DNA of 64,000 bases, taken from NCBI GenBank assembly GCA_964365185.1, contig CAYIOP010000001.1, positions 34,675 through 98,674 on the forward strand. The letters run 5' to 3'. Below, piece after piece: positions 1 through 64,000 of this stretch (positions are counted from its first letter, which is position 1; every line of letters begins with the position of its first letter). The position numbers and the translations under genes are program-made. The stretch is from an uncultured Candidatus Saccharibacteria bacterium (GTDB taxonomy: Bacteria > Patescibacteriota > Minisyncoccia > UBA6257 > 2-01-FULL-56-20). The notes under the pieces are model-generated. The model was not told the DNA's origin, did no database searches, and worked only from the letters and a program-made list of their open reading frames with translations.

Positions 1-353
1 TTTTAAAAGAAGTTATCGGTTGCAGACATAAAGAGGAGTGTAATCATACCTGTAGCGGCGCTTTTAAAGTTACTGAATTTGAATTAAATTTTTATAAAGA
101 TTTTAATATTCCCTTGCCTAATCTTTGTTCAAATTGCCGGCATTTTGAACGATCAGAGGAGATGACTCCGATGAAACTTTTTAGCGGGCATTGTAATTGT
201 TTGGGTGAGAAGTCCACCGGCGGAATTTATCAAAATCAGGTCAATCATTTTCACGGCAAAGAGAAATGTCCGAATGAGTTTGAAACGAGTTATAGTCCAG
301 ATCAAGGAAAAATTGTGTATTGCAAGGAATGCTACCAGCAAGAAGTAGCATAA
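1..353 (+). CDS. Cys-rich zinc-ribbon family protein, 3' fragment (5' end lies outside window)
   Basis: The frame is open from nt 3 to the stop at 351-353. The translation GCRHKEECNHTCSGAFKVTEFELNFYKDF.IPLPNLCSNCRHFER...HFHGKEKCPNEFETSYSPDQGKIVYCKECYQQE matches the C-terminal A'-B' zinc-ribbon pair of the 13175..14977 family (LCSNCRHYERL...HCPNEFETTYAP...IIYCEECYQQEII). Confidence 0.6.
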   Translation, partial: LKEVIGCRHKEECNHTCSGAFKVTEFELNFYKDFNIPLPNLCSNCRHFERSEEMTPMKLFSGHCNCLGEKSTGGIYQNQVNHFHGKEKCPNEFETSYSPDQGKIVYCKECYQQEVA

Positions 354-356
354 AAT

Positions 357-387
357 TAGAATCTAGGATTGAGAATATAGATTATAG
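357..387. repeat. heptad-periodic TAG repeat (TAG at 357, 364, 378, 385; GAG at 371)
   Basis: Read directly in the sequence: tagaatc taggatt gagaata tagatta taggtgg, starting immediately after the stop codon of the upstream + gene. Confidence 0.5.
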
Positions 388-439
388 GTGGCGAAATTTA
401 AATTTCTTTTTCTAAATCCTATATTCTAAATTCTGTATC

Positions 440-946
440 CTAATTTTTTTTCGTGCGTTCCAGAAAATCTTTGAGTGATTTAGGGGAGCTCGCAAAATGG
501 AGTAGGATGCCGAAAGTCGCGCCTAGAGTGACTGAGAGTAAGAGGTCGTTGTGTTCTCTAATTAGAAGGTAATCAACCAAGGCGTAGAGTGAGAGCGTAG
601 TGATTAAAAGTACAGTGAGACCGATGGTTTTTAAGCCAGCCACTGTTTTTTTGGCGCTGAAAAGAATAAGAGTGATTAAACTTGAAGCAAAGGCCAACCA
701 GAGATTAAATCCCTGGAAAATTGGGTTATTAGGGAAGCCGACGCTCGTGAACATTCCGGCTTTATAAACTACGATTATCGCCACTAAAATTACTCCTCCC
801 CAAAATCCGGCTTTAATGGATTTTACCTCTTTAACAAAATCCGGATCTTTGGCGGTTTGTTTGGTGGTCAAGACAATAACTAAAAGAATAAACGGCACTA
901 TGACCCAGATGATGAGGTTGAACAAAAAATCCAGGGTTTTAGGCAT
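440..946 (-). CDS. hypothetical integral membrane protein (4-5 predicted TM helices)
   Basis: 168-aa ORF with strongly hydrophobic segments and no recognisable catalytic motif. Confidence 0.4.
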   Translation of the reverse strand: MPKTLDFLFNLIIWVIVPFILLVIVLTTKQTAKDPDFVKEVKSIKAGFWGGVILVAIIVVYKAGMFTSVGFPNNPIFQGFNLWLAFASSLITLILFSAKKTVAGLKTIGLTVLLITTLSLYALVDYLLIREHNDLLLSVTLGATFGILLHFASSPKSLKDFLERTKKN

Positions 947-1101
947 ATTTAAAAGTGTAAAATTTAAAAATCAAAGTGGAAAATAACAATGAAAAATTGA
1001 AAATGACTTCGGTTAAATTATATAACTTGAGTTAGAGTTTCGCAATATCTCACTGGTATTTCCAAGTTCCTGTTTTTAAAGTAAAATAATAGAGATTATT
1101 T

Positions 1102-2922
1102 ATGCCTAAATTAAGACCAGATGTAGTTTATTTCGCCAGAACGGATTTTAGGAATACTAAGCGGCTTTTTGGAATTAAACGTAAGGATCGTCGGCAACAC
1201 AACTATGTGGTTGGTAAGACCGGAACCGGTAAAACAGCGTTGATTCATAATATGGTGGTTCAGGATATTACCAATGGCGAGGGGGTCTGCGTGGTCGACC
1301 CTCACGGTGAGTTTGTGGAGAGTTTGCTCGCAAAAATCCCGGAAGAGCGGATTGATGATGTTATTTATTTTAATCCGGCGGATATTGACCATCCAATTGG
1401 GTTCAACCCGCTTGAATTGCCAGACCCTAAATACCGACATTTGGCCGCATCGGGGTTGATGGCGATTTTTACGAAAATTTGGTCTAATGTTTGGTCGGCT
1501 CGGATGGAATATATTTTAAACAACGCAATTTTGGCGCTTTTAGAAAACTCTAATTCAACTTTACTTGGGATAAATCGGATTTTAGTGGATAAAGATTTTC
1601 GTCAAAAGATTGTGGCGAATGTTAAAGACCCGGTGGTCAGGGCTTTTTGGATTAATGAATTTGAGGCCTGGAGAGATCAGTTTAGGAATGAGGCCATTGC
1701 TCCGATTCAAAATAAAGTGGGTCAGTTTTTGTCAACGGATTTAATTCGAAACGTGGTGGGGCAGACCAAAAGCACGATTGATGTTTTTGACATTATGAAT
1801 AATCGAAAGATTTTTCTAGTTAATGTTTCCAAAGGTAGAATTGGTGAAGACAATTCCGCGCTTCTGGGGGCGATGTTGATTACTAAAATTCAACTGGCTG
1901 CGATGGAGCGAGTTCGAATTCCGGAAGAGGAGCGGGCTGATTTTTATCTTTACGTGGACGAGTTTCAAAATTTCGCGACCGATTCTTTTGCGGGAATTTT
2001 GTCGGAAGCCAGAAAATACCGATTAAATTTAATTATTGCCCATCAATATGTCGGTCAGTTAGTGACAGATGTTTCAACTAAGGTTAGAGACGCGGTTTTC
2101 GGTAACTGTGGAACAATGATGGTTTTTAGAGTTGGCGCCACTGACGCCGAATTTTTGGAAAAAGAATTTACACCGGAATTTATGATTGAGGATTTGGTAA
2201 ATTTACCCAATTACGCAATTTACCTTAAATTAATGGTGGATGGCGTGACTTCCCGGCCTTTCTCGGCCGCGACTTTACCACCGTTTAAGATTCCAACTTC
2301 AGCCGTCACAATCGAGCGGGTAGTTGATATTTCTCGATTAAATTATACTTTGCCCAAAGAGGAGGTTGAGGAGGCGATAATTAAGTGGAGTGGCAGTATG
2401 GGCGATTCAGATTCTGGCAGTATAGAGAGGAGAGGTGAAAATGTTTTGGCGGCGGGACATAAAGTTCAGGCCACTTGTTCTTCTTGTGGTAAGCGAACTG
2501 AATTAAATTTTATTCCCACTGAGGGCCGGGCGGTTTATTGTAAAGATTGTCTCCAGAAAATTAAATCCGGAGAGATGTCTAGGGTTAAGGTGGGGAAAAT
2601 TAAAGAGTTAAGGCCGTCTGAGAAAGACCCGTCGGATTTGGCGTTTTTGGGCATTGAATTTAAACAATCGAAGCCGGAAGAAAAGAGGGAAGATGGTTTT
2701 GAACAAAAATCTGGACTGGCAGCGCCACCGACAAAAGAAACTTCTGAATTCCACGAAATTTCGCGGTCAACCGAACCAAAGATTTCCTTAAGTGAGCTTA
2801 AACAAGTGGATACAGTGCCGAGAGACAAGAAATCAGACCAAGTTAGTATTGATGAGTTGAGAAAGTCCATCGAACGGGCGCTTGAAAGCCAAAGCGAATC
2901 AAGTCAAGAGGGGAACGAATGA
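1102..2922 (+). CDS. DUF87-type P-loop NTPase (HerA/TraD/VirD4-like) with long low-complexity C-terminal tail ending in a zinc ribbon
   Basis: Walker A is [10 protein letters not shown], followed by a DPHGEF motif, a Walker-B-like [10 protein letters not shown], then AHQ. The C-terminal [25 protein letters not shown] is the B-type zinc ribbon of the Cys-rich family. The stop overlaps the trmD start (ATGA at 2919-2922). Confidence 0.7.
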
Positions 2923-3605
2923 AAATAAAAACCAAATCCGGAAAAATTCGGTTTGACGCCATTACGATTTTCCCTAAAATATTCGATTCTTATTTGAAAG
3001 AATCGCTTTTTAAGCGCGCTTTGGCGAATAAATTAATTGAATTTAAAGTTTGGAATCTTCGAGATTTTACGCAAGACAAACATCATAAAGTTGATGATCG
3101 GCCGTTTGGGGGCGGGCCGGGAATGGTTTTAAAAATTGAGCCGATATATCGGGCAGTATCGTTTTTAAGCGAAAAACGAAAAGCGAAAAGCGAAAAGTTG
3201 AAAATCAGGGTTATTTTGTTTTCAACAAGAGGAAAAAAGTTAGATGTTAAAATGGCGCGGCGACTTTTGAGTTATGATCAGTTGATTTTAATTTGTGGCC
3301 GGTATGAAGGAGTAGATGAAAGAGTGGTGAGATATGTAGTGGATGAAGAAATTTCAATCGGGGATTATGTTTTATCTGGAGGTGAATTGCCGGCTTTGGT
3401 TTTAGTGGAAACGGTAGCTCGTTTAATCCCCGGTTTTCTCGGAAAATATGAATCCCTTGAGGATGTTAAGGGATTTTATCCGGTTTACACTCGGCCCGGA
3501 GATTTTAAACCGGAGGGGAAAATAAAATTTTTGAGCGCGCCAAAAATTCTTTTGTCTGGAGACCATAAGAAAATAAAAGCGTGGCGGGATAAATTTAACA
3601 ATTAA
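2919..3605 (+). CDS. trmD: tRNA (guanine37-N1)-methyltransferase TrmD
   Basis: Contains [22 protein letters not shown] and [17 protein letters not shown], the SPOUT-fold motifs of TrmD. It also carries an in-frame KRKAKSEK insert encoded by a gaaaagc heptad repeat. Confidence 0.85.
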
Positions 3606-3644
3606 GTTTAATTAAATGGATTGGTATTGTTTATGGATAAAGCT

Positions 3645-3716
3645 ATCAAGATTTTGCAAGTAATTTTCTTCCTAGCCAAAAGGCCTAAGTCAGAAACTTA
3701 CTTGCAAAATCTTGAT
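3645..3716 (+). repeat. long stem-loop: 19-bp perfect inverted repeat (3645-3663 and 3698-3716) with 34-nt loop
   Basis: atcaagattttgcaagtaa ... ttacttgcaaaatcttgat, read directly. It sits between trmD and comEC. A T-rich stretch follows, so it may be a terminator. Confidence 0.4.
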
Positions 3717-3771
3717 TGATTGGTGTAAGTATTTTCTTCTTAGATAAAACGTCTAAATTTGATTTTATTTT

Positions 3772-5199
3772 ATGTTTAAATCGCAGATTGTGACTTTTGC
3801 GGGAGTGTTTTTACTAATCGGTATTTTTGCCGCTTCTTCAGGATGGAGTTTTTACGGGACGAGTTTTTTGATACTTATTTTTCTTTTTGCGTTTTTTTGG
3901 TATAAGAAGAGAGAAAAATTTTATAAGGGAATAGCGCTAATTTTTATTTTTTTCGCTCTCGGATTTTTTTATTATCATTTTTTTACCAATTTTTTTGAAG
4001 TTAGAACCAAAGTAATTTTTAATCAGGAAATCGAATTTGTCGGAAAAGTGGTGAGCGATCCGCGTTTTTTTGAAAATACTCAAGTGTTTGATTTAAAACT
4101 TCAAGAATCTGATCAAGGCACAGTTGTGGTTTTATTGCCTTTGTCGCCGAAATTTGAATATGGCGACCAAGTTAAATTTAATGGAAAAATTGAAAGAGGC
4201 GTGGATAGACGAACTAAACCAACAGTTTTTTTTCCGGACGCGAATTTACTTCAAAAACATCAAGGTTTTTGGGTTAAGGAAAAACTTTTGCGTTTTAAAG
4301 CAGTCCAGCTGGCTCAATTTCGGCGATTTTTATCTCGCGATCAGGCCGCGCTTTTAGCTGGTGAAACCTTTGGTTTTCGAGGAGATTTTACCGAAGAATT
4401 GAAATCGGCGATGAATTTAAGCGGCACTACGCATATCGTGGCTCTTTCTGGATATAATATCGCTATTTTGGTTTTGGCGATTCAAAAAACACTCACCAAT
4501 TTTATGTCTAGGAAAAAGCGATTTTGGCTGATTATTTTGGTAATTCTGCTTTTTTTAATTATGGTTGGGGGTGAGGCGTCGGTGGTGCGGGCGGCGCTCA
4601 TGGGTTTCCTCGTGCTTTTGGCAAGAGAAGCGGGAAGGCCTTACGATGTTTTTCGGGCGATTATTTTGGCGGCGGTATTGATGGCGATACTTAATCCCAA
4701 TATTTTACACTACGACGTTGGCTTTCAACTTTCTTTTTTGAGTTTGTTAGGGTTAGTTTATCTTGAGCCAGTAGTGTCGAAATTTTTTAAAGTCCAAGAT
4801 AAACCCCCAAGTTTTTTAAGCTGGCGGGAAAATGGAATCATTGCGCTTTCGGCCCAGTTGGCTGTGGCGCCGATTATAATTCAAAATTTCAACCAATTCT
4901 CTTTAACTTCCATTTTTAGTAATATTTTAATTTTGGAAGTCGTTCCTTTGGCCATGTTTTTCGGTTTTTTAATTGGAACTCTTGCTTCAATTTGGAGCGT
5001 GTTGGGATTTCTCGCCGCAAAATTTACGGCAGTGATTTTGGCGTATCAGATATGGGTTATTAAATTTTTTGCCGGTATACCTTGGTTTATAGGCGGTCAG
5101 TTTTTCCCTAAATTTTTTTTAATCGGATATTATTTGATTTTGGCGTCTAGCGTATTTTTCTATTATTATGGAAAAAAGAAAGGAACAGGCTTCGGTTAG
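3772..5199 (+). CDS. comEC: ComEC/Rec2 competence channel, N-terminal and competence domains
   Basis: Polytopic membrane protein with NLSGTTHIVALSGYNIAIL, the ComEC competence-domain signature. The MBL domain is encoded by the separate next ORF. Confidence 0.7.
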   Translation: MFKSQIVTFAGVFLLIGIFAASSGWSFYGTSFLILIFLFAFFWYKKREKFYKGIALIFIFFALGFFYYHFFTNFFEVRTKVIFNQEIEFVGKVVSDPRFFENTQVFDLKLQESDQGTVVVLLPLSPKFEYGDQVKFNGKIERGVDRRTKPTVFFPDANLLQKHQGFWVKEKLLRFKAVQLAQFRRFLSRDQAALLAGETFGFRGDFTEELKSAMNLSGTTHIVALSGYNIAILVLAIQKTLTNFMSRKKRFWLIILVILLFLIMVGGEASVVRAALMGFLVLLAREAGRPYDVFRAIILAAVLMAILNPNILHYDVGFQLSFLSLLGLVYLEPVVSKFFKVQDKPPSFLSWRENGIIALSAQLAVAPIIIQNFNQFSLTSIFSNILILEVVPLAMFFGFLIGTLASIWSVLGFLAAKFTAVILAYQIWVIKFFAGIPWFIGGQFFPKFFLIGYYLILASSVFFYYYGKKKGTGFG

Positions 5200-5216
5200 G
5201 CCAATTAATTTTATTT

Positions 5217-6083
5217 ATGAACCAAAAAAATAATTTAAGTTTGATAATTTTTTTAATTTTGATTGTTTTTAATTTAGGAAGTTGGTATTTAGTGTTTTTT
5301 TCAAATGCCTCAAGTGAATCCGGGATTTATTTTTTAGATGTCGGTCAGGGCGATAGCAGTTTGCTTAAATTTGGTGGAGCCGAGATTTTGATTGACGCGG
5401 GCCCAAATTCAAAAGTAATTCAGTCGTTAGGGGCGAAGATGTTGGGGGATAAGTATATTGATTTAGGAGTAATAACTCATCCGGAACTAGACCATTTCAA
5501 TGGATTTAATTATCTTTTGAGCCGATATAATTTTGGGGCTTTTATAATTAACGGTCGGAGAGGAAGGACGGCCGAGTGGTCCGAGTTTTTAGCGGCGGCC
5601 GAGACCCATCAGATTCCAGTTTTAACTTTAGGAGCTGGGGATAAAATTTCTTACAATGATAATGAATTTAAAATTATTTCTCCAAGTGTTCAAGTTTTGG
5701 GTACTGGAGCGATGAATGATACCAGTTTAGTCGGCAAATTAGAAACTAGAAATTTTGGAGCTTTATTTTTAGGCGATATTAGCGAGAGTATTGAAAAATT
5801 TCTAATTCAAAATTATGAGCTTGAATTTCTGCGGGTTGAAGTTCTTAAGATTGCCCACCATGGCTCAAAATTTTCATCCAATAACGATTTTTTAAAAACC
5901 GTAGCGCCGAAAATCGCGTTAATTGGAGTGGGGGCAAGCAATACTTATGGTCATCCGACGCCTCAGACGCTTGAGCGGCTTACTAATTTGGAAGCTAAAA
6001 TTTTTCGAACTGACTTAGATGGAACAATTGTTATTCGGGAAATTGATGACAAATTAAAGGTTTTTTTGGGCATAGAGCAATGA
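5217..6083 (+). CDS. Metallo-beta-lactamase-fold protein (ComEC C-terminal domain as separate ORF with own N-terminal TM helix)
   Basis: FLDVGQGDSSLL, ILIDAGP, HPELDHFNG, AHHGS and TYGHP are MBL motifs typical of the ComEC C-terminal domain. The ORF starts 18 nt after the comEC stop. Confidence 0.7.
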   Translation: MNQKNNLSLIIFLILIVFNLGSWYLVFFSNASSESGIYFLDVGQGDSSLLKFGGAEILIDAGPNSKVIQSLGAKMLGDKYIDLGVITHPELDHFNGFNYLLSRYNFGAFIINGRRGRTAEWSEFLAAAETHQIPVLTLGAGDKISYNDNEFKIISPSVQVLGTGAMNDTSLVGKLETRNFGALFLGDISESIEKFLIQNYELEFLRVEVLKIAHHGSKFSSNNDFLKTVAPKIALIGVGASNTYGHPTPQTLERLTNLEAKIFRTDLDGTIVIREIDDKLKVFLGIEQ

Positions 6084-6131
6084 AATCGGGGATTATTTAA
6101 TAGGGGTTTTGGCGTGTTATAATTTAAAGTA

Positions 6132-7640
6132 ATGAATCTTTTGATTAAAAACGTTCAGATTATCGGGAGCGATCAAAAATTGCCGGATAGTTTGGATGTT
6201 TTTGTAAGCGGCGAGAAAATTGCGGCTATCGGACTTTTTCCAGGGAAGAAGGCCGATACTATTATTGATGGCCGAGGTTGTTACTTAGCTCCGGGTTTTA
6301 TTGATGTTGATACTGAGTCCGACCACTATTTGAGCATTTTAAATAATCCTGGCCAGGATGATTTTTTGAAGCAGGGCGTAACCAGTATTATTGGCGGTCT
6401 TTGCGGCGCGTCACTGGCGCCACTTCTCTATGGTAGTTTGGAGTCGATTGAGGAATGGGTGGATGTGCGGAGCGTGAATGTGGATTGGCACACCATGGGC
6501 GAGTTTTTGAATTTAATTAGCCAAAAAAAACTGGGAGTTAACTTTGGAACTTTGGTGGGCCACACAACTTTGCGTCAAGCCATTATTGGCAAAACCCCAA
6601 GGAATTTAACCAAAAATGAACTGACGGTTTTAGGTGAGGTTTTAAAAAGAGCGGTATCAGAAGGCGGTTTGGGATTGTCAACTGGTTTGGGTTATGTTCA
6701 GAGTCGCGAGACGCCTTATTCGGAGTTAAAATTTTTAGTGAAGATAGTTCAGGATTTAGGCGGAGTTTACGCTACTCATCTTCGAGATGACGCGGAGGGG
6801 CTAACCGAATCACTAGCTGAGACAATTAAAATTACCGAGGAGACCGGCAGTAAAACCTTAATCAGTCATTTTGTGCCGGTTAAAGGTTATGAATCTAAAT
6901 ATGAGCAGGCACTTAGACAACTTGAGGGTTTGCCGAATAAGCTTGATTTAAATTTTAGTATTTATCCATCGGACAGCCGGATTTTAAAACTTTATACTTT
7001 TTTGCCGCCTTGGGCTCAAAAAGACGATTTAAAGGTTATGGCTTTGGGGCTTAAGGATGAGTGGTTAAGTAAAAAAATTATTCAAGATTTACCAAAAATC
7101 GATCCGAAAAAATTTGTGGTGGCTCAGGCGCCGGATAATGAATTTGTGGTTGGTTATTCACTTGAGGAACTTAGAAAAATTTATTCTTTTAAAACTTATG
7201 AGGAGGCGCTCATAAAATTAATGTTGACCACCAATTTAAAAGCCACGATATTTTATAAAAATATTGATTATGATTTGATTAAAAAAGCTATTCAAAATTC
7301 TAAGTCGTTGATTGCGTCAAACGCCGCCAGTTTTAAAGATGATTTGTGGCATAAAGCTTTGAAGCCCGAGCGGGCTGTGTCGACCTTTACTAATTTTCTG
7401 GCGTTAATTTTCAAGGATAAAATAATGTCAATTGAAGACGGCATTAAAAAAATTACTTACGAGCCGGCTCGGAAATTTGGAATGCGGGAGAGGGGAGTGA
7501 TTCGTAGCGGTTACTTCGCCGATTTAGTCGGATTTCGGGAAGATAAGATTGAGTTTGTGGTCGTAAATGGTCGGATTGCCGTTTTAAACGGCGAACGGAT
7601 TGATAATTCGGCCGGGAAAGTTTTGAAGCACAGGGCTTAA
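6132..7640 (+). CDS. Amidohydrolase-family protein (N-acyl-D-amino-acid deacylase-like), first metal-binding motif degenerate
   Basis: LIKNVQIIG...IDGRGCYLAPGFIDVDTESDHY aligns to D-aminoacylase PGFIDVHTHDD, but the HxH is replaced by DxE. The overall amidohydrolase_3 layout is kept. Confidence 0.6.
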   Translation: MNLLIKNVQIIGSDQKLPDSLDVFVSGEKIAAIGLFPGKKADTIIDGRGCYLAPGFIDVDTESDHYLSILNNPGQDDFLKQGVTSIIGGLCGASLAPLLYGSLESIEEWVDVRSVNVDWHTMGEFLNLISQKKLGVNFGTLVGHTTLRQAIIGKTPRNLTKNELTVLGEVLKRAVSEGGLGLSTGLGYVQSRETPYSELKFLVKIVQDLGGVYATHLRDDAEGLTESLAETIKITEETGSKTLISHFVPVKGYESKYEQALRQLEGLPNKLDLNFSIYPSDSRILKLYTFLPPWAQKDDLKVMALGLKDEWLSKKIIQDLPKIDPKKFVVAQAPDNEFVVGYSLEELRKIYSFKTYEEALIKLMLTTNLKATIFYKNIDYDLIKKAIQNSKSLIASNAASFKDDLWHKALKPERAVSTFTNFLALIFKDKIMSIEDGIKKITYEPARKFGMRERGVIRSGYFADLVGFREDKIEFVVVNGRIAVLNGERIDNSAGKVLKHRA

Positions 7641-7651
7641 TTTTTTTAAAT

Positions 7652-8764
7652 ATGTTTGGAGTTCGCGTTAAAACTGGACATCGCCCCGACTATTTTCTTC
7701 TGGCGGTTATTTTTCTTTTAGTTATGTTTGGTTTAGTAATGTTATCAAGCGCTTCTTCGGAATTGGGAAAAATTAAGTTTGATGATAGTTATTATTATTT
7801 AAAGCATCAACTTTTAAATGGTTTTGTAATTGGTTTGACGGGTTTTTTACTGGGTTATAAATTGAATTATCAATATTATCGAAAGTTCGCGTTGATTCTT
7901 TTTATCGCCAGTTTGGGCCTTTTGGCTTTGGTTTTTACCCCGTTGGGAGTTTCTTCTGGTGGAGCCACTCGATGGATTAAATTAGGGCCGGTGATTTTTC
8001 AGCCGGCCGAGATTTTAAAGCTGACTTTTATTATGTATTTGGCGGCTTGGCTTAATAACCCCAATGTTCAGCGAGGAAAGAATTTTCTTCAGGGTTTTGT
8101 TCCTTTTTTAGCTATTTCGGCGGTGATGGCGGTGCTTTTAATTTTGCAGCCAGCAACCAGCATGGTGGTAGTTTTAATCGGATCAGGACTAATCGTTTAT
8201 TTTTTGAGCGGCGCCAAAATCAAATTTTTGGCGATTTTGATGGCTTTAGGATTAATTGGTTTTGGCTTAGTAGTGTATTTTACTCCCTATCGATTAAAGA
8301 GAGTGGTAAGTTTTTTTCGTCCTCAAAATATTCAGGAGGAAAGTTATCATTTGAATGAGGCCTTAATTGCGCTCGGGTCGGGTGGAGTGGGCGGGGTTGG
8401 GTTTGGCGAGTCAAGAACCAAAACCAATTATTTGCCGGCAGCGGTTGACGACTCAATTTTCGCGGTGATTGGAGAGGAGCTTGGATTTATTGGTGCTGGA
8501 GGTTTGATCGCGGTTTTAGGACTCCTGACTTTCCGTCTTTTTTGGATTGCTTATAAATTAAGAGATCAGTTTGGCCGATTGCTGCTGGTTGGTTTCGGAG
8601 CTTTAATTGGAATTCAATCTATAATTAATATTGGGGCAATGTCAGGACTCTTGCCTTTAACCGGAGTGCCCTTGCCTTTTATTAGTTATGGCGGAACGGC
8701 GCTCGCGATTTTTATGGTGATGAGCGGCGTGGCTTTAAATGTTTCTAAATATTCTCAAAATTAA
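7652..8764 (+). CDS. ftsW: SEDS-family peptidoglycan glycosyltransferase FtsW/RodA
   Basis: About 10 TM segments. Motifs GGATRWIKLGP.IFQPAEILKL and PLPFISYGGTALAIF. Confidence 0.8.
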   Translation: MFGVRVKTGHRPDYFLLAVIFLLVMFGLVMLSSASSELGKIKFDDSYYYLKHQLLNGFVIGLTGFLLGYKLNYQYYRKFALILFIASLGLLALVFTPLGVSSGGATRWIKLGPVIFQPAEILKLTFIMYLAAWLNNPNVQRGKNFLQGFVPFLAISAVMAVLLILQPATSMVVVLIGSGLIVYFLSGAKIKFLAILMALGLIGFGLVVYFTPYRLKRVVSFFRPQNIQEESYHLNEALIALGSGGVGGVGFGESRTKTNYLPAAVDDSIFAVIGEELGFIGAGGLIAVLGLLTFRLFWIAYKLRDQFGRLLLVGFGALIGIQSIINIGAMSGLLPLTGVPLPFISYGGTALAIFMVMSGVALNVSKYSQN

Positions 8765-9900
8765 TGGCTAGAAAAATTATTCTTTTAACTGGAGGCGGAA
8801 CCGGTGGACATATTTATCCATTGGTGGCAGTTGCTCAAAAGCTGATTAAGGTGGGTTTTGGGAGTGGTGAATTGCAAATTAAATATTTAGGGCCAATGAA
8901 TCAGTTTAATGCTGTTCTTTCGGTTAATTACGGAGTTAGAATGCACAATCTTTTAAGTGTTAAGTTTCGGCGCTATTTTTCTCTTTTAAATTTGATTGAT
9001 ATTCCAAAATTTTTTTTGGCGCTCGCACAGGCTCTATGGAAAGTTTTTTGGATTATGCCGAATGTTATTTTTTCAAAAGGCGGAACCGGAGCTTTACCAG
9101 TGGTTTTAGCCGGTTGGTTTTATCGAGTGCCGATTGTAATCCATGAGTCAGATGCCGTGCCGGGTTTAACTAATTTGGTTTCCGGCAGATTTGCTCGAAG
9201 AATTGCCGTGGGGTTTGATTCAGGGCTTCAATATTTTGATCCCAATAAAGCGATTTTAACAGGTAATCCGGTAAGAGAAGAACTTTTAGGAGACCGATAC
9301 GCGAAAGATATTGCCAAAGAGGAGTTGGGTTTTAAGGGATTAGAGCCATTAGTGGTTTTTTTGGGGGGATCGCAGGGTTCAAAAAGGTTAAATGATTTTG
9401 TGCTTTTAAACCTTAGGGATTTGCTTTCTGAAGCGCAGATTTTGCATCAGGCGGGGTGGGATAATTTTTCGGAAATTGAGAAACTTTCAAGAGCTGCGCT
9501 ACTGGACCTGGATTTGAAAACCGAATTAGAACATCGCTACAAAGTAGTACCGTATTTTTTAGAAAATTTAAGAACGGTTTTAATCGCTGCGGATTTAGTG
9601 GTGACAAGAGCTGGCGGCGGAGCAATTTTTGAATTGGCTGCTTTTGGAAAGCCAGCACTTTTAATTCCTTTGCCGGAATCAGCCGGAGGTCATCAGCGAG
9701 TTAATGCATATGAATTTGCTAAGGCCGGCGGGGGAGTAGTGATTGAAGAAGACAATTTATTTAAGGGAATATTTTTGGGTCAATTTCGGGAAATTTTAAA
9801 AAATGAGGCCTTGAGAAAAAAAATGGAATTGTCTTCGGCTAAATTTTTTAAGCCCGAGGCGGCAGAATTGTTGGCTCAAGAATTAATAAATTTGATTTAA
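8764..9900 (+). CDS. murG: MurG, undecaprenyldiphospho-muramoylpentapeptide beta-N-acetylglucosaminyltransferase
   Basis: N-terminal LTGGGTGGHIYPLVAVA glycine-rich loop and GT28 architecture. It sits immediately downstream of ftsW. Confidence 0.85.
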   Translation: MARKIILLTGGGTGGHIYPLVAVAQKLIKVGFGSGELQIKYLGPMNQFNAVLSVNYGVRMHNLLSVKFRRYFSLLNLIDIPKFFLALAQALWKVFWIMPNVIFSKGGTGALPVVLAGWFYRVPIVIHESDAVPGLTNLVSGRFARRIAVGFDSGLQYFDPNKAILTGNPVREELLGDRYAKDIAKEELGFKGLEPLVVFLGGSQGSKRLNDFVLLNLRDLLSEAQILHQAGWDNFSEIEKLSRAALLDLDLKTELEHRYKVVPYFLENLRTVLIAADLVVTRAGGGAIFELAAFGKPALLIPLPESAGGHQRVNAYEFAKAGGGVVIEEDNLFKGIFLGQFREILKNEALRKKMELSSAKFFKPEAAELLAQELINLI

Positions 9901-9986
9901 TCTGGTAAATCGATTCGAATTTTTTCAATGATATTTCAATGGTCATGCCTTTAAAATCAAGGAAAATTGTGCTATAATTCGTTTTT

Positions 9987-11396
9987 ATGGCCTTAATTTC
10001 GAAAAAAGAGGTTCGAGTGCGGATTGCTCCGTCGCCAACTGGCCATATGCACGTGGGTTTGGCACGAACCGCGCTTTTTAACTGGCTTTTTGCGAGGCAG
10101 GCGGAGGGCGAGTTTTTGCTTAGAATTGAAGATACTGATATCGAGCGTTCGGAAAAAAAGTACGAAGATGAGATTATTCAGGGTTTGAGTTGGTTAGGTT
10201 TGAATTGGGATGGTGAGGTTTATCGCCAGAGTGACCGGAGGGAAGTTTATAAAAAATATCTTAAGAAATTAATTGAGGAGAATAAGGCCTATTATTGCTA
10301 TTGCGCCAAAGAAGAACTTGAGGCCCAGAGGCAGGAGATGATAGCCGAAGGGTTAGTGCCTAAATATAACGGTCGTTGCCGTTCCCTTGATAAAGTTGAT
10401 GCTAAAAAACCGAGTGTTATTCGACTTAAGATTCCGGAAATAAAAATTGAATTTAAGGATTTGATTCGAGGCAAGGTGGAGTTTGACGTCGGTCTTTTTG
10501 GAGATTTGGTAATTGCTAAGAACTTGGAAAATCCCCTTTATAATTTTGCGGTGGTGGTGGATGACGAGGAGATGAAAATTAGCCATGTAATCAGGGGTGA
10601 GGATCATATTTCAAATACGCCCCGGCAGATTTTAATTGGGCAGGCGCTCAGATTTCAAATGCCAATTTATGCTCACATTCCTCTAATTTTGGCGCCGGAT
10701 CGGAGTAAGTTATCCAAACGTTCAAATGAAGTATCGCTTTTAGAATACAAAGAAAGAGGATATTTGCCGGAGGCAATGGTAAATTTTTTAGGTTTTTTGG
10801 GTTGGCACCCGGAAGGAGATGACGAGATTTTGGATTTAAAGAAAATGGTTCAGCTTTTTGACATCGCTAAAATTCAGAAAGGCGGAGCGGTTTTTAATCA
10901 GGAAAAATTAGATTGGTTTAATAATCAGTATTTGCGAAAACTCTCGGCGGAGGAAATTTATGAATGCTTGAAGCCGTTTCTAAAAGAAAATAAAATTGAA
11001 TCACCCCCTAGTTTTATAAAGAAAGTTATCGAGGTCTTGAAAGAACGAATGAAAACCTTGATTGAATTTTTTGAGTTGGCCGACTTTTTCTTTAATTTAC
11101 CGGAATATGACGTGAGCTTGCTTAAGTGGAAAGATCAATCCTTGCCAGATGTTAAAATAATACTCGAGAAAATTTTTGAGGCCTTTTCCGGTGTTTCGGA
11201 TTCGGAATTTCATTCTAAGAAGTTGGGTGAGATTTTAAATTCATTAATTAATGGAACTCCTCGAGGAGAGGTGTTTTGGCCGCTTCGCGTCGCTCTTTCG
11301 GGAAAAAACGCTTCACCCGATCCTTTAATGATTACTGAAGTTTTAGCGAAAATCGAGACAGTCAGACGAATTGAACTGGCAATTGGTAAAATTTAG
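9987..11396 (+). CDS. gltX: Glutamyl-tRNA synthetase
   Basis: RIAPSPTGHMHVG (the HIGH motif variant of GluRS) and KLSKRS (the KMSKS motif). Confidence 0.9.
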   Translation: MALISKKEVRVRIAPSPTGHMHVGLARTALFNWLFARQAEGEFLLRIEDTDIERSEKKYEDEIIQGLSWLGLNWDGEVYRQSDRREVYKKYLKKLIEENKAYYCYCAKEELEAQRQEMIAEGLVPKYNGRCRSLDKVDAKKPSVIRLKIPEIKIEFKDLIRGKVEFDVGLFGDLVIAKNLENPLYNFAVVVDDEEMKISHVIRGEDHISNTPRQILIGQALRFQMPIYAHIPLILAPDRSKLSKRSNEVSLLEYKERGYLPEAMVNFLGFLGWHPEGDDEILDLKKMVQLFDIAKIQKGGAVFNQEKLDWFNNQYLRKLSAEEIYECLKPFLKENKIESPPSFIKKVIEVLKERMKTLIEFFELADFFFNLPEYDVSLLKWKDQSLPDVKIILEKIFEAFSGVSDSEFHSKKLGEILNSLINGTPRGEVFWPLRVALSGKNASPDPLMITEVLAKIETVRRIELAIGKI

Positions 11397-11407
11397 GCAA
11401 AAAAATT

Positions 11408-12688
11408 ATGATAACTTTTAAAAAAATAGTTTTAGTTTTGGGAATTTTGGTTCCGGTTTTTTTTCTGGTTAATTTTACGGTGGCGGCGGAGCCAAGCGGG
11501 GTTTCCTTGGAGAGGAGTGAACTTGAGGCGCGAATTAAAGTCCAAAACGAAGAGTTGGAAAAATTGAATCGTCAGTTAGAGGAGACACAAACTAAACTTG
11601 AAGGCACAAAAAACGAGCGGTTAACTCTACAGAAAGAGTTGAGCAATATTAAAAATTCCATTACTCAATTAAATTTAAGCATTAAAACGGATCAAGCTAC
11701 GGTCAATAAGCTGATACTTGAAATTGATTCTTTAAACTTTGATATTCAGGATATTGAGGTCTTGTCGGATTACAAGAAAAATTCGGTGGCAGAACTTCTA
11801 AAAGCCATTAATCGGAATGATCAGGTTAATTTTTTAACAGTATTTTTAAGCGGCGATAGTTTAGCAGATAGCGTTTCTGATCTTCAAGCGCTCTCTAGCA
11901 CCGGATCGCAACTTGGGACTGATATTCAAAATTTAGAGAAATTGCGAGGGGAGAAAGTTAAGAAAGCCACTGAAATTAGCAATAAGAAAGTCGAAATTTC
12001 ACGGCGGAAGGAAGATCTTGAGAGTAAAAAATTTATTATTGAAGACCAAGAGGGTGAGAAACGGTCAATTTTGGAAGAGACCAAAAATAAAGAGAGTGTT
12101 TATCAGAAGGAATTGGATGATTTAAGAAAAAAGCAGGATGAAATTGCCGAGCAGATCTCGAAATTCGAAGAAGAGTTGCGGATTAAATTTGACGTGGGGC
12201 TTTTGCCAACTAAACGCTCGGGTGTTTTTGATTGGCCGGTTAAACTTAAAAAAGATGGCGGCACGGGTATTATCACTCAGCATATGGGTGAGGTCTCCCG
12301 GCTCTATAAGGGTAAGCCGCATAATGGACTGGATATCGGTACACCAGTGGGCACGCCAGTTTTGGCGGCTGAAGACGGGACGGTAATTGCGGTGGATGAT
12401 AATGACCGGAGTCAGTGGAGAAAATATCAGTACGGAAAATATGTTCTGATCCGGCATGAAAATAATCTGACCACTCTTTACGCGCATCTTTCCAGGCAAT
12501 CAGTGGCTAAGGGTCAGACCGTGAAGAGGGGAGAGGTGATAGGTTATTCCGGTAATACCGGTTATTCAACTGGAGCGCATTTACACTTTGGAGTTTATTG
12601 GGCAGCGAGCGTGCTTATGAAGGCGGTGCCACCGGCTTTGGGTTTGGTGCCAGTCGGAGTGGTGGTGAATCCGGAGGATTATCTCTAG
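11408..12688 (+). CDS. M23-family peptidoglycan DD-metalloendopeptidase with N-terminal coiled coil (EnvC-like)
   Basis: Signal/TM segment, a long heptad coiled-coil region, then HNGLDIG...GNTGYSTGAHLHFGV, the M23 HxxxD/HxH motifs. Confidence 0.8.
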   Translation: MITFKKIVLVLGILVPVFFLVNFTVAAEPSGVSLERSELEARIKVQNEELEKLNRQLEETQTKLEGTKNERLTLQKELSNIKNSITQLNLSIKTDQATVNKLILEIDSLNFDIQDIEVLSDYKKNSVAELLKAINRNDQVNFLTVFLSGDSLADSVSDLQALSSTGSQLGTDIQNLEKLRGEKVKKATEISNKKVEISRRKEDLESKKFIIEDQEGEKRSILEETKNKESVYQKELDDLRKKQDEIAEQISKFEEELRIKFDVGLLPTKRSGVFDWPVKLKKDGGTGIITQHMGEVSRLYKGKPHNGLDIGTPVGTPVLAAEDGTVIAVDDNDRSQWRKYQYGKYVLIRHENNLTTLYAHLSRQSVAKGQTVKRGEVIGYSGNTGYSTGAHLHFGVYWAASVLMKAVPPALGLVPVGVVVNPEDYL

Positions 12689-12690
12689 AT

Positions 12691-12721
12691 TAGGTTTTAG
12701 GTTTTAGGTTATAGGTGATAG
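12691..12721. repeat. heptad-periodic TAG repeat: TAG at 12691, 12698, 12705, 12712, 12719 (exact 7-nt spacing)
   Basis: taggttt taggttt taggtta taggtga tag, read directly. It follows the TAG stop of the M23 peptidase gene and places stops in all three frames. Confidence 0.55.
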
Positions 12722-12769
12722 AGATACAATAGTAATACAATGGCGATACAATTGAGATATAATTGAAAA

Positions 12770-13129
12770 ATGAAATTATTGGCGGCTAGTATTTTATTCT
12801 TCTTAATTTTTACGGTTGTGCCGGTTAAGGCGCAAAGTGTGGAATTGATTACTGGTGGGCAGGCGCCGGAGAAGACATTCAACGAAATTGTTAATCCGGT
12901 TATTAATTTTTTCGGTAAGCTATTTAATTTTTTCCAATTAGTCCTTACTCGATTGCTGGATGTTGAGTGGATAAAACATAATTTGCTCTCGGTTTTCGGT
13001 ACAATTAATGATTGGTTTTATAAAATTTTCGGAATGGATATTGGTGAAGTTTTAGCCGCAATCGGAAATATTTTTGTGATTATTTTTAATTGGTTGATTG
13101 CATTTTTTACGAAGTTGTGGCCGTTTTAG
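12770..13129 (+). CDS. hypothetical small secreted/membrane protein
   Basis: 119 aa with an N-terminal signal-like hydrophobic segment and a C-terminal hydrophobic segment. Confidence 0.35.
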   Translation: MKLLAASILFFLIFTVVPVKAQSVELITGGQAPEKTFNEIVNPVINFFGKLFNFFQLVLTRLLDVEWIKHNLLSVFGTINDWFYKIFGMDIGEVLAAIGNIFVIIFNWLIAFFTKLWPF

Positions 13130-13174
13130 AGTTAGAATTGAGGATATAGAATGTAGGGAAGTTCAGATGAATTT

Positions 13175-14977
13175 ATGAATCGGGAAATTCGAAATTGCCA
13201 AAATTGCAAAACTAATTTTGAAATAGACGCTTCGGATTTTAAATTTTATGAAAGGATAAAGGTTCCGCCGCCGACGTGGTGTCCGGAGTGTCGGATAGTT
13301 CGGCGAATGTCGGTTCAGAATCAACGGGCTTTATATAAACGAAAATGTGATTTGTGCGGAAATGAAATGGTAACTTTTTTCTCGCCAGAGGCGCGAGATA
13401 CTGTTTATTGCCAAAAATGTTGGTGGTCGGATAATTGGGACCCGTTTCAATATGGGCTGGAATATGATTTTTCCAAACCGTTTTTCGCTCAATTTAGAGA
13501 ATTATTAGATAGAGTTCCGTGGTCAGCGCTCCAGACAGTTTATACCACGATGGTAAATAGCGAGTATTGCAATATCGCTTCCTATCTAAAGGACTGTTAT
13601 TTAATGTTTAACTCTGATTACAGCGAGGATTGTTATTATGGAACTTATGTGGAACGGAGTAAGCGTTCATTTGATCTTTATATGGCTGACTACGCGGAGA
13701 TTTGTTACGAGAGCAATAATTTAGAGAAATGTTATCACGTTTTTTATTCGAGTAACTGCAATAATTGCATCGATGTTTATTTTTCAAGAAATTTGCGAGG
13801 TTGCTCGAAGTGTTTTGGTTGCGTTAATTTATCCAATAAACAGTATTACATTTTTAATGAGCCCTATTCCAAAGAAGAGTATTTTAGAAAATTGAAACAA
13901 TTCGATTTGGGGTCAAGAAAGACGGTTTTAGAATTACGTCAGCAGATGGCCGACTTTAATCTTAAATTTCCAAGAAAATTTGCGGAAGGATTTAAGAATT
14001 TAAACGTCTCGGGAGATTATGTGTTTAATTCCAAAAATACTTATTTGAGTTATGAAATGGCCGAATCCGAAGATTGTAAATTTTGCCAATTTCTTTTTAT
14101 TGAAACCGCGAAGAATTGTCAAGATGTGACGATGTGGGGTGGGGGACTTACCAACTCTTATGATTCAATGGGTATTGGCGGAGGAGCGGACCAGATTAAA
14201 TTTTCTTTTGATTGTTGGGCAAATCTTATGAATATTGAGTACTGTTTCGATCTTTTGGTTATGAACTCAGACCTTTTTGGGTGCAGCCGATTGAAAAATA
14301 AAAAATTCTGTATTCTAAATAGGCAGTATTCTGAGAAAGAATATAATGATTTAATTCCGAAAATTAAAAAACAAATGGATGAAGTGCCTTATATCGATAA
14401 GAAGGGCCGAGTATATAAATATGGAGAGTTTTTCCCGCCTGAAATCCACTCTTTTGCTTATAATGAAACAATCGCACAGGAATATTTTCCATTGACTAAG
14501 GAAGAAGCTATAGACCAGGGTTTTCGTTGGAAAGATGCTCAAGATAAGAATTATCAAATTACGATTTCAAGCGACCAGTTGGCGGATAATATTAAGGAAG
14601 TTGAGGATGGAATTTTAGGCCAGATAATTGGCTGCGAACATTTTGGTAAGTGCAAAGATCAGTGCTCAGTGGCGTTTAAAATTACTCCTCGAGAATTGGA
14701 ATTTTATAGGGCCGAGAATATCCCAGTGCCTCGATTATGTTCGAATTGCCGGCATTACGAGCGATTAAGGAATAATAATCCTATGAGATTTTATCATCGC
14801 AGGTGTGGGTGTGAGGGGTTGCAAAGCGTAAAGAGCAAGGCGCAAAATAGTTATCAAAACGTGGCTCAACATTTTCATGGCGGCGATCATTGCCCCAATG
14901 AATTTGAAACAACTTACGCGCCGGAGAGAAGAGAAATTATTTATTGCGAGGAATGCTATCAACAAGAAATAATATAG
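13175..14977 (+). CDS. Cys-rich zinc-ribbon family protein (pseudo-symmetric A-B-core-A'-B')
   Basis: N-terminus CQNCKTNFEIDASDFKFYERIKVPPPTWCPECR (A), then KCDLCGNEMVTFFSPEARDTVYCQKC (B). The core has repeated C..C.NC and CFGCVNLSNKQYYIFNEPYSKEEY units. The C-terminus repeats A' (ITPRELEFYRAENIPVPRLCSNCR) and B' (HCPNEFETTYAPERREIIYCEECYQQE). Confidence 0.6.
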   Translation: MNREIRNCQNCKTNFEIDASDFKFYERIKVPPPTWCPECRIVRRMSVQNQRALYKRKCDLCGNEMVTFFSPEARDTVYCQKCWWSDNWDPFQYGLEYDFSKPFFAQFRELLDRVPWSALQTVYTTMVNSEYCNIASYLKDCYLMFNSDYSEDCYYGTYVERSKRSFDLYMADYAEICYESNNLEKCYHVFYSSNCNNCIDVYFSRNLRGCSKCFGCVNLSNKQYYIFNEPYSKEEYFRKLKQFDLGSRKTVLELRQQMADFNLKFPRKFAEGFKNLNVSGDYVFNSKNTYLSYEMAESEDCKFCQFLFIETAKNCQDVTMWGGGLTNSYDSMGIGGGADQIKFSFDCWANLMNIEYCFDLLVMNSDLFGCSRLKNKKFCILNRQYSEKEYNDLIPKIKKQMDEVPYIDKKGRVYKYGEFFPPEIHSFAYNETIAQEYFPLTKEEAIDQGFRWKDAQDKNYQITISSDQLADNIKEVEDGILGQIIGCEHFGKCKDQCSVAFKITPRELEFYRAENIPVPRLCSNCRHYERLRNNNPMRFYHRRCGCEGLQSVKSKAQNSYQNVAQHFHGGDHCPNEFETTYAPERREIIYCEECYQQEII

Positions 14978-15051
14978 ACAAACATTCTGAAGTCCGGCCA
15001 TAGCTTAAGCGACGGTGGACGAACAATGTTATAATGCAGAAGTAGCATAAA

Positions 15052-15088
15052 TAGAATCTAGAATTTAGAAAATAGAAGGTAGTAAGTG
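15052..15088. repeat. heptad-periodic TAG repeat (TAG at 15052, 15059, 15066, 15073, 15080)
   Basis: tagaatc tagaatt tagaaaa tagaagg tagtaag, read directly in the spacer between the Cys-rich gene and murC. Confidence 0.55.
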
Positions 15089-15146
15089 GGAAGAGGAAAT
15101 GTTATGTCGTAAAACGGATAATGTGCGACAGATGTAATATAAGATA

Positions 15147-16541
15147 ATGACTAAAAAAGAGCACTCCCCTAACTTAAATAGAGTTCATTTTGTTGGTATT
15201 GGCGGCATAGGAATGAGTGCTCTGGTACGTTGGTTTTTAGCTAAAAAATGGCTTGTATCGGGCTCTGATCTAGTAGAAAGCCAGATTACTGATAGTTTAA
15301 GAAAAGTTGGCGTAAGGGTCAAAATTGGCCATAAAAGAGTTAATTTACCTCAAAATGGCCTTAAGATGGTTGTTTATAGCCAAGCCATTCACCATGACAA
15401 CCCAGAATTGCTTGAGGCGCGAAAATTGGGCATTATTCCTCTTTCATATGGGGAGGCAGTCGGGTGTCTTACAAAGATTTATAAAACGATTGCCATTGCC
15501 GGTAGTCATGGCAAAAGTACGACTACGGCTTTAGTTGGAATTGTTCTCTCGGCGGCGAAGTTCGACCCGAATGTGATTTTAGGCACTAATCTTAAAGAAT
15601 TTCACGGAACTAATTTTAGGCAAGGACGATCAAGGTGGCTGGTTTTGGAGGCGGATGAGTGGAAGGCCTCTTTCTTAAATTATTTTCCTTTTATAACCGT
15701 GGTTACTAATATCGATAAAGAACATCTGGATTATTACAAAACCTTTGGCAACGTCAAAAAGACATTTCTTAAATTTTTAGGTAATACCGAAGATGGCGGA
15801 TTTTTGATTTTGAATCGCGACGACAAAATTTTATTTTCGCTCCAGTCCTCTATTTTAAAATTGACAAGACAGAAAAAATTGAAAGTTCATTGGTATTCAG
15901 TGAGTAAAACTCAAAGTGAAAAACGAAAAGCGAAAAGTTTAGGGAAGATTTTAAAAATTTCGGGCGAGCATAATATTTCAAATGCGATGGCGGCTTTCAC
16001 TGTGGCTAAAGTTTTGAGAATTAAAGAGTCGATTGCAACTGGGGCACTCGCTAATTTTCAAGGAGCGTGGAGAAGAATGGAGTATAAGGGCAAATGGCAA
16101 ATAGCAAATAGCAAATCAATTTTAGTGTTTGACGATTACGCTCATCATCCCACGGAGATTCGAGCAACACTTCGGGCTTTTCATGAAAAATTTTCGACTT
16201 CTCCGATTGTTTGTGTTTATCAGCCGCATCAGGCCGAACGACTTAAGAATTTATTTTCGGAGTTTGTGGACTCATTTTTAGATGCGCATGTTTTAATTTT
16301 TTTGCCGGTTTATGAAGTGGCGGGCCGCGATCGGGTGAATCGCGGTTTTACCTCAGAACGATTGGCCAAAGCGATTGCCAAGAAATATTCTCGAAAGCAC
16401 GTGTATTATCTAAAAAATCCAAAGCTTTTGAAGGGATTTTTGAGGCATATCGTGGAGCATTTTGGCTTTACCCACTCCCCTATTTTGGTGATGATGGGCG
16501 CGGGAGATATTGTTAAATATACTCCTCTCTTGTTATCATAG
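15147..16541 (+). CDS. murC: UDP-N-acetylmuramate--L-alanine ligase MurC
   Basis: VHFVGIGGIGMSAL (Mur ligase N-terminal Rossmann loop), IAGSHGKSTTT (P-loop) and HHPTE. Two in-frame heptad-repeat inserts give KRKAKS and KGKWQIANSKS. Confidence 0.8.
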   Translation: MTKKEHSPNLNRVHFVGIGGIGMSALVRWFLAKKWLVSGSDLVESQITDSLRKVGVRVKIGHKRVNLPQNGLKMVVYSQAIHHDNPELLEARKLGIIPLSYGEAVGCLTKIYKTIAIAGSHGKSTTTALVGIVLSAAKFDPNVILGTNLKEFHGTNFRQGRSRWLVLEADEWKASFLNYFPFITVVTNIDKEHLDYYKTFGNVKKTFLKFLGNTEDGGFLILNRDDKILFSLQSSILKLTRQKKLKVHWYSVSKTQSEKRKAKSLGKILKISGEHNISNAMAAFTVAKVLRIKESIATGALANFQGAWRRMEYKGKWQIANSKSILVFDDYAHHPTEIRATLRAFHEKFSTSPIVCVYQPHQAERLKNLFSEFVDSFLDAHVLIFLPVYEVAGRDRVNRGFTSERLAKAIAKKYSRKHVYYLKNPKLLKGFLRHIVEHFGFTHSPILVMMGAGDIVKYTPLLLS

Positions 16542-16547
16542 TTTTCT

Positions 16548-17318
16548 ATGGATTTTTATAAGGATGAGAATGCGTTTAAAGAGGTCTCCGGTTATACAAT
16601 TGATGGTGTTTGGTATCCCCGGGTGACCAAGATCGTAAGTATTAAGGCTAAGCCGGCCTTACTTTATTTTTATGGTGAGGCGGCAAATTATAAAGCGGGC
16701 CTGTCTTTTACTCAAAAATCCGCGGTGGAGGGAACTTTGGTTCACAATGCGATTGAAAATTTGCTTTTAAACAAACAAGAAGAAGTAGATCCTTTAATTG
16801 CGCCGGCAATTGTGGCCTTTAAGATTTTTTGGGAGAGTAAAAATATTCAAGTGACGCCAGATTTGGTTGAGCGTCGGGTGGTGAGTTTTGACCATCGTTA
16901 TGCCGGCACAGTTGACGCCATAGCTTTAATTGACGGCAAGTTAGGGGTACTGGACATTAAAACCTCACAGGCGATTTATCGTGACTATAATATTCAGACC
17001 GCGGCTTATATGGCCGCCTTAAAGAACCAATTTCAGAATCTTCAGACGCGGTGGATTTTAAGAGTGGATCAGATCCAGACCTGTCAGAGTTGCGGCTCTC
17101 GCAAGCGAACCAAGGGCGGCCGAGAGAAAATTCGACCAGTGAACGGTCAATTTACGGCGATGAGAAATTGTCCGGAGCATGAATGGTCGGAAGTTGCTGG
17201 CGAGATTGAATTTAAGGAATTCCCCTACTGGCAGACGGATTTCGAAGCTTTTCTGGCGGCTAAAAAACTTTGGGAGTGGGAGAATGAAAATTGGTTGAAT
17301 AAAATAGGTTACTTATGA
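16548..17318 (+). CDS. hypothetical PD-(D/E)XK-like nuclease-fold protein with C-terminal Cys/His cluster
   Basis: GTVDAIALIDGKLGVLDIKTS fits the D...D/ExK core. The C-terminus is CQSCGSRKRTKGG...NCPEHEW. Family assignment is weak. Confidence 0.3.
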   Translation: MDFYKDENAFKEVSGYTIDGVWYPRVTKIVSIKAKPALLYFYGEAANYKAGLSFTQKSAVEGTLVHNAIENLLLNKQEEVDPLIAPAIVAFKIFWESKNIQVTPDLVERRVVSFDHRYAGTVDAIALIDGKLGVLDIKTSQAIYRDYNIQTAAYMAALKNQFQNLQTRWILRVDQIQTCQSCGSRKRTKGGREKIRPVNGQFTAMRNCPEHEWSEVAGEIEFKEFPYWQTDFEAFLAAKKLWEWENENWLNKIGYL

Positions 17319-17336
17319 AAATATTTTTATTTTAAG

Positions 17337-17450
17337 GACCGGCGTCGTGATTGCTCCAGCGGCAATCACACGCCTGCATCTCCTTCGTTGGACTTCGCTA
17401 AAACGGAGACCGAGCTCTAACTTCAGTCCGATAGTTCCTTAAAATAAAAA
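17337..17450 (+). ncRNA. GC-rich structured element (candidate small RNA or attenuator), strand uncertain
   Basis: Sharp G+C island in an AT-rich 730-nt intergenic region. Perfect hairpin gtgattgc-tccagcg-gcaatcac, plus a second helix ggact...agtcc. The whole block is flanked by ttttaagga ... tccttaaaa complementary arms. Confidence 0.2.
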
Positions 17451-17692
17451 TATTTTCTATCGCTATTTTATTTGAGCGGCTTGGGGATAAGAAAAGTGTT
17501 TTTGATTTAAAATTTCTGTGCTATAGTAGAGGAAATGTCGGTTGATGATTCGAATTATAAAAAAGAAAGTCGCAGTTAGCGAAATTCAAGGTTAGCTTGA
17601 AGGACTCGCATAGCGGAGTTCTTTTTATTTTTCATCCGGCCGGATGAAAAATAATCCTGAGGAAATTGAAGGATTATCTTAAATTTTAACCA

Positions 17693-17833
17693 ATGAAACA
17701 GAAATATTATTGTCCTAGCTGTGAAGAGATTTTCCATGCGGATCGAGTGAATGTCAATGAGCGTCACCATTGTGGGACCATTAGTATTATTGACTGGACT
17801 TATAGGAGAGAGGAAGAAACAAGAAGTGATTAA
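17693..17833 (+). CDS. small ORF (46 aa) with C4-like zinc-binding spacing
   Basis: MKQKYYCPSCEEIFHADRVNVNERHHCGTISIID..., with CxxC ... HHC. Below the ORF-track length cutoff and has no clear RBS. Confidence 0.2.
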   Translation: MKQKYYCPSCEEIFHADRVNVNERHHCGTISIIDWTYRREEETRSD

Positions 17834-17991
17834 TTACTTTTCGGTTTGGCTACACTTTTCAATAATAATCGGCGCATGTGAGAGTTCGTGATTAGCCAGA
17901 TAACCTAAAGCAAAACTTAAGGAGGCCACCAAAAAAATAATGGCGCTAAAGACAACTTCCTTTCTGTGGTTTTGATACCAGTCCCCTACCG

Positions 17992-18021
17992 TTGACATCG
18001 CTATAGATTATATAATAGAAT
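17992..18021 (+). promoter_or_regulatory. putative sigma70-type promoter of rpmA (TTGACA-N18-TAGAAT)
   Basis: ttgaca at 17992-17997 and tagaat at 18016-18021, 33 nt upstream of the rpmA ATG. Confidence 0.3.
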
Positions 18022-18054
18022 AGTTAAAATTTTCAATAAAAAAATTAAGAAAAA

Positions 18055-18327
18055 ATGGCACATACACAATCGGGTGGATCAACAAAATTAGGGCGAGAGT
18101 CGCATTCAAAACGGCTGGGTATTAAGATTTTTGACGGGCAACCGATTAAGGTTGGCCAGATTGTGGCTAGGCAGAGAGGCACCAAGTATTTTCCCGGACG
18201 AAACGTGAAGATAGGCGGAGACGATACTCTCTTTGCCATACGAGATGGGATTGTTAAATTCTCCACTCGTTTTAAATCTAATTTTGCCGGTAAAAGACGG
18301 CGAATTACGGTTGTGAATGTAGTATAA
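18055..18327 (+). CDS. rpmA: 50S ribosomal protein L27
   Basis: [24 protein letters not shown]...[24 protein letters not shown] is the canonical L27 sequence. Confidence 0.85.
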
Positions 18328-18754
18328 CTTTTAAATTAACTTTTGTTCTGTTTTTTAAGTTAACTTCAATTAGATGTTCCCCTATTTCTTTTAAGGGGTG
18401 ATCAAGTTTAATTTCCACTCTTTCTTTGGTTATAAATTTATTGGAACGAAGCGCTTTTAAAATCATATCTTTGGTGACTGAACCAAAAGTTTTGCCGTTT
18501 TTGTCGGTTTTCATTTCAAAAATTAGGGATCTCTGTTGGATGAGTTCGGATATTTGAGTTAAGTGGCTTTCCAATTCCTTACTTTCTTTTTCTTTGGAAG
18601 ATTTGATTTGGGACAGCTTTTTTAAGGCCATGTGATTGGCGAGTTCAGCTAATTTTTTGGGAAAAAGAAAATTTTTAGCATAACCTGGCGAGACGTCTTT
18701 GATTTCGTATTTTTTTCCGATATTTTTTACGTCTTCAAGGAGGATGACTTTCAT
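18305..18754 (-). CDS. rplI: 50S ribosomal protein L9
   Basis: [36 protein letters not shown] is the L9 N-domain. Its 3' end overlaps rpmA convergently by 23 nt. Confidence 0.8.
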
Positions 18755-18759
18755 AATTT

Positions 18760-20007
18760 TTAATCGTCTAATTTAAAGAGAGTGTCGTTGTTTTTCTTGA
18801 TTTCAGATTTCAAAATCTCAATGGCCTTATCAAATTGAGGGTCTTTATCTTTATCGATGTCGTCATCGCTTAATTTGATTTCGTAGTCCGGAGTTAGGCC
18901 TTTGCCTTCGATGATTCCACCTTTAGGTAAAACCCAGTTGGCAACCGTGATTTTAATGGAAGAGCCGTCTTTTAGGGTTTCGATTTGTTGGACTGTGCCT
19001 TTGCCAAAAGTTGTTTCTCCTATAAGCTTGATTCCTCGGTGATCTCTTAGAGCTCCGGCTAAAATTTCCGAAGCCGAAGCCGAACCGCTATTAACCAAAA
19101 TGACTACCGGGAAATCTTTTAAAGAAGCGTTGCCGCTTGAGAACAATTTTTGCTCTTCTGATTTTTTAGAAACTTCTTTAACAACAAGGGTGCCGCGAGG
19201 CAAAAACCAGCCGGCAATATCAACTGCGACCTGGAGATAGCCGCCGGGATCGTTTCTTAAATCAAGTACTATGCCTTTGCTACCGTTGGATAAGACCTGA
19301 ACTATGGCTTTATAGAAAAGAAGATTGGCATTGGCGTTAAAACTATCGAGGCGGATGTAGGCGATATTTCCCTCTTTCATTTCAAATTCGAGAGTTGGGA
19401 TAACTATGTTTTCTCTGACAATCGCAAAATCGCGAGGTTTTTCCCAACCGTCGCGGAAAATAGTTAAAGTGACTTTCGATCCGATTTCTCCTCGGATAAA
19501 TCCGATGGCTTCTTCAACATTTAAATTTTCGGTTGAGGAAGTGTTGATGGCTAAAATTATATCTTTGGGTTTAAGGCCGGCTTTTTCAGCTGGGCTGCCT
19601 TTGAGTGGGGAGATAACCGTGAGGTGATCGTCTCGGGTGCCGATTTCCGCTCCAATACCGCCGAAATTTCCTTGAATATCCTCTTCAAATTTTTTTCCAT
19701 CTTCGGGATTAAAAAATTCCGTGTGAGGGTCGCCTAAAGAATGAACCAATCCTGCGATAGCGCCATAGACCCGTTTTTGATTGTCAATTTTTTCCGCATT
19801 TAGAAATTGCTCGTCGATAACGCTCCAGGCCTGCCAAAATGCGCTGAAGTCAACATCTTTTTGATTTTTTGATTCAGTACCGGAGAGGTTTTTGATAACG
19901 ATATTTTTGGGAATGTTGCGGCCGAAATCGATGCCCAAAGAAAAAACACTGGCTAAAAGCCCCAAAATCACGGCAATAAAAATGATTCTTCGGAAGTTAG
20001 TTTTCAC
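18760..20007 (-). CDS. ctpA: S41-family C-terminal processing peptidase with PDZ domain
   Basis: N-terminal TM segment, a PDZ-like region, then NSGSASASEILAGAL and ETTFGKGTVQ, the S41 catalytic Ser/Lys region. Confidence 0.8.
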   Translation of the reverse strand: MKTNFRRIIFIAVILGLLASVFSLGIDFGRNIPKNIVIKNLSGTESKNQKDVDFSAFWQAWSVIDEQFLNAEKIDNQKRVYGAIAGLVHSLGDPHTEFFNPEDGKKFEEDIQGNFGGIGAEIGTRDDHLTVISPLKGSPAEKAGLKPKDIILAINTSSTENLNVEEAIGFIRGEIGSKVTLTIFRDGWEKPRDFAIVRENIVIPTLEFEMKEGNIAYIRLDSFNANANLLFYKAIVQVLSNGSKGIVLDLRNDPGGYLQVAVDIAGWFLPRGTLVVKEVSKKSEEQKLFSSGNASLKDFPVVILVNSGSASASEILAGALRDHRGIKLIGETTFGKGTVQQIETLKDGSSIKITVANWVLPKGGIIEGKGLTPDYEIKLSDDDIDKDKDPQFDKAIEILKSEIKKNNDTLFKLDD

Positions 20008-20057
20008 TTGAATATATTTTATCGGATTTATCTTTTTTCCACAAGATAGTTTTGGGT

Positions 20058-20092
20058 TAAATAAAAGGCCGCTCTGAAGAATCAGAACGGCT
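20058..20092 (-). terminator. Rho-independent terminator candidate downstream of 20106..20696
   Basis: Hairpin ggccgctctga-aga-atcagaacggc. On the minus strand it is followed by CTTTTATTT. Confidence 0.4.
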
Positions 20093-20105
20093 TTGTTGTT
20101 TTTGA

Positions 20106-20696
20106 TTAAAACAAGGTGGGATAGTAGACAATTATGTATGATTTGAGAATTTCTCCAAGGAGTACAGCTATAATCGCAGTTGGTTGTGGATAGAAAACAC
20201 AGTGGCAGGTTCCGAATTTCGCGCCCAGGGGTATAAGTCCGAAGATTAGGAGTTTGAGGTGGCGTTTCGATTCATGAGCCAAAGGTTTTAAACCGCGACA
20301 ATCTTCGGCGGGTTTGTGGCTTAGAGTTTTAATCATGAAATTGGTGAATTTGATTATGATTCGTCCTAGCCACCTCCATCTTAATTTCTTGAGTTTTTCC
20401 TCATAACGGCGGCGTTTTTCTTTAAGTTGGGATTGCGCGGCTGATTTTAATAAGATTATTCGAAGGAGAAAAAGAGAACCCAAAAAATAAAGTATTAGAT
20501 AGATGACGATTGCGAGAAAAGTTAGTTTTTGGTGTTCGACTAGTCTTGGAGCTAGATACAAAATCACCACATCTACGGGAATAAGTCCGACGATAGCAAA
20601 TAGAATAATTCCATTTACAGCGATTTGAATTTGTCTTTGTTTCCACCATGATAACGACAGAATATTCACCAAAACCTCCTTGTTTTCGATTGACAA
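20106..20696 (-). CDS. hypothetical membrane protein
   Basis: 196 aa with several hydrophobic helices and a basic, coiled-coil-like KEKRRRYEEKLKKLRWRW segment. Confidence 0.35.
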   Translation of the reverse strand: MSIENKEVLVNILSLSWWKQRQIQIAVNGIILFAIVGLIPVDVVILYLAPRLVEHQKLTFLAIVIYLILYFLGSLFLLRIILLKSAAQSQLKEKRRRYEEKLKKLRWRWLGRIIIKFTNFMIKTLSHKPAEDCRGLKPLAHESKRHLKLLIFGLIPLGAKFGTCHCVFYPQPTAIIAVLLGEILKSYIIVYYPTLF

Positions 20697-20790
20697 TGAG
20701 CTTGAGTGATATCTAGGATACCGAATGGATTGGATAAGGTCAAATATGGCGAAATTTGAAAATGCTGGTTAAAAAAACTAGAATAGAGGG

Positions 20791-21087
20791 GTGGATCAGG
20801 ATTATTTTGAGGAATTGCGGAGGCGATCCAAGGAATCGCGGGTTTACAGCCGACATCAGCTTTTAGGGCTTGAGATAGCTAAGATTTTAGGAGATGAGAA
20901 GCATAAAGCGCTTTATATTAAACTCGCTAAAGAGAATAATCCCGAGATTTTACTTACTTTGGCTAAACGAATTTCGGAAAACGTGAAGGTTAAAAATAAA
21001 GGCGCGTATTTTATGAAGATTTTGAGCGAGGAGAAAAAAGTGCAAAAAAATCGAAATGGACGAAAAGATTCTAGTGATTCAAAATAA
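20791..21087 (+). CDS. hypothetical small basic protein
   Basis: 98-aa ORF whose 3' end overlaps the def start. No motif recognised. Confidence 0.25.
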   Translation: MDQDYFEELRRRSKESRVYSRHQLLGLEIAKILGDEKHKALYIKLAKENNPEILLTLAKRISENVKVKNKGAYFMKILSEEKKVQKNRNGRKDSSDSK

Positions 21088-21610
21088 AAAAGAAGAAAAA
21101 ATCTTGAGGCAAAGAACTCAAGATTTTAAGTTTTTGAAGAAAGGCTTGGTGATTGGCCGAGATGAATTTTCGTTTAGAGAACTTGATGATTTAATTCGAA
21201 AGATGCGGAGAATAATGAAGGAGGCCAGCGGCGTGGGGCTAAGCGCTAATCAGGTCGGTCTTCCCTATCGGATGTTTGTGGCGGAGGTTCTGGATGCTGA
21301 CGGTAATTTGAAGTTTTATGCGATTTTTAATCCTCGGCTTGAATTTTCTGGTAAGGAGAAGGCAAAGATGGAAGAGGGGTGTTTGAGCGTGCCTGGGAAA
21401 TACGGTTTTGTGGAGCGAGCTACCAGCGCGAAATTAACTGGATTAGATAAGCGTGGCCGAGCCCTTAGAATCAAGGCCTGGGGATTTTTGGCGCACGTAT
21501 TTCAGCATGAGGTGGACCATTTAGATGGTAAGCTTTTTATTGATAGAGCCAAAGAAATTTATGATATACCAAAAGTTGACGAACGTTTAGCTGCTAAATA
21601 TCGAAAATGA
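21056..21610 (+). CDS. def: Peptide deformylase
   Basis: The three PDF motifs are present: GVGLSANQVG, EGCLSVPG and HEVDHLDG. Confidence 0.85.
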   Translation: MDEKILVIQNKKEEKILRQRTQDFKFLKKGLVIGRDEFSFRELDDLIRKMRRIMKEASGVGLSANQVGLPYRMFVAEVLDADGNLKFYAIFNPRLEFSGKEKAKMEEGCLSVPGKYGFVERATSAKLTGLDKRGRALRIKAWGFLAHVFQHEVDHLDGKLFIDRAKEIYDIPKVDERLAAKYRK

Positions 21611-22470
21611 AATTTGTTTTTTTTGGAACGCCGGAATTTGCTGAAATTGTTTTAGATAAATTAATTCAAGGCGGTTATATTCCGTCGGCGGTAATTTGTA
21701 ATCCAGACAGGCCAGTTGGCAGAAAAAAGATTATCACTCCCCCGCCGGTGAAGACGCGAATTATGAATTATGAATTAGGAATTAAGAATCAAATTAAGAT
21801 TTTGCAACCAGAGAAATTAAATCCTTCATCATTCTCGATTCATGATTCTTTATTCGATTTATTTGTCGTGGCGGCTTACGCTAAGATTATTCCAGCGGAG
21901 ATCTTAAAAATTCCGCGTCTTGGGGTAATCGGGGTTCATCCATCACTCCTGCCTAAGCATCGAGGGCCATCGCCGATTCAGTCAGTGATTTTAAACGGCG
22001 ATAAGGAGACAGGCGCTGCTCTGTATTTGATGGACGCTTTGGTGGATCATGGGCCGATTTTAGAAAGTCGAAAGTTGAAAATAGAAAGTAGAATAAATTA
22101 TTTAGAACTCGAGAGGCAGCTGGCGGAGTTAGGAGGAGACTTATTGGTTGAAGTGTTGCCAAAATTTGTTGAGGGAGAAATCAAGCCCGAGATTCAAAAT
22201 GAGGATGAAGCAACTTTCACCAAGAAATTTACCACTCAAGACGCGTTTGTGAATTACAGTGATTTACTCGAGGCGGAGAATGGTGATTTCAATTTAGCTT
22301 TAATGATTGACCGAAAAATTCGGGCTTTTGTGGCGGAGCCGGGTGCCTGGACGATTCGAGATGGGAAGCGAGTTAAACTTTTGGAGGCGGAAATTGTGGG
22401 AGTGAATTTACGGCTTAAGAAAATTCAAGTTGAGGGAGAGAGGCCGAAGATGGTAGAAAATAGTAAATAG
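21607..22470 (+). CDS. fmt: Methionyl-tRNA formyltransferase
   Basis: MKFVFFGTPEFA and GVHPSLLPKHRGPSPIQ (formyltransferase SLLP motif). It follows def with a 4-nt overlap. Confidence 0.85.
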   Translation: MKFVFFGTPEFAEIVLDKLIQGGYIPSAVICNPDRPVGRKKIITPPPVKTRIMNYELGIKNQIKILQPEKLNPSSFSIHDSLFDLFVVAAYAKIIPAEILKIPRLGVIGVHPSLLPKHRGPSPIQSVILNGDKETGAALYLMDALVDHGPILESRKLKIESRINYLELERQLAELGGDLLVEVLPKFVEGEIKPEIQNEDEATFTKKFTTQDAFVNYSDLLEAENGDFNLALMIDRKIRAFVAEPGAWTIRDGKRVKLLEAEIVGVNLRLKKIQVEGERPKMVENSK

Positions 22471-22500
22471 AAAGCAGAAAATCGGACTGCAGAATGTTTT

Positions 22501-24207
22501 CTATATAATTTCTTTTAAGTAGCATTCCTTGCATAGAATTTCTTTGTAGTCCTCTAGGGTATAGCTGCTTTGGAATTTACTTTGGCATTTAAAACAGGTT
22601 CGTTCCACTAAAGTTAAATCTTTCACCCAGTCCTGGAATTTTTTTTCAATTCGGCAAAAGGGACATTCGCGCGGCAGAGGTAGATTCATTTGTTTTAGGA
22701 AGTCGAGTTCGGACTGAATGATTTTGAAGCCGCGGTCGCATTTAGCGCAACCAATAATTTCATTTAAAATATCGCGTGGAGCGTCTTTGATATGATCCGG
22801 AAGATGTTCCGATTTAATTGAGATTTGATGATTTTTGGGTTCGCTTTCTTTCCATGCGTAGCCGGCATTTAGTGTTTGTTCTTTTGTAAGCGGAAAAAAA
22901 TTATTGGCCATAGTTTCATTATAGGCCCAAGGACTCATCTCGATTGGGAAAAACTCGCCGTATTTATAAATTTGTCCGCGGCTGTTTTTATAAGGCATCT
23001 CATTCATATGATTGATAATTTTTTCACGGAGTTGCCAATATTCCTTTTCCGGATATTTTTTGTTGAAAATCACAAATTTTCCTTTCTTGAGCGATGAACA
23101 GGCAAAGTAGTTAGCGCCGCCAAGCACGGTATTGCAGTATTCGGCGTCGATTAAATTAATTCCACTTTGAGTGGAAAACTTTACTCGATGAGCTCCTTCT
23201 CCGGTTACGCTTACTTCGTAGCAGAGTTCCATATTGTTGCCCCAACTGGTGATATCATAGCAATTCTTAATGGGTGCAACGGCGAGCATAAATAAATATT
23301 TAGAATCAATCGCTCCGGCGACCTCGTAGCACTCCTTACAATTTTTGGACTCAAAAACATAATTGCCGGTACAGTTCGTCACAAATTCCGAACAATATGG
23401 CAGAGGCGGATGTTTTTGCCAATTTTCTTCACTCAATTTTTGAGCCAGTTTATAGTTTTGATACGAGCCCAAGTCGAATTCTTTTAATTTTTTAGCATAT
23501 TCCTCTGGGGTATATTTCTGATTGAAAAATACATACTTTTGATTTCTAAGATTGGTCGAGCCAAAACAATTTTGGCAATTTGCGGAGTCCCGAAGAAAAT
23601 GGCAGTTAAGCGATTCAGTAACCTGCTTACGCAGGCCAACGCACCGGTTATTTTTGAAAGAATGTTCGCAGTCGTAGCAGAGTTCGGAGTGACTAATAAG
23701 TGATGAATCGAGCGTATTTTTGGAGTTAGTGACGTAGAAGCCATAGCTGCAATCTTCACTGAAGTCGGCATGAAACAGGAGGTAGCAATTTTTGAGATTG
23801 CCAACATGATTGTTGTATTCGGAGTTGATCATCGTGGGCAAGGCATTCGAGAGTCCGATGGTCGGTACTTCCAGCCAAAATTTCTTTAATTGCTCAAAGA
23901 AGGGTTGATTAAAGTCATAGTCGCGGCTATATTCATAAGGGTCCCAGTCATCAGACCACCAACATTTAGGGCAGTAGATTTTATAAAGGGACTCTGGAGA
24001 AAACATGGAAAGAGAGTTTTTGCCGCAAAGATCGCATTTCCGCTTGTAAATTTTTAAAAGATTAAAAAAAGCCAGGCGCCTTTGAAAGCGGCACTTGGGA
24101 CAAAAAGTCGGTGGCGGGACTTCAATTTTTTGGTAGAAATTAAAGTCCTCGGGTTCGATGGTGAATTCAGATTTGCAATCTTGACAAATCTTTGTTTCTG
24201 AATTCAT
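22501..24207 (-). CDS. Cys-rich zinc-ribbon family protein (tandem array member 1)
   Basis: MNSETKICQDCKSEFTIEPEDFNFYQKIEVPPPTFCPKCRFQRR at the N-terminus. Internal NCQNCFGSTNLRNQKYVFFNQKYTPEEY, and a C-terminal CPFCR...YKEILCKECYLKEII zinc-ribbon pair. Confidence 0.6.
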   Translation of the reverse strand: MNSETKICQDCKSEFTIEPEDFNFYQKIEVPPPTFCPKCRFQRRLAFFNLLKIYKRKCDLCGKNSLSMFSPESLYKIYCPKCWWSDDWDPYEYSRDYDFNQPFFEQLKKFWLEVPTIGLSNALPTMINSEYNNHVGNLKNCYLLFHADFSEDCSYGFYVTNSKNTLDSSLISHSELCYDCEHSFKNNRCVGLRKQVTESLNCHFLRDSANCQNCFGSTNLRNQKYVFFNQKYTPEEYAKKLKEFDLGSYQNYKLAQKLSEENWQKHPPLPYCSEFVTNCTGNYVFESKNCKECYEVAGAIDSKYLFMLAVAPIKNCYDITSWGNNMELCYEVSVTGEGAHRVKFSTQSGINLIDAEYCNTVLGGANYFACSSLKKGKFVIFNKKYPEKEYWQLREKIINHMNEMPYKNSRGQIYKYGEFFPIEMSPWAYNETMANNFFPLTKEQTLNAGYAWKESEPKNHQISIKSEHLPDHIKDAPRDILNEIIGCAKCDRGFKIIQSELDFLKQMNLPLPRECPFCRIEKKFQDWVKDLTLVERTCFKCQSKFQSSYTLEDYKEILCKECYLKEII

Positions 24208-24316
24208 TTTATTTTTTCCGAAATAAATTTGAGAGGTGATTTTTAAGTAGGGTCCAAAAAGCCCCTACGATAAGCTTAATAGTTCTAATGCGTATTTTGA
24301 TACTTGGATTCATGGA

Positions 24317-26107
24317 TTATTGAATTTCACCTTGATAGCATTCGGAACAGTAAATTATTTCAGGATCATTGTTTGAGTAGCTGGTCATAAATTTATTTTG
24401 ACACTTTGTTTCGCCATGAAGATGGGCGGTTCGATTTTCGTATATTATCTCTCCAGTTGAGTTTTCTGAAGTTCTTCCGCCACACATACAAAATTTTTCA
24501 GATAGATTATAGCGTTCTCGGCCGTTATTTCTGATATGGCGTCGGCATTCGGGGCAAAGTCGCGGAAGGGCGACGTTAATCATTCGGTAGAACTCCAGTT
24601 CCTTGGGAACGATTTTGAAAGCTCTTTTGCATTGGTGGGCACAATCTCCTCTATGAGAGCAGTTGATAATTTTTTCTAATATTTTGTCGTCCGTGTTTTT
24701 TATGTTATCCGGCAGATCTTCGGGATTTATGGTGTTCGCGTAGGTTTTTAGTTCCGCGTCTCGCCACCAAAGTTTTTGTTTTTGAGCTTTTTCTTTGGTG
24801 ATCGGGAAATAGCGCTGAGCTAAGGAGTTATTGTAGGCGCAGGTTGAAAATTCCGGCGGGAAGAATTCGCCGTACTTGTAAATGTGGCCAAGTTCGTTGA
24901 TGTAGGGTGTTTGCTTCATTTGTTCTATAATCTTCGGCACTATTTTTTCATATTCTTCCTTCGTGTATTGTTTATTTAGAATGCAGTACTTTTTTTTTCT
25001 TAACCCAACGCAGCCGAAAAGATGTTCGCATGATTGGCAAGTATCGCAGTATTGTAAATCTAAGCTTTCTCTGGCGCCGTTGGTGAATCTGATGTTTTGG
25101 GAATTAAACGCGCTGCTGGCGTAGATAAGCTCGCATTTTTCGCCTCCAGCGAAGACGTCGTAGCTGTCTTTGATTCTTCGGCCGCAGATTAGGAGATATT
25201 TGCTGTTTTCCGCGCCGTCTCTAACTTCGAAGCTATGCTGACAGTTTTTGGCGTTTTCGATGTCGTTGCCGGTGCAACCAACGGTGTTTTTTTCCGCCAT
25301 ATACTTTCTTGGGATTTTCGATTTAAGTTTTTCGAATTCTTTTTTGGCATCTTTTAAAGTTTTATGACTACCGAGATTTAGCTCCGACATTTTTTTTTCA
25401 TATTCTTTTTTGGAGTAGGGTTGATTGAAAATATGATATTGTTTGTTTCGTAAACCGACGCAGCCGAAACAGTTGGAGCAATTTCGGCAGTCGTAGAGAA
25501 ATTTTGAATCTAAACATTCATTGCATTGTTCAGAAAATAAAAGATTGAAACAGCGAGTACAAGAACAGGATTCATACATGTTTTCGCAAAAAATTAATAT
25601 TGAGACGTCAATGCATTTGCGGCTTACGGCAGGCGTGTCTGAATACATGCAGTCTTCAGAGAGATAGGCTCCGGAGACGAGGTAACAATTTTTTGAGTTT
25701 GAGGCCCAGGTGCAGTAATCGCAGTTTATTGAGTTAATTGAACGTACATTCGCTAAAGGAACAGAGTTTAAGAGTTTTAGAAATTGCTCGAAAAAGGGCT
25801 TTGAAAAATCGTAGTCGAGGCCATATTCGGTCGGATCCCAGGCATCGGACCACCAATAGTCGGAATCGTATATTTTGAGTCCTCTTTCCGAAGGATATCT
25901 AGAAATGAGTTCTTCGCTGTGGCCGGGTGCCTGGCATTTGACGCGGAAGAGCGCACCTTCATTCGACCAAATGAGTTTATGCATCATTCGGCACTTAGGA
26001 CAAAAAGTCGGCGGTGGGACTTTAATTTTTTCGTAGAAAGCGAAGTCATCGGGTTCGATGGTGAAAGTTGATTTGCAGTTTTGGCAAATTCGCGAATCTT
26101 GAGTCAT
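24317..26107 (-). CDS. Cys-rich zinc-ribbon family protein (tandem array member 2)
   Basis: MTQDSRICQNCKSTFTIEPDDFAFYEKIKVPPPTFCPKCR at the N-terminus. Internal CFGCVGLRNKQYHIFNQPYSKKEY and CEHLFGCVGLRKKKYCILNKQYTKEEY, and a C-terminal CPECR...IIYCSECYQGEIQ. Confidence 0.6.
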   Translation of the reverse strand: MTQDSRICQNCKSTFTIEPDDFAFYEKIKVPPPTFCPKCRMMHKLIWSNEGALFRVKCQAPGHSEELISRYPSERGLKIYDSDYWWSDAWDPTEYGLDYDFSKPFFEQFLKLLNSVPLANVRSINSINCDYCTWASNSKNCYLVSGAYLSEDCMYSDTPAVSRKCIDVSILIFCENMYESCSCTRCFNLLFSEQCNECLDSKFLYDCRNCSNCFGCVGLRNKQYHIFNQPYSKKEYEKKMSELNLGSHKTLKDAKKEFEKLKSKIPRKYMAEKNTVGCTGNDIENAKNCQHSFEVRDGAENSKYLLICGRRIKDSYDVFAGGEKCELIYASSAFNSQNIRFTNGARESLDLQYCDTCQSCEHLFGCVGLRKKKYCILNKQYTKEEYEKIVPKIIEQMKQTPYINELGHIYKYGEFFPPEFSTCAYNNSLAQRYFPITKEKAQKQKLWWRDAELKTYANTINPEDLPDNIKNTDDKILEKIINCSHRGDCAHQCKRAFKIVPKELEFYRMINVALPRLCPECRRHIRNNGRERYNLSEKFCMCGGRTSENSTGEIIYENRTAHLHGETKCQNKFMTSYSNNDPEIIYCSECYQGEIQ

Positions 26108-26130
26108 AGATGATTTTTGTTTTTTTGATA

Positions 26131-26162
26131 CTATTCTCTAATTCGCGCGAATTAGAGAATAG
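26131..26162. repeat. 32-nt perfect palindrome between array members 2 and 3
   Basis: ctattctctaattcgc|gcgaattagagaatag, read directly. It is preceded on the + strand by a T-run. Confidence 0.5.
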
Positions 26163-26181
26163 TTGGATAGAAGCGCCTTAA

Positions 26182-27834
26182 TTATGATATTTCGGCTTGA
26201 TAACATTCAACGCAGGAAATTTTTTGAAAAGTAAGTTTGGGTGAATAGTAATGTTCAATCTCTTTTTGGCAATAGACACATTTTCCTTTTTGCGGCTCCA
26301 TCATTAGAGTTAAGGGGTGAAAGCGGTTTAGGGTTCGCCAGTCAAAATGTTGTCTTGGTAGAGGGATTTCATGCTCGCGGTAAAACTGAAGTTCTGACGG
26401 GGCAATATTATAGCTTAATTTGGTTTCTGGACAGATGATGCGTTGTTTAGTAATGTCGTCTTTAACATTATCTATTTTATCCGGTAGGTCTTCCGACCTA
26501 ACTCCAACGTATTCCGGATTTTTAGGTTCTTCCCATTTAGCTCCGAATTTTAAAGCGCCCTCTTTTGTTTCGGGAAACATAATTTGAGCGAGAGAATAGT
26601 TGTATCCAGCATAGGCGGCGCTAAGTGGAAAAAATTTTCCCCACTCCCCTCTTTGCTTCATATCTGTTTCTATCTTTTTCTTTAGCGTTTCGTATTCTTG
26701 TTGGCTATATTGTTTGTTTAAAATGCAATATTTTTTCTTTCTTAATCCCACGCAGCCAAAACAATATTCGCACTCTTCGCAGTTATCCAGATAAGCGCTG
26801 TAGCGACAATAGCCGGTATAGAGATTACAGAAATTTTCATATCCCCATTGGTCCAGGGAACTCCGGGCGCATTTTTCCGATGGGCAGCCCACCGCATCAA
26901 TGAGGTCTTTACCGTCTATTCCCCTTAAAGAATAGCGGCAATTTTCCGATCTTTCCAAAAAATAACAGCTATGGCAGTTTTTGTTTTCCAATAAAAAGTT
27001 GCCGCTGGAATTTGAAATTTGGACATTAAAATGCGCGCGGTGAATCGTGTCTTTTTGAAGATGGCTCCAAAATTCTTTTTTTAGTTTTTCGACAGCGGAA
27101 TAAGAATTGAGTTCAAAACTTTTTATTTTTTTAAAATATTCTTCTTTTGAATAAGGTTGGTTTAAAATATAATATTGTTTATTTCTCAAATTCCAGGACA
27201 TAAAACAGTTTTGACAGTTGCGGCAGTCATAGAGAAAAGCGCCTTCTATACAGTCACGTGAGTTGAAGCAGTGTCGCAGTTTGAATCCCTTAAAACAATA
27301 GAGGCAGTCATAACATTTTTCTAGTTCAAAACAATAAGTTATATCCAGAGAATTTTTCGAGGCGAAAGCCCTGTAGCCATAACTGATATCCTCGATTTTC
27401 CAAGCTGACCTGGTGAGGTAGCAATTTTTTGATTCCCAAACATCGTCGGTCCAGTCACAATTGGTGTTTCTAAGACCGGTTTGATGAGGATGAGGAACTT
27501 TGGCTTGAAGTTCCATTAATTGTTCAATAAAAGGCCGGGAGGCGTCATAATCGCGGCCGTAGGCTAAAGAATCCCAGGCGTCTGAGACAAATTCTTCCCG
27601 TTCGTAGATTGGAAAAGGCACGCTCTCGGGTAAGACGGTAATGAGCCGTTTACCGCTTAGGGCGGAATTGGTGATTCGAAAGCGGCCAAAAATCCAAAAG
27701 GACAAAAGATATTTCCATCGACAGAGTGGGCATTGGTCTGGCGTCGGCAAATCGAATCTACTATAGAATTCTTTGTCGATATCTTCTATTTGAAATTCTT
27801 TTTGGCAGTTTCGGCACGTTTTGTTTTCAGTCAT
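26182..27834 (-). CDS. Cys-rich zinc-ribbon family protein (tandem array member 3)
   Basis: Start placed at M13 (MTENKTCRNCQKEFQIEDIDKEFYSRFDLPTPDQCPLCR) to avoid a 34-nt overlap with the upstream gene. Internal CQNCFMSWNLRNKQYYILNQPYSKEEY and CEYCFGCVGLRKKKYCILNKQYSQQEY, and a C-terminal ISCVECYQAEIS. Confidence 0.55.
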   Translation of the reverse strand: MTENKTCRNCQKEFQIEDIDKEFYSRFDLPTPDQCPLCRWKYLLSFWIFGRFRITNSALSGKRLITVLPESVPFPIYEREEFVSDAWDSLAYGRDYDASRPFIEQLMELQAKVPHPHQTGLRNTNCDWTDDVWESKNCYLTRSAWKIEDISYGYRAFASKNSLDITYCFELEKCYDCLYCFKGFKLRHCFNSRDCIEGAFLYDCRNCQNCFMSWNLRNKQYYILNQPYSKEEYFKKIKSFELNSYSAVEKLKKEFWSHLQKDTIHRAHFNVQISNSSGNFLLENKNCHSCYFLERSENCRYSLRGIDGKDLIDAVGCPSEKCARSSLDQWGYENFCNLYTGYCRYSAYLDNCEECEYCFGCVGLRKKKYCILNKQYSQQEYETLKKKIETDMKQRGEWGKFFPLSAAYAGYNYSLAQIMFPETKEGALKFGAKWEEPKNPEYVGVRSEDLPDKIDNVKDDITKQRIICPETKLSYNIAPSELQFYREHEIPLPRQHFDWRTLNRFHPLTLMMEPQKGKCVYCQKEIEHYYSPKLTFQKISCVECYQAEIS

Positions 27835-27836
27835 AT

Positions 27837-29504
27837 TTAGATAACTTTTTGTTGGTAGCAACTTTCGCAAAAAATAATTTCGGGTTGGTCAGGAGCGAAA
27901 TTTGTTTTAATTGGTTTTTGACAGTTCGCGCAATTGCGATCAAATATTTTAATTGGTCCTCTTCTATTTATCCTAGCTTGGTGGCGACAGTAAAAGCAAT
28001 GCCGCGGGAGAGGTATGGACATGAGTTTATAAAACTGGAATTCAGCTTGAATGATTTTGTAGTTTCGTTTACAAGAAACGCAGGCGAGAATTTCGTCTAT
28101 AATTTTTTCTGAAATTTCGCTAATATCATCTGGAATCTTTTCTGATTTCAGAGTTTCTTTTCCGGTTGTTATTTGAAGATTATCTTCCCAGCGATAACCT
28201 TGGGCAAGGGCTTCGTCTTTAGTGAGCGGCAAGTTGTCTTGCGCAATAGTTTCGTTATAGGCGAAGAGATTAAGAGCTGGTGGGAAGAAGAGTCCATAAT
28301 CCCCCGCCTGAATAAGTTCCTGCTTGATTGTGTTCGTAATTTGCCGATATTCTTTTTCGTCGTAGCGTTTATTTAGAATTGAAAATTTGGAGTTTTTTAT
28401 GCCATCGCAACCGAAACATTCTTGGCTATTACGCGTGGCGAAGCAATAAGCGACATCTTGAGCGTTTTCCACCCACCAAGAGCTGATGACTCTGGCGCTA
28501 TAACCAGTGGCAACTGCTTCCAACAACAATTCGGAGTTGCGGCCATGGCCGATAATGTCGTAGGTGTCTTTTGCTAATTTAACCGAGAAAGAGTAGTTGA
28601 CGTTTTCACAAAAGGCTAATTCAAATGAGGAGCGACAATTTTTTGATTCAAAAATGTAGTCGCCGGTTACAGCCACACTTTTTAGATTGTTGTTTTCGCG
28701 GCGTGGGAATTTAAGAGAAAATTCATCAAAGTTTTTCGCGAATTCTTTTATGGCGCTATAGCTGCCGATAATTGGTTCGACTTTCTTTTTCCACTCTTCT
28801 TTAGAGAGCGGTTCATTTAGAAAATGGTATTTTTTATGGCGAAGATTAACACAACCGAAGCAATTTTGAAGACCGACGCAATTTAAGAGAAATGAGGAAT
28901 CGAGGCATTCGGAAACATTTTGAGACCAAGAGACGCCTTTGCTGTTGTGAATATTTACTCCTTCGTAAATGTTTTCTGATTTATCAATATTGTAGCCGTC
29001 AAAGACATTGCGGCACTGGAGCATTCCGCGAGAATAGGCGCAGTTTTCATTATTGGGTCCGGAGTTGGCGACGAGATAGCAGTCCTTGTTGCCGCCAGCA
29101 AAGTTTTCATACGGACTGTTTACGCTTTTCATTACGTCGCTGCGGTAAAGTGCACATTTAGGAACTGAATGGGTTAATTCTTTGAATTGATCGAAAAAAG
29201 GCCGATTTGAATTATAAACTCGGCCGTAAGAAAAAGAATCCCATTTATCGCTATGCCAGCAATCGGGACAATATACCGTGAAAGTTGAGGAAGGGCTATA
29301 CATTGAAATAATCGGCTCATGGCAGAGATCACAGGAACGATTATATAAAACAAATTCGTTTCGAAATTGGGCCTTTCTTTTAAAGCGGCATTCAGGACAT
29401 AAAATAGGCGCCGGAACGCCCATTTTTTTATAGAAAGTGAAGTCGTCGGGTTCGATGGTGAACCCATTTTTGCAATTCTGACAAATTCTTGAATCTTGGA
29501 TCAT
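27837..29504 (-). CDS. Cys-rich zinc-ribbon family protein (tandem array member 4)
   Basis: MIQDSRICQNCKNGFTIEPDDFTFYKKMGVPAPILCPECRFKRK at the N-terminus. Internal NCFGCVNLRHKKYHFLNEPLSKEEW, and a C-terminal CFYCRHQ...IIFCESCYQQKVI. Confidence 0.6.
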   Translation of the reverse strand: MIQDSRICQNCKNGFTIEPDDFTFYKKMGVPAPILCPECRFKRKAQFRNEFVLYNRSCDLCHEPIISMYSPSSTFTVYCPDCWHSDKWDSFSYGRVYNSNRPFFDQFKELTHSVPKCALYRSDVMKSVNSPYENFAGGNKDCYLVANSGPNNENCAYSRGMLQCRNVFDGYNIDKSENIYEGVNIHNSKGVSWSQNVSECLDSSFLLNCVGLQNCFGCVNLRHKKYHFLNEPLSKEEWKKKVEPIIGSYSAIKEFAKNFDEFSLKFPRRENNNLKSVAVTGDYIFESKNCRSSFELAFCENVNYSFSVKLAKDTYDIIGHGRNSELLLEAVATGYSARVISSWWVENAQDVAYCFATRNSQECFGCDGIKNSKFSILNKRYDEKEYRQITNTIKQELIQAGDYGLFFPPALNLFAYNETIAQDNLPLTKDEALAQGYRWEDNLQITTGKETLKSEKIPDDISEISEKIIDEILACVSCKRNYKIIQAEFQFYKLMSIPLPRHCFYCRHQARINRRGPIKIFDRNCANCQKPIKTNFAPDQPEIIFCESCYQQKVI

Positions 29505-29520
29505 GAATCGTGAAGCGAGA

Positions 29521-29790
29521 TTAAAGGATTTGATAGAGGGTTTCTATGTTATCGGTTCGTGCATCGATGTAAAACTTTCCAAATTCCTGTCTTAGAACCA
29601 GTAAGGAATATCTTTGTTCGTTCCACTTTGGATCTTCGAGCGCGAAATCCAAAAGTTCAATCCCCCGTTCAAGGGCCTCCTTAAATAATTTATCGTTTTC
29701 TGTTTGCCAAGTTTTGGCTCGCATAATTTCAGAACCAATCATAAGGAGTTGCTGGCTCTTGGAAAAAATATTCCATCTCTTTTGGGTCAT
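29521..29790 (-). CDS. hypothetical small protein
   Basis: 89-aa ORF tightly packed between the Cys-rich array and the DUF87 ATPase. No motif recognised. Confidence 0.3.
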   Translation of the reverse strand: MTQKRWNIFSKSQQLLMIGSEIMRAKTWQTENDKLFKEALERGIELLDFALEDPKWNEQRYSLLVLRQEFGKFYIDARTDNIETLYQIL

Positions 29791-30093
29791 TTAAAAAAGC
29801 AAATTTTCAACTACTTTTTTAACCTTTTCTTTGATAGCGGAGTCCTGAATTTCCATTGAGCGATTACCAATAGTCGGGCGAATATTAATCATTGAAACGT
29901 AATCAATGCGCTTTTCGAGTGGATAGATGTTTGAGCCCCATAGATTTTTGAAATTTGAGCCATCAGCTTGAAGTTCCTCGGCGCAGTCAATATGGAGTTC
30001 GCAGTTCATACTTAAAATTCTTTTTTCAATATCAACCACCACTTTTATAAATGAGATGTCTTTTGGTAAAATGGTTTTTTCGCGGACAATCAT
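29791..30093 (-). CDS. hypothetical small protein (start trimmed to M28 to avoid overlap with ATPase)
   Basis: The ORF track gives 29791..30174. The first 27 codons overlap the ATPase C-terminus, and the internal Met at 30093 abuts the ATPase stop at 30098. Confidence 0.3.
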   Translation of the reverse strand: MIVREKTILPKDISFIKVVVDIEKRILSMNCELHIDCAEELQADGSNFKNLWGSNIYPLEKRIDYVSMINIRPTIGNRSMEIQDSAIKEKVKKVVENLLF

Positions 30094-30097
30094 GATT

Positions 30098-31564
30098 TTA
30101 AATAAGTGGTTCAGGTTCTTTGGTGGCTGGAGGATTTGGTTCTTCGGAGTCAGCGGTTCGGGGCTTACCTTCAATAATGGCTTTTTCCTGAGCGCTTCTA
30201 AAAATCGTGGCTTCTTCTTCAGTAATTAGTTTTTTAGCGGCGCCAGCTGGGATAGTGTATTTAGTCCTCGATAATTCCGTAATTTTTTCTTTAAATGTTT
30301 CATGAGTGGGAGGCAAAACCTTTAACGTTTCGGCCGAGAAAGGATCATAGGTTTCACCGTCAATGGTCATTTTGATATAGAATTCCTGCATACCAAGATT
30401 AATCATATCTTTGACTTTAAAAACCGGATCCATTTCGGGTTCGAGTTTGACTGCGTCTTCGCCGCCGACGCGGAAAATAATGATAGTGCCGGTATTGCCT
30501 AAAACAGCTGCCTGAACTCGGGGAATTAACTGAGCGGCGTATTGATGGGCGACAGTAAGGCATAAACCATATTTGCGGGCTTCAGAGAGAATGTTTTCAA
30601 AGGTTTCAGTGACTAAGTTATGAAACTCGTCAACGTAAAGATAGAAATCCGTTCGGGATTCTTCGGGCATGCCAGCTCGGGCCATTCCAGCTTGCTTGAT
30701 TTTAGTAATAAACATCGCACCCAAAAAACTTGAGTTTTCTTCGCCTAGTCGTCCTTTACAGAGATTAATAAAGAGAATTTTCTTTTTTCTCATTACTTCT
30801 TCTATATCAATTTTATTTTCTTTTTGACCAAAGATGTTTCGTAGTAATGGGTCGGAGAGAAATTGGCCAAGTTTATTTACTAGTGGAATAATAGCGTCGG
30901 TGTCGAATTTTTCCGACCAATCGGCGAATTCAATGGCCCAAAAACGTTTAACCATATCGTCTTCAATATATTCCACCACTTTCTGACGATAGTTGCGGTC
31001 GGTAAGCATTGAAATCATGCCGCGCATGGTGGCGTGAGGATAGTCGAGAAGAGCCAGACAAGTGAATCTGAAAACGTGTTCTAATCGCGGAGTCCAGTTG
31101 GCGCCAAATTGCTTTTCCATGACTTCAATTAAACCTTGAGTGAGTTGATGTTTGAAGGCCGGATCAACATTGGCTAAGGGATTAAATGAAACTGGATTAT
31201 CCAAATCGGTTGGGTCGATAATAACCACATCTTCAATTCTTTCCTTTGGGATGAATTTCAGGATTTCTTCGATTACATCTCCGTGCGGGTCCATAAGACA
31301 GAGGCCGTGGCCATACGCAACATCTTGTCGAATTAATAATTCCAAAAGTTTGGATTTGCCGACACCGCTTTTGCCGATAATATACATATGTCGGCGACGG
31401 TCTTTTCTTTTGATGCCAAAAATAAATTCCTTTTTTTCAAGCGCGGCCACATAGTTAGTGCGACCGATGAAGGAAATTTCCTTCGGGTCAATACGACCGT
31501 AGATTGGAAGCTCCGGTGGAGGCGGAGCGTATTTGATAATTTGAATTTTTCCGGCTTTACTCAT
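30098..31564 (-). CDS. DUF87-type P-loop NTPase (HerA/TraD/VirD4-like), paralog 2
   Basis: [40 protein letters not shown] and AHQ. The N-terminal 250 aa are about 45% identical to the ATPase at 1102..2922. It has no zinc-ribbon tail. Confidence 0.7.
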   Translation of the reverse strand: MSKAGKIQIIKYAPPPPELPIYGRIDPKEISFIGRTNYVAALEKKEFIFGIKRKDRRRHMYIIGKSGVGKSKLLELLIRQDVAYGHGLCLMDPHGDVIEEILKFIPKERIEDVVIIDPTDLDNPVSFNPLANVDPAFKHQLTQGLIEVMEKQFGANWTPRLEHVFRFTCLALLDYPHATMRGMISMLTDRNYRQKVVEYIEDDMVKRFWAIEFADWSEKFDTDAIIPLVNKLGQFLSDPLLRNIFGQKENKIDIEEVMRKKKILFINLCKGRLGEENSSFLGAMFITKIKQAGMARAGMPEESRTDFYLYVDEFHNLVTETFENILSEARKYGLCLTVAHQYAAQLIPRVQAAVLGNTGTIIIFRVGGEDAVKLEPEMDPVFKVKDMINLGMQEFYIKMTIDGETYDPFSAETLKVLPPTHETFKEKITELSRTKYTIPAGAAKKLITEEEATIFRSAQEKAIIEGKPRTADSEEPNPPATKEPEPLI

Positions 31565-31566
31565 AT

Positions 31567-32154
31567 TTATAAGTCGGCAGGGTTTATTAATTCTAGCTCT
31601 TTTAAAATAACTTCAAAATTATGAATGGTTTTTTTAACATCACTTGAGTCGATTTCAAAATTGGGATCGTCGACTATTCTATTGTGATATTCGTGGGCTT
31701 TCATGCCGGCGCGCCTGATCCAACCCAGTTCCTCGGACATAATTTGATTGATTTTATCGCCGGTGTTCTCGCCGCTAAAGCCAACGTTAGTTAGGGCTTG
31801 GCCCACAAATTTATCAGCTTCGATGATGGCCAATTTCATCTGATCTAGATTGCCTGAAAAAGCTTTTTCTCGAATTGAGCACCAGAAATTTAGCGCGGCT
31901 TTTTTTTCAGGAGTAAGTGGAGCAGGGGGTCGTTTTTTGATATTGATATGGGGCCTGAACATTCTGGCTTTATTTAAGAGAAATAAAAAGGTGACAAAGA
32001 GGCCAATGTCAACAGCAATCCAAAGAATTTTGAAATCAAAAGCTGGTTTTCTTGGCCAAGTAGAGAGGTTTAGATAAATGGGCCAAGCTAAGAGAGAAAG
32101 GCCGATAATAAAAACTAGACCGTGCAGAAATTTTAAAAGCTTTTCGAAATTCAT
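31567..32154 (-). CDS. hypothetical membrane protein (2 TM) adjacent to ATPase
   Basis: 195 aa with two N-terminal hydrophobic helices, then a soluble domain. Its stop is 3 nt before the ATPase start. Confidence 0.4.
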   Translation of the reverse strand: MNFEKLLKFLHGLVFIIGLSLLAWPIYLNLSTWPRKPAFDFKILWIAVDIGLFVTFLFLLNKARMFRPHINIKKRPPAPLTPEKKAALNFWCSIREKAFSGNLDQMKLAIIEADKFVGQALTNVGFSGENTGDKINQIMSEELGWIRRAGMKAHEYHNRIVDDPNFEIDSSDVKKTIHNFEVILKELELINPADL

Positions 32155-32166
32155 AAATAATTTGAA

Positions 32167-33552
32167 TTATAAGAATTTTTCGATATTTTCTTCTTCGCCG
32201 AAAATAGCGAGTCCTGCTGGCGGACCGGCTTTTCGGCTCTCTACTCGTTTAATATGTGGCGCTGTGATGACAAAAGATTGAGGCGGATGAAAGAGGGTGG
32301 CTAGCGCCTCGATATTTAAAGTGATTTTCTTGGAGGCAAAATTAAAGTTTAAGGGATGGGCGGATAATAGTTTTGCCCAAAAAGTTTTTTGAGGTTGTTT
32401 CCAGTGTCTGTAATTATAGAGCAGGCGTTGTTTACGATAGCGATTTCTGACTTTATGAAAAAGAAACGGCCAGTTCCAGAAAGTGAGCCGAGTGGAAACC
32501 TTGGCATTTTGACGGAAAGAATTGAGGTCTAAGCTGCTGTATTGATTAAAAGAACCAACAATGCCGCGGCGCGCAAAACTGTCATAAAACATTAGCTTGG
32601 GTGAGAAGTAGATGAATCGAATGGTAGTTTTGAAAGCGGACTTTGAAGTATATTGCTCAACAGCTTTTAGAATGTCGGTTTCGCCGGGCGATCGGGTAAG
32701 TGATTTGGCGAATAATTCTAGTTCGTTGGATTTAGGCGTTTCAGTGGTGAAAGTCGGCAAGGGTCCGCCGCCGGGAAATTCCGCTTTATTGGCTGATTTT
32801 AAATTGGCAATGGCATCGCGTTTGTTTTGGGACTCTTTTAATTCAGAGATTAAATGATTCCAATGGTCTTTCCAGTCTGGCGTGGCGGCTTCAATTAGAA
32901 ATTGAATACCGACCATTTCTTGTTTTTTAACTTTTCCAAAGACCTCTAAAAAGGCGGAAATTGGGTCGTATTCTTTTTCTTCTTCCATGGATTCAAAATG
33001 CGGGTAGGTTTTAATTGGGTAGGCCTCTTCCCTGTTTAGAATCATTTCACTACCCCAAAGCTCATAGTTTTTGTCTAGCATATCTTCAATATTTTCAGGA
33101 AATCGGTTTAAATAATCATCAACTTCGGCTAGTTCAAGGTCTGGGTAGTAGGCGTAAAAAGCGGCTTCAACTAAACTTCGATATTTATAATAGAGCCGGA
33201 TATAAAGATGAATTTCACCGCCAAAACTGGCCATTTCCAGCGAAAACCAGCGAGTGACTTCGCCGTCTCGATAATACTCCTGCAGGTCATAAGGAGCGTT
33301 TCTTAGTCCGTGAAGGGCGGCTAAAATTTGTTCCATAGCTTGCGGATTTTTTTTGGTTTCTCGAGGAATCACGATTTCTAGAAGTATCCATTTGAGGTAT
33401 TTTTTGTAACTTTCATGTCGCCAAAAAAGTAGCGTCTTTTCGGCGATGTTAAATAAAATAACCGCTAACACAAATAAACCGACCAGCGTGGCAATTTCTT
33501 GAAACAACGGCGAAGAAAAATTTGTAAGTTCAGCCGTTAAGTCCGCTCCCAT
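32167..33552 (-). CDS. hypothetical membrane-anchored protein (461 aa)
   Basis: Two N-terminal TM helices, then a large soluble region rich in aromatic residues. No recognised catalytic motif. Co-directional with the ATPase module. Confidence 0.35.
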   Translation of the reverse strand: MGADLTAELTNFSSPLFQEIATLVGLFVLAVILFNIAEKTLLFWRHESYKKYLKWILLEIVIPRETKKNPQAMEQILAALHGLRNAPYDLQEYYRDGEVTRWFSLEMASFGGEIHLYIRLYYKYRSLVEAAFYAYYPDLELAEVDDYLNRFPENIEDMLDKNYELWGSEMILNREEAYPIKTYPHFESMEEEKEYDPISAFLEVFGKVKKQEMVGIQFLIEAATPDWKDHWNHLISELKESQNKRDAIANLKSANKAEFPGGGPLPTFTTETPKSNELELFAKSLTRSPGETDILKAVEQYTSKSAFKTTIRFIYFSPKLMFYDSFARRGIVGSFNQYSSLDLNSFRQNAKVSTRLTFWNWPFLFHKVRNRYRKQRLLYNYRHWKQPQKTFWAKLLSAHPLNFNFASKKITLNIEALATLFHPPQSFVITAPHIKRVESRKAGPPAGLAIFGEEENIEKFL

Positions 33553-33599
33553 ATATTTAATTATAAACTGACTACTGTTTTGACGCTAGTATTTCGATA

Positions 33600-34628
33600 T
33601 TAGTCCTGTCGAATTCGGTAGGCGCCGTTTTCGAGTCGTTCAAAAAACTTACGATTTTGAAGATTAACAAGAATTGTGTTGGGCTTGACGATTTTTTCTT
33701 TGGCAATAGCCAAGGAAATTTCTTTAGTTTTCATTGGGCCGCTTTGCTGTAAAATTCTTTGAATCACCTCTTGAACTGTTCCTGGACGATAGCCTTGTTC
33801 GCTTAGTCCATAGATGCCTCGGCCGACCAAAACAAAACGTTGGTCTTTAATGAGCTCGTTATGAACCGTTGGCGAAAGCGCGGTTCGGCTATCAAATTTA
33901 ATCTTGTTGATTTCGGCGGCAATTTCATTGAAGTGCAAGGGTTTCCCTATTTTTTTTAGAACTAGATAAATTTTATCCTTAATGTTAACCGGTTTGATTT
34001 CAGGCCACTCAAGCAACCCAACATCACCTAAGGGGTTAGTGTGAATTTTTTTAGAAACCGCAATATAATTTTTTGCGTAGTTTTCGTTCAATTTCTGCTC
34101 TTTAATGAATTCTTTCTGAAATTGAGTGTAGTTGCCAGCTAAAACCGGATCTTTATTGGAGCGCATAAATTTTACTAATTGCGCTGTCATTTTTTGAAGC
34201 TCGACTAATTTTTCTTTATTAGAATAATAAAAAGACCAGAAATTTTTATCTTCGGGGTAGAAATTAAAAGCTCGGGTAGTATCTAAAAGCAAGGCCAGAT
34301 GATTGCGGTTAATGTCCGGAAAATTTTGATTGAGTTCGCCAATCATGCCCATTTCTTTAACTACTCCGCCTGCGGCCTGAAGATGTTTTTGGGCTTTAGC
34401 TAAAATAGCTTGGCATTCTGGATTGGATTTGATTTTTTCCTTAAGAATACCCAGCCCAACGTTTTCGATTTGCCGAATCCTCTCGCGCGTAAGATCGTAT
34501 TTTTTGCCAATGGCGGCTAGGGTTTGAGGTTTTTGGTTTTCAATGCCAAAGCGGCCCACGATGATTTCCTTTTGGCGAGGGTTTAGATGTTCCAGTAACG
34601 GATCAATGGCTTTTCTGATTTTTGTCAT
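33600..34628 (-). CDS. DNA-binding protein with sigma70 region-4-like HTH at N-terminus
   Basis: LNPRQKEIIVGRFGIENQKPQTLAAIGKKYDLTRERIRQIENVGLGILK resembles the sigma-70 region 4 helix-turn-helix. The C-terminal 250 aa are unassigned. Confidence 0.4.
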   Translation of the reverse strand: MTKIRKAIDPLLEHLNPRQKEIIVGRFGIENQKPQTLAAIGKKYDLTRERIRQIENVGLGILKEKIKSNPECQAILAKAQKHLQAAGGVVKEMGMIGELNQNFPDINRNHLALLLDTTRAFNFYPEDKNFWSFYYSNKEKLVELQKMTAQLVKFMRSNKDPVLAGNYTQFQKEFIKEQKLNENYAKNYIAVSKKIHTNPLGDVGLLEWPEIKPVNIKDKIYLVLKKIGKPLHFNEIAAEINKIKFDSRTALSPTVHNELIKDQRFVLVGRGIYGLSEQGYRPGTVQEVIQRILQQSGPMKTKEISLAIAKEKIVKPNTILVNLQNRKFFERLENGAYRIRQD

Positions 34629-34715
34629 AGTTTAGAATTCATTATATCATATAGAATTTATTAGTCAACTGTGGACAAGTCCCTCGCTTTTTAGTCAAAG
34701 AATGAGGGATGAAGA

Positions 34716-35630
34716 TCAGGGATTAGCTTTCGACTTTTGGGTGAAGTTGTGCCAAATATATAGAAGCGGGCTGGCGACAAAGATTGAAGAATAAACTCCG
34801 GTTGAGACGCCGACTAGAAGAGTCAGAATAAAATATTTGAGGGTAATGGGGCCGGCTATATAAAGCGCGAGTAAAACTAAGATTAGAGTTAAAGAAGTAT
34901 TGATTGATCGGGCGATGGTTTGATTGATACTCTTACCGATAATTTCTTTAAATTCTACTTTGCCGTGTGAGATGCTAAGATTTTCTCGAATGCGGTCGAA
35001 AACAACAATGGTGTCATGGACCGAGAAGCCCATAATCACCAAAAGGGCTACAATAAAATTGCCGTCGATTTCAACTCCGGCGGTTTTGCCGAGGATGGCA
35101 ATTAACCCGGCGGGGAGGGCGATGTCATGAAATAAAGTGACCATGGTTACAGCGCCGTATTTCCAGGAGCTAATGGGTTTAGAAACTTTTCTGAAGGCAA
35201 ATGAAATATAGAGCGAGACAATAATCAGCGATAGAATAATCGCGGTAATTGAATTCTTCCTTAGTTTTTGTCCGATGGATGGACCAATGGATTGAAAACT
35301 TAATTCTTCAAAAGAAGGATATTTTTGAATAAGGGATGATTGAATTTGTTGGTGGTCATTTTCGGTTAGGGGTTGGGTGCGTAGAATAAAATTTTTGGAG
35401 GTTAAACTGTAATTTAAGTGGAACTCCCCTACTTCTTCAAATTTTGCTTGGAAAAAGGTTTGCAGTTCTTCTGAGGTGGGAGCTTGTTCTTTAATTTCAA
35501 ATTGCCAGAGTGTGCCGCCTTTGAAATCTACAGATTCTTTGAGGCCGAAAAAAATAATACTTAAAATCGCCGCTAGGATTAAGAGGGATGAAATTACTAA
35601 ATATATTTTTCGGTGATTGATGATGTTCAT
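34716..35630 (-). CDS. secF: Protein translocase subunit SecF
   Basis: Start set at MNIINHRKIY (35630). The ORF-track extension to 35903 only reads through the heptad repeat and overlaps secD. Six TM helices with the SecD/F periplasmic and TM layout. Confidence 0.75.
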   Translation of the reverse strand: MNIINHRKIYLVISSLLILAAILSIIFFGLKESVDFKGGTLWQFEIKEQAPTSEELQTFFQAKFEEVGEFHLNYSLTSKNFILRTQPLTENDHQQIQSSLIQKYPSFEELSFQSIGPSIGQKLRKNSITAIILSLIIVSLYISFAFRKVSKPISSWKYGAVTMVTLFHDIALPAGLIAILGKTAGVEIDGNFIVALLVIMGFSVHDTIVVFDRIRENLSISHGKVEFKEIIGKSINQTIARSINTSLTLILVLLALYIAGPITLKYFILTLLVGVSTGVYSSIFVASPLLYIWHNFTQKSKANP

Positions 35631-35636
35631 GGAGAT

Positions 35637-35667
35637 TAGGTGATAGGTTTTAGGTTTTAGGTGGCAG
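35637..35667. repeat. heptad-periodic (T)AGG repeat between secD and secF
   Basis: tagg tgatagg ttttagg ttttagg tggcagg, with TAG at 35637, 35644, 35651 and 35658. Confidence 0.5.
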
Positions 35668-36913
35668 GTGTTTGGGGTTTTGGGGCTGCCTGTTTTTTGG
35701 CTAGCACTTTTAAAAGCAGGCGGGTGGTGGTGATGGCAGAGAACATACTGATTAAAACTCCAATTAGAAGGGTGATAGCAAAGCCGCGAATAAAGCTTGA
35801 GGTTAAGAAATAAAGAATTAAAGCGGTGATGATGGTGGAGATATTTGAGTCGCGGATTGAAGGCCATGCGCGCCTGAAACCTTCTTCCATGGCGTTTATC
35901 CAAGAGAGACCCCTTTTAGTTTCTTCTTTAATGCGTTCAAAAATAAGAATATTGGCGTCGACGGCCATGCCGATGGTGAGGATAAAACCAGCCAATCCCG
36001 CGAGGGTCATGGTAATAGAGAAAAGTTTGAAAACGCCTAAAGTTAAGGCGATATATATAAGTAGGGCTAGGACGGCGAAAATACCAAGATAGCGATAATA
36101 GAGAACCATAAAAATCATCACCAAAAGCGCTCCAATTAATCCGGCAACTAGGGCTCGATGAAGTGAGTCCGCGCCAAGTGTGGGACTGATAGTTTGTTGA
36201 TTGATTAAGGTGATAGGCGCGGGCAGAGCGCCGGCATTAAATCGTTCGACTAACTGTTTAGCTTCGGCAAGAGTAAATTTTCCGCTAATCACGGCTTTAC
36301 CGCCAGTAATTTTTTCTTGAACCACGGGCGCCTCAATTAAAACATTGTCTAGAAAAATAGCGATGGGTTTGCCGATATTAGCTTCGGTTAATCTTTCAAA
36401 AATTCCTCCGCCTTCTTCGTTAAATTCAATCGCGACTTCGGGTTGGCCGGTGGTGGGATCAAAATTTAGTTGGGCGCTTTTAACGTAGCGGCCGTTTAGA
36501 TTAGTCATAATAAAACTAGTGGTGCTGGCGTTTTGTTCCACTTCGCGGAAATCAAGAAAGGGGGTGGTGCCGATTTGAGCAATGGCCTCGTTGATATTTT
36601 TAACACCAGCCAGCTCGACAATTAAATTATTACTGTCAGCTGTTTTAGATATAAAAACCTGGGGTTCACTCACGCCAAAGAGGTTAACTCGGCGCTCAAT
36701 AACGTCTCTTAAGCCGTTTAGAACCGAATCTTGGTCTGAAGTAGGGACTTGGGAGAGATCAATTTGATAAATTAAGTAGCTGCCACCAACTAAATCTAGC
36801 CCAAGGCGCCAGGGTTGTTTTTTAAGGCCAAAACCAGCCGGGTAAATAAAAACCGCGGCGAGGATGGTGATAATGATGATTAAAAATAAAAAGAGACCGG
36901 GGTGATGTTTCAT
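35657..36913 (-). CDS. secD: Protein translocase subunit SecD
   Basis: N-terminal TM helix, a periplasmic domain, then a C-terminal 5-TM bundle (LAGLAGFILTIGMAVDANILIFERIKEE is the SecD/F signature). Confidence 0.8.
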   Translation of the reverse strand: MKHHPGLFLFLIIIITILAAVFIYPAGFGLKKQPWRLGLDLVGGSYLIYQIDLSQVPTSDQDSVLNGLRDVIERRVNLFGVSEPQVFISKTADSNNLIVELAGVKNINEAIAQIGTTPFLDFREVEQNASTTSFIMTNLNGRYVKSAQLNFDPTTGQPEVAIEFNEEGGGIFERLTEANIGKPIAIFLDNVLIEAPVVQEKITGGKAVISGKFTLAEAKQLVERFNAGALPAPITLINQQTISPTLGADSLHRALVAGLIGALLVMIFMVLYYRYLGIFAVLALLIYIALTLGVFKLFSITMTLAGLAGFILTIGMAVDANILIFERIKEETKRGLSWINAMEEGFRRAWPSIRDSNISTIITALILYFLTSSFIRGFAITLLIGVLISMFSAITTTRLLLKVLAKKQAAPKPQTPAT

Positions 36914-37207
36914 TGAGATTAGGTTTAAGGTGGCAGGTTATGGGTGATAGGTTGCTACGAAAGTTGGAATTTATTAACGATACGATTATAAAGGAAGGCG
37001 CTTAAATTGTAAACTCCTCTGAATAAGAGTTTTGTGAGTAATTTTTTTCTAGAGAGAAAGGTCTAAGTTAGAAAATTATTTATAAAACTTGATCGTTTTA
37101 TTTTTCGAATAGTGCCATTTTTATTTGAGTGGAATGAAATAAAAAAACGGGATGTAAATTTCTTTACATCCCGCAATATAATGAATGTGGTTTGTCGTCC
37201 GTGGGCG

Positions 37208-37507
37208 TTAGTTCTTTCGGATGATCCAGCCGCTGTGTTTTAAGTTTAAACCAGTGCATGTTCTCCCAAAATCCAGAAAGGACTCACGCTTTTTTACGCG
37301 CATTATTATACCTTTGACGGCCGCGTACTTTGTTTCAACTGCGCCGATGTATTGTGCGTAACATTCATCCTCTTTCTTATCAGAGTAAGACAAGTAATAT
37401 GGATCGATATGCGTGATACTTTTGAGTCGAGGTTTTACTTTGAATATCTTCATCATCGCAGCCAAAACTTTTTTCATTTTTGTTCTGATTAAGCCTCCGT
37501 GTATCAT
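37208..37507 (-). CDS. hypothetical small protein with strong Shine-Dalgarno
   Basis: 99-aa ORF preceded on the minus strand by GAAGGAGGAATAAATG. Confidence 0.4.
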   Translation of the reverse strand: MIHGGLIRTKMKKVLAAMMKIFKVKPRLKSITHIDPYYLSYSDKKEDECYAQYIGAVETKYAAVKGIIMRVKKRESFLDFGRTCTGLNLKHSGWIIRKN

Positions 37508-37607
37508 TTATTCCTCCTTCGGTGATATTTTGATTTCAAGATTTTAACTAATTACAATATATAAAATCGGGCAATATAGTCAATAGCCCTGCTTTAAAGA
37601 GCAATGT

Positions 37608-37647
37608 GCCTCCGCGCCACTATGACATGTCATAGTGGCGCGGAGGC
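37608..37647. repeat. 40-nt perfect palindrome (20+20, no loop) in GC-rich intergenic block
   Basis: gcctccgcgccactatgaca|tgtcatagtggcgcggaggc, read directly. It is followed by a second hairpin, gaccgc-atatatc-gcggtc, at 37649-37667. Confidence 0.6.
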
Positions 37648-37711
37648 CGACCGCATATATCGCGGTCTAAAAAGGTCGGGGCTTGTGGCACTGGGGAGTC
37701 CTAAATTGACA

Positions 37712-37745
37712 GAAAAAATGGCCTAGCATTATTGCAGGGCCATTT
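37712..37745 (-). terminator. Rho-independent terminator downstream of 37763..38209
   Basis: On the minus strand: AATGGCC-ctgcaataatgcta-GGCCATT followed by TTTTTT. Confidence 0.45.
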
Positions 37746-37762
37746 TCGAGGTTGATGAGATT

Positions 37763-38209
37763 TTACTTGTCTGTGCCGAAGATTCTGGCGTAATTTCCGT
37801 CTATTCCCCAGGGCAATTCTTTTTCTTCTTGTTCCCGAAAAGATCCGTAGAATGGGTAGGTGAAAACTTGGCCATTCGGACGGATTCGACAATTTCTCCA
37901 TCCGTATTTTTCGCGAAATTGAAGCTCGATTGTGCGGTCCACGTTGACTTCGAAATCGAGCGTCCCTATCGGTACATTTACCGTGTCATAAGGACTGATT
38001 CCCATAGGTGTATTGTCTAGGTAGTAGTCGATGGCGTAGCAAAGAGCAGCTGTTTGTTGGCGTTGGAATCGAAGTTCCTTTTTGAAGTGAAAAGCCGCAA
38101 TTGCAGTAACAATAAATGCACCGATTATCACAGCTCCCAGAAAAACAAATAATGAACGCATAAAACCTCCAATTATTAAGTTACATTTGAACAGATTTAA
38201 TTTTAGCAT
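37763..38209 (-). CDS. hypothetical membrane-anchored protein
   Basis: 148 aa with one N-terminal TM helix. No motif recognised. Confidence 0.35.
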   Translation of the reverse strand: MLKLNLFKCNLIIGGFMRSLFVFLGAVIIGAFIVTAIAAFHFKKELRFQRQQTAALCYAIDYYLDNTPMGISPYDTVNVPIGTLDFEVNVDRTIELQFREKYGWRNCRIRPNGQVFTYPFYGSFREQEEKELPWGIDGNYARIFGTDK

Positions 38210-39020
38210 TATAATAATTATTATGTCAAGGATTGGAGCTAGCGATTTGAATTTAAAGAATGGCGAGCGGGCGTTGGTGGTGGTGGCGCATCCGGATGAT
38301 GAGACAATTTGGATGGGTGGGACGATTTTAAAATTTCCGAGGGCGAAGTGGACGATTTTTTCGCTTTGTCGTGGTGATGATAGAGATCGGGCGCCAAAAT
38401 TTAAGCGAGTTTGCCGATTTTTAAGCGCGAAGGGAGTGATTTCGGATTTGGAGGACGAGGAGGTTTTGAGCTTGAAAGAGAGTTTGCCTGAAATACGCTT
38501 ACGTTTGAGAAATTTCTTATTTGCCTCTCAGAACCGCGGTTCAATCCGTTCCAGCGGCGGCTTGTCCACTACCTCTCGACGCGATGAGTCCCGGCTCGGC
38601 GGGACACCAAGCTCATCGCGTCTCCGAGAGTTTCTTCGAGACAAACAAAAAATTTCTCCCCCCCCGATTACATCCCTTCACAAATTCAATGAGAGAGGAG
38701 GAGGGATGGAGTTTGATTATGTTTTTACGCACGGGTATAATGGAGAGTACGGACATCCGCGACACAAAGGTGTGCATCGCGCGGTTGCGGAGATGATTCG
38801 GGCGGGGGAGATCCGGACGAAACATTTTTTTAATTTCAGTTATGAGTTTCTTGAGCGAAAGAATGTTTGTCGGCCTAAAAAGGCGGAATTTTTTTTAGAG
38901 TTATCCCCGACTGTTTTTAAAAAAAAGCAGAAAATTATCAATGAATTCTATGGATTTAGAAAATCGACTTTTGAGTATCGGACTTTATCAAATGTGGAGT
39001 CGTTTAAGTTAATAAAATAG
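38187..39020 (+). CDS. PIG-L/LmbE-family N-acetylglucosaminyl deacetylase with internal low-complexity insertion
   Basis: LVVVAHPDDETIWMGGTIL (PIG-L AHPDDE motif) and a distal HGYNGEYGHPRHKGVH (HxxH zinc motif). A Ser/Arg/Gly-rich stretch of about 55 aa, encoded by a GC-rich segment, lies between them. Confidence 0.5.
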   Translation: MNRFNFSIIIIIMSRIGASDLNLKNGERALVVVAHPDDETIWMGGTILKFPRAKWTIFSLCRGDDRDRAPKFKRVCRFLSAKGVISDLEDEEVLSLKESLPEIRLRLRNFLFASQNRGSIRSSGGLSTTSRRDESRLGGTPSSSRLREFLRDKQKISPPPITSLHKFNERGGGMEFDYVFTHGYNGEYGHPRHKGVHRAVAEMIRAGEIRTKHFFNFSYEFLERKNVCRPKKAEFFLELSPTVFKKKQKIINEFYGFRKSTFEYRTLSNVESFKLIK

Positions 39021-39490
39021 TGGCTATGCGACTTACGACGCTTTGTTTTTTACTTAAAGATAATGAAATACTACTGGCGATGAAAAAAACTGGATTTGGA
39101 ACTGGTAAATGGAATGGAGTGGGCGGGAAAGTTGAGGTTGGCGAGACGATCTCACAGGCAGCCGCTCGAGAATTAAACGAGGAGATCGGGGTGAGAGTCA
39201 ACCCTGAAGGTTTGGAGAATGCGGGAAATATTAAGTTTTATTTTCCCGAGAATCCGGGTTTTGACCAACATATGCATATTTTTTTGGCGCGAGATTGGGA
39301 TGGCGAACCCGTTGAAACTGCGGAAATGAAACCGCAATGGTTTGGATTTGGCGACATTCCCTATTCTTCGATGTGGGTGGATGATGAGTATTGGTTGCCG
39401 AAAGTTTTACTTGGCAAGAAAATTGAGGCCAGTTTTTATTTTAAAGGCGGCGGGGAGAGTTTTGATAAACACGAAGTTAAAGAAATTTAA
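39020..39490 (+). CDS. NUDIX hydrolase (MutT-like)
   Basis: Nudix box GGKVEVGETISQAAARELNEEIGV. Confidence 0.75.
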   Translation: MAMRLTTLCFLLKDNEILLAMKKTGFGTGKWNGVGGKVEVGETISQAAARELNEEIGVRVNPEGLENAGNIKFYFPENPGFDQHMHIFLARDWDGEPVETAEMKPQWFGFGDIPYSSMWVDDEYWLPKVLLGKKIEASFYFKGGGESFDKHEVKEI

Positions 39491-39492
39491 AA

Positions 39493-40641
39493 ATGAAATC
39501 CGTAATTCTATACGCATATCCGCCGGAGCCGGATGGACTTTCGCAACAGGGTGATATGCTCTATCGGGGACTCAAAGAAATTGGCGAGGAGATACTCCCC
39601 TGCCACCTCTCGAGCGAATTTCAGAAGGAGTGGATTTATAAATTTTTAAAGCCCGACGTGGCCATCGGTGTTGGATTTTGGGGACACACCCAGGATATTA
39701 TTTTGCATCCGCAGAAATTCGGTATTCAGCCAGTGCCGTGGCTACTCGCGGATGGCTGGGTGGCGAATTACCACAAAGAAATCGGCGAGTTGCCACTTGT
39801 ATTTACCACGAGTGATTGGGTGGCTCGAACTTTTGCTCGGGATGGGGTGGATACTAAAAATTTTCAAACGCTCTATATTGGGCTTGATACTGAACTTTTT
39901 AAACCCATTCCACGCAGTGACCCGAGAGTGAAATTGATTCGAGAGATGATTGGAGTACGTGAGGATGAAGTGATGATTATGACTGCTGGAGGCGATGTGA
40001 CTTCTAAAGGCGCGCAGGAGGTTTTTAGGGCCTTAAAAAGAGTGGATGCCGAGTTTAAAAATTGGAAGTATGTTTGTAAAATTTGGGGCGGAGCAAGCGC
40101 GGATGACCACTACGACGACGAGATGGCTTTGATTGAGGAGTTAGGCGAGGAGGCGAAAGAAAAAATAATTTACCTTGAAGGTTCAATGTCTCGTGAGTTT
40201 ATGCCTTTACTTTTAAACGCCTGCGATATTTACGCGGCGCCTTCGCGGCTGGAGGGATTTGGAATGATACAAGTAGAGGCAATGGCGTGTGGTAAGCCAG
40301 TGATTTCAATTGACGAGATGGGGCCAAAGGAGACGATATTGCATGGCGAGACGGGTTTCTTGGCTAAAGTGGCTTCAACTGTGGATTTAACCGAGGAGTG
40401 GGCCTATGTGGGCTGGGGATTTGAGGAGGATCATAAAATTCAGTTTGAAAAACCCAAGACGTTTGCTTATCGGGCTGACGCAGACCAGATTGCGGAGTAT
40501 TTGCTTAAATTACTTACAGATAAAGATTTGAGAGAAAAAATGGGTGCTCGGGCTCGTGAACACGCGGTAGAAAAATTTGAGTACCGAAAAATCGCCAAGC
40601 AGATGACGGATGTGATTAAGGAGAAGTTTAATTTGAACTAG
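39493..40641 (+). CDS. GT4-family glycosyltransferase
   Basis: C-terminal EGFGMIQVEAMACGKPVIS, the GT-B E-x7-E motif region. Confidence 0.7.
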   Translation: MKSVILYAYPPEPDGLSQQGDMLYRGLKEIGEEILPCHLSSEFQKEWIYKFLKPDVAIGVGFWGHTQDIILHPQKFGIQPVPWLLADGWVANYHKEIGELPLVFTTSDWVARTFARDGVDTKNFQTLYIGLDTELFKPIPRSDPRVKLIREMIGVREDEVMIMTAGGDVTSKGAQEVFRALKRVDAEFKNWKYVCKIWGGASADDHYDDEMALIEELGEEAKEKIIYLEGSMSREFMPLLLNACDIYAAPSRLEGFGMIQVEAMACGKPVISIDEMGPKETILHGETGFLAKVASTVDLTEEWAYVGWGFEEDHKIQFEKPKTFAYRADADQIAEYLLKLLTDKDLREKMGARAREHAVEKFEYRKIAKQMTDVIKEKFNLN

Positions 40642-40662
40642 GATTCTAATTGGAAAATTTTT

Positions 40663-41673
40663 ATGGATAAAGGAATTTTTACTCAGCTTCCCGGAAAAAT
40701 AGTGGAATTAGATTCTCGATTTAAATATGTAATGGCGCTGGCTTTGAATTCTCGCTCGAATTATATGAATGGAATTATTCGATGTATTACTAAACGAGAT
40801 GGAGATTTGCAAATTAAGGGATACGCAGATCGAAGTGTTTTGTATCAAGTTAGGGGTGATTCTCTTAAAAATTTCTATATAGAAAACAAATTGAACATTA
40901 ATGGAGAAGAAGAATTAATTAATCAATTTAGTGGTGATGATTGGGATTTTATGGGTTTTGAAGACCCTGATATTTGGATTGATGATATGGATGATTTTAC
41001 GCATGTTTATTTTACAATTTCGCTCTGGAATAAAAAGCAGCGGCATACGTTCTGTCATTTGGGACATGCCGAAGGCGCAAATTTAGATTCATTAGAAATG
41101 ACAGAACCGGTGCTTATTGTTGATGAAAAAATTCGGAGGGCCAAGGAACCCTCGATTGCTCCGGTGAATAAAGGAGGGTTTCGATATAATTTAATCGAAT
41201 CTCGGTCAGATAAAGGACAATTTTCCTATTCTACAGTAAGGGTTGCAATTACTGAAAATATGGGCGAACCCTGGAAATTTGGTGAGACGGTATTGCATCC
41301 GGCCGAAAATAATATTCCGTGGATTGGCGGACACGCTTCACCTGGACCTCTACTGTCTCAAAATTTTATAGATGTTGGAGATGGAAAGTGTTTAGGTTTT
41401 TTAAATGGGCGAGAAGTTAATCAAAAAATTGGAGAAAATGTGCGGTATGGAACATTCTCTATTGGCCTTTTCATATATGACTACGAGAATGGAAAAATTG
41501 ATTGGGTCTCATCTAAACCTTTTATTCAGGATAGTGAGGCGAAAACTATAACTTTTGCCAGCCAATTTGTTCAAACTGGTGAGAATGACGGAATTTTATA
41601 CGCCCACGTTGATGATTCTTTTGTTCGGGCTTATGAAATTAGAGCAAATTTAATTAAACCTCTGTTGATTTAA
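40663..41673 (+). CDS. hypothetical protein, possible beta-propeller glycosidase-like (weak)
   Basis: 336 aa with an acidic DWDFMGFEDPDIWIDD stretch reminiscent of GH32/43/130-type propellers. It is flanked by 51-nt direct repeats derived from the GT4 3' end. Confidence 0.25.
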   Translation: MDKGIFTQLPGKIVELDSRFKYVMALALNSRSNYMNGIIRCITKRDGDLQIKGYADRSVLYQVRGDSLKNFYIENKLNINGEEELINQFSGDDWDFMGFEDPDIWIDDMDDFTHVYFTISLWNKKQRHTFCHLGHAEGANLDSLEMTEPVLIVDEKIRRAKEPSIAPVNKGGFRYNLIESRSDKGQFSYSTVRVAITENMGEPWKFGETVLHPAENNIPWIGGHASPGPLLSQNFIDVGDGKCLGFLNGREVNQKIGENVRYGTFSIGLFIYDYENGKIDWVSSKPFIQDSEAKTITFASQFVQTGENDGILYAHVDDSFVRAYEIRANLIKPLLI

Positions 41674-41680
41674 CTTGATT

Positions 41681-41731
41681 ATCGCCAAACAAATGGCGGA
41701 TAAGATTAAGGAGAAGTTTAATTTGAACTAG
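41681..41731 (+). repeat. 51-nt duplicate of the 3' end of the GT4 gene (direct repeat partner of 40591..40641)
   Basis: atcgccaaacaaatggcggataagattaaggagaagtttaatttgaactag versus atcgccaagcagatgacggatgtgattaaggagaagtttaatttgaactag. The last 30 nt are identical, and the copy encodes ...IKEKFNLN*. Confidence 0.6.
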
Positions 41732-41770
41732 TTTATTTGGTGCATTGGTAATAACTGGAAACGTTCATTT

Positions 41771-41804
41771 TATACACTACTCTGCGATCGTAAAGTAGTG
41801 TATA
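41771..41804. repeat. hairpin repeat copy A (tatacactact-ctgcgatcgtaa-agtagtgtata)
   Basis: 11-bp perfect stem with a loop containing gcgatcg. A near-identical copy lies at 42431..42469. Confidence 0.55.
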
Positions 41805-41828
41805 AATAAAACATCAGTATTAAGTATT

Positions 41829-42419
41829 ATGTTAAAAACTAGAAGTTTGACGTCTAAAATTTTGGAAGTTGTAAGCGAGGGTGTAATCTCAACTTTTGAT
41901 GTTATCGGCGCGATTTTAGAGTCCGGTTACGGCGCTTCTTATGCGAAACTTGATGCTAGTGTTCGACGCTCTGAGGCGAGGCGTCATAATCGTGAATTGG
42001 AGCTTCGCAATAGACAGAGATTTAGTAATTTAATTTCTAAATTGAAACGGGACGGTTTAATTACTGGCGATAAGCGATCTTTAAAGATCACCGAGGCCGG
42101 ACGTAAGAAATTTTTAAAAATTCGGGAAATTGAGCGAAGTAGAGTTATTCACTCTCCTTTTGGATATCAAGCTAAAGTAAGTCGAAATCTTACAATCGTT
42201 ATTTTTGATATCCCGGAGAAGGAAAAGGTTAAAAGAAATTGGCTGCGAGCGGTTTTACTAAATCTCGGTTTTAAATTGCTTCAGAAGAGTGTTTGGATCG
42301 GTCGAGTTATTATTCCTCGGGAGTTTTTGAAAGATCTTCGAAATATGAGAATTTTGGAGTACATTCACATATTTTCTGTATCTCGATCGGGGACAATTGA
42401 AAATGATAAGGATGGATAG
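41829..42419 (+). CDS. hypothetical protein with winged-helix-like N-terminus; C-terminal region loosely Cas2/VapD-like (speculative)
   Basis: 196 aa. RFSNLISKLKRDGLITGDKRSLKITEAGRKKF looks like an HTH wing. TIVIFDIPEKEKVKRNWLRAVLLNLGFKLLQKSVWIG resembles the beta-alpha-beta core of the Cas2 fold. The gene is flanked by hairpin repeats A and B. Confidence 0.3.
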   Translation: MLKTRSLTSKILEVVSEGVISTFDVIGAILESGYGASYAKLDASVRRSEARRHNRELELRNRQRFSNLISKLKRDGLITGDKRSLKITEAGRKKFLKIREIERSRVIHSPFGYQAKVSRNLTIVIFDIPEKEKVKRNWLRAVLLNLGFKLLQKSVWIGRVIIPREFLKDLRNMRILEYIHIFSVSRSGTIENDKDG

Positions 42420-42430
42420 TTTCCCTTATA

Positions 42431-42469
42431 AATATACACTACTATGCGATCGTAGATTGGTGTATATTT
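42431..42469. repeat. hairpin repeat copy B (aatatacac-tactatgcgatcgtagattg-gtgtatatt)
   Basis: Shares tatacactact[c/a]tgcgatcgta with copy A, in direct orientation and 660 nt apart. Confidence 0.55.
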
Positions 42470-42590
42470 ATGATGAAAATGGAAATTGATTTAGATTACT
42501 AATAGCTAAGCAGCAACTGGAATCCGCGGCGCCGTAATAGACCATAAGCCCTCCATTCTTTAGAACTGCTCCTTCGGGGTTTGAGCATTT
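42468..42590 (-). pseudogene. GH130 C-terminal gene fragment (40 codons) duplicating the 3' end of 44849..45823
   Basis: The minus-strand translation KCSNPEGAVLKNGGLMVYYGAADSSCCLAISNLNQFPFSS* matches FPEGAVIKNGKLMVYYGAADSSCCLAIYNFNNFLK*. An in-frame stop lies upstream of the fragment. A 24-nt stretch, tccgcggcgccgtaatagaccat, is identical in the two copies. Confidence 0.55.
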
Positions 42591-42609
42591 CTAGTATCGC
42601 ATCTCCATT

Positions 42610-43056
42610 TTATACTCTCCTATTTTTTAAATACTCAGGAAAAGTTTTTCGTTTATCTTTTTCGGTTTCGTCCGTTTTTTCTTCCAATATTGCCTTCAGA
42701 TATCCAAGTGGATCAGCTGGATCAATGTCACTCACATTAAATTCTTTTACAACCTTAAAATATTCTGGTTTGTACATTTCCGAAGGATGTTGTCTTCGGG
42801 GACCTTCATATATTTCTAGCATCGCATCTCCATTTTCAAAAAATACTAACATTGCAAAATTCTTAAGTTCTTTATCTTCCCCTATCTTAAGATACGCCGG
42901 ATCACGTCCTTGATGGAGGAATATCTCTTTGTTAGCGCTACCTCCCTCGCTATATTTATCTATACTTTTAAAATATTCATAAAGAGTTTCTGGCGTAAAT
43001 TTTTTGCTTTCTGATTCTTTAATTTGTTCCGATTCTTCTGGGTTTTCGTACTTCAT
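42610..43056 (-). CDS. hypothetical acidic protein
   Basis: 148-aa ORF, E/K-rich, with no motif recognised. A 22-nt internal segment (42813-42836) is duplicated just downstream of its stop (42590-42612). Confidence 0.3.
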   Translation of the reverse strand: MKYENPEESEQIKESESKKFTPETLYEYFKSIDKYSEGGSANKEIFLHQGRDPAYLKIGEDKELKNFAMLVFFENGDAMLEIYEGPRRQHPSEMYKPEYFKVVKEFNVSDIDPADPLGYLKAILEEKTDETEKDKRKTFPEYLKNRRV

Positions 43057-43153
43057 GATTATAATTATTTCTGATTATTATTTTTTGTCAATTTTTGTCT
43101 GTTTAGTACTATTTGTAAAACGTACTAACGCGAGAAAATTTGTACGCCAAAAG

Positions 43154-43181
43154 TTGACAAACAGGGGAATTATGCTATAAT
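43154..43181 (+). promoter_or_regulatory. sigma70-type promoter TTGACA-N16-TATAAT with upstream inverted-repeat operator candidate
   Basis: ttgaca at 43154-43159 and tataat at 43176-43181. Upstream, ttagtac-N12-gtactaa forms an inverted repeat at about 43104-43130. Confidence 0.45.
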
Positions 43182-43271
43182 CCCCTTGTTCTTGTCTCTC
43201 TTGTTATTTGATAAGTGAATAGCCGCTGTCTATGGGATAATCCATGGTCAGCGCAGTATTAACCATTTTTT

Positions 43272-44408
43272 TTGGCTATACGCCAAGAAAGGAAGTCCAC
43301 GATGACGGTTTCGACCAACATCGCTAGTTCTGCAAATATCTACTTCGGAGGTGAGTTGGTTCCGACCAACTCAGCTGGAGATATGGTATTTGCGATTGCT
43401 GGGACGCTGAGTAACGAAGTTATCAGTCGTCTGTCCAGGAAACTTTCGCGGAAACCAATGAGTTTCCAAGAACTTATTTATTCTTGTGACTACGAACTAT
43501 TGAGGCACTTGGCGACGGATGTCTATCTGCTTGTGATCCAACCAGGTCATGAAAAGCAATTCACGAATGAGGTAAGGGCTTTGGAATTGTGGAGGCAGGG
43601 CGCCCAGCGAGTACTTCTTATCCGCGGAGGTGCGTTGATTCTGGCAGAAAAAATGTCTGAATACACCCGTCGTAAGATTACGTCAAATTTGCCATCAAAC
43701 CGCATCTTGAAATGCCTTTGTGCTTTCGACGGTGTATCTATTCCAGGTCTGACAGGATTTGATCTTACTTCCGCATTTTCTGCGATTGCACTTGCACTGG
43801 AGCAGGTTGTGGAGGAAAAGGTTAAGGTACTACTCAAACTGGCTATCGTTGACACACTGATCAACGGACGTCGCCTTGAAGACTGCGTACCGATTGCGCT
43901 TCCCGGCCAGACCGCCTATCTCATTGGTGGTCTGTCGACTACCTCGCCCGATTCTCAGTCGTTTATACTAGGAACCAACCTTACTCGCGATGCATTTGAG
44001 CGTCTCTTGGGATTAGTGAATCCGGCGTCGGAGTTTCGTGAGCTAATCGCTGGCATCAAGCCGATTCTTGACCACATCATTACTGACACGTATGCCTTAG
44101 TGCATAATCGTGGAGGTGAGACGAAAGTCAAGGCGGTGGTCCTATGTAGTCATGGTGACCGGAAACTCCTCCTCACTCGCGGAGGCAGTATGCCTATTGT
44201 GAGAGAGGAGAGTGGAGCATTCTTTGTCCTCGACAACTTTGTCGACGAGATGTCCGACCAATACCCAGGTTTCAAACTTGGCGAAGCTTTGTACTCTGTC
44301 CGACAGCAGATCGCCAACGTTATCAGGATAAGAGCTGAGGTGCTCGGCGTGCTTGCTAATGCGTCACAGATGATTTCAACCATTTGGGCCGGAGGTAAGC
44401 AGTCATGA
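43272..44408 (+). CDS. hypothetical protein of GC-rich island (likely true start ATG 43302 with AGGAAG RBS)
   Basis: 378-aa ORF with clearly higher G+C and different codon choice (ctg, cgt, acc) than the flanks. No recognisable motif. Its stop overlaps the next start (ATGA). Confidence 0.45.
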   Translation: MAIRQERKSTMTVSTNIASSANIYFGGELVPTNSAGDMVFAIAGTLSNEVISRLSRKLSRKPMSFQELIYSCDYELLRHLATDVYLLVIQPGHEKQFTNEVRALELWRQGAQRVLLIRGGALILAEKMSEYTRRKITSNLPSNRILKCLCAFDGVSIPGLTGFDLTSAFSAIALALEQVVEEKVKVLLKLAIVDTLINGRRLEDCVPIALPGQTAYLIGGLSTTSPDSQSFILGTNLTRDAFERLLGLVNPASEFRELIAGIKPILDHIITDTYALVHNRGGETKVKAVVLCSHGDRKLLLTRGGSMPIVREESGAFFVLDNFVDEMSDQYPGFKLGEALYSVRQQIANVIRIRAEVLGVLANASQMISTIWAGGKQS

Positions 44409-44692
44409 TGATGGAATACAGAATTATGCTGATTGTTATCTTTATGATGGCATGCCTATGCTTTTTTGGGAGCATTCGACGTCTCGTAAGCACCGACAAA
44501 GAAAAGTACATTACTTTCGGAATCTTCTTCCTGTTTGTGGGGATAGCGTCAGCCATTGCAATTAGCCTCGAAGGGCAATACTATGCCGAAGGGCAATACT
44601 CTACTTTTTCAGGCGTCGACTATTCCATCCAATTCTTCGTGTTGGTTCTAGAGTCTGGATATCTCTTCCATGTCACCAAATGGGGAGAGTAA
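44405..44692 (+). CDS. small membrane protein (95 aa, 2-3 TM) translationally coupled to upstream island gene
   Basis: MMMEYRIMLIVIFMMACLCFFGS...FGIFFLFVGIASAIAISL hydrophobic helices, with an ATGA overlap at 44405-44408. Confidence 0.45.
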   Translation: MMMEYRIMLIVIFMMACLCFFGSIRRLVSTDKEKYITFGIFFLFVGIASAIAISLEGQYYAEGQYSTFSGVDYSIQFFVLVLESGYLFHVTKWGE

Positions 44693-44816
44693 GCAGACCC
44701 GTCTTTCTGAATGACGGATTGATACGTCCTTCATCTGGGATGCTGACTCTTTCCGCCAGCAGTATGAAGCGCTCCTGACGAGACCACAAAAATAGCAATT
44801 TTTCAGAAACCTATAA

Positions 44817-44850
44817 CCGGCTCCGAGACAATGTCTTGGAGCCGCTTTTT
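44817..44850 (+). terminator. Rho-independent terminator of island operon
   Basis: ccggctccgagac-aat-gtcttggagccg followed by cttttt. The T-run overlaps the stop of the convergent GH130 gene. Confidence 0.45.
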
Positions 44851-45823
44851 ACTTTAGAAAATTATTGAAGTTGTAGATAGCTAGACAGCAGCTGGAGTCC
44901 GCGGCGCCGTAATAGACCATTAGCTTTCCATTTTTTATCACCGCGCCTTCTGGAAAAGTGACATTATTTACAATCCCCTTTCTTTCATAAAGTTTTTGAG
45001 GTTCTAGGATTGGTCTTTCAGATTGCCACAAAACTTCTCGTGGATTTTTTAAGTCCAAAAGCGCGGCGTGGATGGGCCACACTTTTTTTCCTATAGCAGG
45101 ACCACAATAAATTAAAAGCCAGCCCTTGCTAGTTTTGATTGGTGGTGCGCCTAGCTCTGGACCGCGCAGAGCGCCGCGGGGAGGCAGGAGCACGGCGTGT
45201 TTATCAAAGTTGGTGAAAATTTTACCCCAATAATTCTTGGGAGGATGGAACAGTTCTTTTGTGTCCTTAAATTCAGTGTAGAGAATAGAGGAGTCCACTT
45301 TGTCGGGATGCCAGGTGAATAACATTCCGATTTTTCCGTTAATTTTCGCTGGGAAAATTGCCGCAGCTTTGGCTCGGACTTGGTCTGGTTTTGGCCCAAT
45401 AAAGCCATGCTTCTGAATTTTCTTAAAATCTTTGGTTGTGGCTAGAGCGATTCCGGGTACTTCCTTTTTGGAATATGCCGGTTTTGACATGGCTGTGTAG
45501 AAAATGTAATAGGTGTCACCGAGTTTGGTTATTCGAGGGTCTTCGCAGCCGAATTGATTCCAGGGGTGATCTGGTTTTATAAGGGGTTTTGCCGAGCGGG
45601 AAAAATTTATGCCATCCTTACTAGTGGCGTAGCCGATGGAAGAAATGTAATTAGTATAACCACCGGCAGGTCTTGGCTTGAATCCGGCTCGAACCGCGCG
45701 ATAGACCATATGGAAAATTCCATTTTCATAGACCACGGATGGATTAAAAACCGAACCGGCTTCCCAAAAGTTTTTGGGGTTGGGTTTTAAAATTGGATTT
45801 CTTGGGTAGCGGATAAGTTTCAT
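44849..45823 (-). CDS. GH130-family glycoside hydrolase/phosphorylase (5-bladed beta-propeller)
   Basis: NPIL.P....WE..SVFNPSVVYENGIFHMVYRAV, GYATSKDG and GCEDPRITKLGDTYYIFYTA are hallmark GH130 motifs. Confidence 0.7.
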   Translation of the reverse strand: MKLIRYPRNPILKPNPKNFWEAGSVFNPSVVYENGIFHMVYRAVRAGFKPRPAGGYTNYISSIGYATSKDGINFSRSAKPLIKPDHPWNQFGCEDPRITKLGDTYYIFYTAMSKPAYSKKEVPGIALATTKDFKKIQKHGFIGPKPDQVRAKAAAIFPAKINGKIGMLFTWHPDKVDSSILYTEFKDTKELFHPPKNYWGKIFTNFDKHAVLLPPRGALRGPELGAPPIKTSKGWLLIYCGPAIGKKVWPIHAALLDLKNPREVLWQSERPILEPQKLYERKGIVNNVTFPEGAVIKNGKLMVYYGAADSSCCLAIYNFNNFLK

Positions 45824-46881
45824 AAACCGGGATTCTGCTTAAGAGTTTCGATAAGTTCAGCTAAATTTACTTTAGCGACCGCAATTAAATGGTCGGCGGC
45901 GCCGTAGTAGATGTAGAGATTATTGTCGAAAATAGCGGTGCCGGTTGGGAAAACAACATTGCTGACATCGCCGACTTTTTCCCAAGATTCATCTGGACCA
46001 AAGAAAGGTTCTTTTAAACGGCCGAGGACTTTTTGGGGATTTTCCAAATCTAAGAGTGCGGCGCTCGCTCGATAGATGCGACCGTGATTGGTTTCTTCAA
46101 CGGAATGAAGCAGAAAAAGCCAGCCATCTTTGGTTTTGATGGGTGGGGCTCCGCCGCCGATGTGGCGGGTTTCAAACCAATATCGGTTTTCTAGCACAAC
46201 AAAATCTGGAAGATGGTTTAAATAATTCACCCAAAAATCTCTAGATTTTAATTGTTTAAAATTATCAAAATAAACAATCTGAATATCCGGCAGAATTCGG
46301 TGTAATAGAGCAAATTTTCCTCCAATTTTTTCGGGAAATAAAACCGCATCCTTTTCCCAAAGCAGGATGTCCTTGCCGCCGAATTCTTCGTAGAAGGATT
46401 CAAACATCGCGTATTGGTCTTTGAGATGCTCGGCACGCAGGATTTCGCCGACTTCATCATAAGTTAATTGGGGACTGATAATTCCATCTTTTTTCCAGTT
46501 TTTTAAGTCCGCGCTTGTGGCAAGCGCGACAACCGCGTTTTTGCCGTCGTGGGCCGTATACGTCATATAGAACGTGTTTTCGATTTTGACGATACGCGGA
46601 TCTTCTACTCCCATTACTTCATACATCGCCTCGCGTTCAATCAGAGGTTTATCGAGGCGTTCGATGACCTCGGTTGGGCCTTTGAGTTTGGCATAGCCGA
46701 TTCTGGATTTAGTATTTTCATTTGTGTCCATCTTATCTTGACCGATGGCCCGATAAAAAATATGGACGTATTCGTCGTCTTGATAAACAGCTGGATTTAA
46801 AACCGCTTTATTTTCAAAAATATTTTCCGTGGGTTTTAGAATTGGTCCGAGTTTTTCAACTTTCATTGTAAATTTTGACAA
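45820..46881 (-). CDS. GH130-family glycoside hydrolase/phosphorylase, paralog
   Basis: NPAVYQDDEYVHIFYRAIG and GVEDPRIVKIENTFYMTYTAHDG. The gene has 4-nt overlaps with both neighbours. Confidence 0.7.
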   Translation of the reverse strand: MSKFTMKVEKLGPILKPTENIFENKAVLNPAVYQDDEYVHIFYRAIGQDKMDTNENTKSRIGYAKLKGPTEVIERLDKPLIEREAMYEVMGVEDPRIVKIENTFYMTYTAHDGKNAVVALATSADLKNWKKDGIISPQLTYDEVGEILRAEHLKDQYAMFESFYEEFGGKDILLWEKDAVLFPEKIGGKFALLHRILPDIQIVYFDNFKQLKSRDFWVNYLNHLPDFVVLENRYWFETRHIGGGAPPIKTKDGWLFLLHSVEETNHGRIYRASAALLDLENPQKVLGRLKEPFFGPDESWEKVGDVSNVVFPTGTAIFDNNLYIYYGAADHLIAVAKVNLAELIETLKQNPGL

Positions 46882-48068
46882 AAATTATGCGCATAGAGAT
46901 ACGCGCCGGCGCTCCAGGCCTGGAAAGGCGAGGCGGAACCAGTGACTTTGCCGGTTTTGCCGCCTAGCCATTCGGCGAAGCCGAACTGTGATTTTTTGAT
47001 AGCGGCGATTTTTTTCCAATCATTACTGGTTTGTTGATTGGCCTTGGCTAAGAGTTCTAGTTCTTTTGTGGCTTTGCGGGAGTCCCCTGCCTTGGCTAAA
47101 GCGGCCACGTAAAATCCGCCGATCATTGGCCAGATGCCGCCGTTTAAGTAGTGGTAGGGTTCGCGAGCTTCGCATTCATCGAAGTACGAATGCCACGCCG
47201 TCGCTGAAGCTTTGACGCGCGAAGTATTCCCTTTTGGTTTTATAATTGGCGGGTAAATTGATTTGCAGGGAAAGGGTCGGTTGATTTTATTTTTTTCGAT
47301 GTATTGAAGGATGTTCTTGGCGATTTTGGGAGTAGCTAAGCCGCTTACAATCGCAAGGAGATTTCCCAAGGTATCGAACCACTCTTCGCTTTCGCGGGTT
47401 TTGGGACTGTGAGTTTTCCAAACCCAAGGACGATAGTAGCCGAGTTTGGTGTCATAAAGTGAAAGATATTTCTTGATTTCGCCGTTGACTACTTTTTTTA
47501 GATGAGCGGCTTGTTTATTTTTCCCGTAGAGCGTGAGCGCCCAAAAATAGAGGGCTTCGGTGTTAATCACGCGGCCGTATTTGTGGGGGAAAGCATCTTC
47601 CCAGTCCATAGTTGGCTGTTGGACTAAAAGAGTATCTTCGTTCGGATCTTGGTATTCGAGCCAGGTGAAAGCGGAGTTGATATTTTGGCGGTATTTTTTA
47701 AGCAGAGATTTATCTTTGTAGTTAGTCGCATAAGTTTGGTGACCGATTAGATACCAAAGAGTTGAATCAATGGAATTAAAAGTAACATCCGAACGGCGTT
47801 CGGTATTCCATGAGCCCACGGCGTTAGGAATCTGGCCGTGACGGGATTGGTTTTTTGAGAGTAATTCAATACTTTTCTGAAAAGGAATTTTAAATTTATC
47901 GTTGATAGTTGAGGCGCCAAGGCCAGTAATCATACTGTCGCGCGCCCAGGTGGCTTCGTAACCGCCGGGCAGACCCGAGGCATAGAAGCCGGTTTTTTTA
48001 GCGCAGTGTTCCAGGACTTTGATGGCTTTTTGGGAGGCGAGATTTACTATGATCGATTTGTTCGACAT
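46863..48068 (-). CDS. (alpha/alpha)6-barrel glycoside hydrolase (GH15/GH63/GH125-like; family uncertain)
   Basis: YEATWARDSMITGLG (a Y..W.RD motif), an NGGIWP loop, and a repeated aromatic-rich helical hairpin pattern. It sits in a cluster with GH130 genes. Confidence 0.45.
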   Translation of the reverse strand: MSNKSIIVNLASQKAIKVLEHCAKKTGFYASGLPGGYEATWARDSMITGLGASTINDKFKIPFQKSIELLSKNQSRHGQIPNAVGSWNTERRSDVTFNSIDSTLWYLIGHQTYATNYKDKSLLKKYRQNINSAFTWLEYQDPNEDTLLVQQPTMDWEDAFPHKYGRVINTEALYFWALTLYGKNKQAAHLKKVVNGEIKKYLSLYDTKLGYYRPWVWKTHSPKTRESEEWFDTLGNLLAIVSGLATPKIAKNILQYIEKNKINRPFPCKSIYPPIIKPKGNTSRVKASATAWHSYFDECEAREPYHYLNGGIWPMIGGFYVAALAKAGDSRKATKELELLAKANQQTSNDWKKIAAIKKSQFGFAEWLGGKTGKVTGSASPFQAWSAGAYLYAHNFCQNLQ

Positions 48069-48158
48069 GCTCGAAATGTTAGAATTGTGGGTTAATTATA
48101 TCATTAAAAATAAAAATTTCTCTTTAGTAAGCCGTCAGAGTAAGAAAGATAAATAGAG

Positions 48159-48551
48159 TTACTCTGGTTTAACTCTTTTTCTATCTACTAGAATTAGTAT
48201 CCCAGCGATAATCAACATAATTTTTGGCATACTGATTAATGTTGGTGCAAGTAGACCAATACCAATTGCTATAATTGCTCCTAATTTGCGTGTCGTTTCT
48301 AGACTAATACGAAGCCAACTCCAATTAAGATCAAGTACGCCATTAATTAGAAATAATGTTATAAAACTTACTATTCCGCCCGTAAGTTCCATAAAACCTA
48401 TTACTTCCTGGTTAAAAGCAGTCAAAATTCCAGTCGTAGCATAACTAGCATCAAATATTAAAAAATACAGACCATGCAAAACTAGGAGAGTGGCGGAGAT
48501 TATTATGAGTATAAAACCTATTTTTGTAAGCTTTTCCATTTTACAGTTCAA
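48159..48551 (-). CDS. hypothetical small membrane protein (4 TM)
   Basis: 130 aa and almost entirely hydrophobic. Its start overlaps the upstream gene's stop. Confidence 0.35.
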   Translation of the reverse strand: MNCKMEKLTKIGFILIIISATLLVLHGLYFLIFDASYATTGILTAFNQEVIGFMELTGGIVSFITLFLINGVLDLNWSWLRISLETTRKLGAIIAIGIGLLAPTLISMPKIMLIIAGILILVDRKRVKPE

Positions 48552-50761
48552 TTTTCTTTAATTTCCTCAATCGCGAGGCGGGCTAAAAGATAAGAAATAG
48601 TGGATTCGGCGCCTTGGTTCAAATTAATCGCGTATTGGCCTACGCCGTCGTAACAGCCACCGGTCGATTCGTCATAAACCATTTGGCCTAAGTGATTTTT
48701 GCCTAAAAACCAGTTAAAGACCCGATAAGCATCATCTAGATATTCTTTCTCGCTGGTGATTTTGTGGGCAATGATTAGGGTCTCGGCCATAGTGGCGGTT
48801 TCTTCGGGTTGCTGATCAAAGTAGGCTCGCTGTTTATTTCTGAAATACCAGCCGTTTTGACCAATCGGCATAAAGTGGTCTTTTTCAAAAGTGATTTGGC
48901 GCAAAAAATCCAAAGTTTTTTTGGCGACCTCGAGATAGTTTTTATTTTTAGTTAAGTCAAAAGCATAAAATAGGGATTCCGGAAGTTTGCTATTGGAATA
49001 AGTGAGCTGATTTTCAAACCAATGCCAATTTTCGGAAGCATATTCGTTATAGGTTGCGAGTTGATAGCGGGCCAGTTTTTCAAATTCTTTTAGGAGTTTA
49101 GAGTTAGGCTGTTCTTTGAGGTAATAATAAAGTCCTGTCATGGCAAAGCCGATTGCGCGTGGCGATTTTATCTTAGGTAAAATTTTGGTGGCTGTGATAA
49201 ATAGTTTACGGGCCAGAGTAATTGTTTCTTCGGGCAAAGAATTTTGCGCGGCGATAAACCCAAGCGCCCAGATGGCCCGGCCTTGCACGTCTTCGTCGCT
49301 TGTACCGTCTTTAACTTTTTGATATGAGACAATATTGGCAAAAGTGCCGGATGGTCGCTGGGTGAATTTGATGAAATTCAAATAGGTTTTGATTAATTTT
49401 TTTAAGTCTTCTGATGGCGCAATTAGATAACTTTTAGCGGCGACAATCAGCGCTCGAGTGTTATCGTCTAAACTGTAGCCGTAGCGTTTTTCGGGTTTGG
49501 AATACTTGGCAAAGTGCATTACCCCGAAGTCATCGGTGAGCCGCATAAGGTGGTCAAGTTTAAACTCCGGAAATTTATTATCTTCAGCTTCTAAATCAGA
49601 GAACTGTTTATAGAGTTTAAAATAAGATGTTGCCACATTGGACCAGGTCATGGGACGGGTTGATTCGTAGGCTTCACGACCCATGGCTTTAATTCGTTTT
49701 TCATCGGCTAAAAGAGTTAGAAGTGATTTGGTAATAGCTTGAGGATTGCGAGATGGAACCAAGAGACCATTTTTATCATTAATAAGGTATCGGGCGTAGG
49801 AGGTGGCGGTCGAGATTACCGGGCGGCCGCAACCTAAGGCATAAGAGAGGGTGCCGCTTACTGATTGACCTTCATCGACGGTGGGTGAAACGTAAATGTC
49901 GGTGGCTTTAAGGTGAGTGAGGAGTTCGTCGAGGTTAAGATACTTATTGTAAAACTTGACGTGATTTTCTAGGCCTAATTTTTGGGTCTCCTGTTCGAGT
50001 GAATTTCGATAGGTCTCGCCTTTATGGCGGATGATATTGGGATGAGTGGCGCCGATAATAAGATAAATTAGATTGGGGAATTTTTGAACTACTTCGGGCA
50101 GAGCTCGAATAGCATATTGAACACCTTTGTTGGGACTTAAAAAGCCAAAAGTTGAGAGCACTATTTTGTCACCTAATCCGAGTTCGGATTTAAATTTCTC
50201 AGATGCTTCAAGTGAGGTTTGGGGAATACCATGCGGGATGATAACGACTTTTGAAGCTGGCACTCGATAATCGGAAAGTAAAACATTCTTGGAGAGTTTA
50301 TTCATCACGACCAGCGCCACAGCTTTTTCTGCTATGGCCTTAACCACGCTTAAAAGTTCTTCGTCTGGATTTTCCAAAACCGAATGGAAAGTAATAATCA
50401 CCGGTTTTTCTATAACTTGAATAAATGGGATAATATAATCGCCCCAATTGCCGCCGAAGAGGCCAAATTCGTGCTGAATATTGATGATTTTGACGTCATT
50501 TCGTTCATTTAGCTCTTTGGCTAAGCTTACGTAGTAGCTGATCTCGTTAACATTTATTTCCTTTAAAATTTTCTTGCTGTTGTAGTTGTAAATGCTGGTC
50601 GGATTTTCGTTTAAGGCAATGATTCGGGATTTAACCGCGGGGTTAAATTTATTATCAAAGGCCGCGGTGATGTCTTGAGTAAAAGTGGCAATGCCGCATT
50701 CTCGGGGCGGATAAGAACTGATGTGAACAATATAGGTATTTTCCTTATCTTTTATTTTCAT
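48548..50761 (-). CDS. GT4 glycosyltransferase fused to C-terminal alpha-helical toroid domain
   Basis: The N-terminal 400 aa form a GT-B glycosyltransferase (EGQSVSGTLSYALGCGRPVIST). The C-terminal 330 aa are an aromatic-rich helical-repeat domain resembling six-hairpin glycosidases. Confidence 0.5.
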   Translation of the reverse strand: MKIKDKENTYIVHISSYPPRECGIATFTQDITAAFDNKFNPAVKSRIIALNENPTSIYNYNSKKILKEINVNEISYYVSLAKELNERNDVKIINIQHEFGLFGGNWGDYIIPFIQVIEKPVIITFHSVLENPDEELLSVVKAIAEKAVALVVMNKLSKNVLLSDYRVPASKVVIIPHGIPQTSLEASEKFKSELGLGDKIVLSTFGFLSPNKGVQYAIRALPEVVQKFPNLIYLIIGATHPNIIRHKGETYRNSLEQETQKLGLENHVKFYNKYLNLDELLTHLKATDIYVSPTVDEGQSVSGTLSYALGCGRPVISTATSYARYLINDKNGLLVPSRNPQAITKSLLTLLADEKRIKAMGREAYESTRPMTWSNVATSYFKLYKQFSDLEAEDNKFPEFKLDHLMRLTDDFGVMHFAKYSKPEKRYGYSLDDNTRALIVAAKSYLIAPSEDLKKLIKTYLNFIKFTQRPSGTFANIVSYQKVKDGTSDEDVQGRAIWALGFIAAQNSLPEETITLARKLFITATKILPKIKSPRAIGFAMTGLYYYLKEQPNSKLLKEFEKLARYQLATYNEYASENWHWFENQLTYSNSKLPESLFYAFDLTKNKNYLEVAKKTLDFLRQITFEKDHFMPIGQNGWYFRNKQRAYFDQQPEETATMAETLIIAHKITSEKEYLDDAYRVFNWFLGKNHLGQMVYDESTGGCYDGVGQYAINLNQGAESTISYLLARLAIEEIKEN

Positions 50762-50766
50762 GGTCT

Positions 50767-51816
50767 TCAGCCAGTTCGGCTATCGCGATAATTGCGCTTA
50801 AGTTCATCTAAGAGTGGTTGGAGTTCGACTTTAGCAACGGCAATAAATTTATCGGCGGCTCCGTAGTAGATATATAAATCTTTGCCAAAAATGGCGGTGC
50901 CGGTTGGAAAGGTGACATTTGAAACGAAACCGCTTTTTTCCCAGTCCAGATCCGGAGAGAAAAGTGGATAAGTTAGTCGGCCAATAACCTTCATGGGATT
51001 TTTTTTGTCCAGTAGCGCGGCGGCGGCGTGATAAATTCTGGCTTTGTTTAATTCTTCGACCGCATGATAAATTAAAAGCCAGCCATCTTTGGTTTCAATC
51101 GGTGGCGCGCCGCCGCCAATATTTCGCGACTCAAACCAAAATTTATTTTCGAGTAAAACATATTTCGGTAAATTTTTAAGGTATTTTTTCCAAAAAGAAT
51201 TTTTTTGGATTTCTTTGAAACTTTTAAAAAAAATAATTTGGATGTCGGGAAGGATTCGGTGAATAAGAGCAAAACGGCCTTTAAATTTTTTTGGAAAAAG
51301 GAAGGCGTCTTTCTCCCAAAGATAAACTTCTTTGCCAGAGTATTCTTCATAATACGACTCGAACATAAAATATCGATCCTTCAGTTTTTCTTTGGCAAAG
51401 ATTCGACCGATCGTGTCGTATCTCATTTTGGGACTGATAATTCCCTTGCGGTCAAAATTTTTCAAATCCGAACTAGTGGCGTAAGCGCAGAGAGCGTTTT
51501 TTCCGTCGTGGGCGACGTAGGTCATATAAAAAGTGTCGCCAATTTTAACGATTCGAGGGTCTTCAACCCCTTTTTTCTCGTAGAGATGCGTGCCGGTTAG
51601 AATTGGTCGGTCCCAACGCTCCACTACTTTAGTTGGTCCATTAAGTTTGGCGTAGCCAATGCTGGAATTTAATTTTTTATCGATGGCTCGATAGAAAACG
51701 TGAACTGTTTCGCCATCTTGATAAATTCCCGGATTTAAAACCGATCGGGTTTCAAATTTATTTTCTGTTGGTGCAAGAACAATGCCCAACTTTTGGACTT
51801 TTAATTTTCCTTTCAT
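50767..51816 (-). CDS. GH130-family glycoside hydrolase/phosphorylase, paralog
   Basis: NPGIYQDGETVHVFYRAID and GVEDPRIVKIGDTFYMTYVAHDG. Co-linear with 45820..46881 over its whole length. Confidence 0.7.
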   Translation of the reverse strand: MKGKLKVQKLGIVLAPTENKFETRSVLNPGIYQDGETVHVFYRAIDKKLNSSIGYAKLNGPTKVVERWDRPILTGTHLYEKKGVEDPRIVKIGDTFYMTYVAHDGKNALCAYATSSDLKNFDRKGIISPKMRYDTIGRIFAKEKLKDRYFMFESYYEEYSGKEVYLWEKDAFLFPKKFKGRFALIHRILPDIQIIFFKSFKEIQKNSFWKKYLKNLPKYVLLENKFWFESRNIGGGAPPIETKDGWLLIYHAVEELNKARIYHAAAALLDKKNPMKVIGRLTYPLFSPDLDWEKSGFVSNVTFPTGTAIFGKDLYIYYGAADKFIAVAKVELQPLLDELKRNYRDSRTG

Positions 51817-51948
51817 TCAGATCGCTTTTATTTTAACTCTTTCCCATGCGTTTTGAAACAGCTGAGGGTGTTGATAAGCGGTTGAGCTTGCGTCGGCGTA
51901 GCTTAGGTGATATAAAATTAGCAGATTCTTGATTAGAGGAGGCCTCGG

Positions 51949-52110
51949 ATGTTGGTTGCAGTACTCTTTGTTGCGTTGATTAGCTCCGTAGTTTCAGCGC
52001 CTAGACCCTTACTGTTGAGCATTGTCGGAATCGTAGGCTTGATTTTAGGTTTTATGATTGCATTGGCAATTTACGGCGCAGCGATCTTCCTAAGGCGTGA
52101 ATACGATTGA
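51949..52110 (+). CDS. small membrane protein (53 aa, 2 TM) with canonical SD
   Basis: AGGAGG lies 6 nt before the ATG. MLVAVLFVALISSVVS...IVGLILGFMIALAIYGAAIF. An intrinsic terminator follows. Confidence 0.35.
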   Translation: MLVAVLFVALISSVVSAPRPLLLSIVGIVGLILGFMIALAIYGAAIFLRREYD

Positions 52111-52137
52111 TCGGTTTGTAGGCGCGCGGTTAAAATA

Positions 52138-52174
52138 AACACCTCTTATTTATAAGGGGTGTTACTTTTTTTTA
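52138..52174 (+). terminator. Rho-independent terminator
   Basis: aacacctcttat-ttat-aaggggtgtt followed by acttttttt. Confidence 0.5.
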
Positions 52175-52232
52175 TTCTTAGCGTTGTTATTAAAAATCAA
52201 GCCTTTATTACTGGGTCAAGATTTTTTAATCG

Positions 52233-52306
52233 TACGCCCACCAGGATTTGAACCTGGGACCATCTCCTTAAAAGGGAGCTGCTCTACCGGGCTGAGCTAT
52301 GGGCGC
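52233..52306 (-). tRNA. tRNA-Lys (anticodon UUU)
   Basis: Minus-strand cloverleaf: acceptor GCGCCCA/TGGGCGT, D-arm GCTC-AGCCCGGTA-GAGC, anticodon stem-loop GCTCC-CTTTTAA-GGAGA (U33, TTT, A37), T-arm CCAGG-TTCAAAT-CCTGG, discriminator A. CCA is not encoded. Confidence 0.7.
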
Positions 52307-52323
52307 GTACAAATCGAAGATTA

Positions 52324-53409
52324 TTATACCTGATTCTTATAATCTTCCAAGAGCTTTTTGAGTTTAGAGTCAATTTTCTTCGGGGTTTTGATGTTAAAAT
52401 CAATCAATAAGTCCCCGCGACTTGAGCTGCCAAAACGTGGCATACCCTCGTTTTTAATCTTAAGATTTTCTTTTAGATTAGTTTGAGCGGGAATTTCAAT
52501 TTTTAACTTTCCGCCAGCGATGGTTGGAATTTCAATTTTTTCGCCCAAAAGAATATCTAAGATATCGATCTCTTTTTTGATAACTAGATCATCTCCTCTG
52601 CGCTCGAAAATTGAGTGCGGCTTGATTTTGATGCGAACATAGAGGTCGCCGCTCTCGGCGCCTCGTTCGCCGGCTTCTCCGGAATTTTTAATTTGGATAA
52701 GCTGATCATTGTTAATGCCTGATAAAATTTCCACTTTAATTTCTTTTTCGGTTTGTTTACGGCCAGAGCCATTGCAAGCGGCGCAAATTTTATTCGGGAT
52801 TTGGCCGGCACCACGGCAATTTTTACAGGGTTTAACTTGGTAGAAACTTCCAAAGAAAGTTTGGCTTTGTTCCTTGATTTCGCCTTGTCCGGCACAAACT
52901 TGGCAAGTGGTAAAGCCGGATGCAGAATCCGCGCCTTGTCCTTGGCAAGCGGCACAGGTGATAAAAGTTCTAATCTTGAGATGCTTAGTTATTCCTCGAA
53001 AGGCTTCTTCGAGCGTGATTTCGACTAAAATTTCTAAGTCAGAGCCACGTTGATAAGTTTTACGTTTAGGGCGCACACCCATGCCTTCAAAAAAACTTTC
53101 AAAGATGTCGTTTAAGTCGCCGAAATCACCATAAAATCTTGAATCAAAGTCGCCAAAGTTAGACGAATTGGGCATGCCTCCGCTCCAACCGCCGCCGGGA
53201 AAGGGTTCGGCGGTACCAAAGCGGTCGTAGTTGGATCGTTTGTTTTTATCCGAAAGTATTTGATAGGCCTCGTTGATTTCTTTGAATTTTGTTTCGTTTC
53301 CGCCGGCTTTATCCGGATGATATTTATGAGCGAGTTTGCGATAGGCCTTTTTAATGTCCTCTTCGCCCGCGTTTTTTTCAACGCCTAAAATTTTGTAATA
53401 GTCCTTCAT
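52324..53409 (-). CDS. dnaJ: Chaperone DnaJ
   Basis: J-domain MKDYYKILGV...YHPDK, a G/F-rich linker, four CxxCxGxG zinc-finger repeats and a C-terminal substrate-binding domain. Confidence 0.85.
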   Translation of the reverse strand: MKDYYKILGVEKNAGEEDIKKAYRKLAHKYHPDKAGGNETKFKEINEAYQILSDKNKRSNYDRFGTAEPFPGGGWSGGMPNSSNFGDFDSRFYGDFGDLNDIFESFFEGMGVRPKRKTYQRGSDLEILVEITLEEAFRGITKHLKIRTFITCAACQGQGADSASGFTTCQVCAGQGEIKEQSQTFFGSFYQVKPCKNCRGAGQIPNKICAACNGSGRKQTEKEIKVEILSGINNDQLIQIKNSGEAGERGAESGDLYVRIKIKPHSIFERRGDDLVIKKEIDILDILLGEKIEIPTIAGGKLKIEIPAQTNLKENLKIKNEGMPRFGSSSRGDLLIDFNIKTPKKIDSKLKKLLEDYKNQV

Positions 53410-53447
53410 GAAAAGATGGGTTAATTAGATCAGGATACGCAAAAAAT

Positions 53448-54476
53448 TTACAATGTCAAAGATTCCTTGGTTCTTGTTTCGCCGGCGACAAAAACAAAAT
53501 TGGCGGCCAGAAAAATTTGAATAATAAAGAAAATTAAGATGGAAATGATGGGTATTAAAATTAAGCCAATGCCTTTCCCTATTAAAAATAATAAAATAGC
53601 CCACGCAACCGAAAATTCCTGAAAATGCTCATCTCGGATTTTTTTAGCTTTCAATTCAGTGAAATTATAGAGAACATTTTTCACTTCGTCGCCGCCAGCT
53701 AATTGGGTTTTAAGACCGAGCCAACCCTCGAATTGTTTTTTTCTCTCTTGAATCAGAGATTGTTTTAAGAGTTCTTGGGCTGGAATCGGCATTTCGTAGT
53801 AAAGAGAATTTTTCTTAATTTCATAGCGGGCTAAAGTTTCGAGTAAATTATCAATCGTTCCCTGAAATTGAATTTCAGGATAGAGTCGTTTCATGGTGCC
53901 GGCGCTCCAGTTAAATAAAGAACCGAAAGTTTCTTGGGGAATAATCTGATCGGCGTTTTGAATTTTTGGGAAATACATAAAAATTGCCACCAAAATTAGG
54001 CCAGTCATTATTTTTGTTCCAGTTACTCTTGAGACGCGGAAATAGCTGGGTTTTAAGACCTGCGAGGCCTCCCGACGGCCCTGAATTTCTCCTAAAATTA
54101 TAAAGAAGGCGGCAGACCCAACAGCTAGAAGAAGAAATTTCAACGGCAAGGTGTAGAAAAAAGCAAAGAGAGCAAAAATTTCAACTAAAATTAAAAGCGC
54201 CCGACGCCTAACGCTTTTGGTTAGGATAGTTTCAAAGCTGGAAAAAATTACCAACAAAACAAACATAATTAAAACAATCGAAAGACCAGTCAATCGATTT
54301 AGAAATAAATGATAGGTGTAGCTTAGACCGAGAGCGGAAGCGATAGTGAGGCCGTTTAAGACAATAAGTTTGTAAGCTCCGCGAGGAAGAATCCTTTTCT
54401 CTAAAGGAACTTTATTCAAGAAATTTTCCGAACTAGAATTAATTCGGAAGTCCTCCTGCTTTATTTCGTTGGCCAT
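53448..54476 (-). CDS. hypothetical polytopic membrane protein inserted between dnaK and dnaJ
   Basis: 342 aa with about 8 TM helices and no recognised motif. Confidence 0.4.
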   Translation of the reverse strand: MANEIKQEDFRINSSSENFLNKVPLEKRILPRGAYKLIVLNGLTIASALGLSYTYHLFLNRLTGLSIVLIMFVLLVIFSSFETILTKSVRRRALLILVEIFALFAFFYTLPLKFLLLAVGSAAFFIILGEIQGRREASQVLKPSYFRVSRVTGTKIMTGLILVAIFMYFPKIQNADQIIPQETFGSLFNWSAGTMKRLYPEIQFQGTIDNLLETLARYEIKKNSLYYEMPIPAQELLKQSLIQERKKQFEGWLGLKTQLAGGDEVKNVLYNFTELKAKKIRDEHFQEFSVAWAILLFLIGKGIGLILIPIISILIFFIIQIFLAANFVFVAGETRTKESLTL

Positions 54477-54493
54477 CTTTTTGATTTAGAAGT

Positions 54494-56371
54494 TCAGGCG
54501 CCCGTGGGTTCGTCTTGATTTTTGGTGTCGTTGTTTTTATCTTCAGGCTCTTTGGGAGAATTATACAATATTTGTCCAATTTTTTGTATCTCCAGAGAAA
54601 GAGCGGCAGAGGCGTTTTTGATGTCTTCGAGATTGTCACCGGCAATTGATTTTTTTAGCGCCTCGATTTTTTCGCTGATTGACGCCTTAGTGTCGGCCGG
54701 CACTTTATCGCCTGCGTCTTTGATTGCTTTTTCGGAGGAGTAAATTAAGGTCTCAGCGTGATTTTTAGCTTCTATGAGTTCTTTTTTTTGTCCATCTTCA
54801 GCTGCGTGTTCGGCCGCCTCCTTTTTTAGTTTTTCGATTTCGTCTTTAGAAAGATTAGTGGTGGCTTCAACTTTAACGGATTGAGTTTTGCCGGTGGCTT
54901 TATCTTTAGCCGAGACGCTTAAAATACCATTGACATCAATGTCAAAAGTGACTTCAACTTGAGGAATTCCTCGCGAGGCCGGTGCAACTCCGTCTAAAAG
55001 AAAATTGGCTAAAGTTTTATTATCAGCGGCCATGGGGCGCTCACCTTGCAAGACATGAACTTCAACTGAGGTTTGATTGTCAGCTGCGGTTGAGAAAATT
55101 TGTGTTTTTGAAGTTGGGATAGTTGTATTTTTGGAGATCATCGGAGTGGCCACGCTACCTAATGTTTCAATACTTAGAGTAAGCGGAGTGACATCTAAAA
55201 GCAGAATATCTTTAACATCTCCCTGTAGTATGCCAGCTTGAATAGCGGCGCCGATGGCAACAACTTCGTCGGGATTAATGCCTTGATGGGGTTCTTTGCC
55301 AAAAAGTTTTTTAACTTTTTCTTGGAGGGCTGGCATTCGAGTTTGTCCGCCAACTAAAATTACTTCATTAATTTCGGACAGTTTAAAATCGGCGCCTTTA
55401 GGTGGAGCCGAAGTAACTGTTTCCTCGGTAAGTTTAATCGCGCGGTCAATAAATTCACTGACCAGTTCCTCGAGTTTAGCTCTCGTTAATTTAGTGGAAA
55501 AATGTTTGGGTCCGGAAGCGTCGGAAGTGATATAGGGAAGATTAATTTCGGTTTCAAGCACGGTGGAAAGTTCGTGTTTAGCTCGCTCGGCAGCTTCTTT
55601 TAGACGTTGAATGGCAAGTGGGTCTTTGGAGATATCAATCCCCTCTCTTTTTTTGTATTCCTCAACCAAATACTGGTTAATTTTTTTGTCGAGATCATCG
55701 CCGCCTAAATGTGTGTCACCGCCAGTGGCTTTAACTTCGACAGTGTCGTCGGCGATTTCCAAAACCGAGATGTCGAATGTACCGCCGCCAAAATCAAAAA
55801 CCACAATTTTTTCGTTTTTCTTTTTGTCTAATCCATAAGCTAGCGCTGCGGCCGTGGGTTCGTTGATAATGCGGCGGACAGTTAAGCCCGCAATTTCACC
55901 CGCGTTTTTAGTGGCTTGCCTTTGGGAATCATCAAAATAGGCTGGAACAGTGATAACAGCTTCGTCGATTTTTTCTCCGAGCTTAGCTTCGGCGTCAGCT
56001 TTGAGTTTGGCGAGAATCATGGCTGAAATTTCTTCGGGCTTATGCCAGCGGTCAGACATTTTTACCTCTACGCTGCCGGTGTCCGATTTTTTGAGTTCAA
56101 ACGGAGCCCAATTTTTATCTTGAGTTACTTCTGGGTCCTCAAATTTTCGGCCGATGAATCTTTTAACTGAAAAAATCGTGTTTTTAGGATTGGTGACGGA
56201 TTGTCGTTTAGCGAGCAGTCCAACTAGACGCTCATTATTTTTGCTTACCGCGACTATTGAAGGCGTGGTGCGATTGCCTTCGGTATTTTCCAAAATCTTA
56301 GCTTCTCCGCCTTGCATCACAGCCACGGCGGAGTTGGTCGTTCCTAAATCAATGCCAATTATTTTACCCAT
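54494..56371 (-). CDS. dnaK: Chaperone DnaK (Hsp70)
   Basis: [25 protein letters not shown], and an acidic C-terminus. Confidence 0.9.
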
Positions 56372-56478
56372 AATAGTTAGTTTAAAATTAAAATATCAAA
56401 ATTCAAAATGACAATGTAAAGTTTAAAGTTCCAAATTGCCTTTTTAGCTTTTTAATTTGTTATTTTTGTTGACCTTTT

Positions 56479-56979
56479 TTATTTATTTATTGCTTTGGAA
56501 ATTTTTACTCGAGCGGGCCTTAAAATCTTATCGTGGAGTTTATAGCCGGTTTCAATAATCTCTAAAATTATTCCCGGCTGTTTCTCTGATTCCCCTTCGC
56601 TGATGGCTTCAGCTACGCTCGGATTAAATTCTTCTCCGATTTTAATATCTAATTTTTCAAGACCTCTTTTTTTTAAGATATCCAGGATTTGTGACCGAAT
56701 GATATAAATTCCTTTTTCAACTGGCCCGGATTTTTCTAGAGCGGATAAGCCGAGATCGAAGTTATCTAAAATTGTGATTAATTCTCGGACTAGATTCTCA
56801 TTGCCATACTTGGCGATTTCTTCAAATCGCATCAGTTCCTCTTTTCGATAATTTAAGAAATCGGCTTTAGCTCTTTGCCAGCCGGCGAGATACTCGTCGC
56901 GCTGCTTTTTAATTTCTTCGGCACCTTCCTTCGGCGTATCTTTGGCTAAATTATTCTCGCTATTTTGATCTTCAGACAT
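56479..56979 (-). CDS. grpE: Nucleotide exchange factor GrpE
   Basis: Coiled-coil N-terminus plus the GrpE C-terminal beta domain (FNPSVAEAI...ETGYKLHDKILRPARVKISK). Confidence 0.8.
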   Translation of the reverse strand: MSEDQNSENNLAKDTPKEGAEEIKKQRDEYLAGWQRAKADFLNYRKEELMRFEEIAKYGNENLVRELITILDNFDLGLSALEKSGPVEKGIYIIRSQILDILKKRGLEKLDIKIGEEFNPSVAEAISEGESEKQPGIILEIIETGYKLHDKILRPARVKISKAINK

Positions 56980-57664
56980 TGATTTCTTTTATGCCTCTTA
57001 TGATTTTTACGACTTTTTTGTAATTCATTCTTTTTGGCCCAATCGCCAAAAGAAGTATTTCTTCATCTTGATTCCGAAACCAATTCGCCACAATCGACAA
57101 CTCCGGACTATCGGTAATCGGGCTTTTCTTGCCGATGAAAATTTGAAGGGATGATTCTGGTTCGATTTCTTTTTTTAAATAAGTCATTCGCTCATCCAGT
57201 TCTTCAAAGTCCCTAATAATTAATTGGACGATGTTTTGGTTTTCAATACTAATTTGGCTGATTAAATTTTCTAAGCCGGATTTGTAAACTCGATCTTCTT
57301 CTAGGGGTTCCAAAACGCCTAAAATTCCCAAACGATCCGAAAAAAGATGAAGAAATTTTATCCATTCTTTTTTAGCAAAGCAGTTGGCGATTTCATTATC
57401 TAAGGTGACGCCTAATTCCTGATTTAAAATTTGATCAGCAAAAAATTCATAACCTTTGTCGCTTGGAATTCGGCCGGAAGAATAATAGGGTTGGTTTAAA
57501 TAACCAACGTCAGTTAATCTCTCGAGCTCGTGACGAATCATGGCCGGTTTAATGCCGAAACTGTATCTTTTGTAAAGCAGTCCAGAAGAGACCGGCACGC
57601 CGGTTTTGATAAAATTTTCAATGACCGCGTTTAAAATTTCTTCTGATCTTTTTTCGAGAACCAT
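56972..57664 (-). CDS. hrcA: Heat-inducible transcription repressor HrcA (short form)
   Basis: N-terminal winged helix VIENFIKTGVPVSSGLL...IRHELERLTDVGYLNQPYYSSGRIPSDKGYEFF matches the HrcA signature. The gene leads the grpE-dnaK-dnaJ operon. Confidence 0.6.
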   Translation of the reverse strand: MVLEKRSEEILNAVIENFIKTGVPVSSGLLYKRYSFGIKPAMIRHELERLTDVGYLNQPYYSSGRIPSDKGYEFFADQILNQELGVTLDNEIANCFAKKEWIKFLHLFSDRLGILGVLEPLEEDRVYKSGLENLISQISIENQNIVQLIIRDFEELDERMTYLKKEIEPESSLQIFIGKKSPITDSPELSIVANWFRNQDEEILLLAIGPKRMNYKKVVKIIRGIKEINV

Positions 57665-57671
57665 AAGATTT

Positions 57672-57710
57672 ATTTTAGGTATATTAGCAGAGTTGTCAAG
57701 AGATTGCTAA
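57672..57710 (-). promoter_or_regulatory. hrcA promoter (TTGACA-N16-TAAAAT on minus strand) overlapping degenerate CIRCE-like inverted repeat
   Basis: Plus-strand ttagcagag-ttgtcaaga-gattgctaa (57684-57710) has the 9-9-9 CIRCE geometry (TTAGCACTC-N9-GAGTGCTAA) with the outer TTAGCA/TGCTAA conserved. The -35 sits in the spacer and the -10 at 57672-57677. The -10 ends about 7 nt from the ATG, so the transcript would be leaderless. Confidence 0.45.
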
Positions 57711-57717
57711 TACAGTA

Positions 57718-57748
57718 TCAAGTATCAGGTATCAGGTATCAGGTATTA
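57718..57748 (-). repeat. heptad repeat (tatcagg)n giving TGA x4 then TAA at 7-nt spacing on the minus strand
   Basis: Plus strand atcaggt atcaggt atcaggt att. The minus-strand stops are at 57720, 57727, 57734, 57741 and 57748. It lies downstream of the minus gene 57825..58130. Confidence 0.5.
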
Positions 57749-57824
57749 AGTTGCATATTAAGGGTGAGGGCTAAAAAAAGCCGTGATACCTGGCGGGTAA
57801 AGCGGCTTATGTTTTGTTTTTTGT

Positions 57825-58130
57825 TCATGCGGAACAGCTAGGGGCTCGTTTATTTTTTCGGCGAAGCGGTAAAATTAATTCCTCATAGGTCATCCATAAG
57901 AGTGAAATTGATTCAAGAATTCCCCATAAAGCACCCTTGGTGATAGGCCAGATGATCAAAATGAACGGCCAGAATATGCCGGCTGCCACTGTCTTGATTT
58001 TTTTGAATCTGACTTTTTCTTTGTAGGTTCTGATTTTTTTATCTATTATTGCGTACATCAAGCGGGCTGCTCCAAGACCGATTAGTAGATAAAGAAAAGA
58101 AAAAACGAGAATCCAAATAAGGATGGACAT
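57825..58130 (-). CDS. hypothetical small membrane protein
   Basis: 101 aa with two hydrophobic helices. Confidence 0.35.
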   Translation of the reverse strand: MSILIWILVFSFLYLLIGLGAARLMYAIIDKKIRTYKEKVRFKKIKTVAAGIFWPFILIIWPITKGALWGILESISLLWMTYEELILPLRRKNKRAPSCSA

Positions 58131-58214
58131 AAAATCTCCTTTCTAGTTGTTCGAGTTACTAATTTTATTTTACTTTTTATTGTTTAAATTGTCAAATGAC
58201 TTTATACTTCATGA

Positions 58215-59666
58215 ATGGAGATTCGCTTATATAACACGCTTTCCGGCAGGGTTGAGAAATTAGGCGTTGCTGGAAAAAAACCGATTAAATTCTTTGTTTG
58301 TGGACCTACAGTTTATGACTATCCTCATATTGGCAACGCTAGAACCTTTGTGTTTTTTGACTCGCTGGTTAAATTTTTGCGCTCAACCGGACTTAAAGTT
58401 TTCTATTTGCAGAATATTACGGACGTGGATGACAAGATTATTGACCGCGCGGTTTCGGAACGAAAAGAAGCATTAGAAGTGGCGAATAATTTTTTAAAAA
58501 TTTATTTGAGGGATATGCGAGATTTAGGGGTGACGGCGGTTACTAAGTACGCTCGCGCCACTTACCACATCTTGCAAATTATTGAACAGATTAAGGTCTT
58601 ATTTAAGAATAAAAATGCCTATGAAATTGAAGGTGATGGCATTTATTTTGATGTGGCGACTTTTAAAGAATATGGGAAGTTATCGCGGCGAACTACCTAT
58701 CAAGCTGAAGACGGAGTCAGCCGAATTGATGAAAATGTTAAAAAAAGAAACAAGGCGGACTTTGCCTTGTGGAAATTCGTTGACACTTTAAATATGCCTG
58801 TGTCTAAGTCGTACGGAGTTGCGCTTAATTTTAGCAAAGTAATTAAGCAGGAACCGGCGTGGTCCTCGCCGTGGGGGTGGGGCCGGCCGGGCTGGCACAT
58901 AGAAGACACGGCTATCACCGAGAAATATTTTGGGTCACAATACGATATTCACGGGGGAGCCGTTGATTTAAAATTTCCGCACCATGAGGCCGAGATTGCC
59001 CAACAGGAATCAGTTTCAAAAAAAAGGCCTTTTGTGAAAATTTGGATTCACAGTGGTTTTCTAACTATCGGTGGCAAAAAAATGTCCAAGAGTTTAGGAA
59101 ATTTTATTACCGTTCGCGACATACTAAAACATGTTCAGCCGGAAGTTTTTCGATTATTGGTTTTAACTCATTCCTATCGTTCCCCTCTTGATTATAGCCA
59201 GAGTTTAGTTAGAGAAAATCAGGTTCGGTGGTTTGGAATTCTGGAGTTTTTGGCAAAACTTAAATTAATTTCGGGGAGCAAAAATAAAGGAATTTTGAAT
59301 TTTGTCTCCCAGCTTCGAAAATTTGAGGAAGGATTTGCCGAAAATCTGGCTGATGATTTTAATACTCCCAAAGCCCTAGCGGCTCTCTCGAGTTTTAGGA
59401 GCGAACTAAATCCAAAGATTTGGAATTTGAGTTCAGTAGAAACCAAAAGGATATTTTTAGTTTTGAAGCGCTCACTAGGTAATTTAGGCTTCAAACTCGA
59501 TTTTCCTAAGATTCCCGTTAAAATCAAAAAAATGGCTTCAAAACGTTCAGAATTAAGAAGAAATCAACAATTTATGCAGTCCGACACCTTGAGAAAAAAA
59601 ATCAATGGGCTAGGATTCTCTATAGAAGACATTCCGAAGGGCATATTTATTTGGCCAAAAATCTAA
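58215..59666 (+). CDS. cysS: Cysteinyl-tRNA synthetase
   Basis: CGPTVYDYPHIGNARTF (HIGH), KMSKSLGN (KMSKS), and the Cys-binding WGWGRPGWH region. Confidence 0.85.
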   Translation: MEIRLYNTLSGRVEKLGVAGKKPIKFFVCGPTVYDYPHIGNARTFVFFDSLVKFLRSTGLKVFYLQNITDVDDKIIDRAVSERKEALEVANNFLKIYLRDMRDLGVTAVTKYARATYHILQIIEQIKVLFKNKNAYEIEGDGIYFDVATFKEYGKLSRRTTYQAEDGVSRIDENVKKRNKADFALWKFVDTLNMPVSKSYGVALNFSKVIKQEPAWSSPWGWGRPGWHIEDTAITEKYFGSQYDIHGGAVDLKFPHHEAEIAQQESVSKKRPFVKIWIHSGFLTIGGKKMSKSLGNFITVRDILKHVQPEVFRLLVLTHSYRSPLDYSQSLVRENQVRWFGILEFLAKLKLISGSKNKGILNFVSQLRKFEEGFAENLADDFNTPKALAALSSFRSELNPKIWNLSSVETKRIFLVLKRSLGNLGFKLDFPKIPVKIKKMASKRSELRRNQQFMQSDTLRKKINGLGFSIEDIPKGIFIWPKI

Positions 59667-59744
59667 GGGGGAAAGGTAAAGTGTAAATATCAAAATGCAA
59701 AATTTAGGTGTCCCTAAGCGGGATGATAGAAATTTTAAAATAAC

Positions 59745-61115
59745 ATGGTGAAAAAACAATTACTTAAACTTCCGCCCCATAACCTTGAAGCCGAGCAATC
59801 GGTTTTAGGTTCAATTTTAATTGATAAAGACGCTATCACTAAAATAGCGGATACTTTAGTGGCTGAAGATTTTTATCAACCCAGTCACGAAAAAATTTAT
59901 GAGGCGATGATTGAGTTATTTGAGCGGCGACAACCACTGGATGTTTTAAGCGTTAGTAATCGGCTTAAAGAACGCGGAATTTTAAAAGAGATTGGAAGTT
60001 CTAGTTACTTGGCAGAATTAACTAACCAAGTTCCAACCGCTTCCCATATCGCGGCTTACGCGAAAATTGTTAAGGAAAAAAAGATTTTGCGAGATTTAAT
60101 TCGCGCCTCAGCCGAAATAACCGAGGATATTTTTAGAGACCCAGGCGAAGTGGAAGATCTATTGGATAATGTTGAACAGAAAATATTGGCTATATCCCAA
60201 CGTTCCGTTTCACAAAATTTAATTCATATCCGTGATGAATTAAAAAATGCTTACGACAGGATCGAGCGCCTTCATCGAGGTGAGAGTCCGTTTAGAGGGG
60301 TGCCAACTGGGTTTGACGGCTTAGACGGCTTACTTTCCGGTCTTCAAAAATCCGATTTAATTGTTCTTGGTGCTCGGCCGTCACTTGGGAAAACATCTTT
60401 GGCGCTTGATATCGCGCGCAATGTTGGACTTCATTCCAAGTTGCCGGTCGGCTTTTTTTCACTTGAAATGTCTCGAGAGCAAATTGTGGATAGATTAATT
60501 TCATCGGAATCACAGGTGCCTCTTTGGCGACTGCGAACCGGCAAAATCCATAATGATGCTGAATTTGAGATGATTCAATATGCCCTGGATCGACTGGCGG
60601 TGGCGCCAATTTTTATTGATGACACGCCGTCGCCAAATATTATGCAGATTAGATCTATGGCGCGCCGTCTTCAAATTGAGCACGGTCTAGAACTTTTAGT
60701 GGTTGATTATCTTCAATTAATTCAGCCGCGATCAGGTTTAGAAAATATGGTTCAGCAAGTGACCGAGATATCGCGTGGGCTTAAGGCGCTGGCCCGTGAA
60801 TTAAAGGTGCCGGTACTAGCCCTTTCTCAACTTTCAAGAGCAGTGGACCAAAGAGATAATAAACAGCCGCGCTTATCAGATTTACGCGATTCGGGTAGTA
60901 TTGAACAAGATAGCGATGTGGTTTTATTCATCCATCGAAAAGAATCGAATCGATTGGACGCTCCCTTGGAAGACCAAAATGTTACCCAAGTTATTATATC
61001 TAAACATCGTAATGGGCCTCTGGGAAGCGTGGAGCTCAAATTCGATACCGAGCGAGCAAGTTTTAAAAATATCGAGCGAAAATTTGAGGAGTCACAAGTG
61101 GGAGCCGGACTATGA
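59745..61115 (+). CDS. dnaB: Replicative DNA helicase DnaB
   Basis: LPPHNLEAEQSVLGSILID N-terminal domain, Walker A GARPSLGKTSLAL, and ALSQLSR. Confidence 0.85.
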   Translation: MVKKQLLKLPPHNLEAEQSVLGSILIDKDAITKIADTLVAEDFYQPSHEKIYEAMIELFERRQPLDVLSVSNRLKERGILKEIGSSSYLAELTNQVPTASHIAAYAKIVKEKKILRDLIRASAEITEDIFRDPGEVEDLLDNVEQKILAISQRSVSQNLIHIRDELKNAYDRIERLHRGESPFRGVPTGFDGLDGLLSGLQKSDLIVLGARPSLGKTSLALDIARNVGLHSKLPVGFFSLEMSREQIVDRLISSESQVPLWRLRTGKIHNDAEFEMIQYALDRLAVAPIFIDDTPSPNIMQIRSMARRLQIEHGLELLVVDYLQLIQPRSGLENMVQQVTEISRGLKALARELKVPVLALSQLSRAVDQRDNKQPRLSDLRDSGSIEQDSDVVLFIHRKESNRLDAPLEDQNVTQVIISKHRNGPLGSVELKFDTERASFKNIERKFEESQVGAGL

Positions 61116-61714
61116 ATTTGCCGCCGCCGATTTATAAAATTATTCAGCAATTAGAAAAATTGCCCTCTATTGGTCCGCGCCAAGCCATGCGACTGGCTTT
61201 TTATTTAATTGCGCAGGGACAAAATGAAATTAAATCCTTCGCTCAAGATTTAAATTCACTTTTGAGCGTTAAGAATTGCGCTCAGTGTTTTTTTGTTCAT
61301 CAGAATCCCGATAATCTTTGCGATATTTGTGGAAACAAATCGCGAAAAAAAGAATTAATCGCGGTTTTAGAAAAGGAGACAGATTTGATTTCTATTGAGA
61401 GAACCAAAAAATTTCATGGCCGGTATTTTATTTTAGGGCCAATTGCCAAAACCGGAATCTTGGAGGAATGGCAAAAACTGCGGCTACAAAATTTAAAGAG
61501 TTTTATTCAAAAAGAATTAAATGGCCAGGCCGAGGAAATTATTTTGGCTTTTAGTCCGACAGCTAACGGCGATTTTAATGTTTCTCTTTTAATTAAGGAA
61601 CTTGCGCCTTTAGCTAAAAAAATAAGCCGGCTGGGAAGAGGACTTCCAACCGGCGGCGAGATTGAATTCGCGGACGACGAAACCTTGGGCGAGGCCTTGA
61701 ATAATCGGGGTTGA
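61112..61714 (+). CDS. recR: Recombination protein RecR
   Basis: LPSIGPRQAMRLAFYL (HhH), C4 zinc finger CAQC...CDIC, and a Toprim region. ATGA overlap with dnaB. Confidence 0.85.
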   Translation: MNLPPPIYKIIQQLEKLPSIGPRQAMRLAFYLIAQGQNEIKSFAQDLNSLLSVKNCAQCFFVHQNPDNLCDICGNKSRKKELIAVLEKETDLISIERTKKFHGRYFILGPIAKTGILEEWQKLRLQNLKSFIQKELNGQAEEIILAFSPTANGDFNVSLLIKELAPLAKKISRLGRGLPTGGEIEFADDETLGEALNNRG

Positions 61715-61759
61715 TTTATTATATTTATTTTAGTTCTTAACTAAAGGAAGGAGTAGGAC

Positions 61760-61939
61760 GTGATTAATTGGAACTCTGTCCCCATCCGAAATTTTTTTGA
61801 AATTACTTGGAGGTGCTTTTTAATTCCTCTGGTGATTTTACTAGTAATTGCTTTTTGCGGATTTGTTTTGATTGTGTCAGTGTTAGGTGAAATCGAATCT
61901 TGGTCGGAAAAAAGACTAAAGAAATTTCGAAGTAGCTAG
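61760..61939 (+). CDS. small membrane protein candidate (59 aa, GTG start with GGAAGGAG RBS)
   Basis: Hydrophobic core IPLVILLVIAFCGFVLIVSVLG. It is followed directly by an intrinsic terminator. Confidence 0.3.
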   Translation: MINWNSVPIRNFFEITWRCFLIPLVILLVIAFCGFVLIVSVLGEIESWSEKRLKKFRSS

Positions 61940-61963
61940 GCGTCTTATTAGACGCCTTTTCTC
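61940..61963 (+). terminator. Rho-independent terminator
   Basis: ggcgtct-tatt-agacgcc followed by ttttctc. Confidence 0.45.
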
Positions 61964-61968
61964 TATCA

Positions 61969-62964
61969 CTAACCATGTCTAATAACTAGCACATCACCAT
62001 CTACTACAATATATTCTTTGCCTTCAAGGCGAATCCATCCTTTCTGCTTAGCTTTATTCCAATCATTGGCTTCAAGCAGTTTTTGCCAGTTAATAACTTC
62101 CGCGCGAATAAATTTGTTTTCAAAATCCGTGTGGATGACGCCAGCGGCCTCGGGCGCTTTAGCCCCTTTTTTGATGGTCCAGGCGCGGGTTTCATCTTCA
62201 CCGGTAGTTAAGAAGCTGATTAAATCTAAAATTTGATAAGATTTTTTAATCAGTTCGCCTGCATCGATATTGCCCGACAAATCACCGACTACATAATCCC
62301 CTGCCAGATTTTTGATTTTGGCGAGAATTTCATCTTTTAAATCTTCTTTTGTGCCATTCAAAAAATAGATTTGTTTTTTTGAAGTTAGAAGCTGGAGTTC
62401 TTTGATTATTTCTTCGCCGGAAAATTGATGGATTAAATTACCTTTTTCAAGTTCGGTTTTTACTGATTTTAGAATTTCCAGGTTTTTTAACGCGGATTTC
62501 TCGCCTCTTTTAACTTTGGACTCAAGTGAGTTGAGGCGTTTATTTACAGTGTCTAAATCCTTAAGCGCCAGTTCGGTATTGATGATTTCCAAATCCCGAA
62601 TGGGATTTACAGTTTGCTCGACGTGAATGATTTCGGGATTTTGAAAAGTTCGCAGGACGATCACAATCGCTTGGGTCTCTCGGATGTGGGCCAGAAATTG
62701 ATTACCTAGGCCTTCGCCGGTGTTCGCGCCTTTAACCAGTCCGGCAATGTCGTAGAATTCAATTACCGCGGGAATGATTTTTTTTGAGTGGCTCAAGGCG
62801 GCTAGTTTCTCAAGCCGCTCATCGGGAACCGGAACAATGCCGACGTTGGGGTCAATGGTGGCAAAGGGATAATTGGCAATATGCACCTCATTTTTAGTGA
62901 GGGCTTTAAAAAGAGTGGATTTACCGACATTGGGTAGGCCCACGATGCCAATGGAGAGTTTCAT
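61969..62964 (-). CDS. ychF: Ribosome-binding ATPase YchF (Obg-family GTPase)
   Basis: G1 motif GIVGLPNVGKSTLF, NVGV, and C-terminal TGS-like DFENKFIRAEVI...EGKEYIVVDGDV. Confidence 0.8.
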   Translation of the reverse strand: MKLSIGIVGLPNVGKSTLFKALTKNEVHIANYPFATIDPNVGIVPVPDERLEKLAALSHSKKIIPAVIEFYDIAGLVKGANTGEGLGNQFLAHIRETQAIVIVLRTFQNPEIIHVEQTVNPIRDLEIINTELALKDLDTVNKRLNSLESKVKRGEKSALKNLEILKSVKTELEKGNLIHQFSGEEIIKELQLLTSKKQIYFLNGTKEDLKDEILAKIKNLAGDYVVGDLSGNIDAGELIKKSYQILDLISFLTTGEDETRAWTIKKGAKAPEAAGVIHTDFENKFIRAEVINWQKLLEANDWNKAKQKGWIRLEGKEYIVVDGDVLVIRHG

Positions 62965-63163
62965 GTTTAAAATGTTTCCGCCGGAGGCGGATCTTTCTCC
63001 GGAGGACGAGATGATCGAATATTTAATTCGTCGTGCGAAAGATTTTAACTTTAATTCTAGCTTTAGTAAAGAAAAACTGGAGTTTTACATCCGGTTTGAT
63101 TAAACTTAAAAAAATAACCCCTCTTTGCAATTGCAAAGAGGGGTCGAATGTTCAAGAGGTGAC

Positions 63164-63691
63164 TTATTTGTAAGAAAATACCCATCCACCAGCCTTCCAT
63201 TCGTGCTCGTTTAATCGGAAGGCATTGATTACCCAGTTACTGTAACCCCAGTGGATTATCACCACTCGGAGTACACCTTCGCGGTCACGAACATAAAAAA
63301 TGTTCGCCTGACCTTCAGCTTGTAGTGTGCCCCACTCGTATTCTTGTCGACACAGGAGCCGCCATATGTCGGCTAACTTTACCTCTGCTTTTTCTTCCCC
63401 CCCGAGATTATCTATTATCTCTTGATCACTGACCTTCTCGTAGGTGATCATTAGTGGAGTAATTATTCTCCATGCATCTTCTTCTTTCTTGCTTCCGAAC
63501 CAGTCATCGAATTGGAGATTAATTCCCTCGGATGAAAAGTCCGGCGAAAAGAAGGTAGAATCAGAATAAAAAATCACCGAACCGAGAATTTTGGAATGTT
63601 TACCGGTGGTGTCTGTCGCTATTGCCCGATTCGCCACCGAAACCTGGAAATGTGCCAATACGAACAACGTCAATATAAATCGTGCAGTCAT
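63164..63691 (-). CDS. hypothetical secreted protein
   Basis: 175 aa with an N-terminal signal-peptide-like segment (MTARFILTLFVLAHFQVSVA). Confidence 0.35.
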   Translation of the reverse strand: MTARFILTLFVLAHFQVSVANRAIATDTTGKHSKILGSVIFYSDSTFFSPDFSSEGINLQFDDWFGSKKEEDAWRIITPLMITYEKVSDQEIIDNLGGEEKAEVKLADIWRLLCRQEYEWGTLQAEGQANIFYVRDREGVLRVVIIHWGYSNWVINAFRLNEHEWKAGGWVFSYK

Positions 63692-63804
63692 GATTGTTCT
63701 CCTTCCTGACTGTGTTTTGAATGTTCTGTTTGGAATTATACAGCATACTGGTCTATTTTGTCAATAGTTTACTCCCCGCCCTATTTTCTTTGCTATGTAT
63801 ACAA

Positions 63805-64000
63805 TCAGCGTTCGTAAATGCCGATGAGTTCGGTTTGTTCAATAATATGGCCCGACATAGCGGATTCTAATTTGGCTTTGTTGGAGCCAGCTTCTAGATT
63901 TAATAGAGTGTCCAGGGCATAGAGTTTGAAGAAATAACGATGCGGTTTTTTGTCCGGTGGGCAGGGGCCGATGTATCCTTCGCGGCTGGTGTCATTTTCA
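63805..64000 (-). CDS. PEBP/YbhB-YbcL family protein, C-terminal part (gene continues beyond window end)
   Basis: Minus-strand translation ...GYIGPCPPDKKPHRYFFKLYALDTLL...AMSGHIIEQTELIGIYER*. The HRY.F.LYALD motif is typical of bacterial PEBP proteins. Confidence 0.6.
   Translation of the reverse strand, partial: ENDTSREGYIGPCPPDKKPHRYFFKLYALDTLLNLEAGSNKAKLESAMSGHIIEQTELIGIYER

What the first reader, a model, noticed from the sequence alone, without database searches (positions are those of the whole stretch)
29521..33552. DUF87 ATPase plus membrane proteins adjacent to the Cys-rich array: candidate ATPase-driven system
Directly downstream of the four-gene array, on the same strand, lie two small ORFs, a DUF87/HerA/TraD-like P-loop ATPase (30098..31564), a 2-TM protein with a 3-nt gap, and a 461-aa membrane-anchored protein. 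Family knowledge: DUF87 ATPases drive substrate translocation in conjugation/type IV systems (TraD/VirD4/TrsE) and DNA end processing (HerA). Inference: the ATPase plus membrane partners may export, translocate or remodel the Cys-rich proteins, or a nucleic acid bound by their zinc ribbons. No other T4SS core component (VirB4/B6/B8-like) is recognisable here.
Basis: partly seen in the sequence, partly recalled or inferred. Interest (0 to 1): 0.8.

Follow-up and report, generated by a model that had tools for sequence, protein, structure and literature searches.

The report
Split type-IV coupling ATPase module
This stretch of an ultra-small groundwater bacterium (Candidate Phyla Radiation, CPR) encodes a conjugation-type "coupling" ATPase split into a membrane-anchored front half and a soluble motor, kept on the chromosome across much of this radiation and here co-transcribed with zinc-ribbon proteins; its job is unknown.

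Summary
The genes are real, but they lie on the minus strand, so the ATPase block is upstream of the Cys-rich array, not downstream.

- **ATPase (30098..31564):** a VirD4/TrwB-type coupling-protein (T4CP) motor with no membrane segment. It is not HerA.
- **461-aa protein (DUF8128):** one membrane helix plus a domain whose predicted fold matches only the N-terminal domain of VirB4.
- **Fusion evidence:** in Bacillus conjugative-type plasmids, DUF8128-like and ATPase-like parts form one 833–913-aa protein next to a relaxase-type gene. The pair is therefore a split monoderm-type T4CP.
- **195-aa protein:** a membrane-anchored HEPN-like domain, with its catalytic motif lost in this genome.
- **Linkage in 80 related species genomes:** DUF8128 adjacent in 68/75, the HEPN protein in 69/77, Cys-rich paralogs on the same strand downstream in 44/50.
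- **More distant CPR lineages:** the core is sigma-r4/HARE-HTH protein, then DUF8128, then a second ATPase type. The window also holds that paralog (1102..2922), fused to the zinc finger found in the Cys-rich proteins.

No relaxase, full VirB4, VirB6 or VirB8 lies in the window. The function (client delivery to a T4SS, DNA handling or export) is inferred, not shown. This is a new variant of a known kind.

The parts
33600..34628 (-). 342-aa protein with sigma-70 region 4 and a HARE-HTH domain ('SigHARE'). It is the conserved gene immediately upstream of the module and a possible DNA-binding or regulatory partner.
   Evidence: Pfam Sigma70_r4 8.9e-13 and HARE-HTH 1.4e-9. PDB matches cover sigma region 4 only. 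It lies adjacent upstream of DUF8128 in 59/70 close loci and 57/60 distant loci.
34641..34668 (-). Promoter-like site (TTGACT, 16 nt spacer, TG, TATAAT; 11/12 match) just upstream of SigHARE. It is the likely start of the SigHARE-to-Cys-array transcription unit.
   Evidence: Consensus scan. No strong terminator-like site was found on the minus strand between 34.6 and 22.5 kb. This is a consensus match only.
32167..33552 (-). 461-aa DUF8128 (PF26449) protein. It has one N-terminal TM helix, a VirB4-N-terminal-domain-like fold, and a conserved but disordered C-terminal tail. It is the detached N-terminal module of the coupling protein.
   Evidence: - The identical public protein carries PF26449.
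- AF2 model: pLDDT 80.5.
- hhalign to the N-terminal part of fused Bacillus plasmid T4CPs gives 94.6-95.4% probability.
- No Walker motifs. One TM segment at 16-34.
31567..32154 (-). 195-aa membrane protein with 1-2 TM helices and a ~105-aa all-alpha HEPN-like domain. The Rx4H motif is degenerate in this genome.
   Evidence: Hydropathy. Family alignment A2 shows AHRxRNxLVH, but the window copy reads AHEYHNRIVDD. Pfam HEPN_Swt1 hits 8/26 members, best 8.2e-5. It is adjacent to the ATPase in 69/77 loci.
30098..31564 (-). 488-aa soluble VirD4/TrwB-type coupling-protein ATPase ('ATPase1'). Walker A is GKSGVGKS at 64-71 and Walker B is YLYVDE at 308-313.
   Evidence: Pfam and NCBIfam hits. Profile against PDB: TrwB 2.6e-7, DotL 2.2e-5. 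hhalign to residues 304-719 of the pBM69 T4CP gives 99.9%, E 4e-34. Motifs. It is 76-91% identical across 80 species genomes.
29791..30093 (-). 100-aa DUF5674 protein. It is a lineage-specific insertion and not part of the conserved module.
   Evidence: Pfam DUF5674 1.8e-25. Start at ATG 30093. Found at this position only in L004 and L020.
29521..29790 (-). 89-aa protein of unknown function, paired with DUF5674 (stop and start codons abut). It is a lineage-specific insertion.
   Evidence: The same pair is found elsewhere in L125.
22501..29504 (-). Four Cys-rich paralogs (555, 550-562, 596 and 568 aa). Each has four Zn-ribbon/treble-clef modules and two beta-solenoid-like modules. They are likely clients or adaptors of ATPase1.
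1102..2922 (+). 606-aa second coupling-protein ATPase paralog ('ATPase2'). It carries a C-terminal CxxC-x17-CxxC Zn finger and represents the ancestral partner type of DUF8128.
   Evidence: It is 44% identical to ATPase1 over 416 aa. Pfam zf_Tbcl_2 5.8e-12. The Zn finger matches the Cys555 C-terminal finger at E 1e-5. It is directly adjacent to DUF8128 in 56/63 distant loci and lies next to the Cys array in 20/80 close loci.
13175..14977 (+). Fifth Cys-rich paralog (600 aa), separate from the array.
   Evidence: Pfam zf_Tbcl_2 1.7e-4. It aligns with the other four in A3.

Best explanation
**Shown.** The 461-aa DUF8128 protein and the 488-aa ATPase are together a type-IV coupling protein (T4CP) of the monoderm conjugation type, split into two genes. 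DUF8128 supplies the membrane anchor and a VirB4-NTD-like N-terminal domain. The ATPase supplies the VirD4/TrwB-like P-loop motor. The pair sits on the chromosome among housekeeping genes, with no relaxase or mating-pore genes beside it. It is conserved across Patescibacteria, preceded by a sigma-r4/HARE-HTH protein.

In this Paceibacteria-type lineage the motor is duplicated:
- The ancestral copy (ATPase2, 1102..2922) carries a C-terminal CxxC-x17-CxxC Zn finger.
- The copy in this finding (ATPase1) lacks that finger. It is co-transcribed with a membrane HEPN-like protein and with 1-6 conserved paralogs that carry the same Zn finger.

**Inferred.** ATPase1 forms a hexamer docked at the membrane through DUF8128, probably via DUF8128's invariant but disordered C-terminal tail, with help from the HEPN-like membrane protein. 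It uses ATP to recruit and feed a macromolecular client into a membrane conduit, as T4CPs do. The most likely conduit is the Patescibacteria T4SS encoded elsewhere in the genome. The Zn-ribbon/beta-solenoid paralogs would be its dedicated client-binding adaptors, supplying in trans the finger that ATPase2 has in cis. Less likely, they are the cargo itself. Whether the translocated molecule is protein, DNA or a nucleoprotein is not resolved.
For: **T4CP identity of the ATPase**
- Pfam TrwB_AAD_bind 1.8e-11, T4SS-DNA_transf and TraG-D_C. NCBIfam TraD and VirD4-like CD1115, about 1e-15.
- Family profile against PDB: TrwB 2.6e-7, DotL 2.2e-5, HerA 5e-4.
- Walker A and B are intact.

**DUF8128 as the N-terminal module**
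- AF2 model has pLDDT 80.5.
- No other P-loop ATPase appears among the hits and the protein has no Walker motif, so the match is to the VirB4-specific N-terminal domain.

**Fusion (Rosetta stone)**
- The pBM69 833-aa protein matches the DUF8128 profile at residues 54-175 (94.6%, E 6.7e-8). It matches the ATPase profile at residues 304-719 (99.9%, E 4e-34).
- In 15 of 18 Bacillales plasmids this N-terminal region lies inside the 'DUF87' gene.
- These genes sit next to replication-relaxation, conjugal-transfer and TcpD genes.

**Linkage**
- DUF8128 is adjacent in 68/75 loci, the HEPN protein in 69/77, and the Cys-rich family downstream on the same strand in 44/50.
- Intergenic gaps are 2-16 nt in the window, and the median DUF8128-to-HEPN gap is 4 nt.
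- In distant lineages DUF8128 is followed by an ATPase2-type gene in 56/63 loci and preceded by SigHARE in 57/60.

**Zn-finger link**
- ATPase2 carries zf_Tbcl_2 (5.8e-12). That finger aligns with the Cys555 C-terminal finger at E 1e-5.
- ATPase2 flanks the Cys array in 20/80 loci.

**Strong constraint**
- Median identity across the 80 loci is 80% for ATPase1 against 62% for SecD.
- Cys555 orthologs are 55-72% identical with a constant length.

**Literature**
- T4CP homologues occur in 2,918 of 3,035 Patescibacteria genomes, 5,713 copies in all, and only 148 lie near virB4. VirB4-type T4SS genes occur in 2,417 genomes. The authors raised exaptation as a possibility (PMC12102498).
Against: - No experiment bears on function.
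- No channel component (VirB6, VirB8 or a full VirB4) lies in the window or in the 160 related loci. Coupling to a T4SS encoded elsewhere is therefore an assumption.
- In Southlakia epibionticum the T4SS genes are essential but the t4cp homologue is not (PMC12102498). That argues against an obligatory T4SS-T4CP partnership, unless paralogs are redundant.
- The DUF8128-VirB4 relation rests on predicted structure only. No sequence-level match was found.
- The HEPN call is weak, and the motif is lost in the window copy.
- The Cys-rich proteins show no recognisable secretion signal or nucleic-acid enzyme fold.
- Gene order in these lineages also keeps SecDF next to the block. Part of the linkage could therefore be inherited synteny rather than function.
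Confidence: 0.4

Rival explanations
1. The module is an exapted, T4SS-independent DNA motor. The split T4CP, especially the Zn-finger-bearing ATPase2 but also ATPase1 with Zn-ribbon partners, would pull or process DNA at the membrane together with ComEC. It would act as a functional analogue of ComFA in natural transformation.
For: - In the window, ATPase2 is followed by TrmD, ComEC and an MBL-domain gene. The order ATPase2-TrmD-ComEC recurs in 6 close loci, and ComEC lies a few kb downstream in 7 distant loci.
- T4CPs are DNA-dependent translocases (family knowledge).
- The conserved CPR com gene set is reported as ComEC, DprA and ComFC, with no ComFA mentioned (PMC10633639).
- Both comEC and t4cp are non-essential in Southlakia.
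- SigHARE is a DNA-binding-type neighbour.
Against: - ComEC is within reach in only 4/40 distant loci that have at least 6 kb of room. It was found in 7/80 close loci.
- A tRNA methyltransferase gene usually lies between ATPase2 and ComEC.
- ATPase1 itself is about 25 kb from ComEC in this window.
- No DNA-binding test of the Zn fingers exists.
- comF genes are reported in some CPR classes.
Confidence: 0.2
2. One reading: a self-contained ATPase-driven exporter or assembly machine. DUF8128 and the HEPN-like membrane protein would form the membrane part, and the Cys-rich beta-solenoid paralogs would be exported to build a surface structure.
For: - ATPase1 is specifically linked to the Cys-rich family and the two were gained together: 44/50 loci, against 2/40 for ATPase2-type loci.
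- The Cys-rich proteins lack signal peptides and TM segments.
- Their central modules resemble beta-solenoids seen in curli, phage appendages, adhesin heads and antifreeze proteins.
- Arrays of paralogs recall the VirB2-like pilin arrays of CPR T4SS loci.
Against: - The two membrane proteins have only 1 and 1-2 TM helices, too few for an obvious pore.
- Four Zn-ribbon modules per protein point to a cytoplasmic, tightly folded protein.
- The paralogs are slowly evolving orthologous subfamilies of constant length, unlike typical surface or effector arrays.
- The same Zn finger is fused to the cytoplasmic ATPase2.
- There is no flexible C-terminal signal; the protein ends inside a Zn ribbon.
Confidence: 0.15
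3. A cytoplasmic remodelling machine without translocation. The ATPase hexamer would assemble, disassemble or load metal on a hetero-oligomer of the Zn-ribbon/beta-solenoid paralogs at the membrane.
For: The paralogs are conserved, with distinct orthologous subfamilies of constant length, which suggests a hetero-oligomeric complex. The operon is tightly packed.
Against: T4CP-family ATPases are known as translocation or coupling motors, not chaperones (family knowledge). Membrane anchoring through DUF8128 is conserved, and a purely cytoplasmic role would not need it.
Confidence: 0.1
4. A remnant or active part of a conjugative element, or a HerA-NurA/FtsK-type repair or segregation ATPase, or a HEPN-plus-ATPase anti-phage system.
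For: - The closest non-CPR relatives are on plasmids next to relaxase-type genes.
- There are weak HerA and mad8 P-loop matches.
- A HEPN-like domain is present.
Against: - **Mobile element:** the block sits in a housekeeping neighbourhood with flat GC content and has the same chromosomal position across 160 loci. No relaxase, integrase or mating-pore genes are present. ATPase1 is 76-91% identical across orders, which does not fit a mobile element.
- **HerA:** HerA models score far below cutoff (16 bits against 970), and no NurA-like gene is present in the window.
- **Defence:** no PADLOC system proteins match beyond P-loop similarity, and the HEPN motif is lost here.
- **FtsK:** FtsK is mentioned in papers on the Saccharibacterium TM7x (listing only; text not read).
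Confidence: 0.06

Closest known systems
Fused DUF8128-like + DUF87/T4CP proteins of Bacillales conjugative-type plasmids (pBM69 WP_003349917.1, 833 aa; B. subtilis NRS6116_2 WP_144625398.1, 913 aa) and the 812-aa Embleya plasmid T4CP WP_331738717.1
   Same: Same two modules in the same order. The N-terminal region matches the DUF8128 profile (94.6%, E 6.7e-8). The C-terminal region matches the ATPase profile (99.9%, E 4e-34). The ELAxLxHxP junction motif is shared.
   Different: - The plasmid proteins are single polypeptides, next to replication-relaxation (relaxase-type), conjugal-transfer, TcpD and VirB4-like genes.
- The window genes are split, chromosomal and without relaxase or pore genes. 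They are only 25-30% identical to these proteins.
- The window genes are joined by a HEPN-like membrane protein and Zn-ribbon paralogs.
- The Embleya match is weak (E 0.0086).
Canonical type-IV coupling proteins VirD4 / TrwB (R388) / TraD / DotL
   Same: Homologous P-loop motor domain with Walker A and B. These are the nearest solved structures by sequence.
   Different: The ATPase polypeptide has no N-terminal two-helix transmembrane domain. Scores are far below the NCBIfam equivalog cutoffs (57 bits against 366). It is not encoded with a relaxase or a T4SS.
VirB4 / TrwK, the signature T4SS ATPase
   Different: DUF8128 has no P-loop domain. No sequence-level similarity to a VirB4-like protein was found. 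The partner ATPase scores better with VirD4-type models than with VirB4-type models.
Patescibacteria chromosomal T4SS (VirB4, TrsD, VirB3, VirB6, VirB8, VirB2-like pilin arrays; Wang et al. 2023, Quinonero-Coronel et al. 2025)
   Same: Same evolutionary source, the monoderm MPF-FATA-type conjugation machinery. Both are near-universal in CPR, chromosomal and without a relaxase.
   Different: That locus is defined by virB4. Only 148 of 5,713 T4CP homologues lie near it, and the t4cp was non-essential where T4SS genes were essential. DUF8128, the HEPN-like protein and the Zn-ribbon array are not mentioned in the passages read of the three papers the literature searches returned.
T4CPs without their own membrane domain that are recruited by a separate membrane protein (e.g. 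TraJ of pIP501), recalled from memory and not checked here
   Same: A soluble coupling ATPase that depends on a separately encoded membrane partner.
   Different: The partner there is not known to me to be DUF8128-like. This is a lead only.
HerA-NurA and FtsK/SpoIIIE ATPases
   Same: Same ASCE P-loop superclass, with weak DUF87/HerA matches around the Walker motifs.
   Different: HerA models score far below cutoff. No nuclease partner is present. There are no FtsK gamma or 4-TM domains. A membrane partner with a VirB4-NTD-like fold is present instead.

Membership tests
Type-IV coupling protein (VirD4/TrwB/TraD, T4CP) | P-loop nucleotide-binding domain homologous to TrwB/VirD4, with intact Walker A and B motifs | tested here: met
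   Pfam TrwB_AAD_bind 44 bits (cutoff 20.5), T4SS-DNA_transf 30.5 (cutoff 20.1) and TraG-D_C 26.6 (cutoff 22). Profile against PDB gives TrwB 2.6e-7 and DotL 2.2e-5. Walker A is GKSGVGKS and Walker B is YLYVDE.
Type-IV coupling protein (VirD4/TrwB/TraD, T4CP) | N-terminal transmembrane domain in the same polypeptide | tested here: not met
   The 488-aa ATPase has no hydrophobic segment with KD >= 1.6. A TM helix is present in the separately encoded DUF8128 protein.
Type-IV coupling protein (VirD4/TrwB/TraD, T4CP) | Encoded with a relaxase and/or mating-pore (VirB4, VirB6, VirB8) genes | tested here: not met
   Pfam survey of 48 window ORFs (every ORF of at least 130 aa except SecD, SecF, Def, Fmt, the protease-like ORF 18760..20007 and two Cys-rich paralogs, which were identified from neighbour tables or their translations) found none. 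Clustering of neighbours in the 80 distant loci found none among the conserved ones, and the tblastn gene-order tables for the 80 close loci (window proteins as queries only) show nothing of the kind. Published figure: 148 of 5,713 CPR T4CPs lie near virB4.
Type-IV coupling protein (VirD4/TrwB/TraD, T4CP) | Scores above the curated equivalog or subfamily cutoffs of NCBIfam TraD/VirD4 models | tested here: not met
   SXT_TraD scores 57 bits against a cutoff of 366. CD1115 VirD4-like scores 57 against 250.
Monoderm plasmid T4CP with DUF8128-like N-terminal domain (pBM69 type) | N-terminal DUF8128-like region followed by the T4CP-like ATPase, collinear | tested here: met
   hhalign of A1 matches pBM69 residues 54-175 (94.6%). 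hhalign of A5 matches residues 304-719 (99.9%). In the window the two parts are separate genes in the same order, with the 195-aa gene between them.
VirB4 | VirB4-type N-terminal domain | tested here: met
VirB4 | C-terminal P-loop ATPase domain in the same protein | tested here: not met
   The 461-aa protein has no Walker A or B motif. All 150 top family representatives are 152-588 aa, most 400-550, too short to hold a fused ATPase domain.
DUF8128 (PF26449) | Match to the Pfam model | tested here: met
   The precomputed PF26449 annotation is attached to the identical public protein P0121 and to nearly all homologues (marked 'weak'). The local Pfam copy returned no hit, possibly because it lacks or under-scores this model.
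HEPN superfamily (195-aa protein) | All-alpha domain with an Rx4-6H motif and a match to HEPN models | tested here: inconclusive
   The family consensus is AHRxRNxLVH. HEPN_Swt1 hits 8/26 members (best 8.2e-5), and other HEPN models hit weakly. The window copy has no HEPN hit, and its motif reads AHEYHNRIVDD.
HerA-NurA DNA end-resection system | HerA equivalog match and an adjacent NurA nuclease | tested here: not met
   helicase_HerA scores 16 bits against a cutoff of 970. No NurA-like gene lies among the neighbours.
Known anti-phage defence systems (PADLOC) | System-specific protein models for at least two components | tested here: not met
   Only P-loop-level mad8/HerA matches for the ATPases and a sigma-r4-only MzaA match were found. 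DUF8128, the HEPN-like protein and the Cys-rich protein had none.
ComFA-like DNA-uptake motor (functional class) | Required for ComEC-dependent transformation | not testable with these tools
   Only gene-order hints are available.

The most novel reading that the evidence does not exclude
Patescibacteria have turned a conjugative coupling protein into a near-universal chromosomal membrane motor that works without a relaxase and possibly without the T4SS. It is split into a VirB4-NTD-like anchor (DUF8128) and a soluble hexameric ATPase. In Paceibacteria, a duplicated copy together with a HEPN-like membrane protein would service a dedicated set of Zn-ribbon/beta-solenoid proteins. That could amount to a previously unrecognised protein or nucleoprotein trafficking route, for example for DNA acquisition or a host-contact structure in these obligate symbionts.
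Probability: 0.3. Interest if true: 0.85.

Novelty: new variant of a known kind. Interest (0 to 1): 0.62.

Why it matters
CPR/Patescibacteria make up a large share of bacterial diversity, have tiny genomes and depend on hosts. Genes they keep almost universally are therefore strong candidates for the core of that lifestyle.

Published work counted about two orphan T4CP homologues per genome and could only say that exaptation 'cannot be ruled out'. This analysis adds three things:

- **Anatomy.** The orphan ATPase has a conserved partner (DUF8128) that is its own detached N-terminal module, with a VirB4-like fold. It also has a conserved DNA-binding-type neighbour.
- **A testable genetic unit.** The unit is SigHARE, DUF8128 and the ATPase, with the HEPN protein and the Zn-ribbon array as lineage-specific additions.
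- **A concrete physical link.** The same Zn finger occurs in cis on one paralog and in trans, on neighbouring proteins, with the other.

If the module proves to be the missing motor for DNA uptake, or a client-specific gate of the essential CPR T4SS, it would explain a highly conserved piece of 'dark matter'. ATPase1 is 80% identical across orders, more conserved than SecD.

Tried and rejected
- **Sequence-level search for solved relatives of DUF8128.** The profile against PDB gave nothing below E 0.4. hhalign against the Embleya VirB4-like protein gave nothing. Only structure comparison and plasmid T4CP N-termini gave signal.
- **HerA/NurA and FtsK readings.** Rejected on HMM scores and neighbours.
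- **Defence-system reading.** The PADLOC scan gave only P-loop and sigma-r4 similarities.
- **Mobile-element or phage reading.** GC content is flat and the genes around are housekeeping. The viral-contig scan found 7 distant ATPase homologues, none with DUF8128, SigHARE, HEPN or Cys-rich neighbours.
- **Search for further conserved partners, such as a channel.** Clustering all ORFs of the 80 distant loci recovered only SigHARE, DUF8128, the ATPase and SecD/F. After these came housekeeping genes such as EF-P, MnmA and SecA.
- **Strengthening the Embleya N-terminal match with more sequences.** Only 3 plasmid records exist, so this was left as weak evidence.
- **Literature searches.** Searches for DUF8128 and for CPR with DUF87, T4CP or VirD4 found only the two T4SS papers.
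- **Promoter and terminator scan.** Site counts do not exceed shuffled expectation. Only the two 11/12 promoter-like sites in the intergenic gaps are noted.

Full report
**Observation**

The finding covers five ORFs on the minus strand:
- 32167..33552 (461 aa)
- 31567..32154 (195 aa)
- 30098..31564 (488 aa)
- 29791..30174, which more likely starts at ATG 30093 and gives 100 aa
- 29521..29790 (89 aa)

Because they are on the minus strand, they are transcribed before the four Cys-rich genes (29504..22501), not after them. The genes are tightly packed. The gaps are 12 nt, 2 nt, 4 nt, 0 nt and 16 nt. The only near-consensus promoter-like sites on this strand lie upstream of SecD (37013..36985) and upstream of the 342-aa gene at 34628 (34668..34641). 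No strong terminator-like site follows on the minus strand down to 22.5 kb (consensus matches only).

The exact proteins occur in Hainich groundwater 0.1-µm-filter metagenome assemblies. The rest of the window is housekeeping: GltX, MurC, FtsW, MurG, L9, Def, Fmt, SecDF, DnaK/DnaJ/GrpE/HrcA, CysS, DnaB, RecR and YchF. GC content is flat at about 0.40. This is a chromosomal region of a Patescibacteria (CPR) genome, not a mobile element.

**The ATPase**

The 488-aa protein matches coupling-protein models:
- Pfam TrwB_AAD_bind (1.8e-11), T4SS-DNA_transf and TraG-D_C. The DUF87 hit covers only the P-loop.
- NCBIfam TraD and VirD4-like models at about 1e-15, all far below equivalog cutoffs. HerA scores 16 bits against a cutoff of 970.
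- A family profile finds TrwB (2.6e-7) and DotL/IcmO (2.2e-5) as the nearest solved proteins, with HerA at 5e-4.

Walker A (GKSGVGKS, 64-71) and Walker B (YLYVDE, 308-313) are intact. The protein has no hydrophobic segment.

It has thousands of relatives and is 76-91% identical in 80 species-level genomes labelled Liptonbacteria, Jorgensenbacteria, Brennerbacteria, Nomurabacteria, Gribaldobacteria and Paceibacterota. Its median identity across these is 80%. SecD in the same loci has a median of 62%. That is unusually strong constraint.

**The 461-aa protein**

The identical public protein carries Pfam DUF8128 (PF26449). The family comprises 2,429 clusters at 50% identity. The 150 best representatives are stand-alone proteins of 152-588 aa (most 400-550), too short to hold a fused ATPase domain. 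The protein has one N-terminal TM helix and no Walker motifs.

An AlphaFold2 model built on 47 sequences has pLDDT 80.5 and pTM 0.76.
- Foldseek independently gives TrwK/VirB4 chains as its ten best hits, E 5e-5 to 1e-2.
- No other P-loop ATPase appears in either list, so the similarity is to the VirB4-specific N-terminal domain.
- Sequence profiles do not detect this relation.

The last ~30 residues are invariant across the family but predicted disordered. This looks like a docking peptide, which is an inference.

**Fusion evidence**

A tblastn search of the ATPase against plasmids finds 25-39% identical proteins, several of them in conjugation-type loci:
- An Embleya linear plasmid carries PrgI, a VirB4-like ATPase, an 812-aa T4CP, a replication-relaxation protein and NlpC/P60.
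- Small Bacillus plasmids carry a 'DUF87' protein followed by a replication-relaxation protein, conjugal-transfer proteins and a VirB4-like ATPase.

The gene just upstream of the Bacillus ATPase matches the DUF8128 profile at 95.4% probability, E 1.7e-8. In 15 of 18 Bacillales plasmids that region lies inside the 'DUF87' gene itself.

The 833-aa pBM69 protein matches both profiles:
- DUF8128 at residues 54-175 (94.6%, E 6.7e-8).
- The ATPase family at residues 304-719 (99.9%, E 4e-34).
- The junction motif ELAxLxHxP is shared.

DUF8128 plus the ATPase is therefore a split version of a monoderm-type coupling protein. This is the strongest single piece of evidence that the two window genes work as one unit.

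**The 195-aa protein**

Homologues taken from the related loci have 1-2 TM helices. They also share a ~105-aa helical domain with the conserved pattern AxIEAD...GEHMADRL...AHRxRNxLVH, which contains an Rx4H motif. Pfam HEPN_Swt1 matches 8 of 26 members (best 8.2e-5), and other HEPN families match weakly. In the window copy the motif reads AHEYHNRIVDD, so both key residues are lost, and no HEPN model matches. I treat it as a membrane-anchored HEPN-like domain that is probably non-catalytic here.

**Linkage in close relatives**

In the 80 genome loci found with ATPase1:
- DUF8128 is adjacent upstream in 68/75.
- The HEPN-like gene is adjacent in 69/77.
- The sigma-r4/HARE-HTH gene is upstream in 59/70.
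- SecD is upstream in 49/60.
- Cys-rich paralogs (1-6 copies) lie downstream on the same strand within 10 kb in 44/50.

The DUF5674 and 89-aa pair occurs at this position only in L004 and L020. It is a local insertion.

**A second paralog**

The window holds another coupling-type ATPase at 1102..2922 (+). It is 44% identical to ATPase1 over 416 aa. It has a C-terminal CxxC-x17-CxxC finger (zf_Tbcl_2, 5.8e-12), followed by TrmD, ComEC and an MBL-domain gene.

That finger aligns with the C-terminal finger of the 555-aa Cys-rich protein at E 1e-5. In 20 of the 80 loci the ortholog of this paralog lies within 10 kb of ATPase1, usually just after the Cys-rich array. In six of them ComEC follows.

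A fifth Cys-rich paralog lies at 13175..14977.

**Linkage in distant relatives**

A metagenome scan seeded with distant DUF8128 members gave 80 more loci, whose DUF8128 proteins are 28-40% identical to the window protein. In those loci:
- DUF8128 is directly followed by an ATPase2-type gene in 56/63. These genes are 46-69% identical to ATPase2 and 40-50% identical to ATPase1.
- DUF8128 is preceded by the sigma-r4/HARE-HTH gene in 57/60.
- SecD is upstream in 32/40.
- The Cys-rich family is present in only 2/40.
- ComEC is present in 4/40.

Clustering all ORFs found no further conserved neighbour. After SigHARE, the ATPase and SecD/F come EF-P, MnmA, SecA and similar genes.

The old core is therefore SigHARE, DUF8128 and ATPase2. 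ATPase1, the HEPN-like protein and the Cys-rich family are a later addition in the Paceibacteria-type lineages. In this genome the ATPase2-TrmD-ComEC part has been moved about 27 kb away.

**The Cys-rich proteins**

Orthologs of the 555-aa member are 55-72% identical and almost all 552-572 aa long. Each window paralog finds its own better-matching counterpart in other genomes. They are thus old, slowly evolving subfamilies, not fast-evolving arrays.

**Literature**

Quinonero-Coronel et al. 2025 (PMC12102498) report the following:
- 5,713 VirD4-type T4CP homologues in 2,918 of 3,035 Patescibacteria genomes, with only 148 near virB4.
- VirB4 in 2,417 genomes.
- Only 109 relaxases.
- The Southlakia t4cp is non-essential, and exaptation 'cannot be ruled out'.

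Wang et al. 2023 (PMC10633639) list ComEC, DprA and ComFC as the conserved com genes and show that comEC is non-essential but needed for transformation. No paper in the searchable library mentions DUF8128. The three papers returned by the VirD4/T4CP searches do not mention this gene arrangement in the passages read.

**Interpretation**

Shown:
- A split coupling protein of the monoderm type.
- Conserved chromosomal linkage with a DNA-binding-type protein.
- In this lineage, conserved linkage with a HEPN-like membrane protein and Zn-ribbon paralogs.
- The same Zn finger fused to the paralogous ATPase.

Inferred: the ATPase forms a membrane-docked hexamer through DUF8128 and hands a client to a conduit. 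I rank delivery to the T4SS encoded elsewhere, with the Zn-ribbon proteins as adaptors, first (0.4). The rivals are:
- a T4SS-independent, ComEC-linked DNA motor (0.2);
- a non-translocating remodelling role (0.1);
- mobile-element, HerA/FtsK or defence readings (about 0.06 together).

**Verdict**

This is a real and strongly conserved module. It belongs by homology to the T4CP family, but it fails several canonical T4CP membership features: it has no TMD of its own, no relaxase or T4SS context, and scores below the equivalog cutoffs. It is best filed as a new variant of a known kind. Interest is moderate to high, because the module is near-universal in a huge, poorly understood radiation and now has a defined, testable anatomy.

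Noticed in passing
window 1102..6083 (+): A second T4CP-like ATPase (606 aa) with a C-terminal CxxC-x17-CxxC finger and a long acidic tail. It is followed by TrmD (2919..3605), ComEC (3772..5199) and an MBL-fold protein (5217..6083). The order ATPase2-TrmD-ComEC recurs in six related loci.
   Followed up: partly
window 13175..14977 (+): A fifth paralog (600 aa) of the Cys-rich Zn-ribbon family. It stands alone between an M23 peptidase gene and MurC, away from the four-gene array.
   Followed up: partly
window 29521..30093 (-); also L004, L020, L125:3991-4451: A DUF5674 (100 aa) plus 89-aa gene pair with abutting stop and start codons, inserted between the ATPase and the Cys-rich array. The same pair occurs at a different place in another CPR contig, so it behaves like a small mobile two-gene cassette. 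Its function is unknown.
   Followed up: partly
window 33600..34628 (-): A 342-aa protein combining sigma-70 region 4 (no regions 2 or 3) with a HARE-HTH domain. It also has a weak C-terminal hit to DUF2161 (putative PD-(D/E)XK, 20.8 bits, below cutoff). It is the most constant neighbour of DUF8128 across CPR (57/60 distant loci). Its role, whether regulator, RNAP accessory or DNA-processing partner, is open.
   Followed up: partly
window 32167..32260 (-), residues ~431-461 of the 461-aa protein: The C-terminal tail of DUF8128 is among the most conserved parts of the family (APHIxRVESRKxGPPAGLAIFGEE) yet is predicted disordered (pLDDT < 50). The N-terminus of ATPase1 has a similar proline-rich stretch (YAPPPPELP) that aligns with the domain junction of the fused pBM69 protein.
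   Followed up: no
window 31567..32154 (-), motif near residue 154: The HEPN-like Rx4H motif, conserved in most homologues (AHRxRNxLVH), has lost both the Arg and the His in this genome. It has lost the His in its closest relative L003.
   Followed up: partly
window 44849..51816 (-): Three GH130 (mannoside phosphorylase-type) paralogs, a GDE_C/GH100-like protein and a 737-aa GT4 glycosyltransferase are clustered together. This is a carbohydrate-processing island unusual for a reduced genome.
   Followed up: no
window 34716..35903 (-): The longest SecF ORF (395 aa, TTG start) overlaps SecD by about 250 nt and begins with a low-complexity His/Pro-rich stretch. The public gene call is 304 aa, so the long N-terminal extension is probably not translated.
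   Followed up: no
L103:743-3478 and ten other distant loci: In 11 of the distant loci SecA lies a few genes upstream of SecDF, SigHARE, DUF8128 and the ATPase. In some CPR lineages the split coupling protein therefore sits inside a larger block of protein-export genes.
   Followed up: no

Follow-up and report, generated by a model that had tools for sequence, protein, structure and literature searches.

The locus lies in a 64-kb stretch of DNA, hereafter the window, from an ultra-small Paceibacteria-type (CPR) groundwater bacterium. It is a hypervariable islet between convergent mannoside/glycan genes, with a GT4 glycosyltransferase on the plus strand to the left and a GH130a-GH130b-GDE operon on the minus strand to the right (Table 1). 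Between these anchors lie, in order, the gene o336, an orphan copy of the GT4 3' end, a PaaX_M/Cas2-like gene bracketed by two dyad-symmetric elements, an orphan copy of the GH130a 3' end, and an island with the genes o148, o378, and o95. GH130 paralogues are numerous at the locus.

Table 1 Features of the islet and its anchor genes, in window coordinates.
Feature	Position	Strand	Remarks
GT4 glycosyltransferase	39493..40641	+	Conserved left anchor; Pfam Glycos_transf_1, E 4e-27
GT4 working 3' end (repeat copy 1)	40591-40641	+	Last 51 nt of gene
o336 ("cassette 1")	40663..41673	+	Divergent, predicted GH130-fold five-bladed propeller
Orphan GT4 3' end (repeat copy 2)	41681..41731	+	Encodes IAKQMADKIKEKFNLN and a stop; part of no ORF
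Upstream dyad-symmetric element	41769..41806		Centre 41787/41788, core GCGATCGT
wHTH + Cas2-like (PaaX_M) protein, 196 aa	41829..42419	+	Pfam PaaX_M, E 7.8e-13
Downstream dyad-symmetric element	42431..42468		Centre 42449/42450
Orphan GH130a 3' end	42468..42578	-	About 36 codons, in-frame stop at 42468-42470
Filler, 25 nt	42587..42611		Joins GH130 remnant to o148; 96% copy of 42812-42836
o148, acidic protein	42610..43056	-	GC3 0.25
Island divergent promoter region	43064..43181		11/12 and 12/12 consensus matches
o378, near-orphan	43272..44408	+	GC3 0.50; public gene call starts 43302 (368 aa)
o95, small hydrophobic protein	44405..44692	+	Start overlaps o378 end; GC3 0.53
G+C-rich terminator hairpin	44818..44844	+	Island right edge; 12-bp stem, 8 GC pairs, then CTTTTTACTT
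GH130a	44849..45823	-	Conserved right anchor; Pfam Glyco_hydro_130, E 3e-46
GH130a working 3' end of repeat	44857-44953	-	Within intact gene
GH130b + GDE_C/GH100-like hydrolase	45820..48068	-	Remainder of conserved glycan operon

The original prediction for this region was of three consecutive cassettes, each bracketed by its own pair of direct repeats, and the repeats were borne out when re-measured. All three pairs are genuine, sit at the predicted coordinates, and well exceed chance expectation: the GT4-end pair (40591-40641 vs. 41681-41731) spans 51 nt at 90% identity, with the GT4 stop codon TAG terminating both copies, the hairpin pair (41771-41804 vs. 42433-42466) spans 34 nt at 88% identity, and the GH130-end pair (42482-42578 vs. 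44857-44953) spans 97 nt at 77% identity. Self-BLAST scores for the three pairs were 71.3, 67.6, and 41.7 bits, whereas the 9-kb region, shuffled 100 times with its composition preserved, gave 32.5 bits at most. The island of about 2.2 kb predicted between two GH130 3' ends, one of them a leftover fragment, measures 2,278 nt. A fourth significant repeat, absent from the prediction, is the 25-nt filler next to o148 (41.7 bits). Perfectly identical cores of 27 nt in the GT4 repeat (40615-40641 and 41705-41731) and 24 nt in the GH130 repeat lie where codon conservation is highest and take in a YYGAAD motif that is also kept in the paralogue at 45892-45911. Either hairpin copy is palindromic by itself and folds as plus-strand RNA at -19 to -21 kcal/mol (z about -7).

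On the left side, similarity between the two GT4 copies breaks off exactly at the stop codon, as expected of orthologous genes with different downstream content, and the junction between o336 and the GT4 remnant (41674-41680) holds nothing diagnostic. Mosaicism is not visible in a sliding-window comparison of GT4, since the relatives, at 75-80% nucleotide identity, are too distant. The gene between the repeats had been read as the first cassette; its homologues and predicted structure indicate that it is not arbitrary cargo. A Pfam search of o336 returned no match; more than 1000 homologues occur in Paceibacteria at about 60% identity (best relative only 64%), and in Foldseek its AF2 model (pLDDT 92) best matches PDB entries of GH130 mannoside phosphorylases (4udg, 1vkd, and 5ayd; TM about 0.7, E about 1e-12). 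As modelled, o336 is a conserved Paceibacteria protein with a predicted GH130 fold, functionally suited to this locus.

On the right side, the minus-strand translation of the GH130 fragment is PEGAVLKNGGLMVYYGAADSSCCLAISNLNQF, directly preceded by a stop codon, and that of the intact gene is PEGAVIKNGKLMVYYGAADSSCCLAIYNFNNF. The two ends match at 27 of 32 residues, with codon differences of 12 synonymous vs. 5 non-synonymous, and share the string ADSSCCLAI, which is complete in L035, the sole relative seen with it. The mostly synonymous differences indicate that both copies were working alleles when they diverged and that neither is a target-site duplication; taken with the string shared with L035, the synonymous excess points to two GH130 alleles that come from a single clade and were under purifying selection as they diverged. 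Filler was observed at one junction (42579-42611), where it keeps the reading frame of its o148-internal source and supplies the o148 stop codon. Such an in-frame copy of o148 sequence between the GH130 remnant and o148 indicates an illegitimate junction. Within the island, o148 had no match in Pfam, NCBIfam, PHROGs, PADLOC, or phage, plasmid, and viral collections, and o378 matched, among 1.84 billion representatives, itself and a single cluster at 45% identity, its AF2 model being unusable (pLDDT 34). The promoter region comprises TTGACA-16-AATAAT on the minus strand (43091-43064) and TTGACA-16-TATAAT with an upstream TG on the plus strand (43154-43181), and the T-run of the terminator extends to the GH130a stop codon. 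The GC3 of o336 (0.27) and o148, and that of o378 and o95, lie on either side of the window mean (0.40 ± 0.06) and mark all four genes as apparently foreign in composition. No relatives of this cargo were found in viral, phage, or plasmid collections.

We compared 24 related genomes that carry GT4 and the convergent GH130/GDE operon. Synteny of the anchors is conserved, with GT4 orthologues at 51-87% identity across the 24 loci and GH130a orthologues at 45-73% (the closest being that of L035). The two genes abut in three relatives (-8 to +5 nt: a 4-nt overlap in L004, 5 nt apart in L011, and an 8-nt overlap in L035) and are otherwise separated by 0.1-2.8 kb of unrelated genes; in at least 12 other relatives these include genes for an HExxH protein, APH-like proteins, MFS transporters, and a NUDIX protein. 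Abutting and variably filled alleles together show that the site is a genuine hotspot, variable in content and empty in some genomes. Foreign genes have entered repeatedly between these two conserved sugar-metabolism genes, and the original prediction of an insertion hotspot, for which empty sites in related genomes were the proposed check, is upheld. Its further claim, that the 3' ends of target genes were duplicated on insertion, stands in part: in two of the three units the gene is intact by virtue of a substitute end, but the 51-nt GT4 end and the 97-nt GH130 end are displaced old 3' ends and not in-situ duplications. Duplicated ends at GT4 or GH130 occur in 0 of the 24 relatives, and each end's two copies resemble one another more than they do any relative. 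A donor would carry o336 after GT4, or o95 adjoining GH130a, but neither arrangement occurs in any sampled genome, and no relative shows the postulated ancestral order GT4, PaaX, GH130a or has o336 adjoining o148.

The pair of hairpins around the middle gene had been taken as the insertion scar of a second cassette, an interpretation that the gene's homologues overturn. All 442 homologues of the PaaX-like protein are from CPR, and in 8 of 8 independent loci, spanning at least four different genomic contexts, the PaaX_M/Cas2-like gene is bracketed by paired 36-40-bp dyads with the core ACGATCGT; the hairpin pair is therefore not an insertion footprint. Upstream dyads homologous to that of the window occur in L031, L033, L035, L037, L039, and L042, lying in a divergent promoter region in the first four, and six other loci have a downstream partner, L031 retaining a half-site only. 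Dyad arms vary along with the protein while the core is retained: across the eight loci, 93% of cells pair and 13 of 17 pairs are altered on both sides, a result matched by 0 of 500 shuffles. The dyads are thus a conserved part of a regulator-like gene family and, on this indirect evidence, most likely the cognate binding sites of the wHTH protein, flanking its own gene. The protein scores 48.8 bits against PaaX_M (cut-off 24) and carries an N-terminal wHTH with weak matches (HTH_45, E 0.0024; WH_III-A, E 2e-4); its FDIP motif, with the Cas2-type Asp127, is invariant in the family. This resembles PaaX/PadR-type autoregulated repressors, which combine an N-terminal wHTH and PaaX_M (Cas2-like) domain with an upstream dyad, often in a divergent promoter region. 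Unlike them, the proteins here are 190-200 aa long and lack the PaaX C-terminal domain, and in 7 of 8 loci a second full dyad follows 30-70 nt past the stop codon, including cases in which the next gene is convergent. No published description of such a dyad-gene-dyad PaaX_M module was found in the literature. A Cas2 role in CRISPR-Cas adaptation was rejected: TIGR01573 is barely above its cut-off (26.1 vs. 24.5 bits, spanning just 40 residues), and neither a Cas1 family nor a CRISPR array was found in the window or listed in the neighborhoods of seven homologues.

Integrases, transposases, and relaxases were absent from the window, as the original prediction had stated: none of the 54 ORFs of at least 100 aa encodes one (Pfam, E ≤ 1e-4), and searches of Pfam, NCBIfam, PHROGs, and PADLOC with o336, o148, o378, and o95 gave no sign of a recombinase. 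A ComEC is encoded at 3772-6083, and competence and within-phylum horizontal transfer have been reported in Patescibacteria (PMC12455944), so that DNA uptake is plausible. The window also encodes two VirD4/TrwB-like ATPases.

Over site-specific cassettes, we favor homology-anchored illegitimate recombination with DNA of related genomes, an explanation that we give an even chance of being correct; the order of events, the donors, and the recombination route are inferred. Ancestrally, GT4 would have abutted GH130a, and a self-contained dyad-gene-dyad PaaX_M/Cas2-like regulator module would then have arrived between them. Two separate acquisitions of related-Paceibacteria DNA may have followed, each pairing homologously in one conserved flanking gene as its anchor and joining illegitimately, at its other end, just within the resident copy of that gene. 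The incoming DNA would have brought a complete gene end and new genes, namely o336 on the left and, on the right, o148, o378, and o95 together with promoters and a terminator of their own, while the terminal stretches of the resident genes (51 nt of GT4, 97 nt of GH130a) were presumably shifted inward to survive as orphans. In a genome almost devoid of intergenic DNA, a join that spares the neighboring module would usually hit the duplicated gene tail. The probable route is uptake by natural transformation and then homology-facilitated illegitimate recombination, in which no dedicated recombinase would take part. Against this reading, both joins fall <100 nt from an anchor stop, a regularity that a circular intermediate or a site-specific system would give for free; nor was a donor found, the best relative of o336 being 64% identical and o378 a near-orphan, and the postulated ancestral order was seen in no relative.

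Phage 21 and e14 at icd, and genomic islands targeting tRNA or tmRNA genes, are integrative elements that restore the 3' end of their target gene. By analogy, o336 (a unit of 1,090 bp) and the 2.4-kb island might be small integrative cassettes carrying a mimic of the target-gene 3' end as attachment site, mobilized by a recombinase encoded elsewhere or inserted as circular molecules through a Campbell-type single crossover, which we consider unlikely. The shared features are substantial: direct repeats of a gene 3' end (51 and 97 nt) flank each unit, their copies differ by substitutions, GT4 and GH130a are both restored and intact, the same architecture appears twice at one site, and relatives have empty sites. 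Unlike those elements, however, the islet has no integrase beside the repeats or elsewhere in 64 kb, its inserts of 1-2.3 kb bear no mobility genes, its cargo has no relatives in the viral, phage, and plasmid collections, and the repeats do not recur in the 24 relatives, just as flanking copies of a neighbor gene's end were not found around o336 homologues at other loci. The identical 27-nt and 24-nt cores would also fit an att core, which counts against the explanation we favor, yet they fall on the most conserved codons; and templated filler at the island's left junction is not a product of conservative site-specific recombination. Rfam returned nothing relevant (its sole match was a sub-threshold, spurious miRNA), and together these results disfavor the site-specific elements or integron-type capture originally proposed. 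Compact units of one gene in series, and a gene with a hairpin-forming element next to it, do recall integron cassettes, but IntI and attI are lacking, the units are mixed in orientation and have their own promoters, and, unlike attC, the hairpin flanks both sides of one gene family only and travels with it outside arrays. An integron/attC cassette array was rejected, with neither Phage_integrase nor any other recombinase family among the 54 ORFs and the hairpin present in the window solely around the PaaX-like gene.

Both orphan ends would be explained at once by a single event or local rearrangement, which we regard as quite unlikely. Here the 898-bp piece 41681-42578 (GT4 tail, PaaX module, GH130 tail) would be the compact junction fragment of a relative that template switching or end joining placed inside a resident o336/o148 junction; alternatively, the tails would be remains of deleted tandem paralogues. 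The piece is shaped like a randomly cut convergent junction and is of a size typical of environmental DNA fragments, the filler indicates replication- or repair-type illegitimate joining, and GH130 paralogues abound. Yet it would be highly coincidental for an unanchored piece to insert into the very inter-gene site from which it derives, homologous ends should replace resident content rather than insert alongside it, tblastn shows no further GH130 or GT4 pseudogene sequence beside the remnants, and the required o336/o148 neighborhood was seen in no relative. It is very unlikely that the PaaX-like module itself is a mobile or recombination-promoting element that creates or feeds the hotspot, its dyads acting as terminal hairpins for the wHTH/Cas2-like protein. 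Co-varying dyads always bracket the gene, its Cas2-type Asp is invariant, orthologous modules (56-61% identical) are found in a different slot of this glycan locus in each of the window, L031, and L035, and the non-palindromic dyad centres in L039 (GGTC vs. GACC) show the two copies to be mutually inverted. On the other hand, the slot cobA/module/eno is common to L033 and L037 although the two have diverged strongly, as vertical inheritance would have it, the module occurs once in 64 kb and once per related locus, its upstream dyads are operator-like in position in four loci, and the hotspot is equally variable in relatives without it. An IS/MITE-type element was rejected, with no target-site duplication on inspection of the flanks, no transposase domain (Pfam), and no multiple copies in the window. 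The dyads at both ends of the module could serve as TIRs.

Homology-anchored illegitimate recombination, our preferred explanation, has a counterpart in T6SS effector-immunity arrays and Rhs loci, where pieces displaced downstream have been put down to homology-facilitated illegitimate recombination, as proposed by Kirchberger et al. 2017 (PMC5361080); on such 3'-end ("C-terminal") displacement in Rhs, CdiA, and T6SS arrays they also cite Jackson et al. 2009. As in those systems, a conserved upstream gene part would serve as homologous anchor, a new 3' end and new genes would arrive while the resident 3' end moves downstream as an orphan, and the array would grow by repeated, integrase-free events, the mechanism being inferred in both cases. 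The orphans retained here, at 51 and 97 nt, are too short to encode anything useful, and the anchors are housekeeping-type glycan enzymes of a CPR host and not polymorphic toxins. Unlike in those arrays, the two anchors also face each other, so that orphans accumulate in the middle.

The interval between GT4, the plus-strand anchor gene on the left, and GH130a, the minus-strand anchor gene on the right, is a real insertion hotspot with empty alleles in relatives. A GT4 protein scan of species-representative genomes identified 23 loci, nearly all from Paceibacteria, Liptonbacteria, or "Patescibacteria" MAGs, and context look-ups added two further relatives (L031 and L035). A metagenome scan with GH130a yielded a single, distant match. 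tblastn mapping revealed a conserved frame across these loci, with PIG-L then GT4 on the plus strand facing a convergent minus-strand series composed of GH130a (in some genomes), GH130b or GDE, a 737-aa GT4-type protein, and a further GH130. The window's arrangement itself recurs on contigs from Hainich groundwater well H43 (L001, L030). In a locus from the same well (L004), the ends of GT4 (6470-7615) and GH130a (7612-8613) share 4 nt; the overlap is 8 nt in L035, and only 5 nt separate the two genes in L011. The next conserved minus-strand gene follows GT4 after 45-101 nt in five other loci (L013, L015, L017, L018, and L020). The remaining relatives have a gap of 0.3-2.8 kb filled with mutually unrelated genes, including an HExxH protein (L005), APH-like proteins (L007, L014, L031), MFS-like transporters (L010, L012), and a NUDIX protein (L014), among others. 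These empty and variable alleles support the original prediction of a hotspot with serial acquisition. Except for the PaaX-like gene, none of the window's five insert ORFs has a homologue in any relative's gap.

Upstream of GT4, the window carries a NUDIX hydrolase gene between PIG-L and GT4, with an overlapping start and a 2-nt gap. This gene is missing from the PIG-L/GT4 junction in 24 of 24 relatives, in which PIG-L runs directly into GT4, and represents a second, scar-free insertion beside the hotspot. The PIG-L protein includes a low-complexity insert of ~65 residues (roughly residues 112-175) with raised G+C, which roughly half of the relatives lack (tblastn; split hits in L002, L003, L007, and L010-L013). 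GT4 was also detected in MAGs labelled "Candidatus ainarchaeum" or Nanoarchaeota (L018 and L023; 60% and 51% identity), accompanied by GDE in both and by 737-aa GT and GH130 genes in L023, reflecting either CPR-DPANN gene transfer or mis-binned contigs.

Coordinates of features in the window, and settings of PaaX-like modules in related loci
Feature	Position	Strand	Remark
ComEC	3772-6083		Apparently split: Competence-domain ORF 3772-5199, Lactamase_B ORF 5217-6083
PIG-L	38187-39020
NUDIX hydrolase gene	39020-39490		Between PIG-L and GT4
GT4 glycosyltransferase	39493-40641	+	Pfam Glycos_transf_1
51-nt repeat	40591-40641, 41681-41731		90% identity
o336	40663-41673	+	GH130-fold gene
Module between orphan tails	41769-42468
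34-nt palindromic element	41771-41804, 42433-42466		88% identity
PaaX-like gene	41829-42419	+	wHTH + PaaX_M (Cas2-like)
Orphan GH130a tail	42468-42578		In-frame stop at 42468-42470
97-nt repeat	42482-42578, 44857-44953		77% identity
Island	42579-44856		o148, o378, o95
25-nt repeat	42587-42611, 42812-42836		96% identity
o148 stop codon	42610-42612
Island control region	43057-43271
Strong terminator	44818-44844		Right part of island
GH130a	44849-45823	-	3' end = 97-nt repeat copy 44857-44953
PaaX-like module, L031			Upstream dyad full; downstream half-site
PaaX-like module, L033 and L037			Between cobA and eno
PaaX-like module, L035			Between GH130a and GDE
PaaX-like module, L039			Other context
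PaaX-like module, L042			Between smc and rpsP

A repeat search of positions 38000-47000 recovered all three predicted repeat pairs, with self-BLAST scores (67.6, 41.7, and 71.3 bits for the 51-nt, 34-nt, and 97-nt pairs, respectively) above the maximum of 32.5 obtained from 100 composition-preserving shuffles. Self-BLAST also identified a fourth significant repeat, of 25 nt, which had been overlooked. The first 51-nt copy corresponds to the final 17 codons of GT4 including TAG, and the second, located 3' of o336 and likewise ending in TAG, is part of no ORF. The two differ at 5 of 51 nt (two synonymous and two non-synonymous codons), are identical across the final 27 nt, and lose similarity exactly at the stop codon. 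They match each other at 46/51 positions and any relative at no more than 43/51, and a mosaic test of GT4 gave no informative signal. The displaced GH130 copy, which translates on the minus strand as PEGAVLKNGGLMVYYGAADSSCCLAISNLNQF, retains its reading frame and is preceded by a stop codon, and is thus a true orphan fragment. Across 32 homologous codons, the two GH130 ends show 12 synonymous vs. 5 non-synonymous differences, and both include the residues ADSSCCLAI, seen among relatives only in L035, the closest GH130a orthologue, where this motif is complete. The mainly synonymous differences and common motif indicate that both copies diverged as parts of working genes within one clade, which excludes an in-place target-site duplication. 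Based on this comparison, one of the two end copies probably came with incoming DNA, and the GH130 orphan likely arose recently. A test for the native copy placed the remnant (SNLN) slightly nearer to L035 (CNLN) than the working end (YNFN), a difference too weak to use.

At the island junction, 8 nt and one copy of the 25-nt repeat separate the orphan GH130 end from the o148 stop codon. This repeat is an in-frame copy of the o148 codons for NGDAMLE, and supplies the o148 stop codon. Templated filler of this type would mark illegitimate end joining or template switching, and is at odds with conservative site-specific recombination. No integrase, transposase, or relaxase was detected by Pfam among the 54 window ORFs of at least 100 aa, in agreement with the original prediction. 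Rfam searches (gathering threshold; E ≤ 1) returned one tRNA elsewhere in the window and otherwise spurious sub-threshold matches, so that an integron/attC site or known RNA element was rejected for lack of a relevant match. Integrative elements or integron-like capture, initially put forward as the agents of insertion, are not supported given the templated filler and the lack of a recombinase in the window.

The most economical reading, which we consider about evenly balanced between right and wrong, would be two homology-anchored acquisitions from related genomes, each completed by an illegitimate join. On the left, pairing within GT4 would have brought in a new GT4 end together with o336; on the right, pairing within GH130a (or beyond) would have brought in a new GH130a end together with the island. 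In each event, an illegitimate join would have attached the non-homologous end a short way into the resident gene tail, so that this tail survives as an orphan. Since the spacers between genes are only 1-37 nt long, a join sparing the PaaX-like module has a better chance of hitting the duplicated tail than the sequence beyond it, which makes it less of a coincidence that two events look alike. ComEC is encoded in the window, and both competence and predominantly within-phylum transfer have been reported for Patescibacteria (PMC12455944). Among described systems, this locus most resembles the Rhs and T6SS effector-immunity loci, whose 3'-end displacement arrays were proposed to arise by the same mechanism (PMC5361080).

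Perfectly identical 24-27-nt cores and a regular architecture are the features that speak for circular cassettes, integrated by a recombinase encoded elsewhere or by a single crossover; with templated filler at the island junction, we nevertheless regard this scenario as unlikely. No duplicated GT4 or GH130/GDE end was found in the gap of any relative examined. Insertion of the 898-bp middle piece in one event, or survival of the tails as paralogue remnants, seems somewhat less probable than circular cassettes. The PaaX-like module sits tightly between the orphan tails, leaving 37 nt on the side of the orphan GT4 stop and 1 nt on that of the orphan GH130 stop. Its active involvement in creating the hotspot would be a long shot. 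Evidence for gene gain in the ultra-small, host-dependent Patescibacteria normally comes from phylogeny or composition, whereas at this locus the joints left by recombination are preserved, as two orphan gene tails and templated filler. Two homology-anchored acquisitions offer a concrete, testable picture: conserved genes on either side would anchor the uptake of new ones at a permissive junction of convergent genes, in a competent organism with no mobile-element machinery found in the window. The hotspot process is already known, and this locus is a further example from a little-studied phylum.

The GC3 of o336 is 0.27 (window genes, 0.40 ± 0.06), and this protein has >1000 homologues in Paceibacteria at ~60% identity. 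Its confident structure model (pLDDT 92) best matches GH130 mannoside phosphorylases in the PDB (E ~1e-12, TM ~0.7), and the wide Paceibacteria distribution and GH130-like model rule out arbitrary cargo. In L027 (4755-8956), an o336 homologue lies between the genes for a 414-aa GH130 and a 640-aa protein with two tandem GH130 domains, which supports a functional link with GH130 enzymes. The homologues in L026, L028, and L029 occur in a quite different context, and no copy of a neighbour gene's end surrounds the homologues in L026-L029. A further Hainich genome of Paceibacteria, L028 (1-7600; also L029), has rplB and rpsS separated within the ribosomal protein operon by five genes, namely those for an aminotransferase, an Orn/DAP decarboxylase, a 276-aa product, and a histidine kinase, together with the o336 homologue.

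For the island, o148 has no relative in any library searched, and o378 has one other cluster (45% identity) among 1.84 billion representatives, its sole homologue being encoded on a 2.4-kb contig. The o378 structure model is unusable (pLDDT 34), and o95 is a small hydrophobic protein. GC3 is mixed (0.25 for o148; 0.50-0.53 for o378 and o95), and no island relatives were found in IMG/VR, INPHARED phages, or PLSDB plasmids. A role as a defence system was rejected after negative PADLOC and PHROGs searches, with weak Cas2 matches for the PaaX-like protein only. The control region includes divergent sigma-70 promoters matching 12/12 (extended -10 TG) and 11/12 consensus positions. These are near-perfect on both strands and unusually strong for this genome region, and TTGTCA/TTGACA motifs repeated within the control region could be operators.

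The PaaX-like protein has 442 homologues, exclusively from CPR, many auto-annotated as "Cas2". We surveyed all independent homologues with available DNA (39-61% identity), and each was flanked by dyads of 36-40 bp, one lying 25-130 nt upstream of the start codon and the other 30-70 nt past the stop. The hairpins originally interpreted as insertion repeats were thus misread: these dyads belong to the gene they flank and are paired family-wide. The arms vary around a retained core, ACGATCGT (or ACGGTCGT/ACGACCGT), and in a 13-element alignment 93% of cells pair, with 13 of 17 pairs changed on both sides; this pairing was matched in 0 of 500 shuffles, and slid controls pair at 28-43%. In L039 (3901, 4660) and L035 (3965, 4623), the dyad centre is non-palindromic, with ACGGTCGT upstream vs. 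ACGACCGT downstream, so that the two copies can be inverted rather than direct. Orthologous modules occupy three different slots of one glycan locus (window, L031, and L035), whereas the cobA/eno slot has stayed the same in L033 and L037. In L031, L033, L035, and L037, the upstream dyad sits within a divergent promoter region, an operator-like place. The gene beyond the downstream dyad is often convergent, so that this dyad cannot be an ordinary operator of a downstream promoter. On the coding strand, G.U outnumber A.C pairs 13 to 6, which is not significant, and within-locus compensatory changes are few; the dyads may act as operators in duplex form, or as hairpins of either DNA or RNA.

No further copy of the dyad element was detected in the window and none in IMG/VR, and our literature search found no publication linking CPR PaaX_M/Cas2-like proteins to flanking palindromes, so this paired-dyad module appears undescribed so far. 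It is conceivable, albeit improbable, that the wHTH/Cas2-like gene and its co-evolving dyads form an undescribed autonomous CPR unit, such as a mobile cassette of minimal size with hairpin ends or an "insulator" made of protein and hairpin, whose protein acts on its own ends (DNA or RNA) and whose presence between GT4 and GH130a helped make the site recombinogenic. The common CPR "Cas2" auto-annotation can be corrected to a stand-alone wHTH/Cas2-like gene, always between its own paired dyads. This module, from a family of several hundred uncharacterised genes, is the part of the locus most worth pursuing. A 93-aa HTH_5/HTH_24 gene in L026 (5161-5442), from an unrelated family, shares this layout of a small wHTH gene between copies of its own element, here 40-nt direct repeats (5114-5153 and 5445-5484; 88% identical).

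Elsewhere in the window, four paralogous ORFs of 555-596 aa without Pfam match (22501-29504) adjoin a VirD4/TrwB-like ATPase (30098-31564; region 22501-33552), and another ATPase of this type, which carries a zinc finger, is encoded at 1102-2922. A 31-nt intergenic element, AGATTAGGTTTTAGGTTTTAGGTTATAGGTG, occurs in four copies (360-390, 12687-12717, 35633-35663, and 36916-36946), two of which surround a SecD ORF (35657-36913), making this another gene with flanking direct repeats.

Follow-up and report, generated by a model that had tools for sequence, protein, structure and literature searches.

Introduction

A target gene whose 3' end is restored by a direct repeat is the classic hallmark of integrase islands. 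Such islands, as well as their integrase-less, cis-mobilisable derivatives, insert in the 3' end of a tRNA gene or of a protein gene. Homology-facilitated illegitimate recombination works without any recombinase, one end being anchored by homology and the other joined at a non-homologous site. This process was reportedly described in natural transformation by de Vries and Wackernagel and by Prudhomme and colleagues, both in 2002. The known experimental events of this type mostly delete recipient DNA beside the anchor and do not duplicate part of it.

A displacement of gene ends has been proposed for two systems. The C-terminal displacement of rhs genes was modelled as a single crossover with a DNA circle (Jackson et al., 2009; PMC2935791), and homology-facilitated illegitimate recombination was proposed for the displacement of T6SS effector–immunity genes in Vibrio cholerae (Kirchberger et al., 2017; PMC5361080). 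The latter paper and PMC3240628 cite homology-facilitated illegitimate recombination during natural transformation. In rhs/T6SS displacement, an intact gene is followed by new DNA and then by a dissociated direct-repeat fragment of the conserved part; the content of the site varies between relatives and the cargo differs in base composition.

Here, we analysed a 64-kb stretch of a groundwater Patescibacteria genome, hereafter the window, which contains 53 ORFs and a single tRNA gene as its only Rfam match. One locus in the window reads as a clear, if ordinary, footprint of genes gained by recombination, of a known kind. In the reading that we prefer, and to which we give a probability of roughly 55%, cargo genes were gained twice, each time behind the body of the terminal conserved gene and ahead of that gene's previous 3' end and terminator. 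The locus would thus be a base-level record of the gain of accessory sugar-metabolism genes without mobile-element machinery in a tiny, host-dependent genome. A systematic search for gene-end relics of this type could help to put dates and numbers on the gene gains of uncultivated lineages.

A second copy of the GT4 gene end

The locus lies between two convergent operons. The left one, PIG-L-NUDIX-GT4, is conserved and ends with a gene for a GT4 glycosyltransferase of 382 aa (39493..40641, + strand; Pfam Glycos_transf_1, E = 4e-27). The right one has the order GH130c-GT737-ORF130-GDE-GH130b-GH130a and ends with an intact GH130a gene (44849..45823, − strand; Pfam Glyco_hydro_130, E = 3e-46). 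GH130 genes are multi-copy at this locus.

The last 16 functional codons of GT4 and its TAG stop (copy a, 40591..40641, + strand) recur at 41681..41731 on the same strand (copy a-prime), with a start-to-start spacing of 1090 nt in the repeat search. This 51-nt direct repeat had been pointed out in an earlier note made from the sequence, and both the repeat search and direct comparison bear it out. The note had counted 45 matching positions and an identical final 30 nt; direct alignment corrects these figures to 46 of 51 positions and an identical tail of 28 nt. The mismatches fall at repeat positions 9, 12, 16, 22 and 23, all within the first 23 nt (P = 0.014 under random placement), a clustering that fits a crossover or a conversion tract in the identical 28 nt. 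Similarity between the copies ends abruptly, at the first base of the repeat upstream and exactly at the TAG stop downstream. Within the 64-kb window, the 28-mer core was found only at the two copies, even with up to three mismatches allowed, and none of 100 shuffles gave a match. Copy a-prime is non-coding in its context; it would translate as IAKQMADKIKEKFNLN followed by a stop. Over 16 residues, the displaced GT4 end departs from the functional one at two. The junction strings of the locus read GAACTAGTTTATTTGGTGC and GAACTAGGATTCTAATTGG.

The repeat arrangement is genuine. Two assemblies made independently from replicate samples of the same aquifer (L001 and L002) carry it with 99.99–100% identity, which excludes an assembly artefact. 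A collapsed or duplicated assembly would, moreover, not yield two copies that differ from each other.

The two copies bracket a single ORF of 336 aa, as the earlier note also stated. ORF336 (40663..41673, + strand) is intact, is the sole gene between the copies and starts 21 nt past the GT4 stop codon without an intervening terminator. ORF336 is separated from copy a-prime by the distal junction CTTGATT (41674..41680, + strand), in which its final six coding bases recur (TTGATT TAA C TTGATT). Palindrome 1 (41769..41806), a strong hairpin according to the repeat search and RNA folding, follows copy a-prime; it occurs in the window only here and at 42433, and it is likely the terminator of the GT4(-ORF336) transcript.

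A mirror-image GH130a relic

Beyond palindrome 1 lies a gene for a PaaX-like protein with a winged helix and a Cas2-like domain (41829..42419, + strand; Pfam PaaX_M, E = 8e-13; the Cas2 matches are weak). It is followed by palindrome 2 (42420..42479), a near copy of palindrome 1 detected by the repeat search, which abuts the stop codon of a second gene-end relic. This relic, d-prime (42468..42578, − strand), is situated 750 bases beyond copy a-prime and comprises roughly the last 33 codons of a gene of the GH130a type, 32 of them alignable, with a short divergent tail before the stop. It forms a 97-nt repeat with the 3' end of the intact GH130a gene (d, 44857–44953), with 75 of 97 nt identical. 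At the protein level, 27 of 32 residues are identical (tblastn E = 5e-14), the functional and displaced ends differing at five residues and in the short tail. The relics a-prime and d-prime are the only gene-end relics in the spacer, and they face each other across the palindrome-flanked PaaX-like gene.

Three cargo genes separate d-prime from the intact GH130a gene, in a block (42610..44692) made up of ORF148 on the − strand, divergent promoter-like sites, and ORF378 and ORF95 on the + strand. Profile searches assigned none of the three to a family. A 25-nt filler between the ORF148 stop and the relic (42587..42611, − strand) copies the ORF148-internal stretch 42812–42836 at 24 of 25 positions; none of 30 shuffles produced a repeat of this type. 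Both distal cargo junctions are marked by short local duplications, namely this 25-nt templated copy on the ORF148 side and the 6-nt TTGATT duplication on the ORF336 side.

The codon differences of the d/d-prime pair comprise 12 synonymous and 5 non-synonymous changes, and the nucleotide differences at codon positions 1, 2 and 3 number 6, 2 and 14. This pattern rejects neutral divergence of both copies; it does not reject a duplication in place with one copy constrained, for which we estimate P at about 0.1.

Alternatively, the central block itself might be the newcomer. An 898-bp fragment from a related strain (41681–42578) would then have landed between convergent ORF336 and ORF148 genes; in the donor, GT4 and GH130a would have converged on the PaaX-like gene, and the fragment would carry stubs of both. 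A single event would account for both relics and for the position of both junctions, 7–31 nt from a stop codon. The block is moreover coherent in itself, with a hairpin and then a gene end on either side of the PaaX-like gene, and PaaX/Cas2-like genes recur beside ORF336 homologues, which they adjoin in several other lineages. However, the recipient must already have possessed ORF336 and the ORF148 block, and the model needs more events because no relative has them. ORF336 and ORF148 would initially have faced each other across about 38 nt, with no terminator between them. A fragment homologous to both flanking genes should furthermore replace the spacer and not land inside it, and a non-homologous landing in the same 4-kb locus is improbable. 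We thus consider this scenario quite unlikely. The recurrent PaaX neighbourhood in turn speaks against our preferred reading of two separate gains, under which the landing of ORF336 beside a resident PaaX-like gene would be due either to chance or to selection.

Comparison with related lineages

Six related lineages, with GT4 80–86% identical, keep the gene order sigma70-SecDF-PIG-L-(NUDIX)-GT4. Behind GT4, they carry short variable DNA and then a convergent GDE_C or GH130 gene. Neither ORF336 nor the PaaX-like gene, ORF148, ORF378 or ORF95 was found in any of the six. The content of the spacer differs in every lineage, which marks the site as a hotspot. Conversely, this GT4 family is absent near the ORF336 homologues at all 160 other loci. 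In L172/L173 (GT4 85% identical), GT4 is followed by a small ORF and by a convergent GH130 gene, whose best match is GH130a, and GDE; this layout, seen in one relative, is the arrangement outlined by the two relics of the window. A point against our preferred reading is that no close relative with a precise empty site turned up in the databases, in which the nearest GT4 shows 86% protein and about 75% DNA identity. Sliding-window identity of GT4 against the six relatives revealed no clear mosaic breakpoint, and no remnants of the relatives' spacer ORFs were detected in the spacer of the window.

The earlier note had read the repeats as an insertion that left GT4 with a complete end. This reading is supported by the relatives without ORF336, by the lack of GT4 pairing at the 160 loci, by the lack of remnants between the copies and by base composition, GC3 being 0.27 in ORF336 and 0.25 in ORF148 against 0.40 ± 0.055 in the window. 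The note had further proposed to see whether GT4 in relatives is followed directly by the gene now at 41829 or beyond. In the relatives, ORF336 is never behind GT4; short variable DNA and then GDE_C or GH130 follow, and the PaaX-like gene is absent. Finally, the note had named remnants of a second GT4 in 40663–41680 as the evidence that would speak for a degraded paralogue, and neither tblastn nor blastn found any.

In that paralogue scenario, copy a-prime would be the last remnant of a second GT4, a tandem duplicate or paralogue whose remainder was replaced by ORF336 or deleted, and the GH130 relic would have arisen likewise. The copy spacing of 1090 nt is close to the GT4 length of 1149 nt, and GH130 genes are present in several copies at the locus, both of which speak for this scenario. 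Nevertheless, tblastn and blastn searches with GT4 against 40642–41900 find the 51-nt copy only, and GH130 queries against 41700–44848 recover only the relic copy, so that neither GT4 nor GH130 has left the upstream remnants of a degraded tandem paralogue. The interval between the GT4 copies is occupied by an intact, conserved and unrelated gene, none of the relatives examined has tandem GT4 genes, and two independent, near-complete deletions would be needed, each stopping just before a terminator. A decayed second GT4 appears very improbable to us. We also looked for a 3'-end duplication linked to the addition of GH130b/GH130a behind GDE, and found similarity at the paralogue level only.

Comparison with L172 bears on the history of the GT4 ends. 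At all five sites where a and a-prime differ, L172 matches a-prime and the functional copy departs from it, which indicates that the relic is not simply decaying; the outgroups are polymorphic at three of these five polarising sites. The sequence after copy a-prime weakly resembles that after the L172 stop codon (8 of 11 positions in our own count, against 5 of 11 for copy a).

These observations bear on the alternative that the duplication was made in place by a single replicative or repair event, for example a polymerase template switch or the repair of a staggered break. In the template-switch version, synthesis would exit after the GT4 stop, copy ORF336 from another molecule and re-enter 51 nt upstream of the exit. 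The two copies would be identical at birth and would have diverged later. The last 21 nt of GT4 are lineage-specific and common to both copies, so that copy a-prime derives from the lineage's own gene, and short local duplications such as those at both distal junctions are typical of template switching. Yet relative to L172 it is the functional copy, although under constraint, that carries all five differences, and the relic, although supposedly neutral, carries none; the five also cluster within 23 nt. Likewise, 12 of the 17 changed codons of the d/d-prime pair are synonymous, which exceeds the expectation for free decay.

An additional argument for duplication in place comes from L064, in which a 74-nt duplication of another target altogether flanks a second gene of the ORF336 family. 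This was the only long flanking repeat found around the ORF336 homologues of 155 other loci, and in a control with 699 genes the ORF336 of the window alone scored above 50 bits. Taking both sides together, we regard duplication in place as unlikely. The shorter flanking matches at other loci were rejected: those of 23–27 nt at L115, L117 and L018 are palindromic hairpins repeated in intergenic DNA, that at L100 looks like paralogous gene ends, and that at L155 is weak. L170 was also discarded as an empty site for L064; it has the same hairpin-plus-promoter module before the downstream gene, and its upstream neighbour differs.

Proposed recombination route and known systems

According to the preferred reading of two gains, the spacer between the two convergent glycan-metabolism operons would have acquired genes twice with the same geometry, a second copy of the 3' end keeping the anchor gene complete each time. 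The left event would have brought ORF336 and displaced the old end to 41681–41731; the right one would have brought ORF148-ORF378-ORF95, with the displaced end at 42468–42578. Both probably resulted from recombination anchored in the conserved gene, without a site-specific recombinase. In a first possible route, a small circular DNA carrying the gene end and the cargo would integrate through one RecA-type crossover inside the end common to both molecules. The identical block of 28 nt is about the minimal length that a RecA-type crossover needs. In a second route, corresponding to homology-facilitated illegitimate recombination, DNA from a related strain would be taken up and recombine by homology on the gene side, with an illegitimate joint upstream of the resident stop codon. 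DNA uptake is plausible, as the window encodes both the ComEC DNA-uptake channel and RecR, and the distal junctions, with the 25-nt templated copy and the TTGATT duplication, may be illegitimate. As the old GT4 end hardly differs from the new one, the donor of the a end would have been a very close relative, unless the duplication took place in situ. The two repeat pairs, the lack of the cargo in relatives, the lack of recombinase genes and the junction duplications are observations; the route, the order of the two events and the identity of the ancestral copy are things that we infer.

As an outcome, ORF336 would be co-transcribed with GT4 and its transcript would stop at the previous terminator hairpin. 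The last, conserved gene of an operon could in this way serve as a landing pad: its former end moves downstream, and the cargo comes under the promoter and the terminator of the operon.

The footprint known from rhs/T6SS displacement is seen twice, as a/ORF336/a-prime and d/ORF148-378-95/d-prime, without upstream remnants, and the content of the site varies among the six related lineages. In contrast to rhs/T6SS loci, where a different C-terminal toxin tip arrives together with an immunity gene, no new C-terminal end has arrived here, the GT4 ends being alike at 46 of 51 nt. The displaced pieces, long and reusable in those systems, measure 51 and about 110 nt in the window, the cargo is made up of complete, separate genes, and the anchors are ordinary glycan enzymes. 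The short local duplications at the distal junctions and the presence of ComEC are in keeping with homology-facilitated illegitimate recombination. The locus differs in that part of the anchor is duplicated, and transformation would be one possible way in for the DNA.

Integrase-mediated islands resemble the locus in that direct repeats flank the insert and one of them completes the target gene. ORF336 might accordingly be viewed as a degenerate site-specific integrative element, a cis-mobilisable remnant with the 51-nt repeats as attL/attR and an integrase encoded elsewhere. We judge this extremely improbable. The direct repeats do complete the GT4 3' end, but Pfam searches detected no integrase, resolvase or transposase domain in the segment or among all 53 window ORFs, the cargo is a single metabolic gene, and the core has no further match in the window. 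The a/a-prime, d/d-prime and L064 repeats are moreover unrelated in sequence, implying that they share no common att site. A dif/Xer-like reading of the 28-nt core was dropped, the arms being complementary by eye at about 6 of 11 positions. A transposon or IS with target-site duplication was rejected as well, for there is no transposase, no terminal inverted repeats pair the ends of 40642–41680, and the duplications, of 51, about 97 and 74 nt, are too long compared with the 2–15 bp, of fixed length, of a transposon.

These three footprints of target-end duplication (a/a-prime, d/d-prime and the 74-nt repeat of L064) could be taken further. Paceibacteria may have a recurrent, recombinase-independent process that inserts promoter-less cassettes upstream of existing terminators and duplicates 50–100 nt of the target, with ORF336-family genes as preferred cargo and their winged-helix/Cas2-like neighbours involved in the staggered insertion. 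We consider this generalization very doubtful.

The ORF336 family

Searches of phage and plasmid collections revealed no relatives of ORF378 or ORF336, and PADLOC, PHROGs and NCBIfam searches with the cargo proteins yielded nothing beyond the weak Cas2 matches of the PaaX-like protein. ORF336 itself has no Pfam match (E <= 0.01), no NCBIfam match and no match to a PDB sequence, even with a profile of 32 sequences. The family is nevertheless large and conserved in Paceibacteria, with more than 1000 homologues at about 60% identity.

The AlphaFold2 model of ORF336 (mean pLDDT 92.8, pTM 0.91) predicts a five-bladed propeller that can be superposed on the GH130 structures 4udg, 1vkd and 9fj8, with a TM of about 0.7. 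Foldseek ranks 1–28 are all GH130-type enzymes, with GH130 mannoside phosphorylases on top (best E = 1e-12). ORF336 also carries an invariant motif, EDPD, where the GH130 genes of the window itself have EDPR. ORF336 thus shares with GH130 beta-mannoside phosphorylases/hydrolases its predicted propeller, this motif position and its GH130 neighbours, whereas its sequence identity to them is only about 15%, with no match to Pfam PF04041 or to PDB sequences. As a by-product of our analysis, ORF336 therefore appears to define an unannotated family with a predicted GH130-like fold, a candidate new clade of carbohydrate-active enzymes located within GH130 clusters. Clusters with the order GH130-ORF336-GH130-GH130 are present at 18 of the 160 ORF336-family loci.

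Probable insertion of a cargo gene behind a glycosyltransferase gene

A repeat search of the window revealed a 51-nt direct repeat at 40591-40641 and 41681-41731. The first copy (a) is the genuine 3' end of the GT4 gene (39493-40641), which encodes a 382-aa family-4 glycosyltransferase (Pfam Glycos_transf_1). By direct comparison the copies agree at 46 of 51 positions, with mismatches at repeat positions 9, 12, 16, 22 and 23; since the last of these is position 23, the identical tail measures 28 nt, and the 45 matches and 30-nt tail reported in the earlier note have to be corrected. Similarity stops sharply on both sides, starting with the first repeat base and ending exactly at the TAG stop codon. 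The 28-mer is absent elsewhere in the 64 kb with up to three mismatches allowed, and 0 of 100 shuffles matched. As had been described, the repeats bracket one 336-aa ORF (ORF336, 40663-41673), the sole gene between them; the second copy (a') begins 7 nt past its stop codon. Two independent assemblies, from replicate samples of one Hainich groundwater well, reproduce this arrangement with 99.99-100% identity; it is no assembly artefact.

A search of 5.8 billion clustered proteins gave nearest GT4 homologues with 80-86% identity, and their loci represent six lineages (L003/L004, L005/L006, L007/L008, L009, L172-L174 and L175). The order sigma70 - SecDF - PIG-L - (NUDIX) - GT4 is kept in all six. 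Behind GT4, each has a short variable stretch (empty, or with small ORFs or an MFS transporter) and then a convergent GDE_C or GH130 gene. At this place the window has 6.2 kb versus 0.25-2.5 kb in these relatives, all six of which lack ORF336, the PaaX-like gene, ORF148, ORF378 and ORF95. Conversely, none of 160 loci with ORF336 homologues has this GT4 family in its flanks, so GT4 and ORF336 are not a conserved pair. The GC3 of ORF336 is 0.27; the mean over the window is 0.40 (sd 0.055). The absence of the cargo from the six lineages, its lack of pairing with GT4 and its deviant GC3 all support the original proposal of an insertion that left GT4 with a complete end. Copy 2 could alternatively be the remnant of a second GT4 paralogue, the case that the note had named as refuting; yet tblastn and blastn over 40642-41900 picked up nothing GT4-like besides this copy, and tandem GT4 genes occur in no relative, which makes this quite improbable.

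ORF336 belongs to a large family with a predicted GH130-like fold

ORF336 has no match in Pfam, NCBIfam, PADLOC or PHROG, and a 32-sequence profile search found no relative among PDB sequences. Its family nevertheless comprises more than 1000 proteins, about 56-64% identical to ORF336 and nearly always from Paceibacteria-type Patescibacteria. The AlphaFold2 model is confident (pLDDT 92.8, pTM 0.91), and the 28 top-ranking PDB structures in Foldseek are without exception of GH130 type (beta-mannoside phosphorylases, synthases and related enzymes; top match E = 1e-12, TM ~0.7, ~15% identity). Homologues lie inside a same-strand GH130-ORF336-GH130-GH130 cluster at 10 of 80 genome loci and 8 of 80 metagenome loci (such clusters occur at L010, L015, L030, L031, L033, L048, L061, L066, L077 and L083). 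From predicted fold, structural matches and cluster setting, ORF336 is most plausibly a divergent GH130-like enzyme, in agreement with the abundance of glycan genes at this locus (GT4, three GH130 genes, a GDE_C/GH100-like gene and a 737-aa GT). This large, unannotated family is a candidate for a new CAZyme clade.

Among 155 other ORF336-family loci, one (L064, JAUPWJ010000069.1) has a comparable structure, with the homologue (260-1282) between 74-nt repeats, 93% identical, at 180-253 and 1331-1404. Each repeat copy joins the final 6-7 nt of a tRNA-Asp gene to a terminator hairpin and a promoter-like sequence, so that the homologue and the next gene are now both preceded by this regulatory module; in L170, a relative of that next gene is preceded by a single copy. 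Of 699 genes at these loci that served as a control, only the ORF336 of the window had repeats on both sides scoring above 50 bits. Two occurrences in ~155 family cases versus none in ~620 are suggestive but thin.

Small PaaX/Cas2-like genes, with a winged helix and a Cas2-like domain at 41829-42419 in the window, also adjoin ORF336 homologues in L018 (7043-7399), L102, L115/L117 (4018-4419), L161 (4083-4463), L119 (1787-2164) and L096 (1535-2104). Seven of eight PaaX/Cas2-like HMM matches in 160 loci lie within 340 nt of the homologue, although several of these loci may share one ancestral event, leaving perhaps 3-4 independent cases. A recurrent mechanism of terminator-proximal cassette insertion in Paceibacteria, perhaps with neighbouring Cas2-like proteins, is in our opinion a long shot.

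A second relic mirrors the first

The whole-window search also uncovered a 97-nt direct repeat, 42482-42578 versus 44857-44953 (75/97 nt identical). The latter is the 3' end (d) of the intact GH130a gene (44849-45823, minus strand). The former encodes, on the minus strand, PEGAVLKNGGLMVYYGAADSSCCLAISNLNQF, then a short tail and a stop codon; it shares 27 of 32 residues with the GH130a end (tblastn E = 5e-14) and has no continuation upstream. This displaced end (d', 42468-42578) is a second relic, the mirror image of that of GT4. It is separated from intact GH130a by ORF148 on the minus strand, a pair of divergent promoter-like sites, and the plus-strand genes ORF378 and ORF95. From left to right, the spacer thus reads GT4 with functional end a, ORF336, a', palindrome 1, the PaaX/Cas2-like gene, palindrome 2, d', ORF148, ORF378 and ORF95, a terminator hairpin, and GH130a with functional end d. 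The relics point at each other across a compact, well-formed unit, with a strong hairpin after each gene end. The layout that they outline is present in L172/L173, where GT4 and a small ORF face a convergent GH130 gene (best match GH130a) followed outwards by GDE.

The palindromes (41769-41811 and 42420-42479, core TATACACTACTNTGCGATCGTA...) are near-identical and have no further copy in the window; a role as terminators or as operators for the winged-helix protein is conceivable, as is an origin as the ends of a small mobile unit. In the minus-strand operon (44849-46881), compared with L172/L173, L003 and L009, most relatives have GDE as the last gene and L172 has a single GH130 gene there; in the window GDE is followed by two additional GH130 paralogues (GH130b, GH130a), of which GH130a shares only 47% identity with the same-position gene of L172.

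Proposed routes of gene-end displacement

The last 21 nt of GT4 are highly variable among relatives and identical in both window copies, which traces copy 2 to this lineage or to one very closely related. Wherever a and a' differ (five sites), the relic has the state of L172, the only relative sharing the C-terminal length of GT4 and its ...LN ending before the stop; the functional copy agrees with other relatives (L003, L005, L175) at three of them. All five lie within the first 23 nt (P = 0.014). For in-place duplication followed by decay, one would not predict a neutral relic free of derived changes next to a constrained copy that has five in a cluster. The pattern would fit two slightly different alleles joined within the 28-nt identical block and also a later conversion of that block, albeit from small numbers. 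In-place replicative duplication through template switching is supported by the duplications at the junctions and the lineage-specific tail of both copies, but the polarity and clustering of the a/a' differences speak against it, and we regard it as unlikely. Between d and d', 22 differences fall on codon positions 1, 2 and 3 as 6, 2 and 14, with 12 synonymous and five non-synonymous codon changes. This preference for third positions and synonymous changes suggests that much of the divergence arose while both belonged to working genes; in-place duplication with one constrained copy is only mildly disfavoured for this pair (P about 0.1 by our own estimate).

Neither distal junction has the appearance of precise recombination. 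A 25-nt copy (24/25) of an internal ORF148 segment (42812-42836) lies 225 nt away at 42587-42611, directly past the ORF148 stop and abutting the GH130 relic (0 of 30 shuffles produced an equal), and the last six coding bases of ORF336 are repeated past its stop codon. An 8-nt match, CCCCGAAG, follows both 25-nt copies. Insertion of a central block carrying both stubs into an ORF336/ORF148 spacer would account, as a single event, for the tight junctions as well as the two relics; it would, however, require more gene gains in total, an improbable non-homologous landing inside the same locus and a terminator-less convergent gene pair beforehand, and appears quite unlikely. An integrase-mediated element or its remnant is very improbable, since the repeat pairs have no common core site and the 53 ORFs of the window are all devoid of integrase, resolvase and transposase domains. 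On these grounds the insert does not qualify as an integrase-mediated island nor, with no terminal inverted repeats at its ends, as a transposon.

We favour, at a probability of roughly 0.55, a family of mechanisms in which recombination was anchored in the conserved gene itself. Two additions would have occurred at a hotspot, each placing cargo between the conserved gene and the resident 3' end. New DNA on a circle that also bore part of the conserved gene could have entered by a single homologous crossover, shifting the old end downstream; alternatively, homology-facilitated illegitimate recombination may have operated, as proposed for T6SS effector-immunity arrays (PMC5361080). By either route, ORF336 would be co-transcribed with GT4 (21-nt, terminator-free gap), ending at the old hairpin (41769-41806). 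The footprint is of a known kind, a gene 3' end displaced by incoming DNA anchored in the gene. Exactly this is produced by the rhs C-terminal displacement model, in which a circle integrates by single homologous crossover and the old end is displaced downstream (PMC2935791). In contrast to the rhs, CDI and T6SS cases, the anchor genes here encode ordinary glycan enzymes, old and new ends hardly differ, the relics are very short and whole genes make up the cargo.

Other features of the window

Also bearing on the mechanism, through DNA uptake, the window encodes a ComEC channel and RecR. The ComEC gene is followed by a metallo-beta-lactamase-domain gene (3772-6083), and two genes encode TrwB/TraG-like coupling proteins (1102-2922 and 30098-31564); together, coupling-protein and ComEC genes represent equipment for DNA transfer and uptake in a small genome. 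Four tandem paralogous genes of 555-596 aa (22501-29504, minus strand), without Pfam match, have common repeat segments of 88-120 nt (60-77% identity). The 31-nt motif AGATTAGGTTTTAGGTTTTAGGTTATAGGTG and variants occur four times at or near gene boundaries (360-390, 12687-12717, 35633-35663, 36916-36946). The PIG-L-type deacetylase (38187-39020) has 277 aa versus ~200 aa in relatives, and alignments break around residues 103-171 at a serine/arginine-rich, G+C-rich insert overlapping alternative ORFs.
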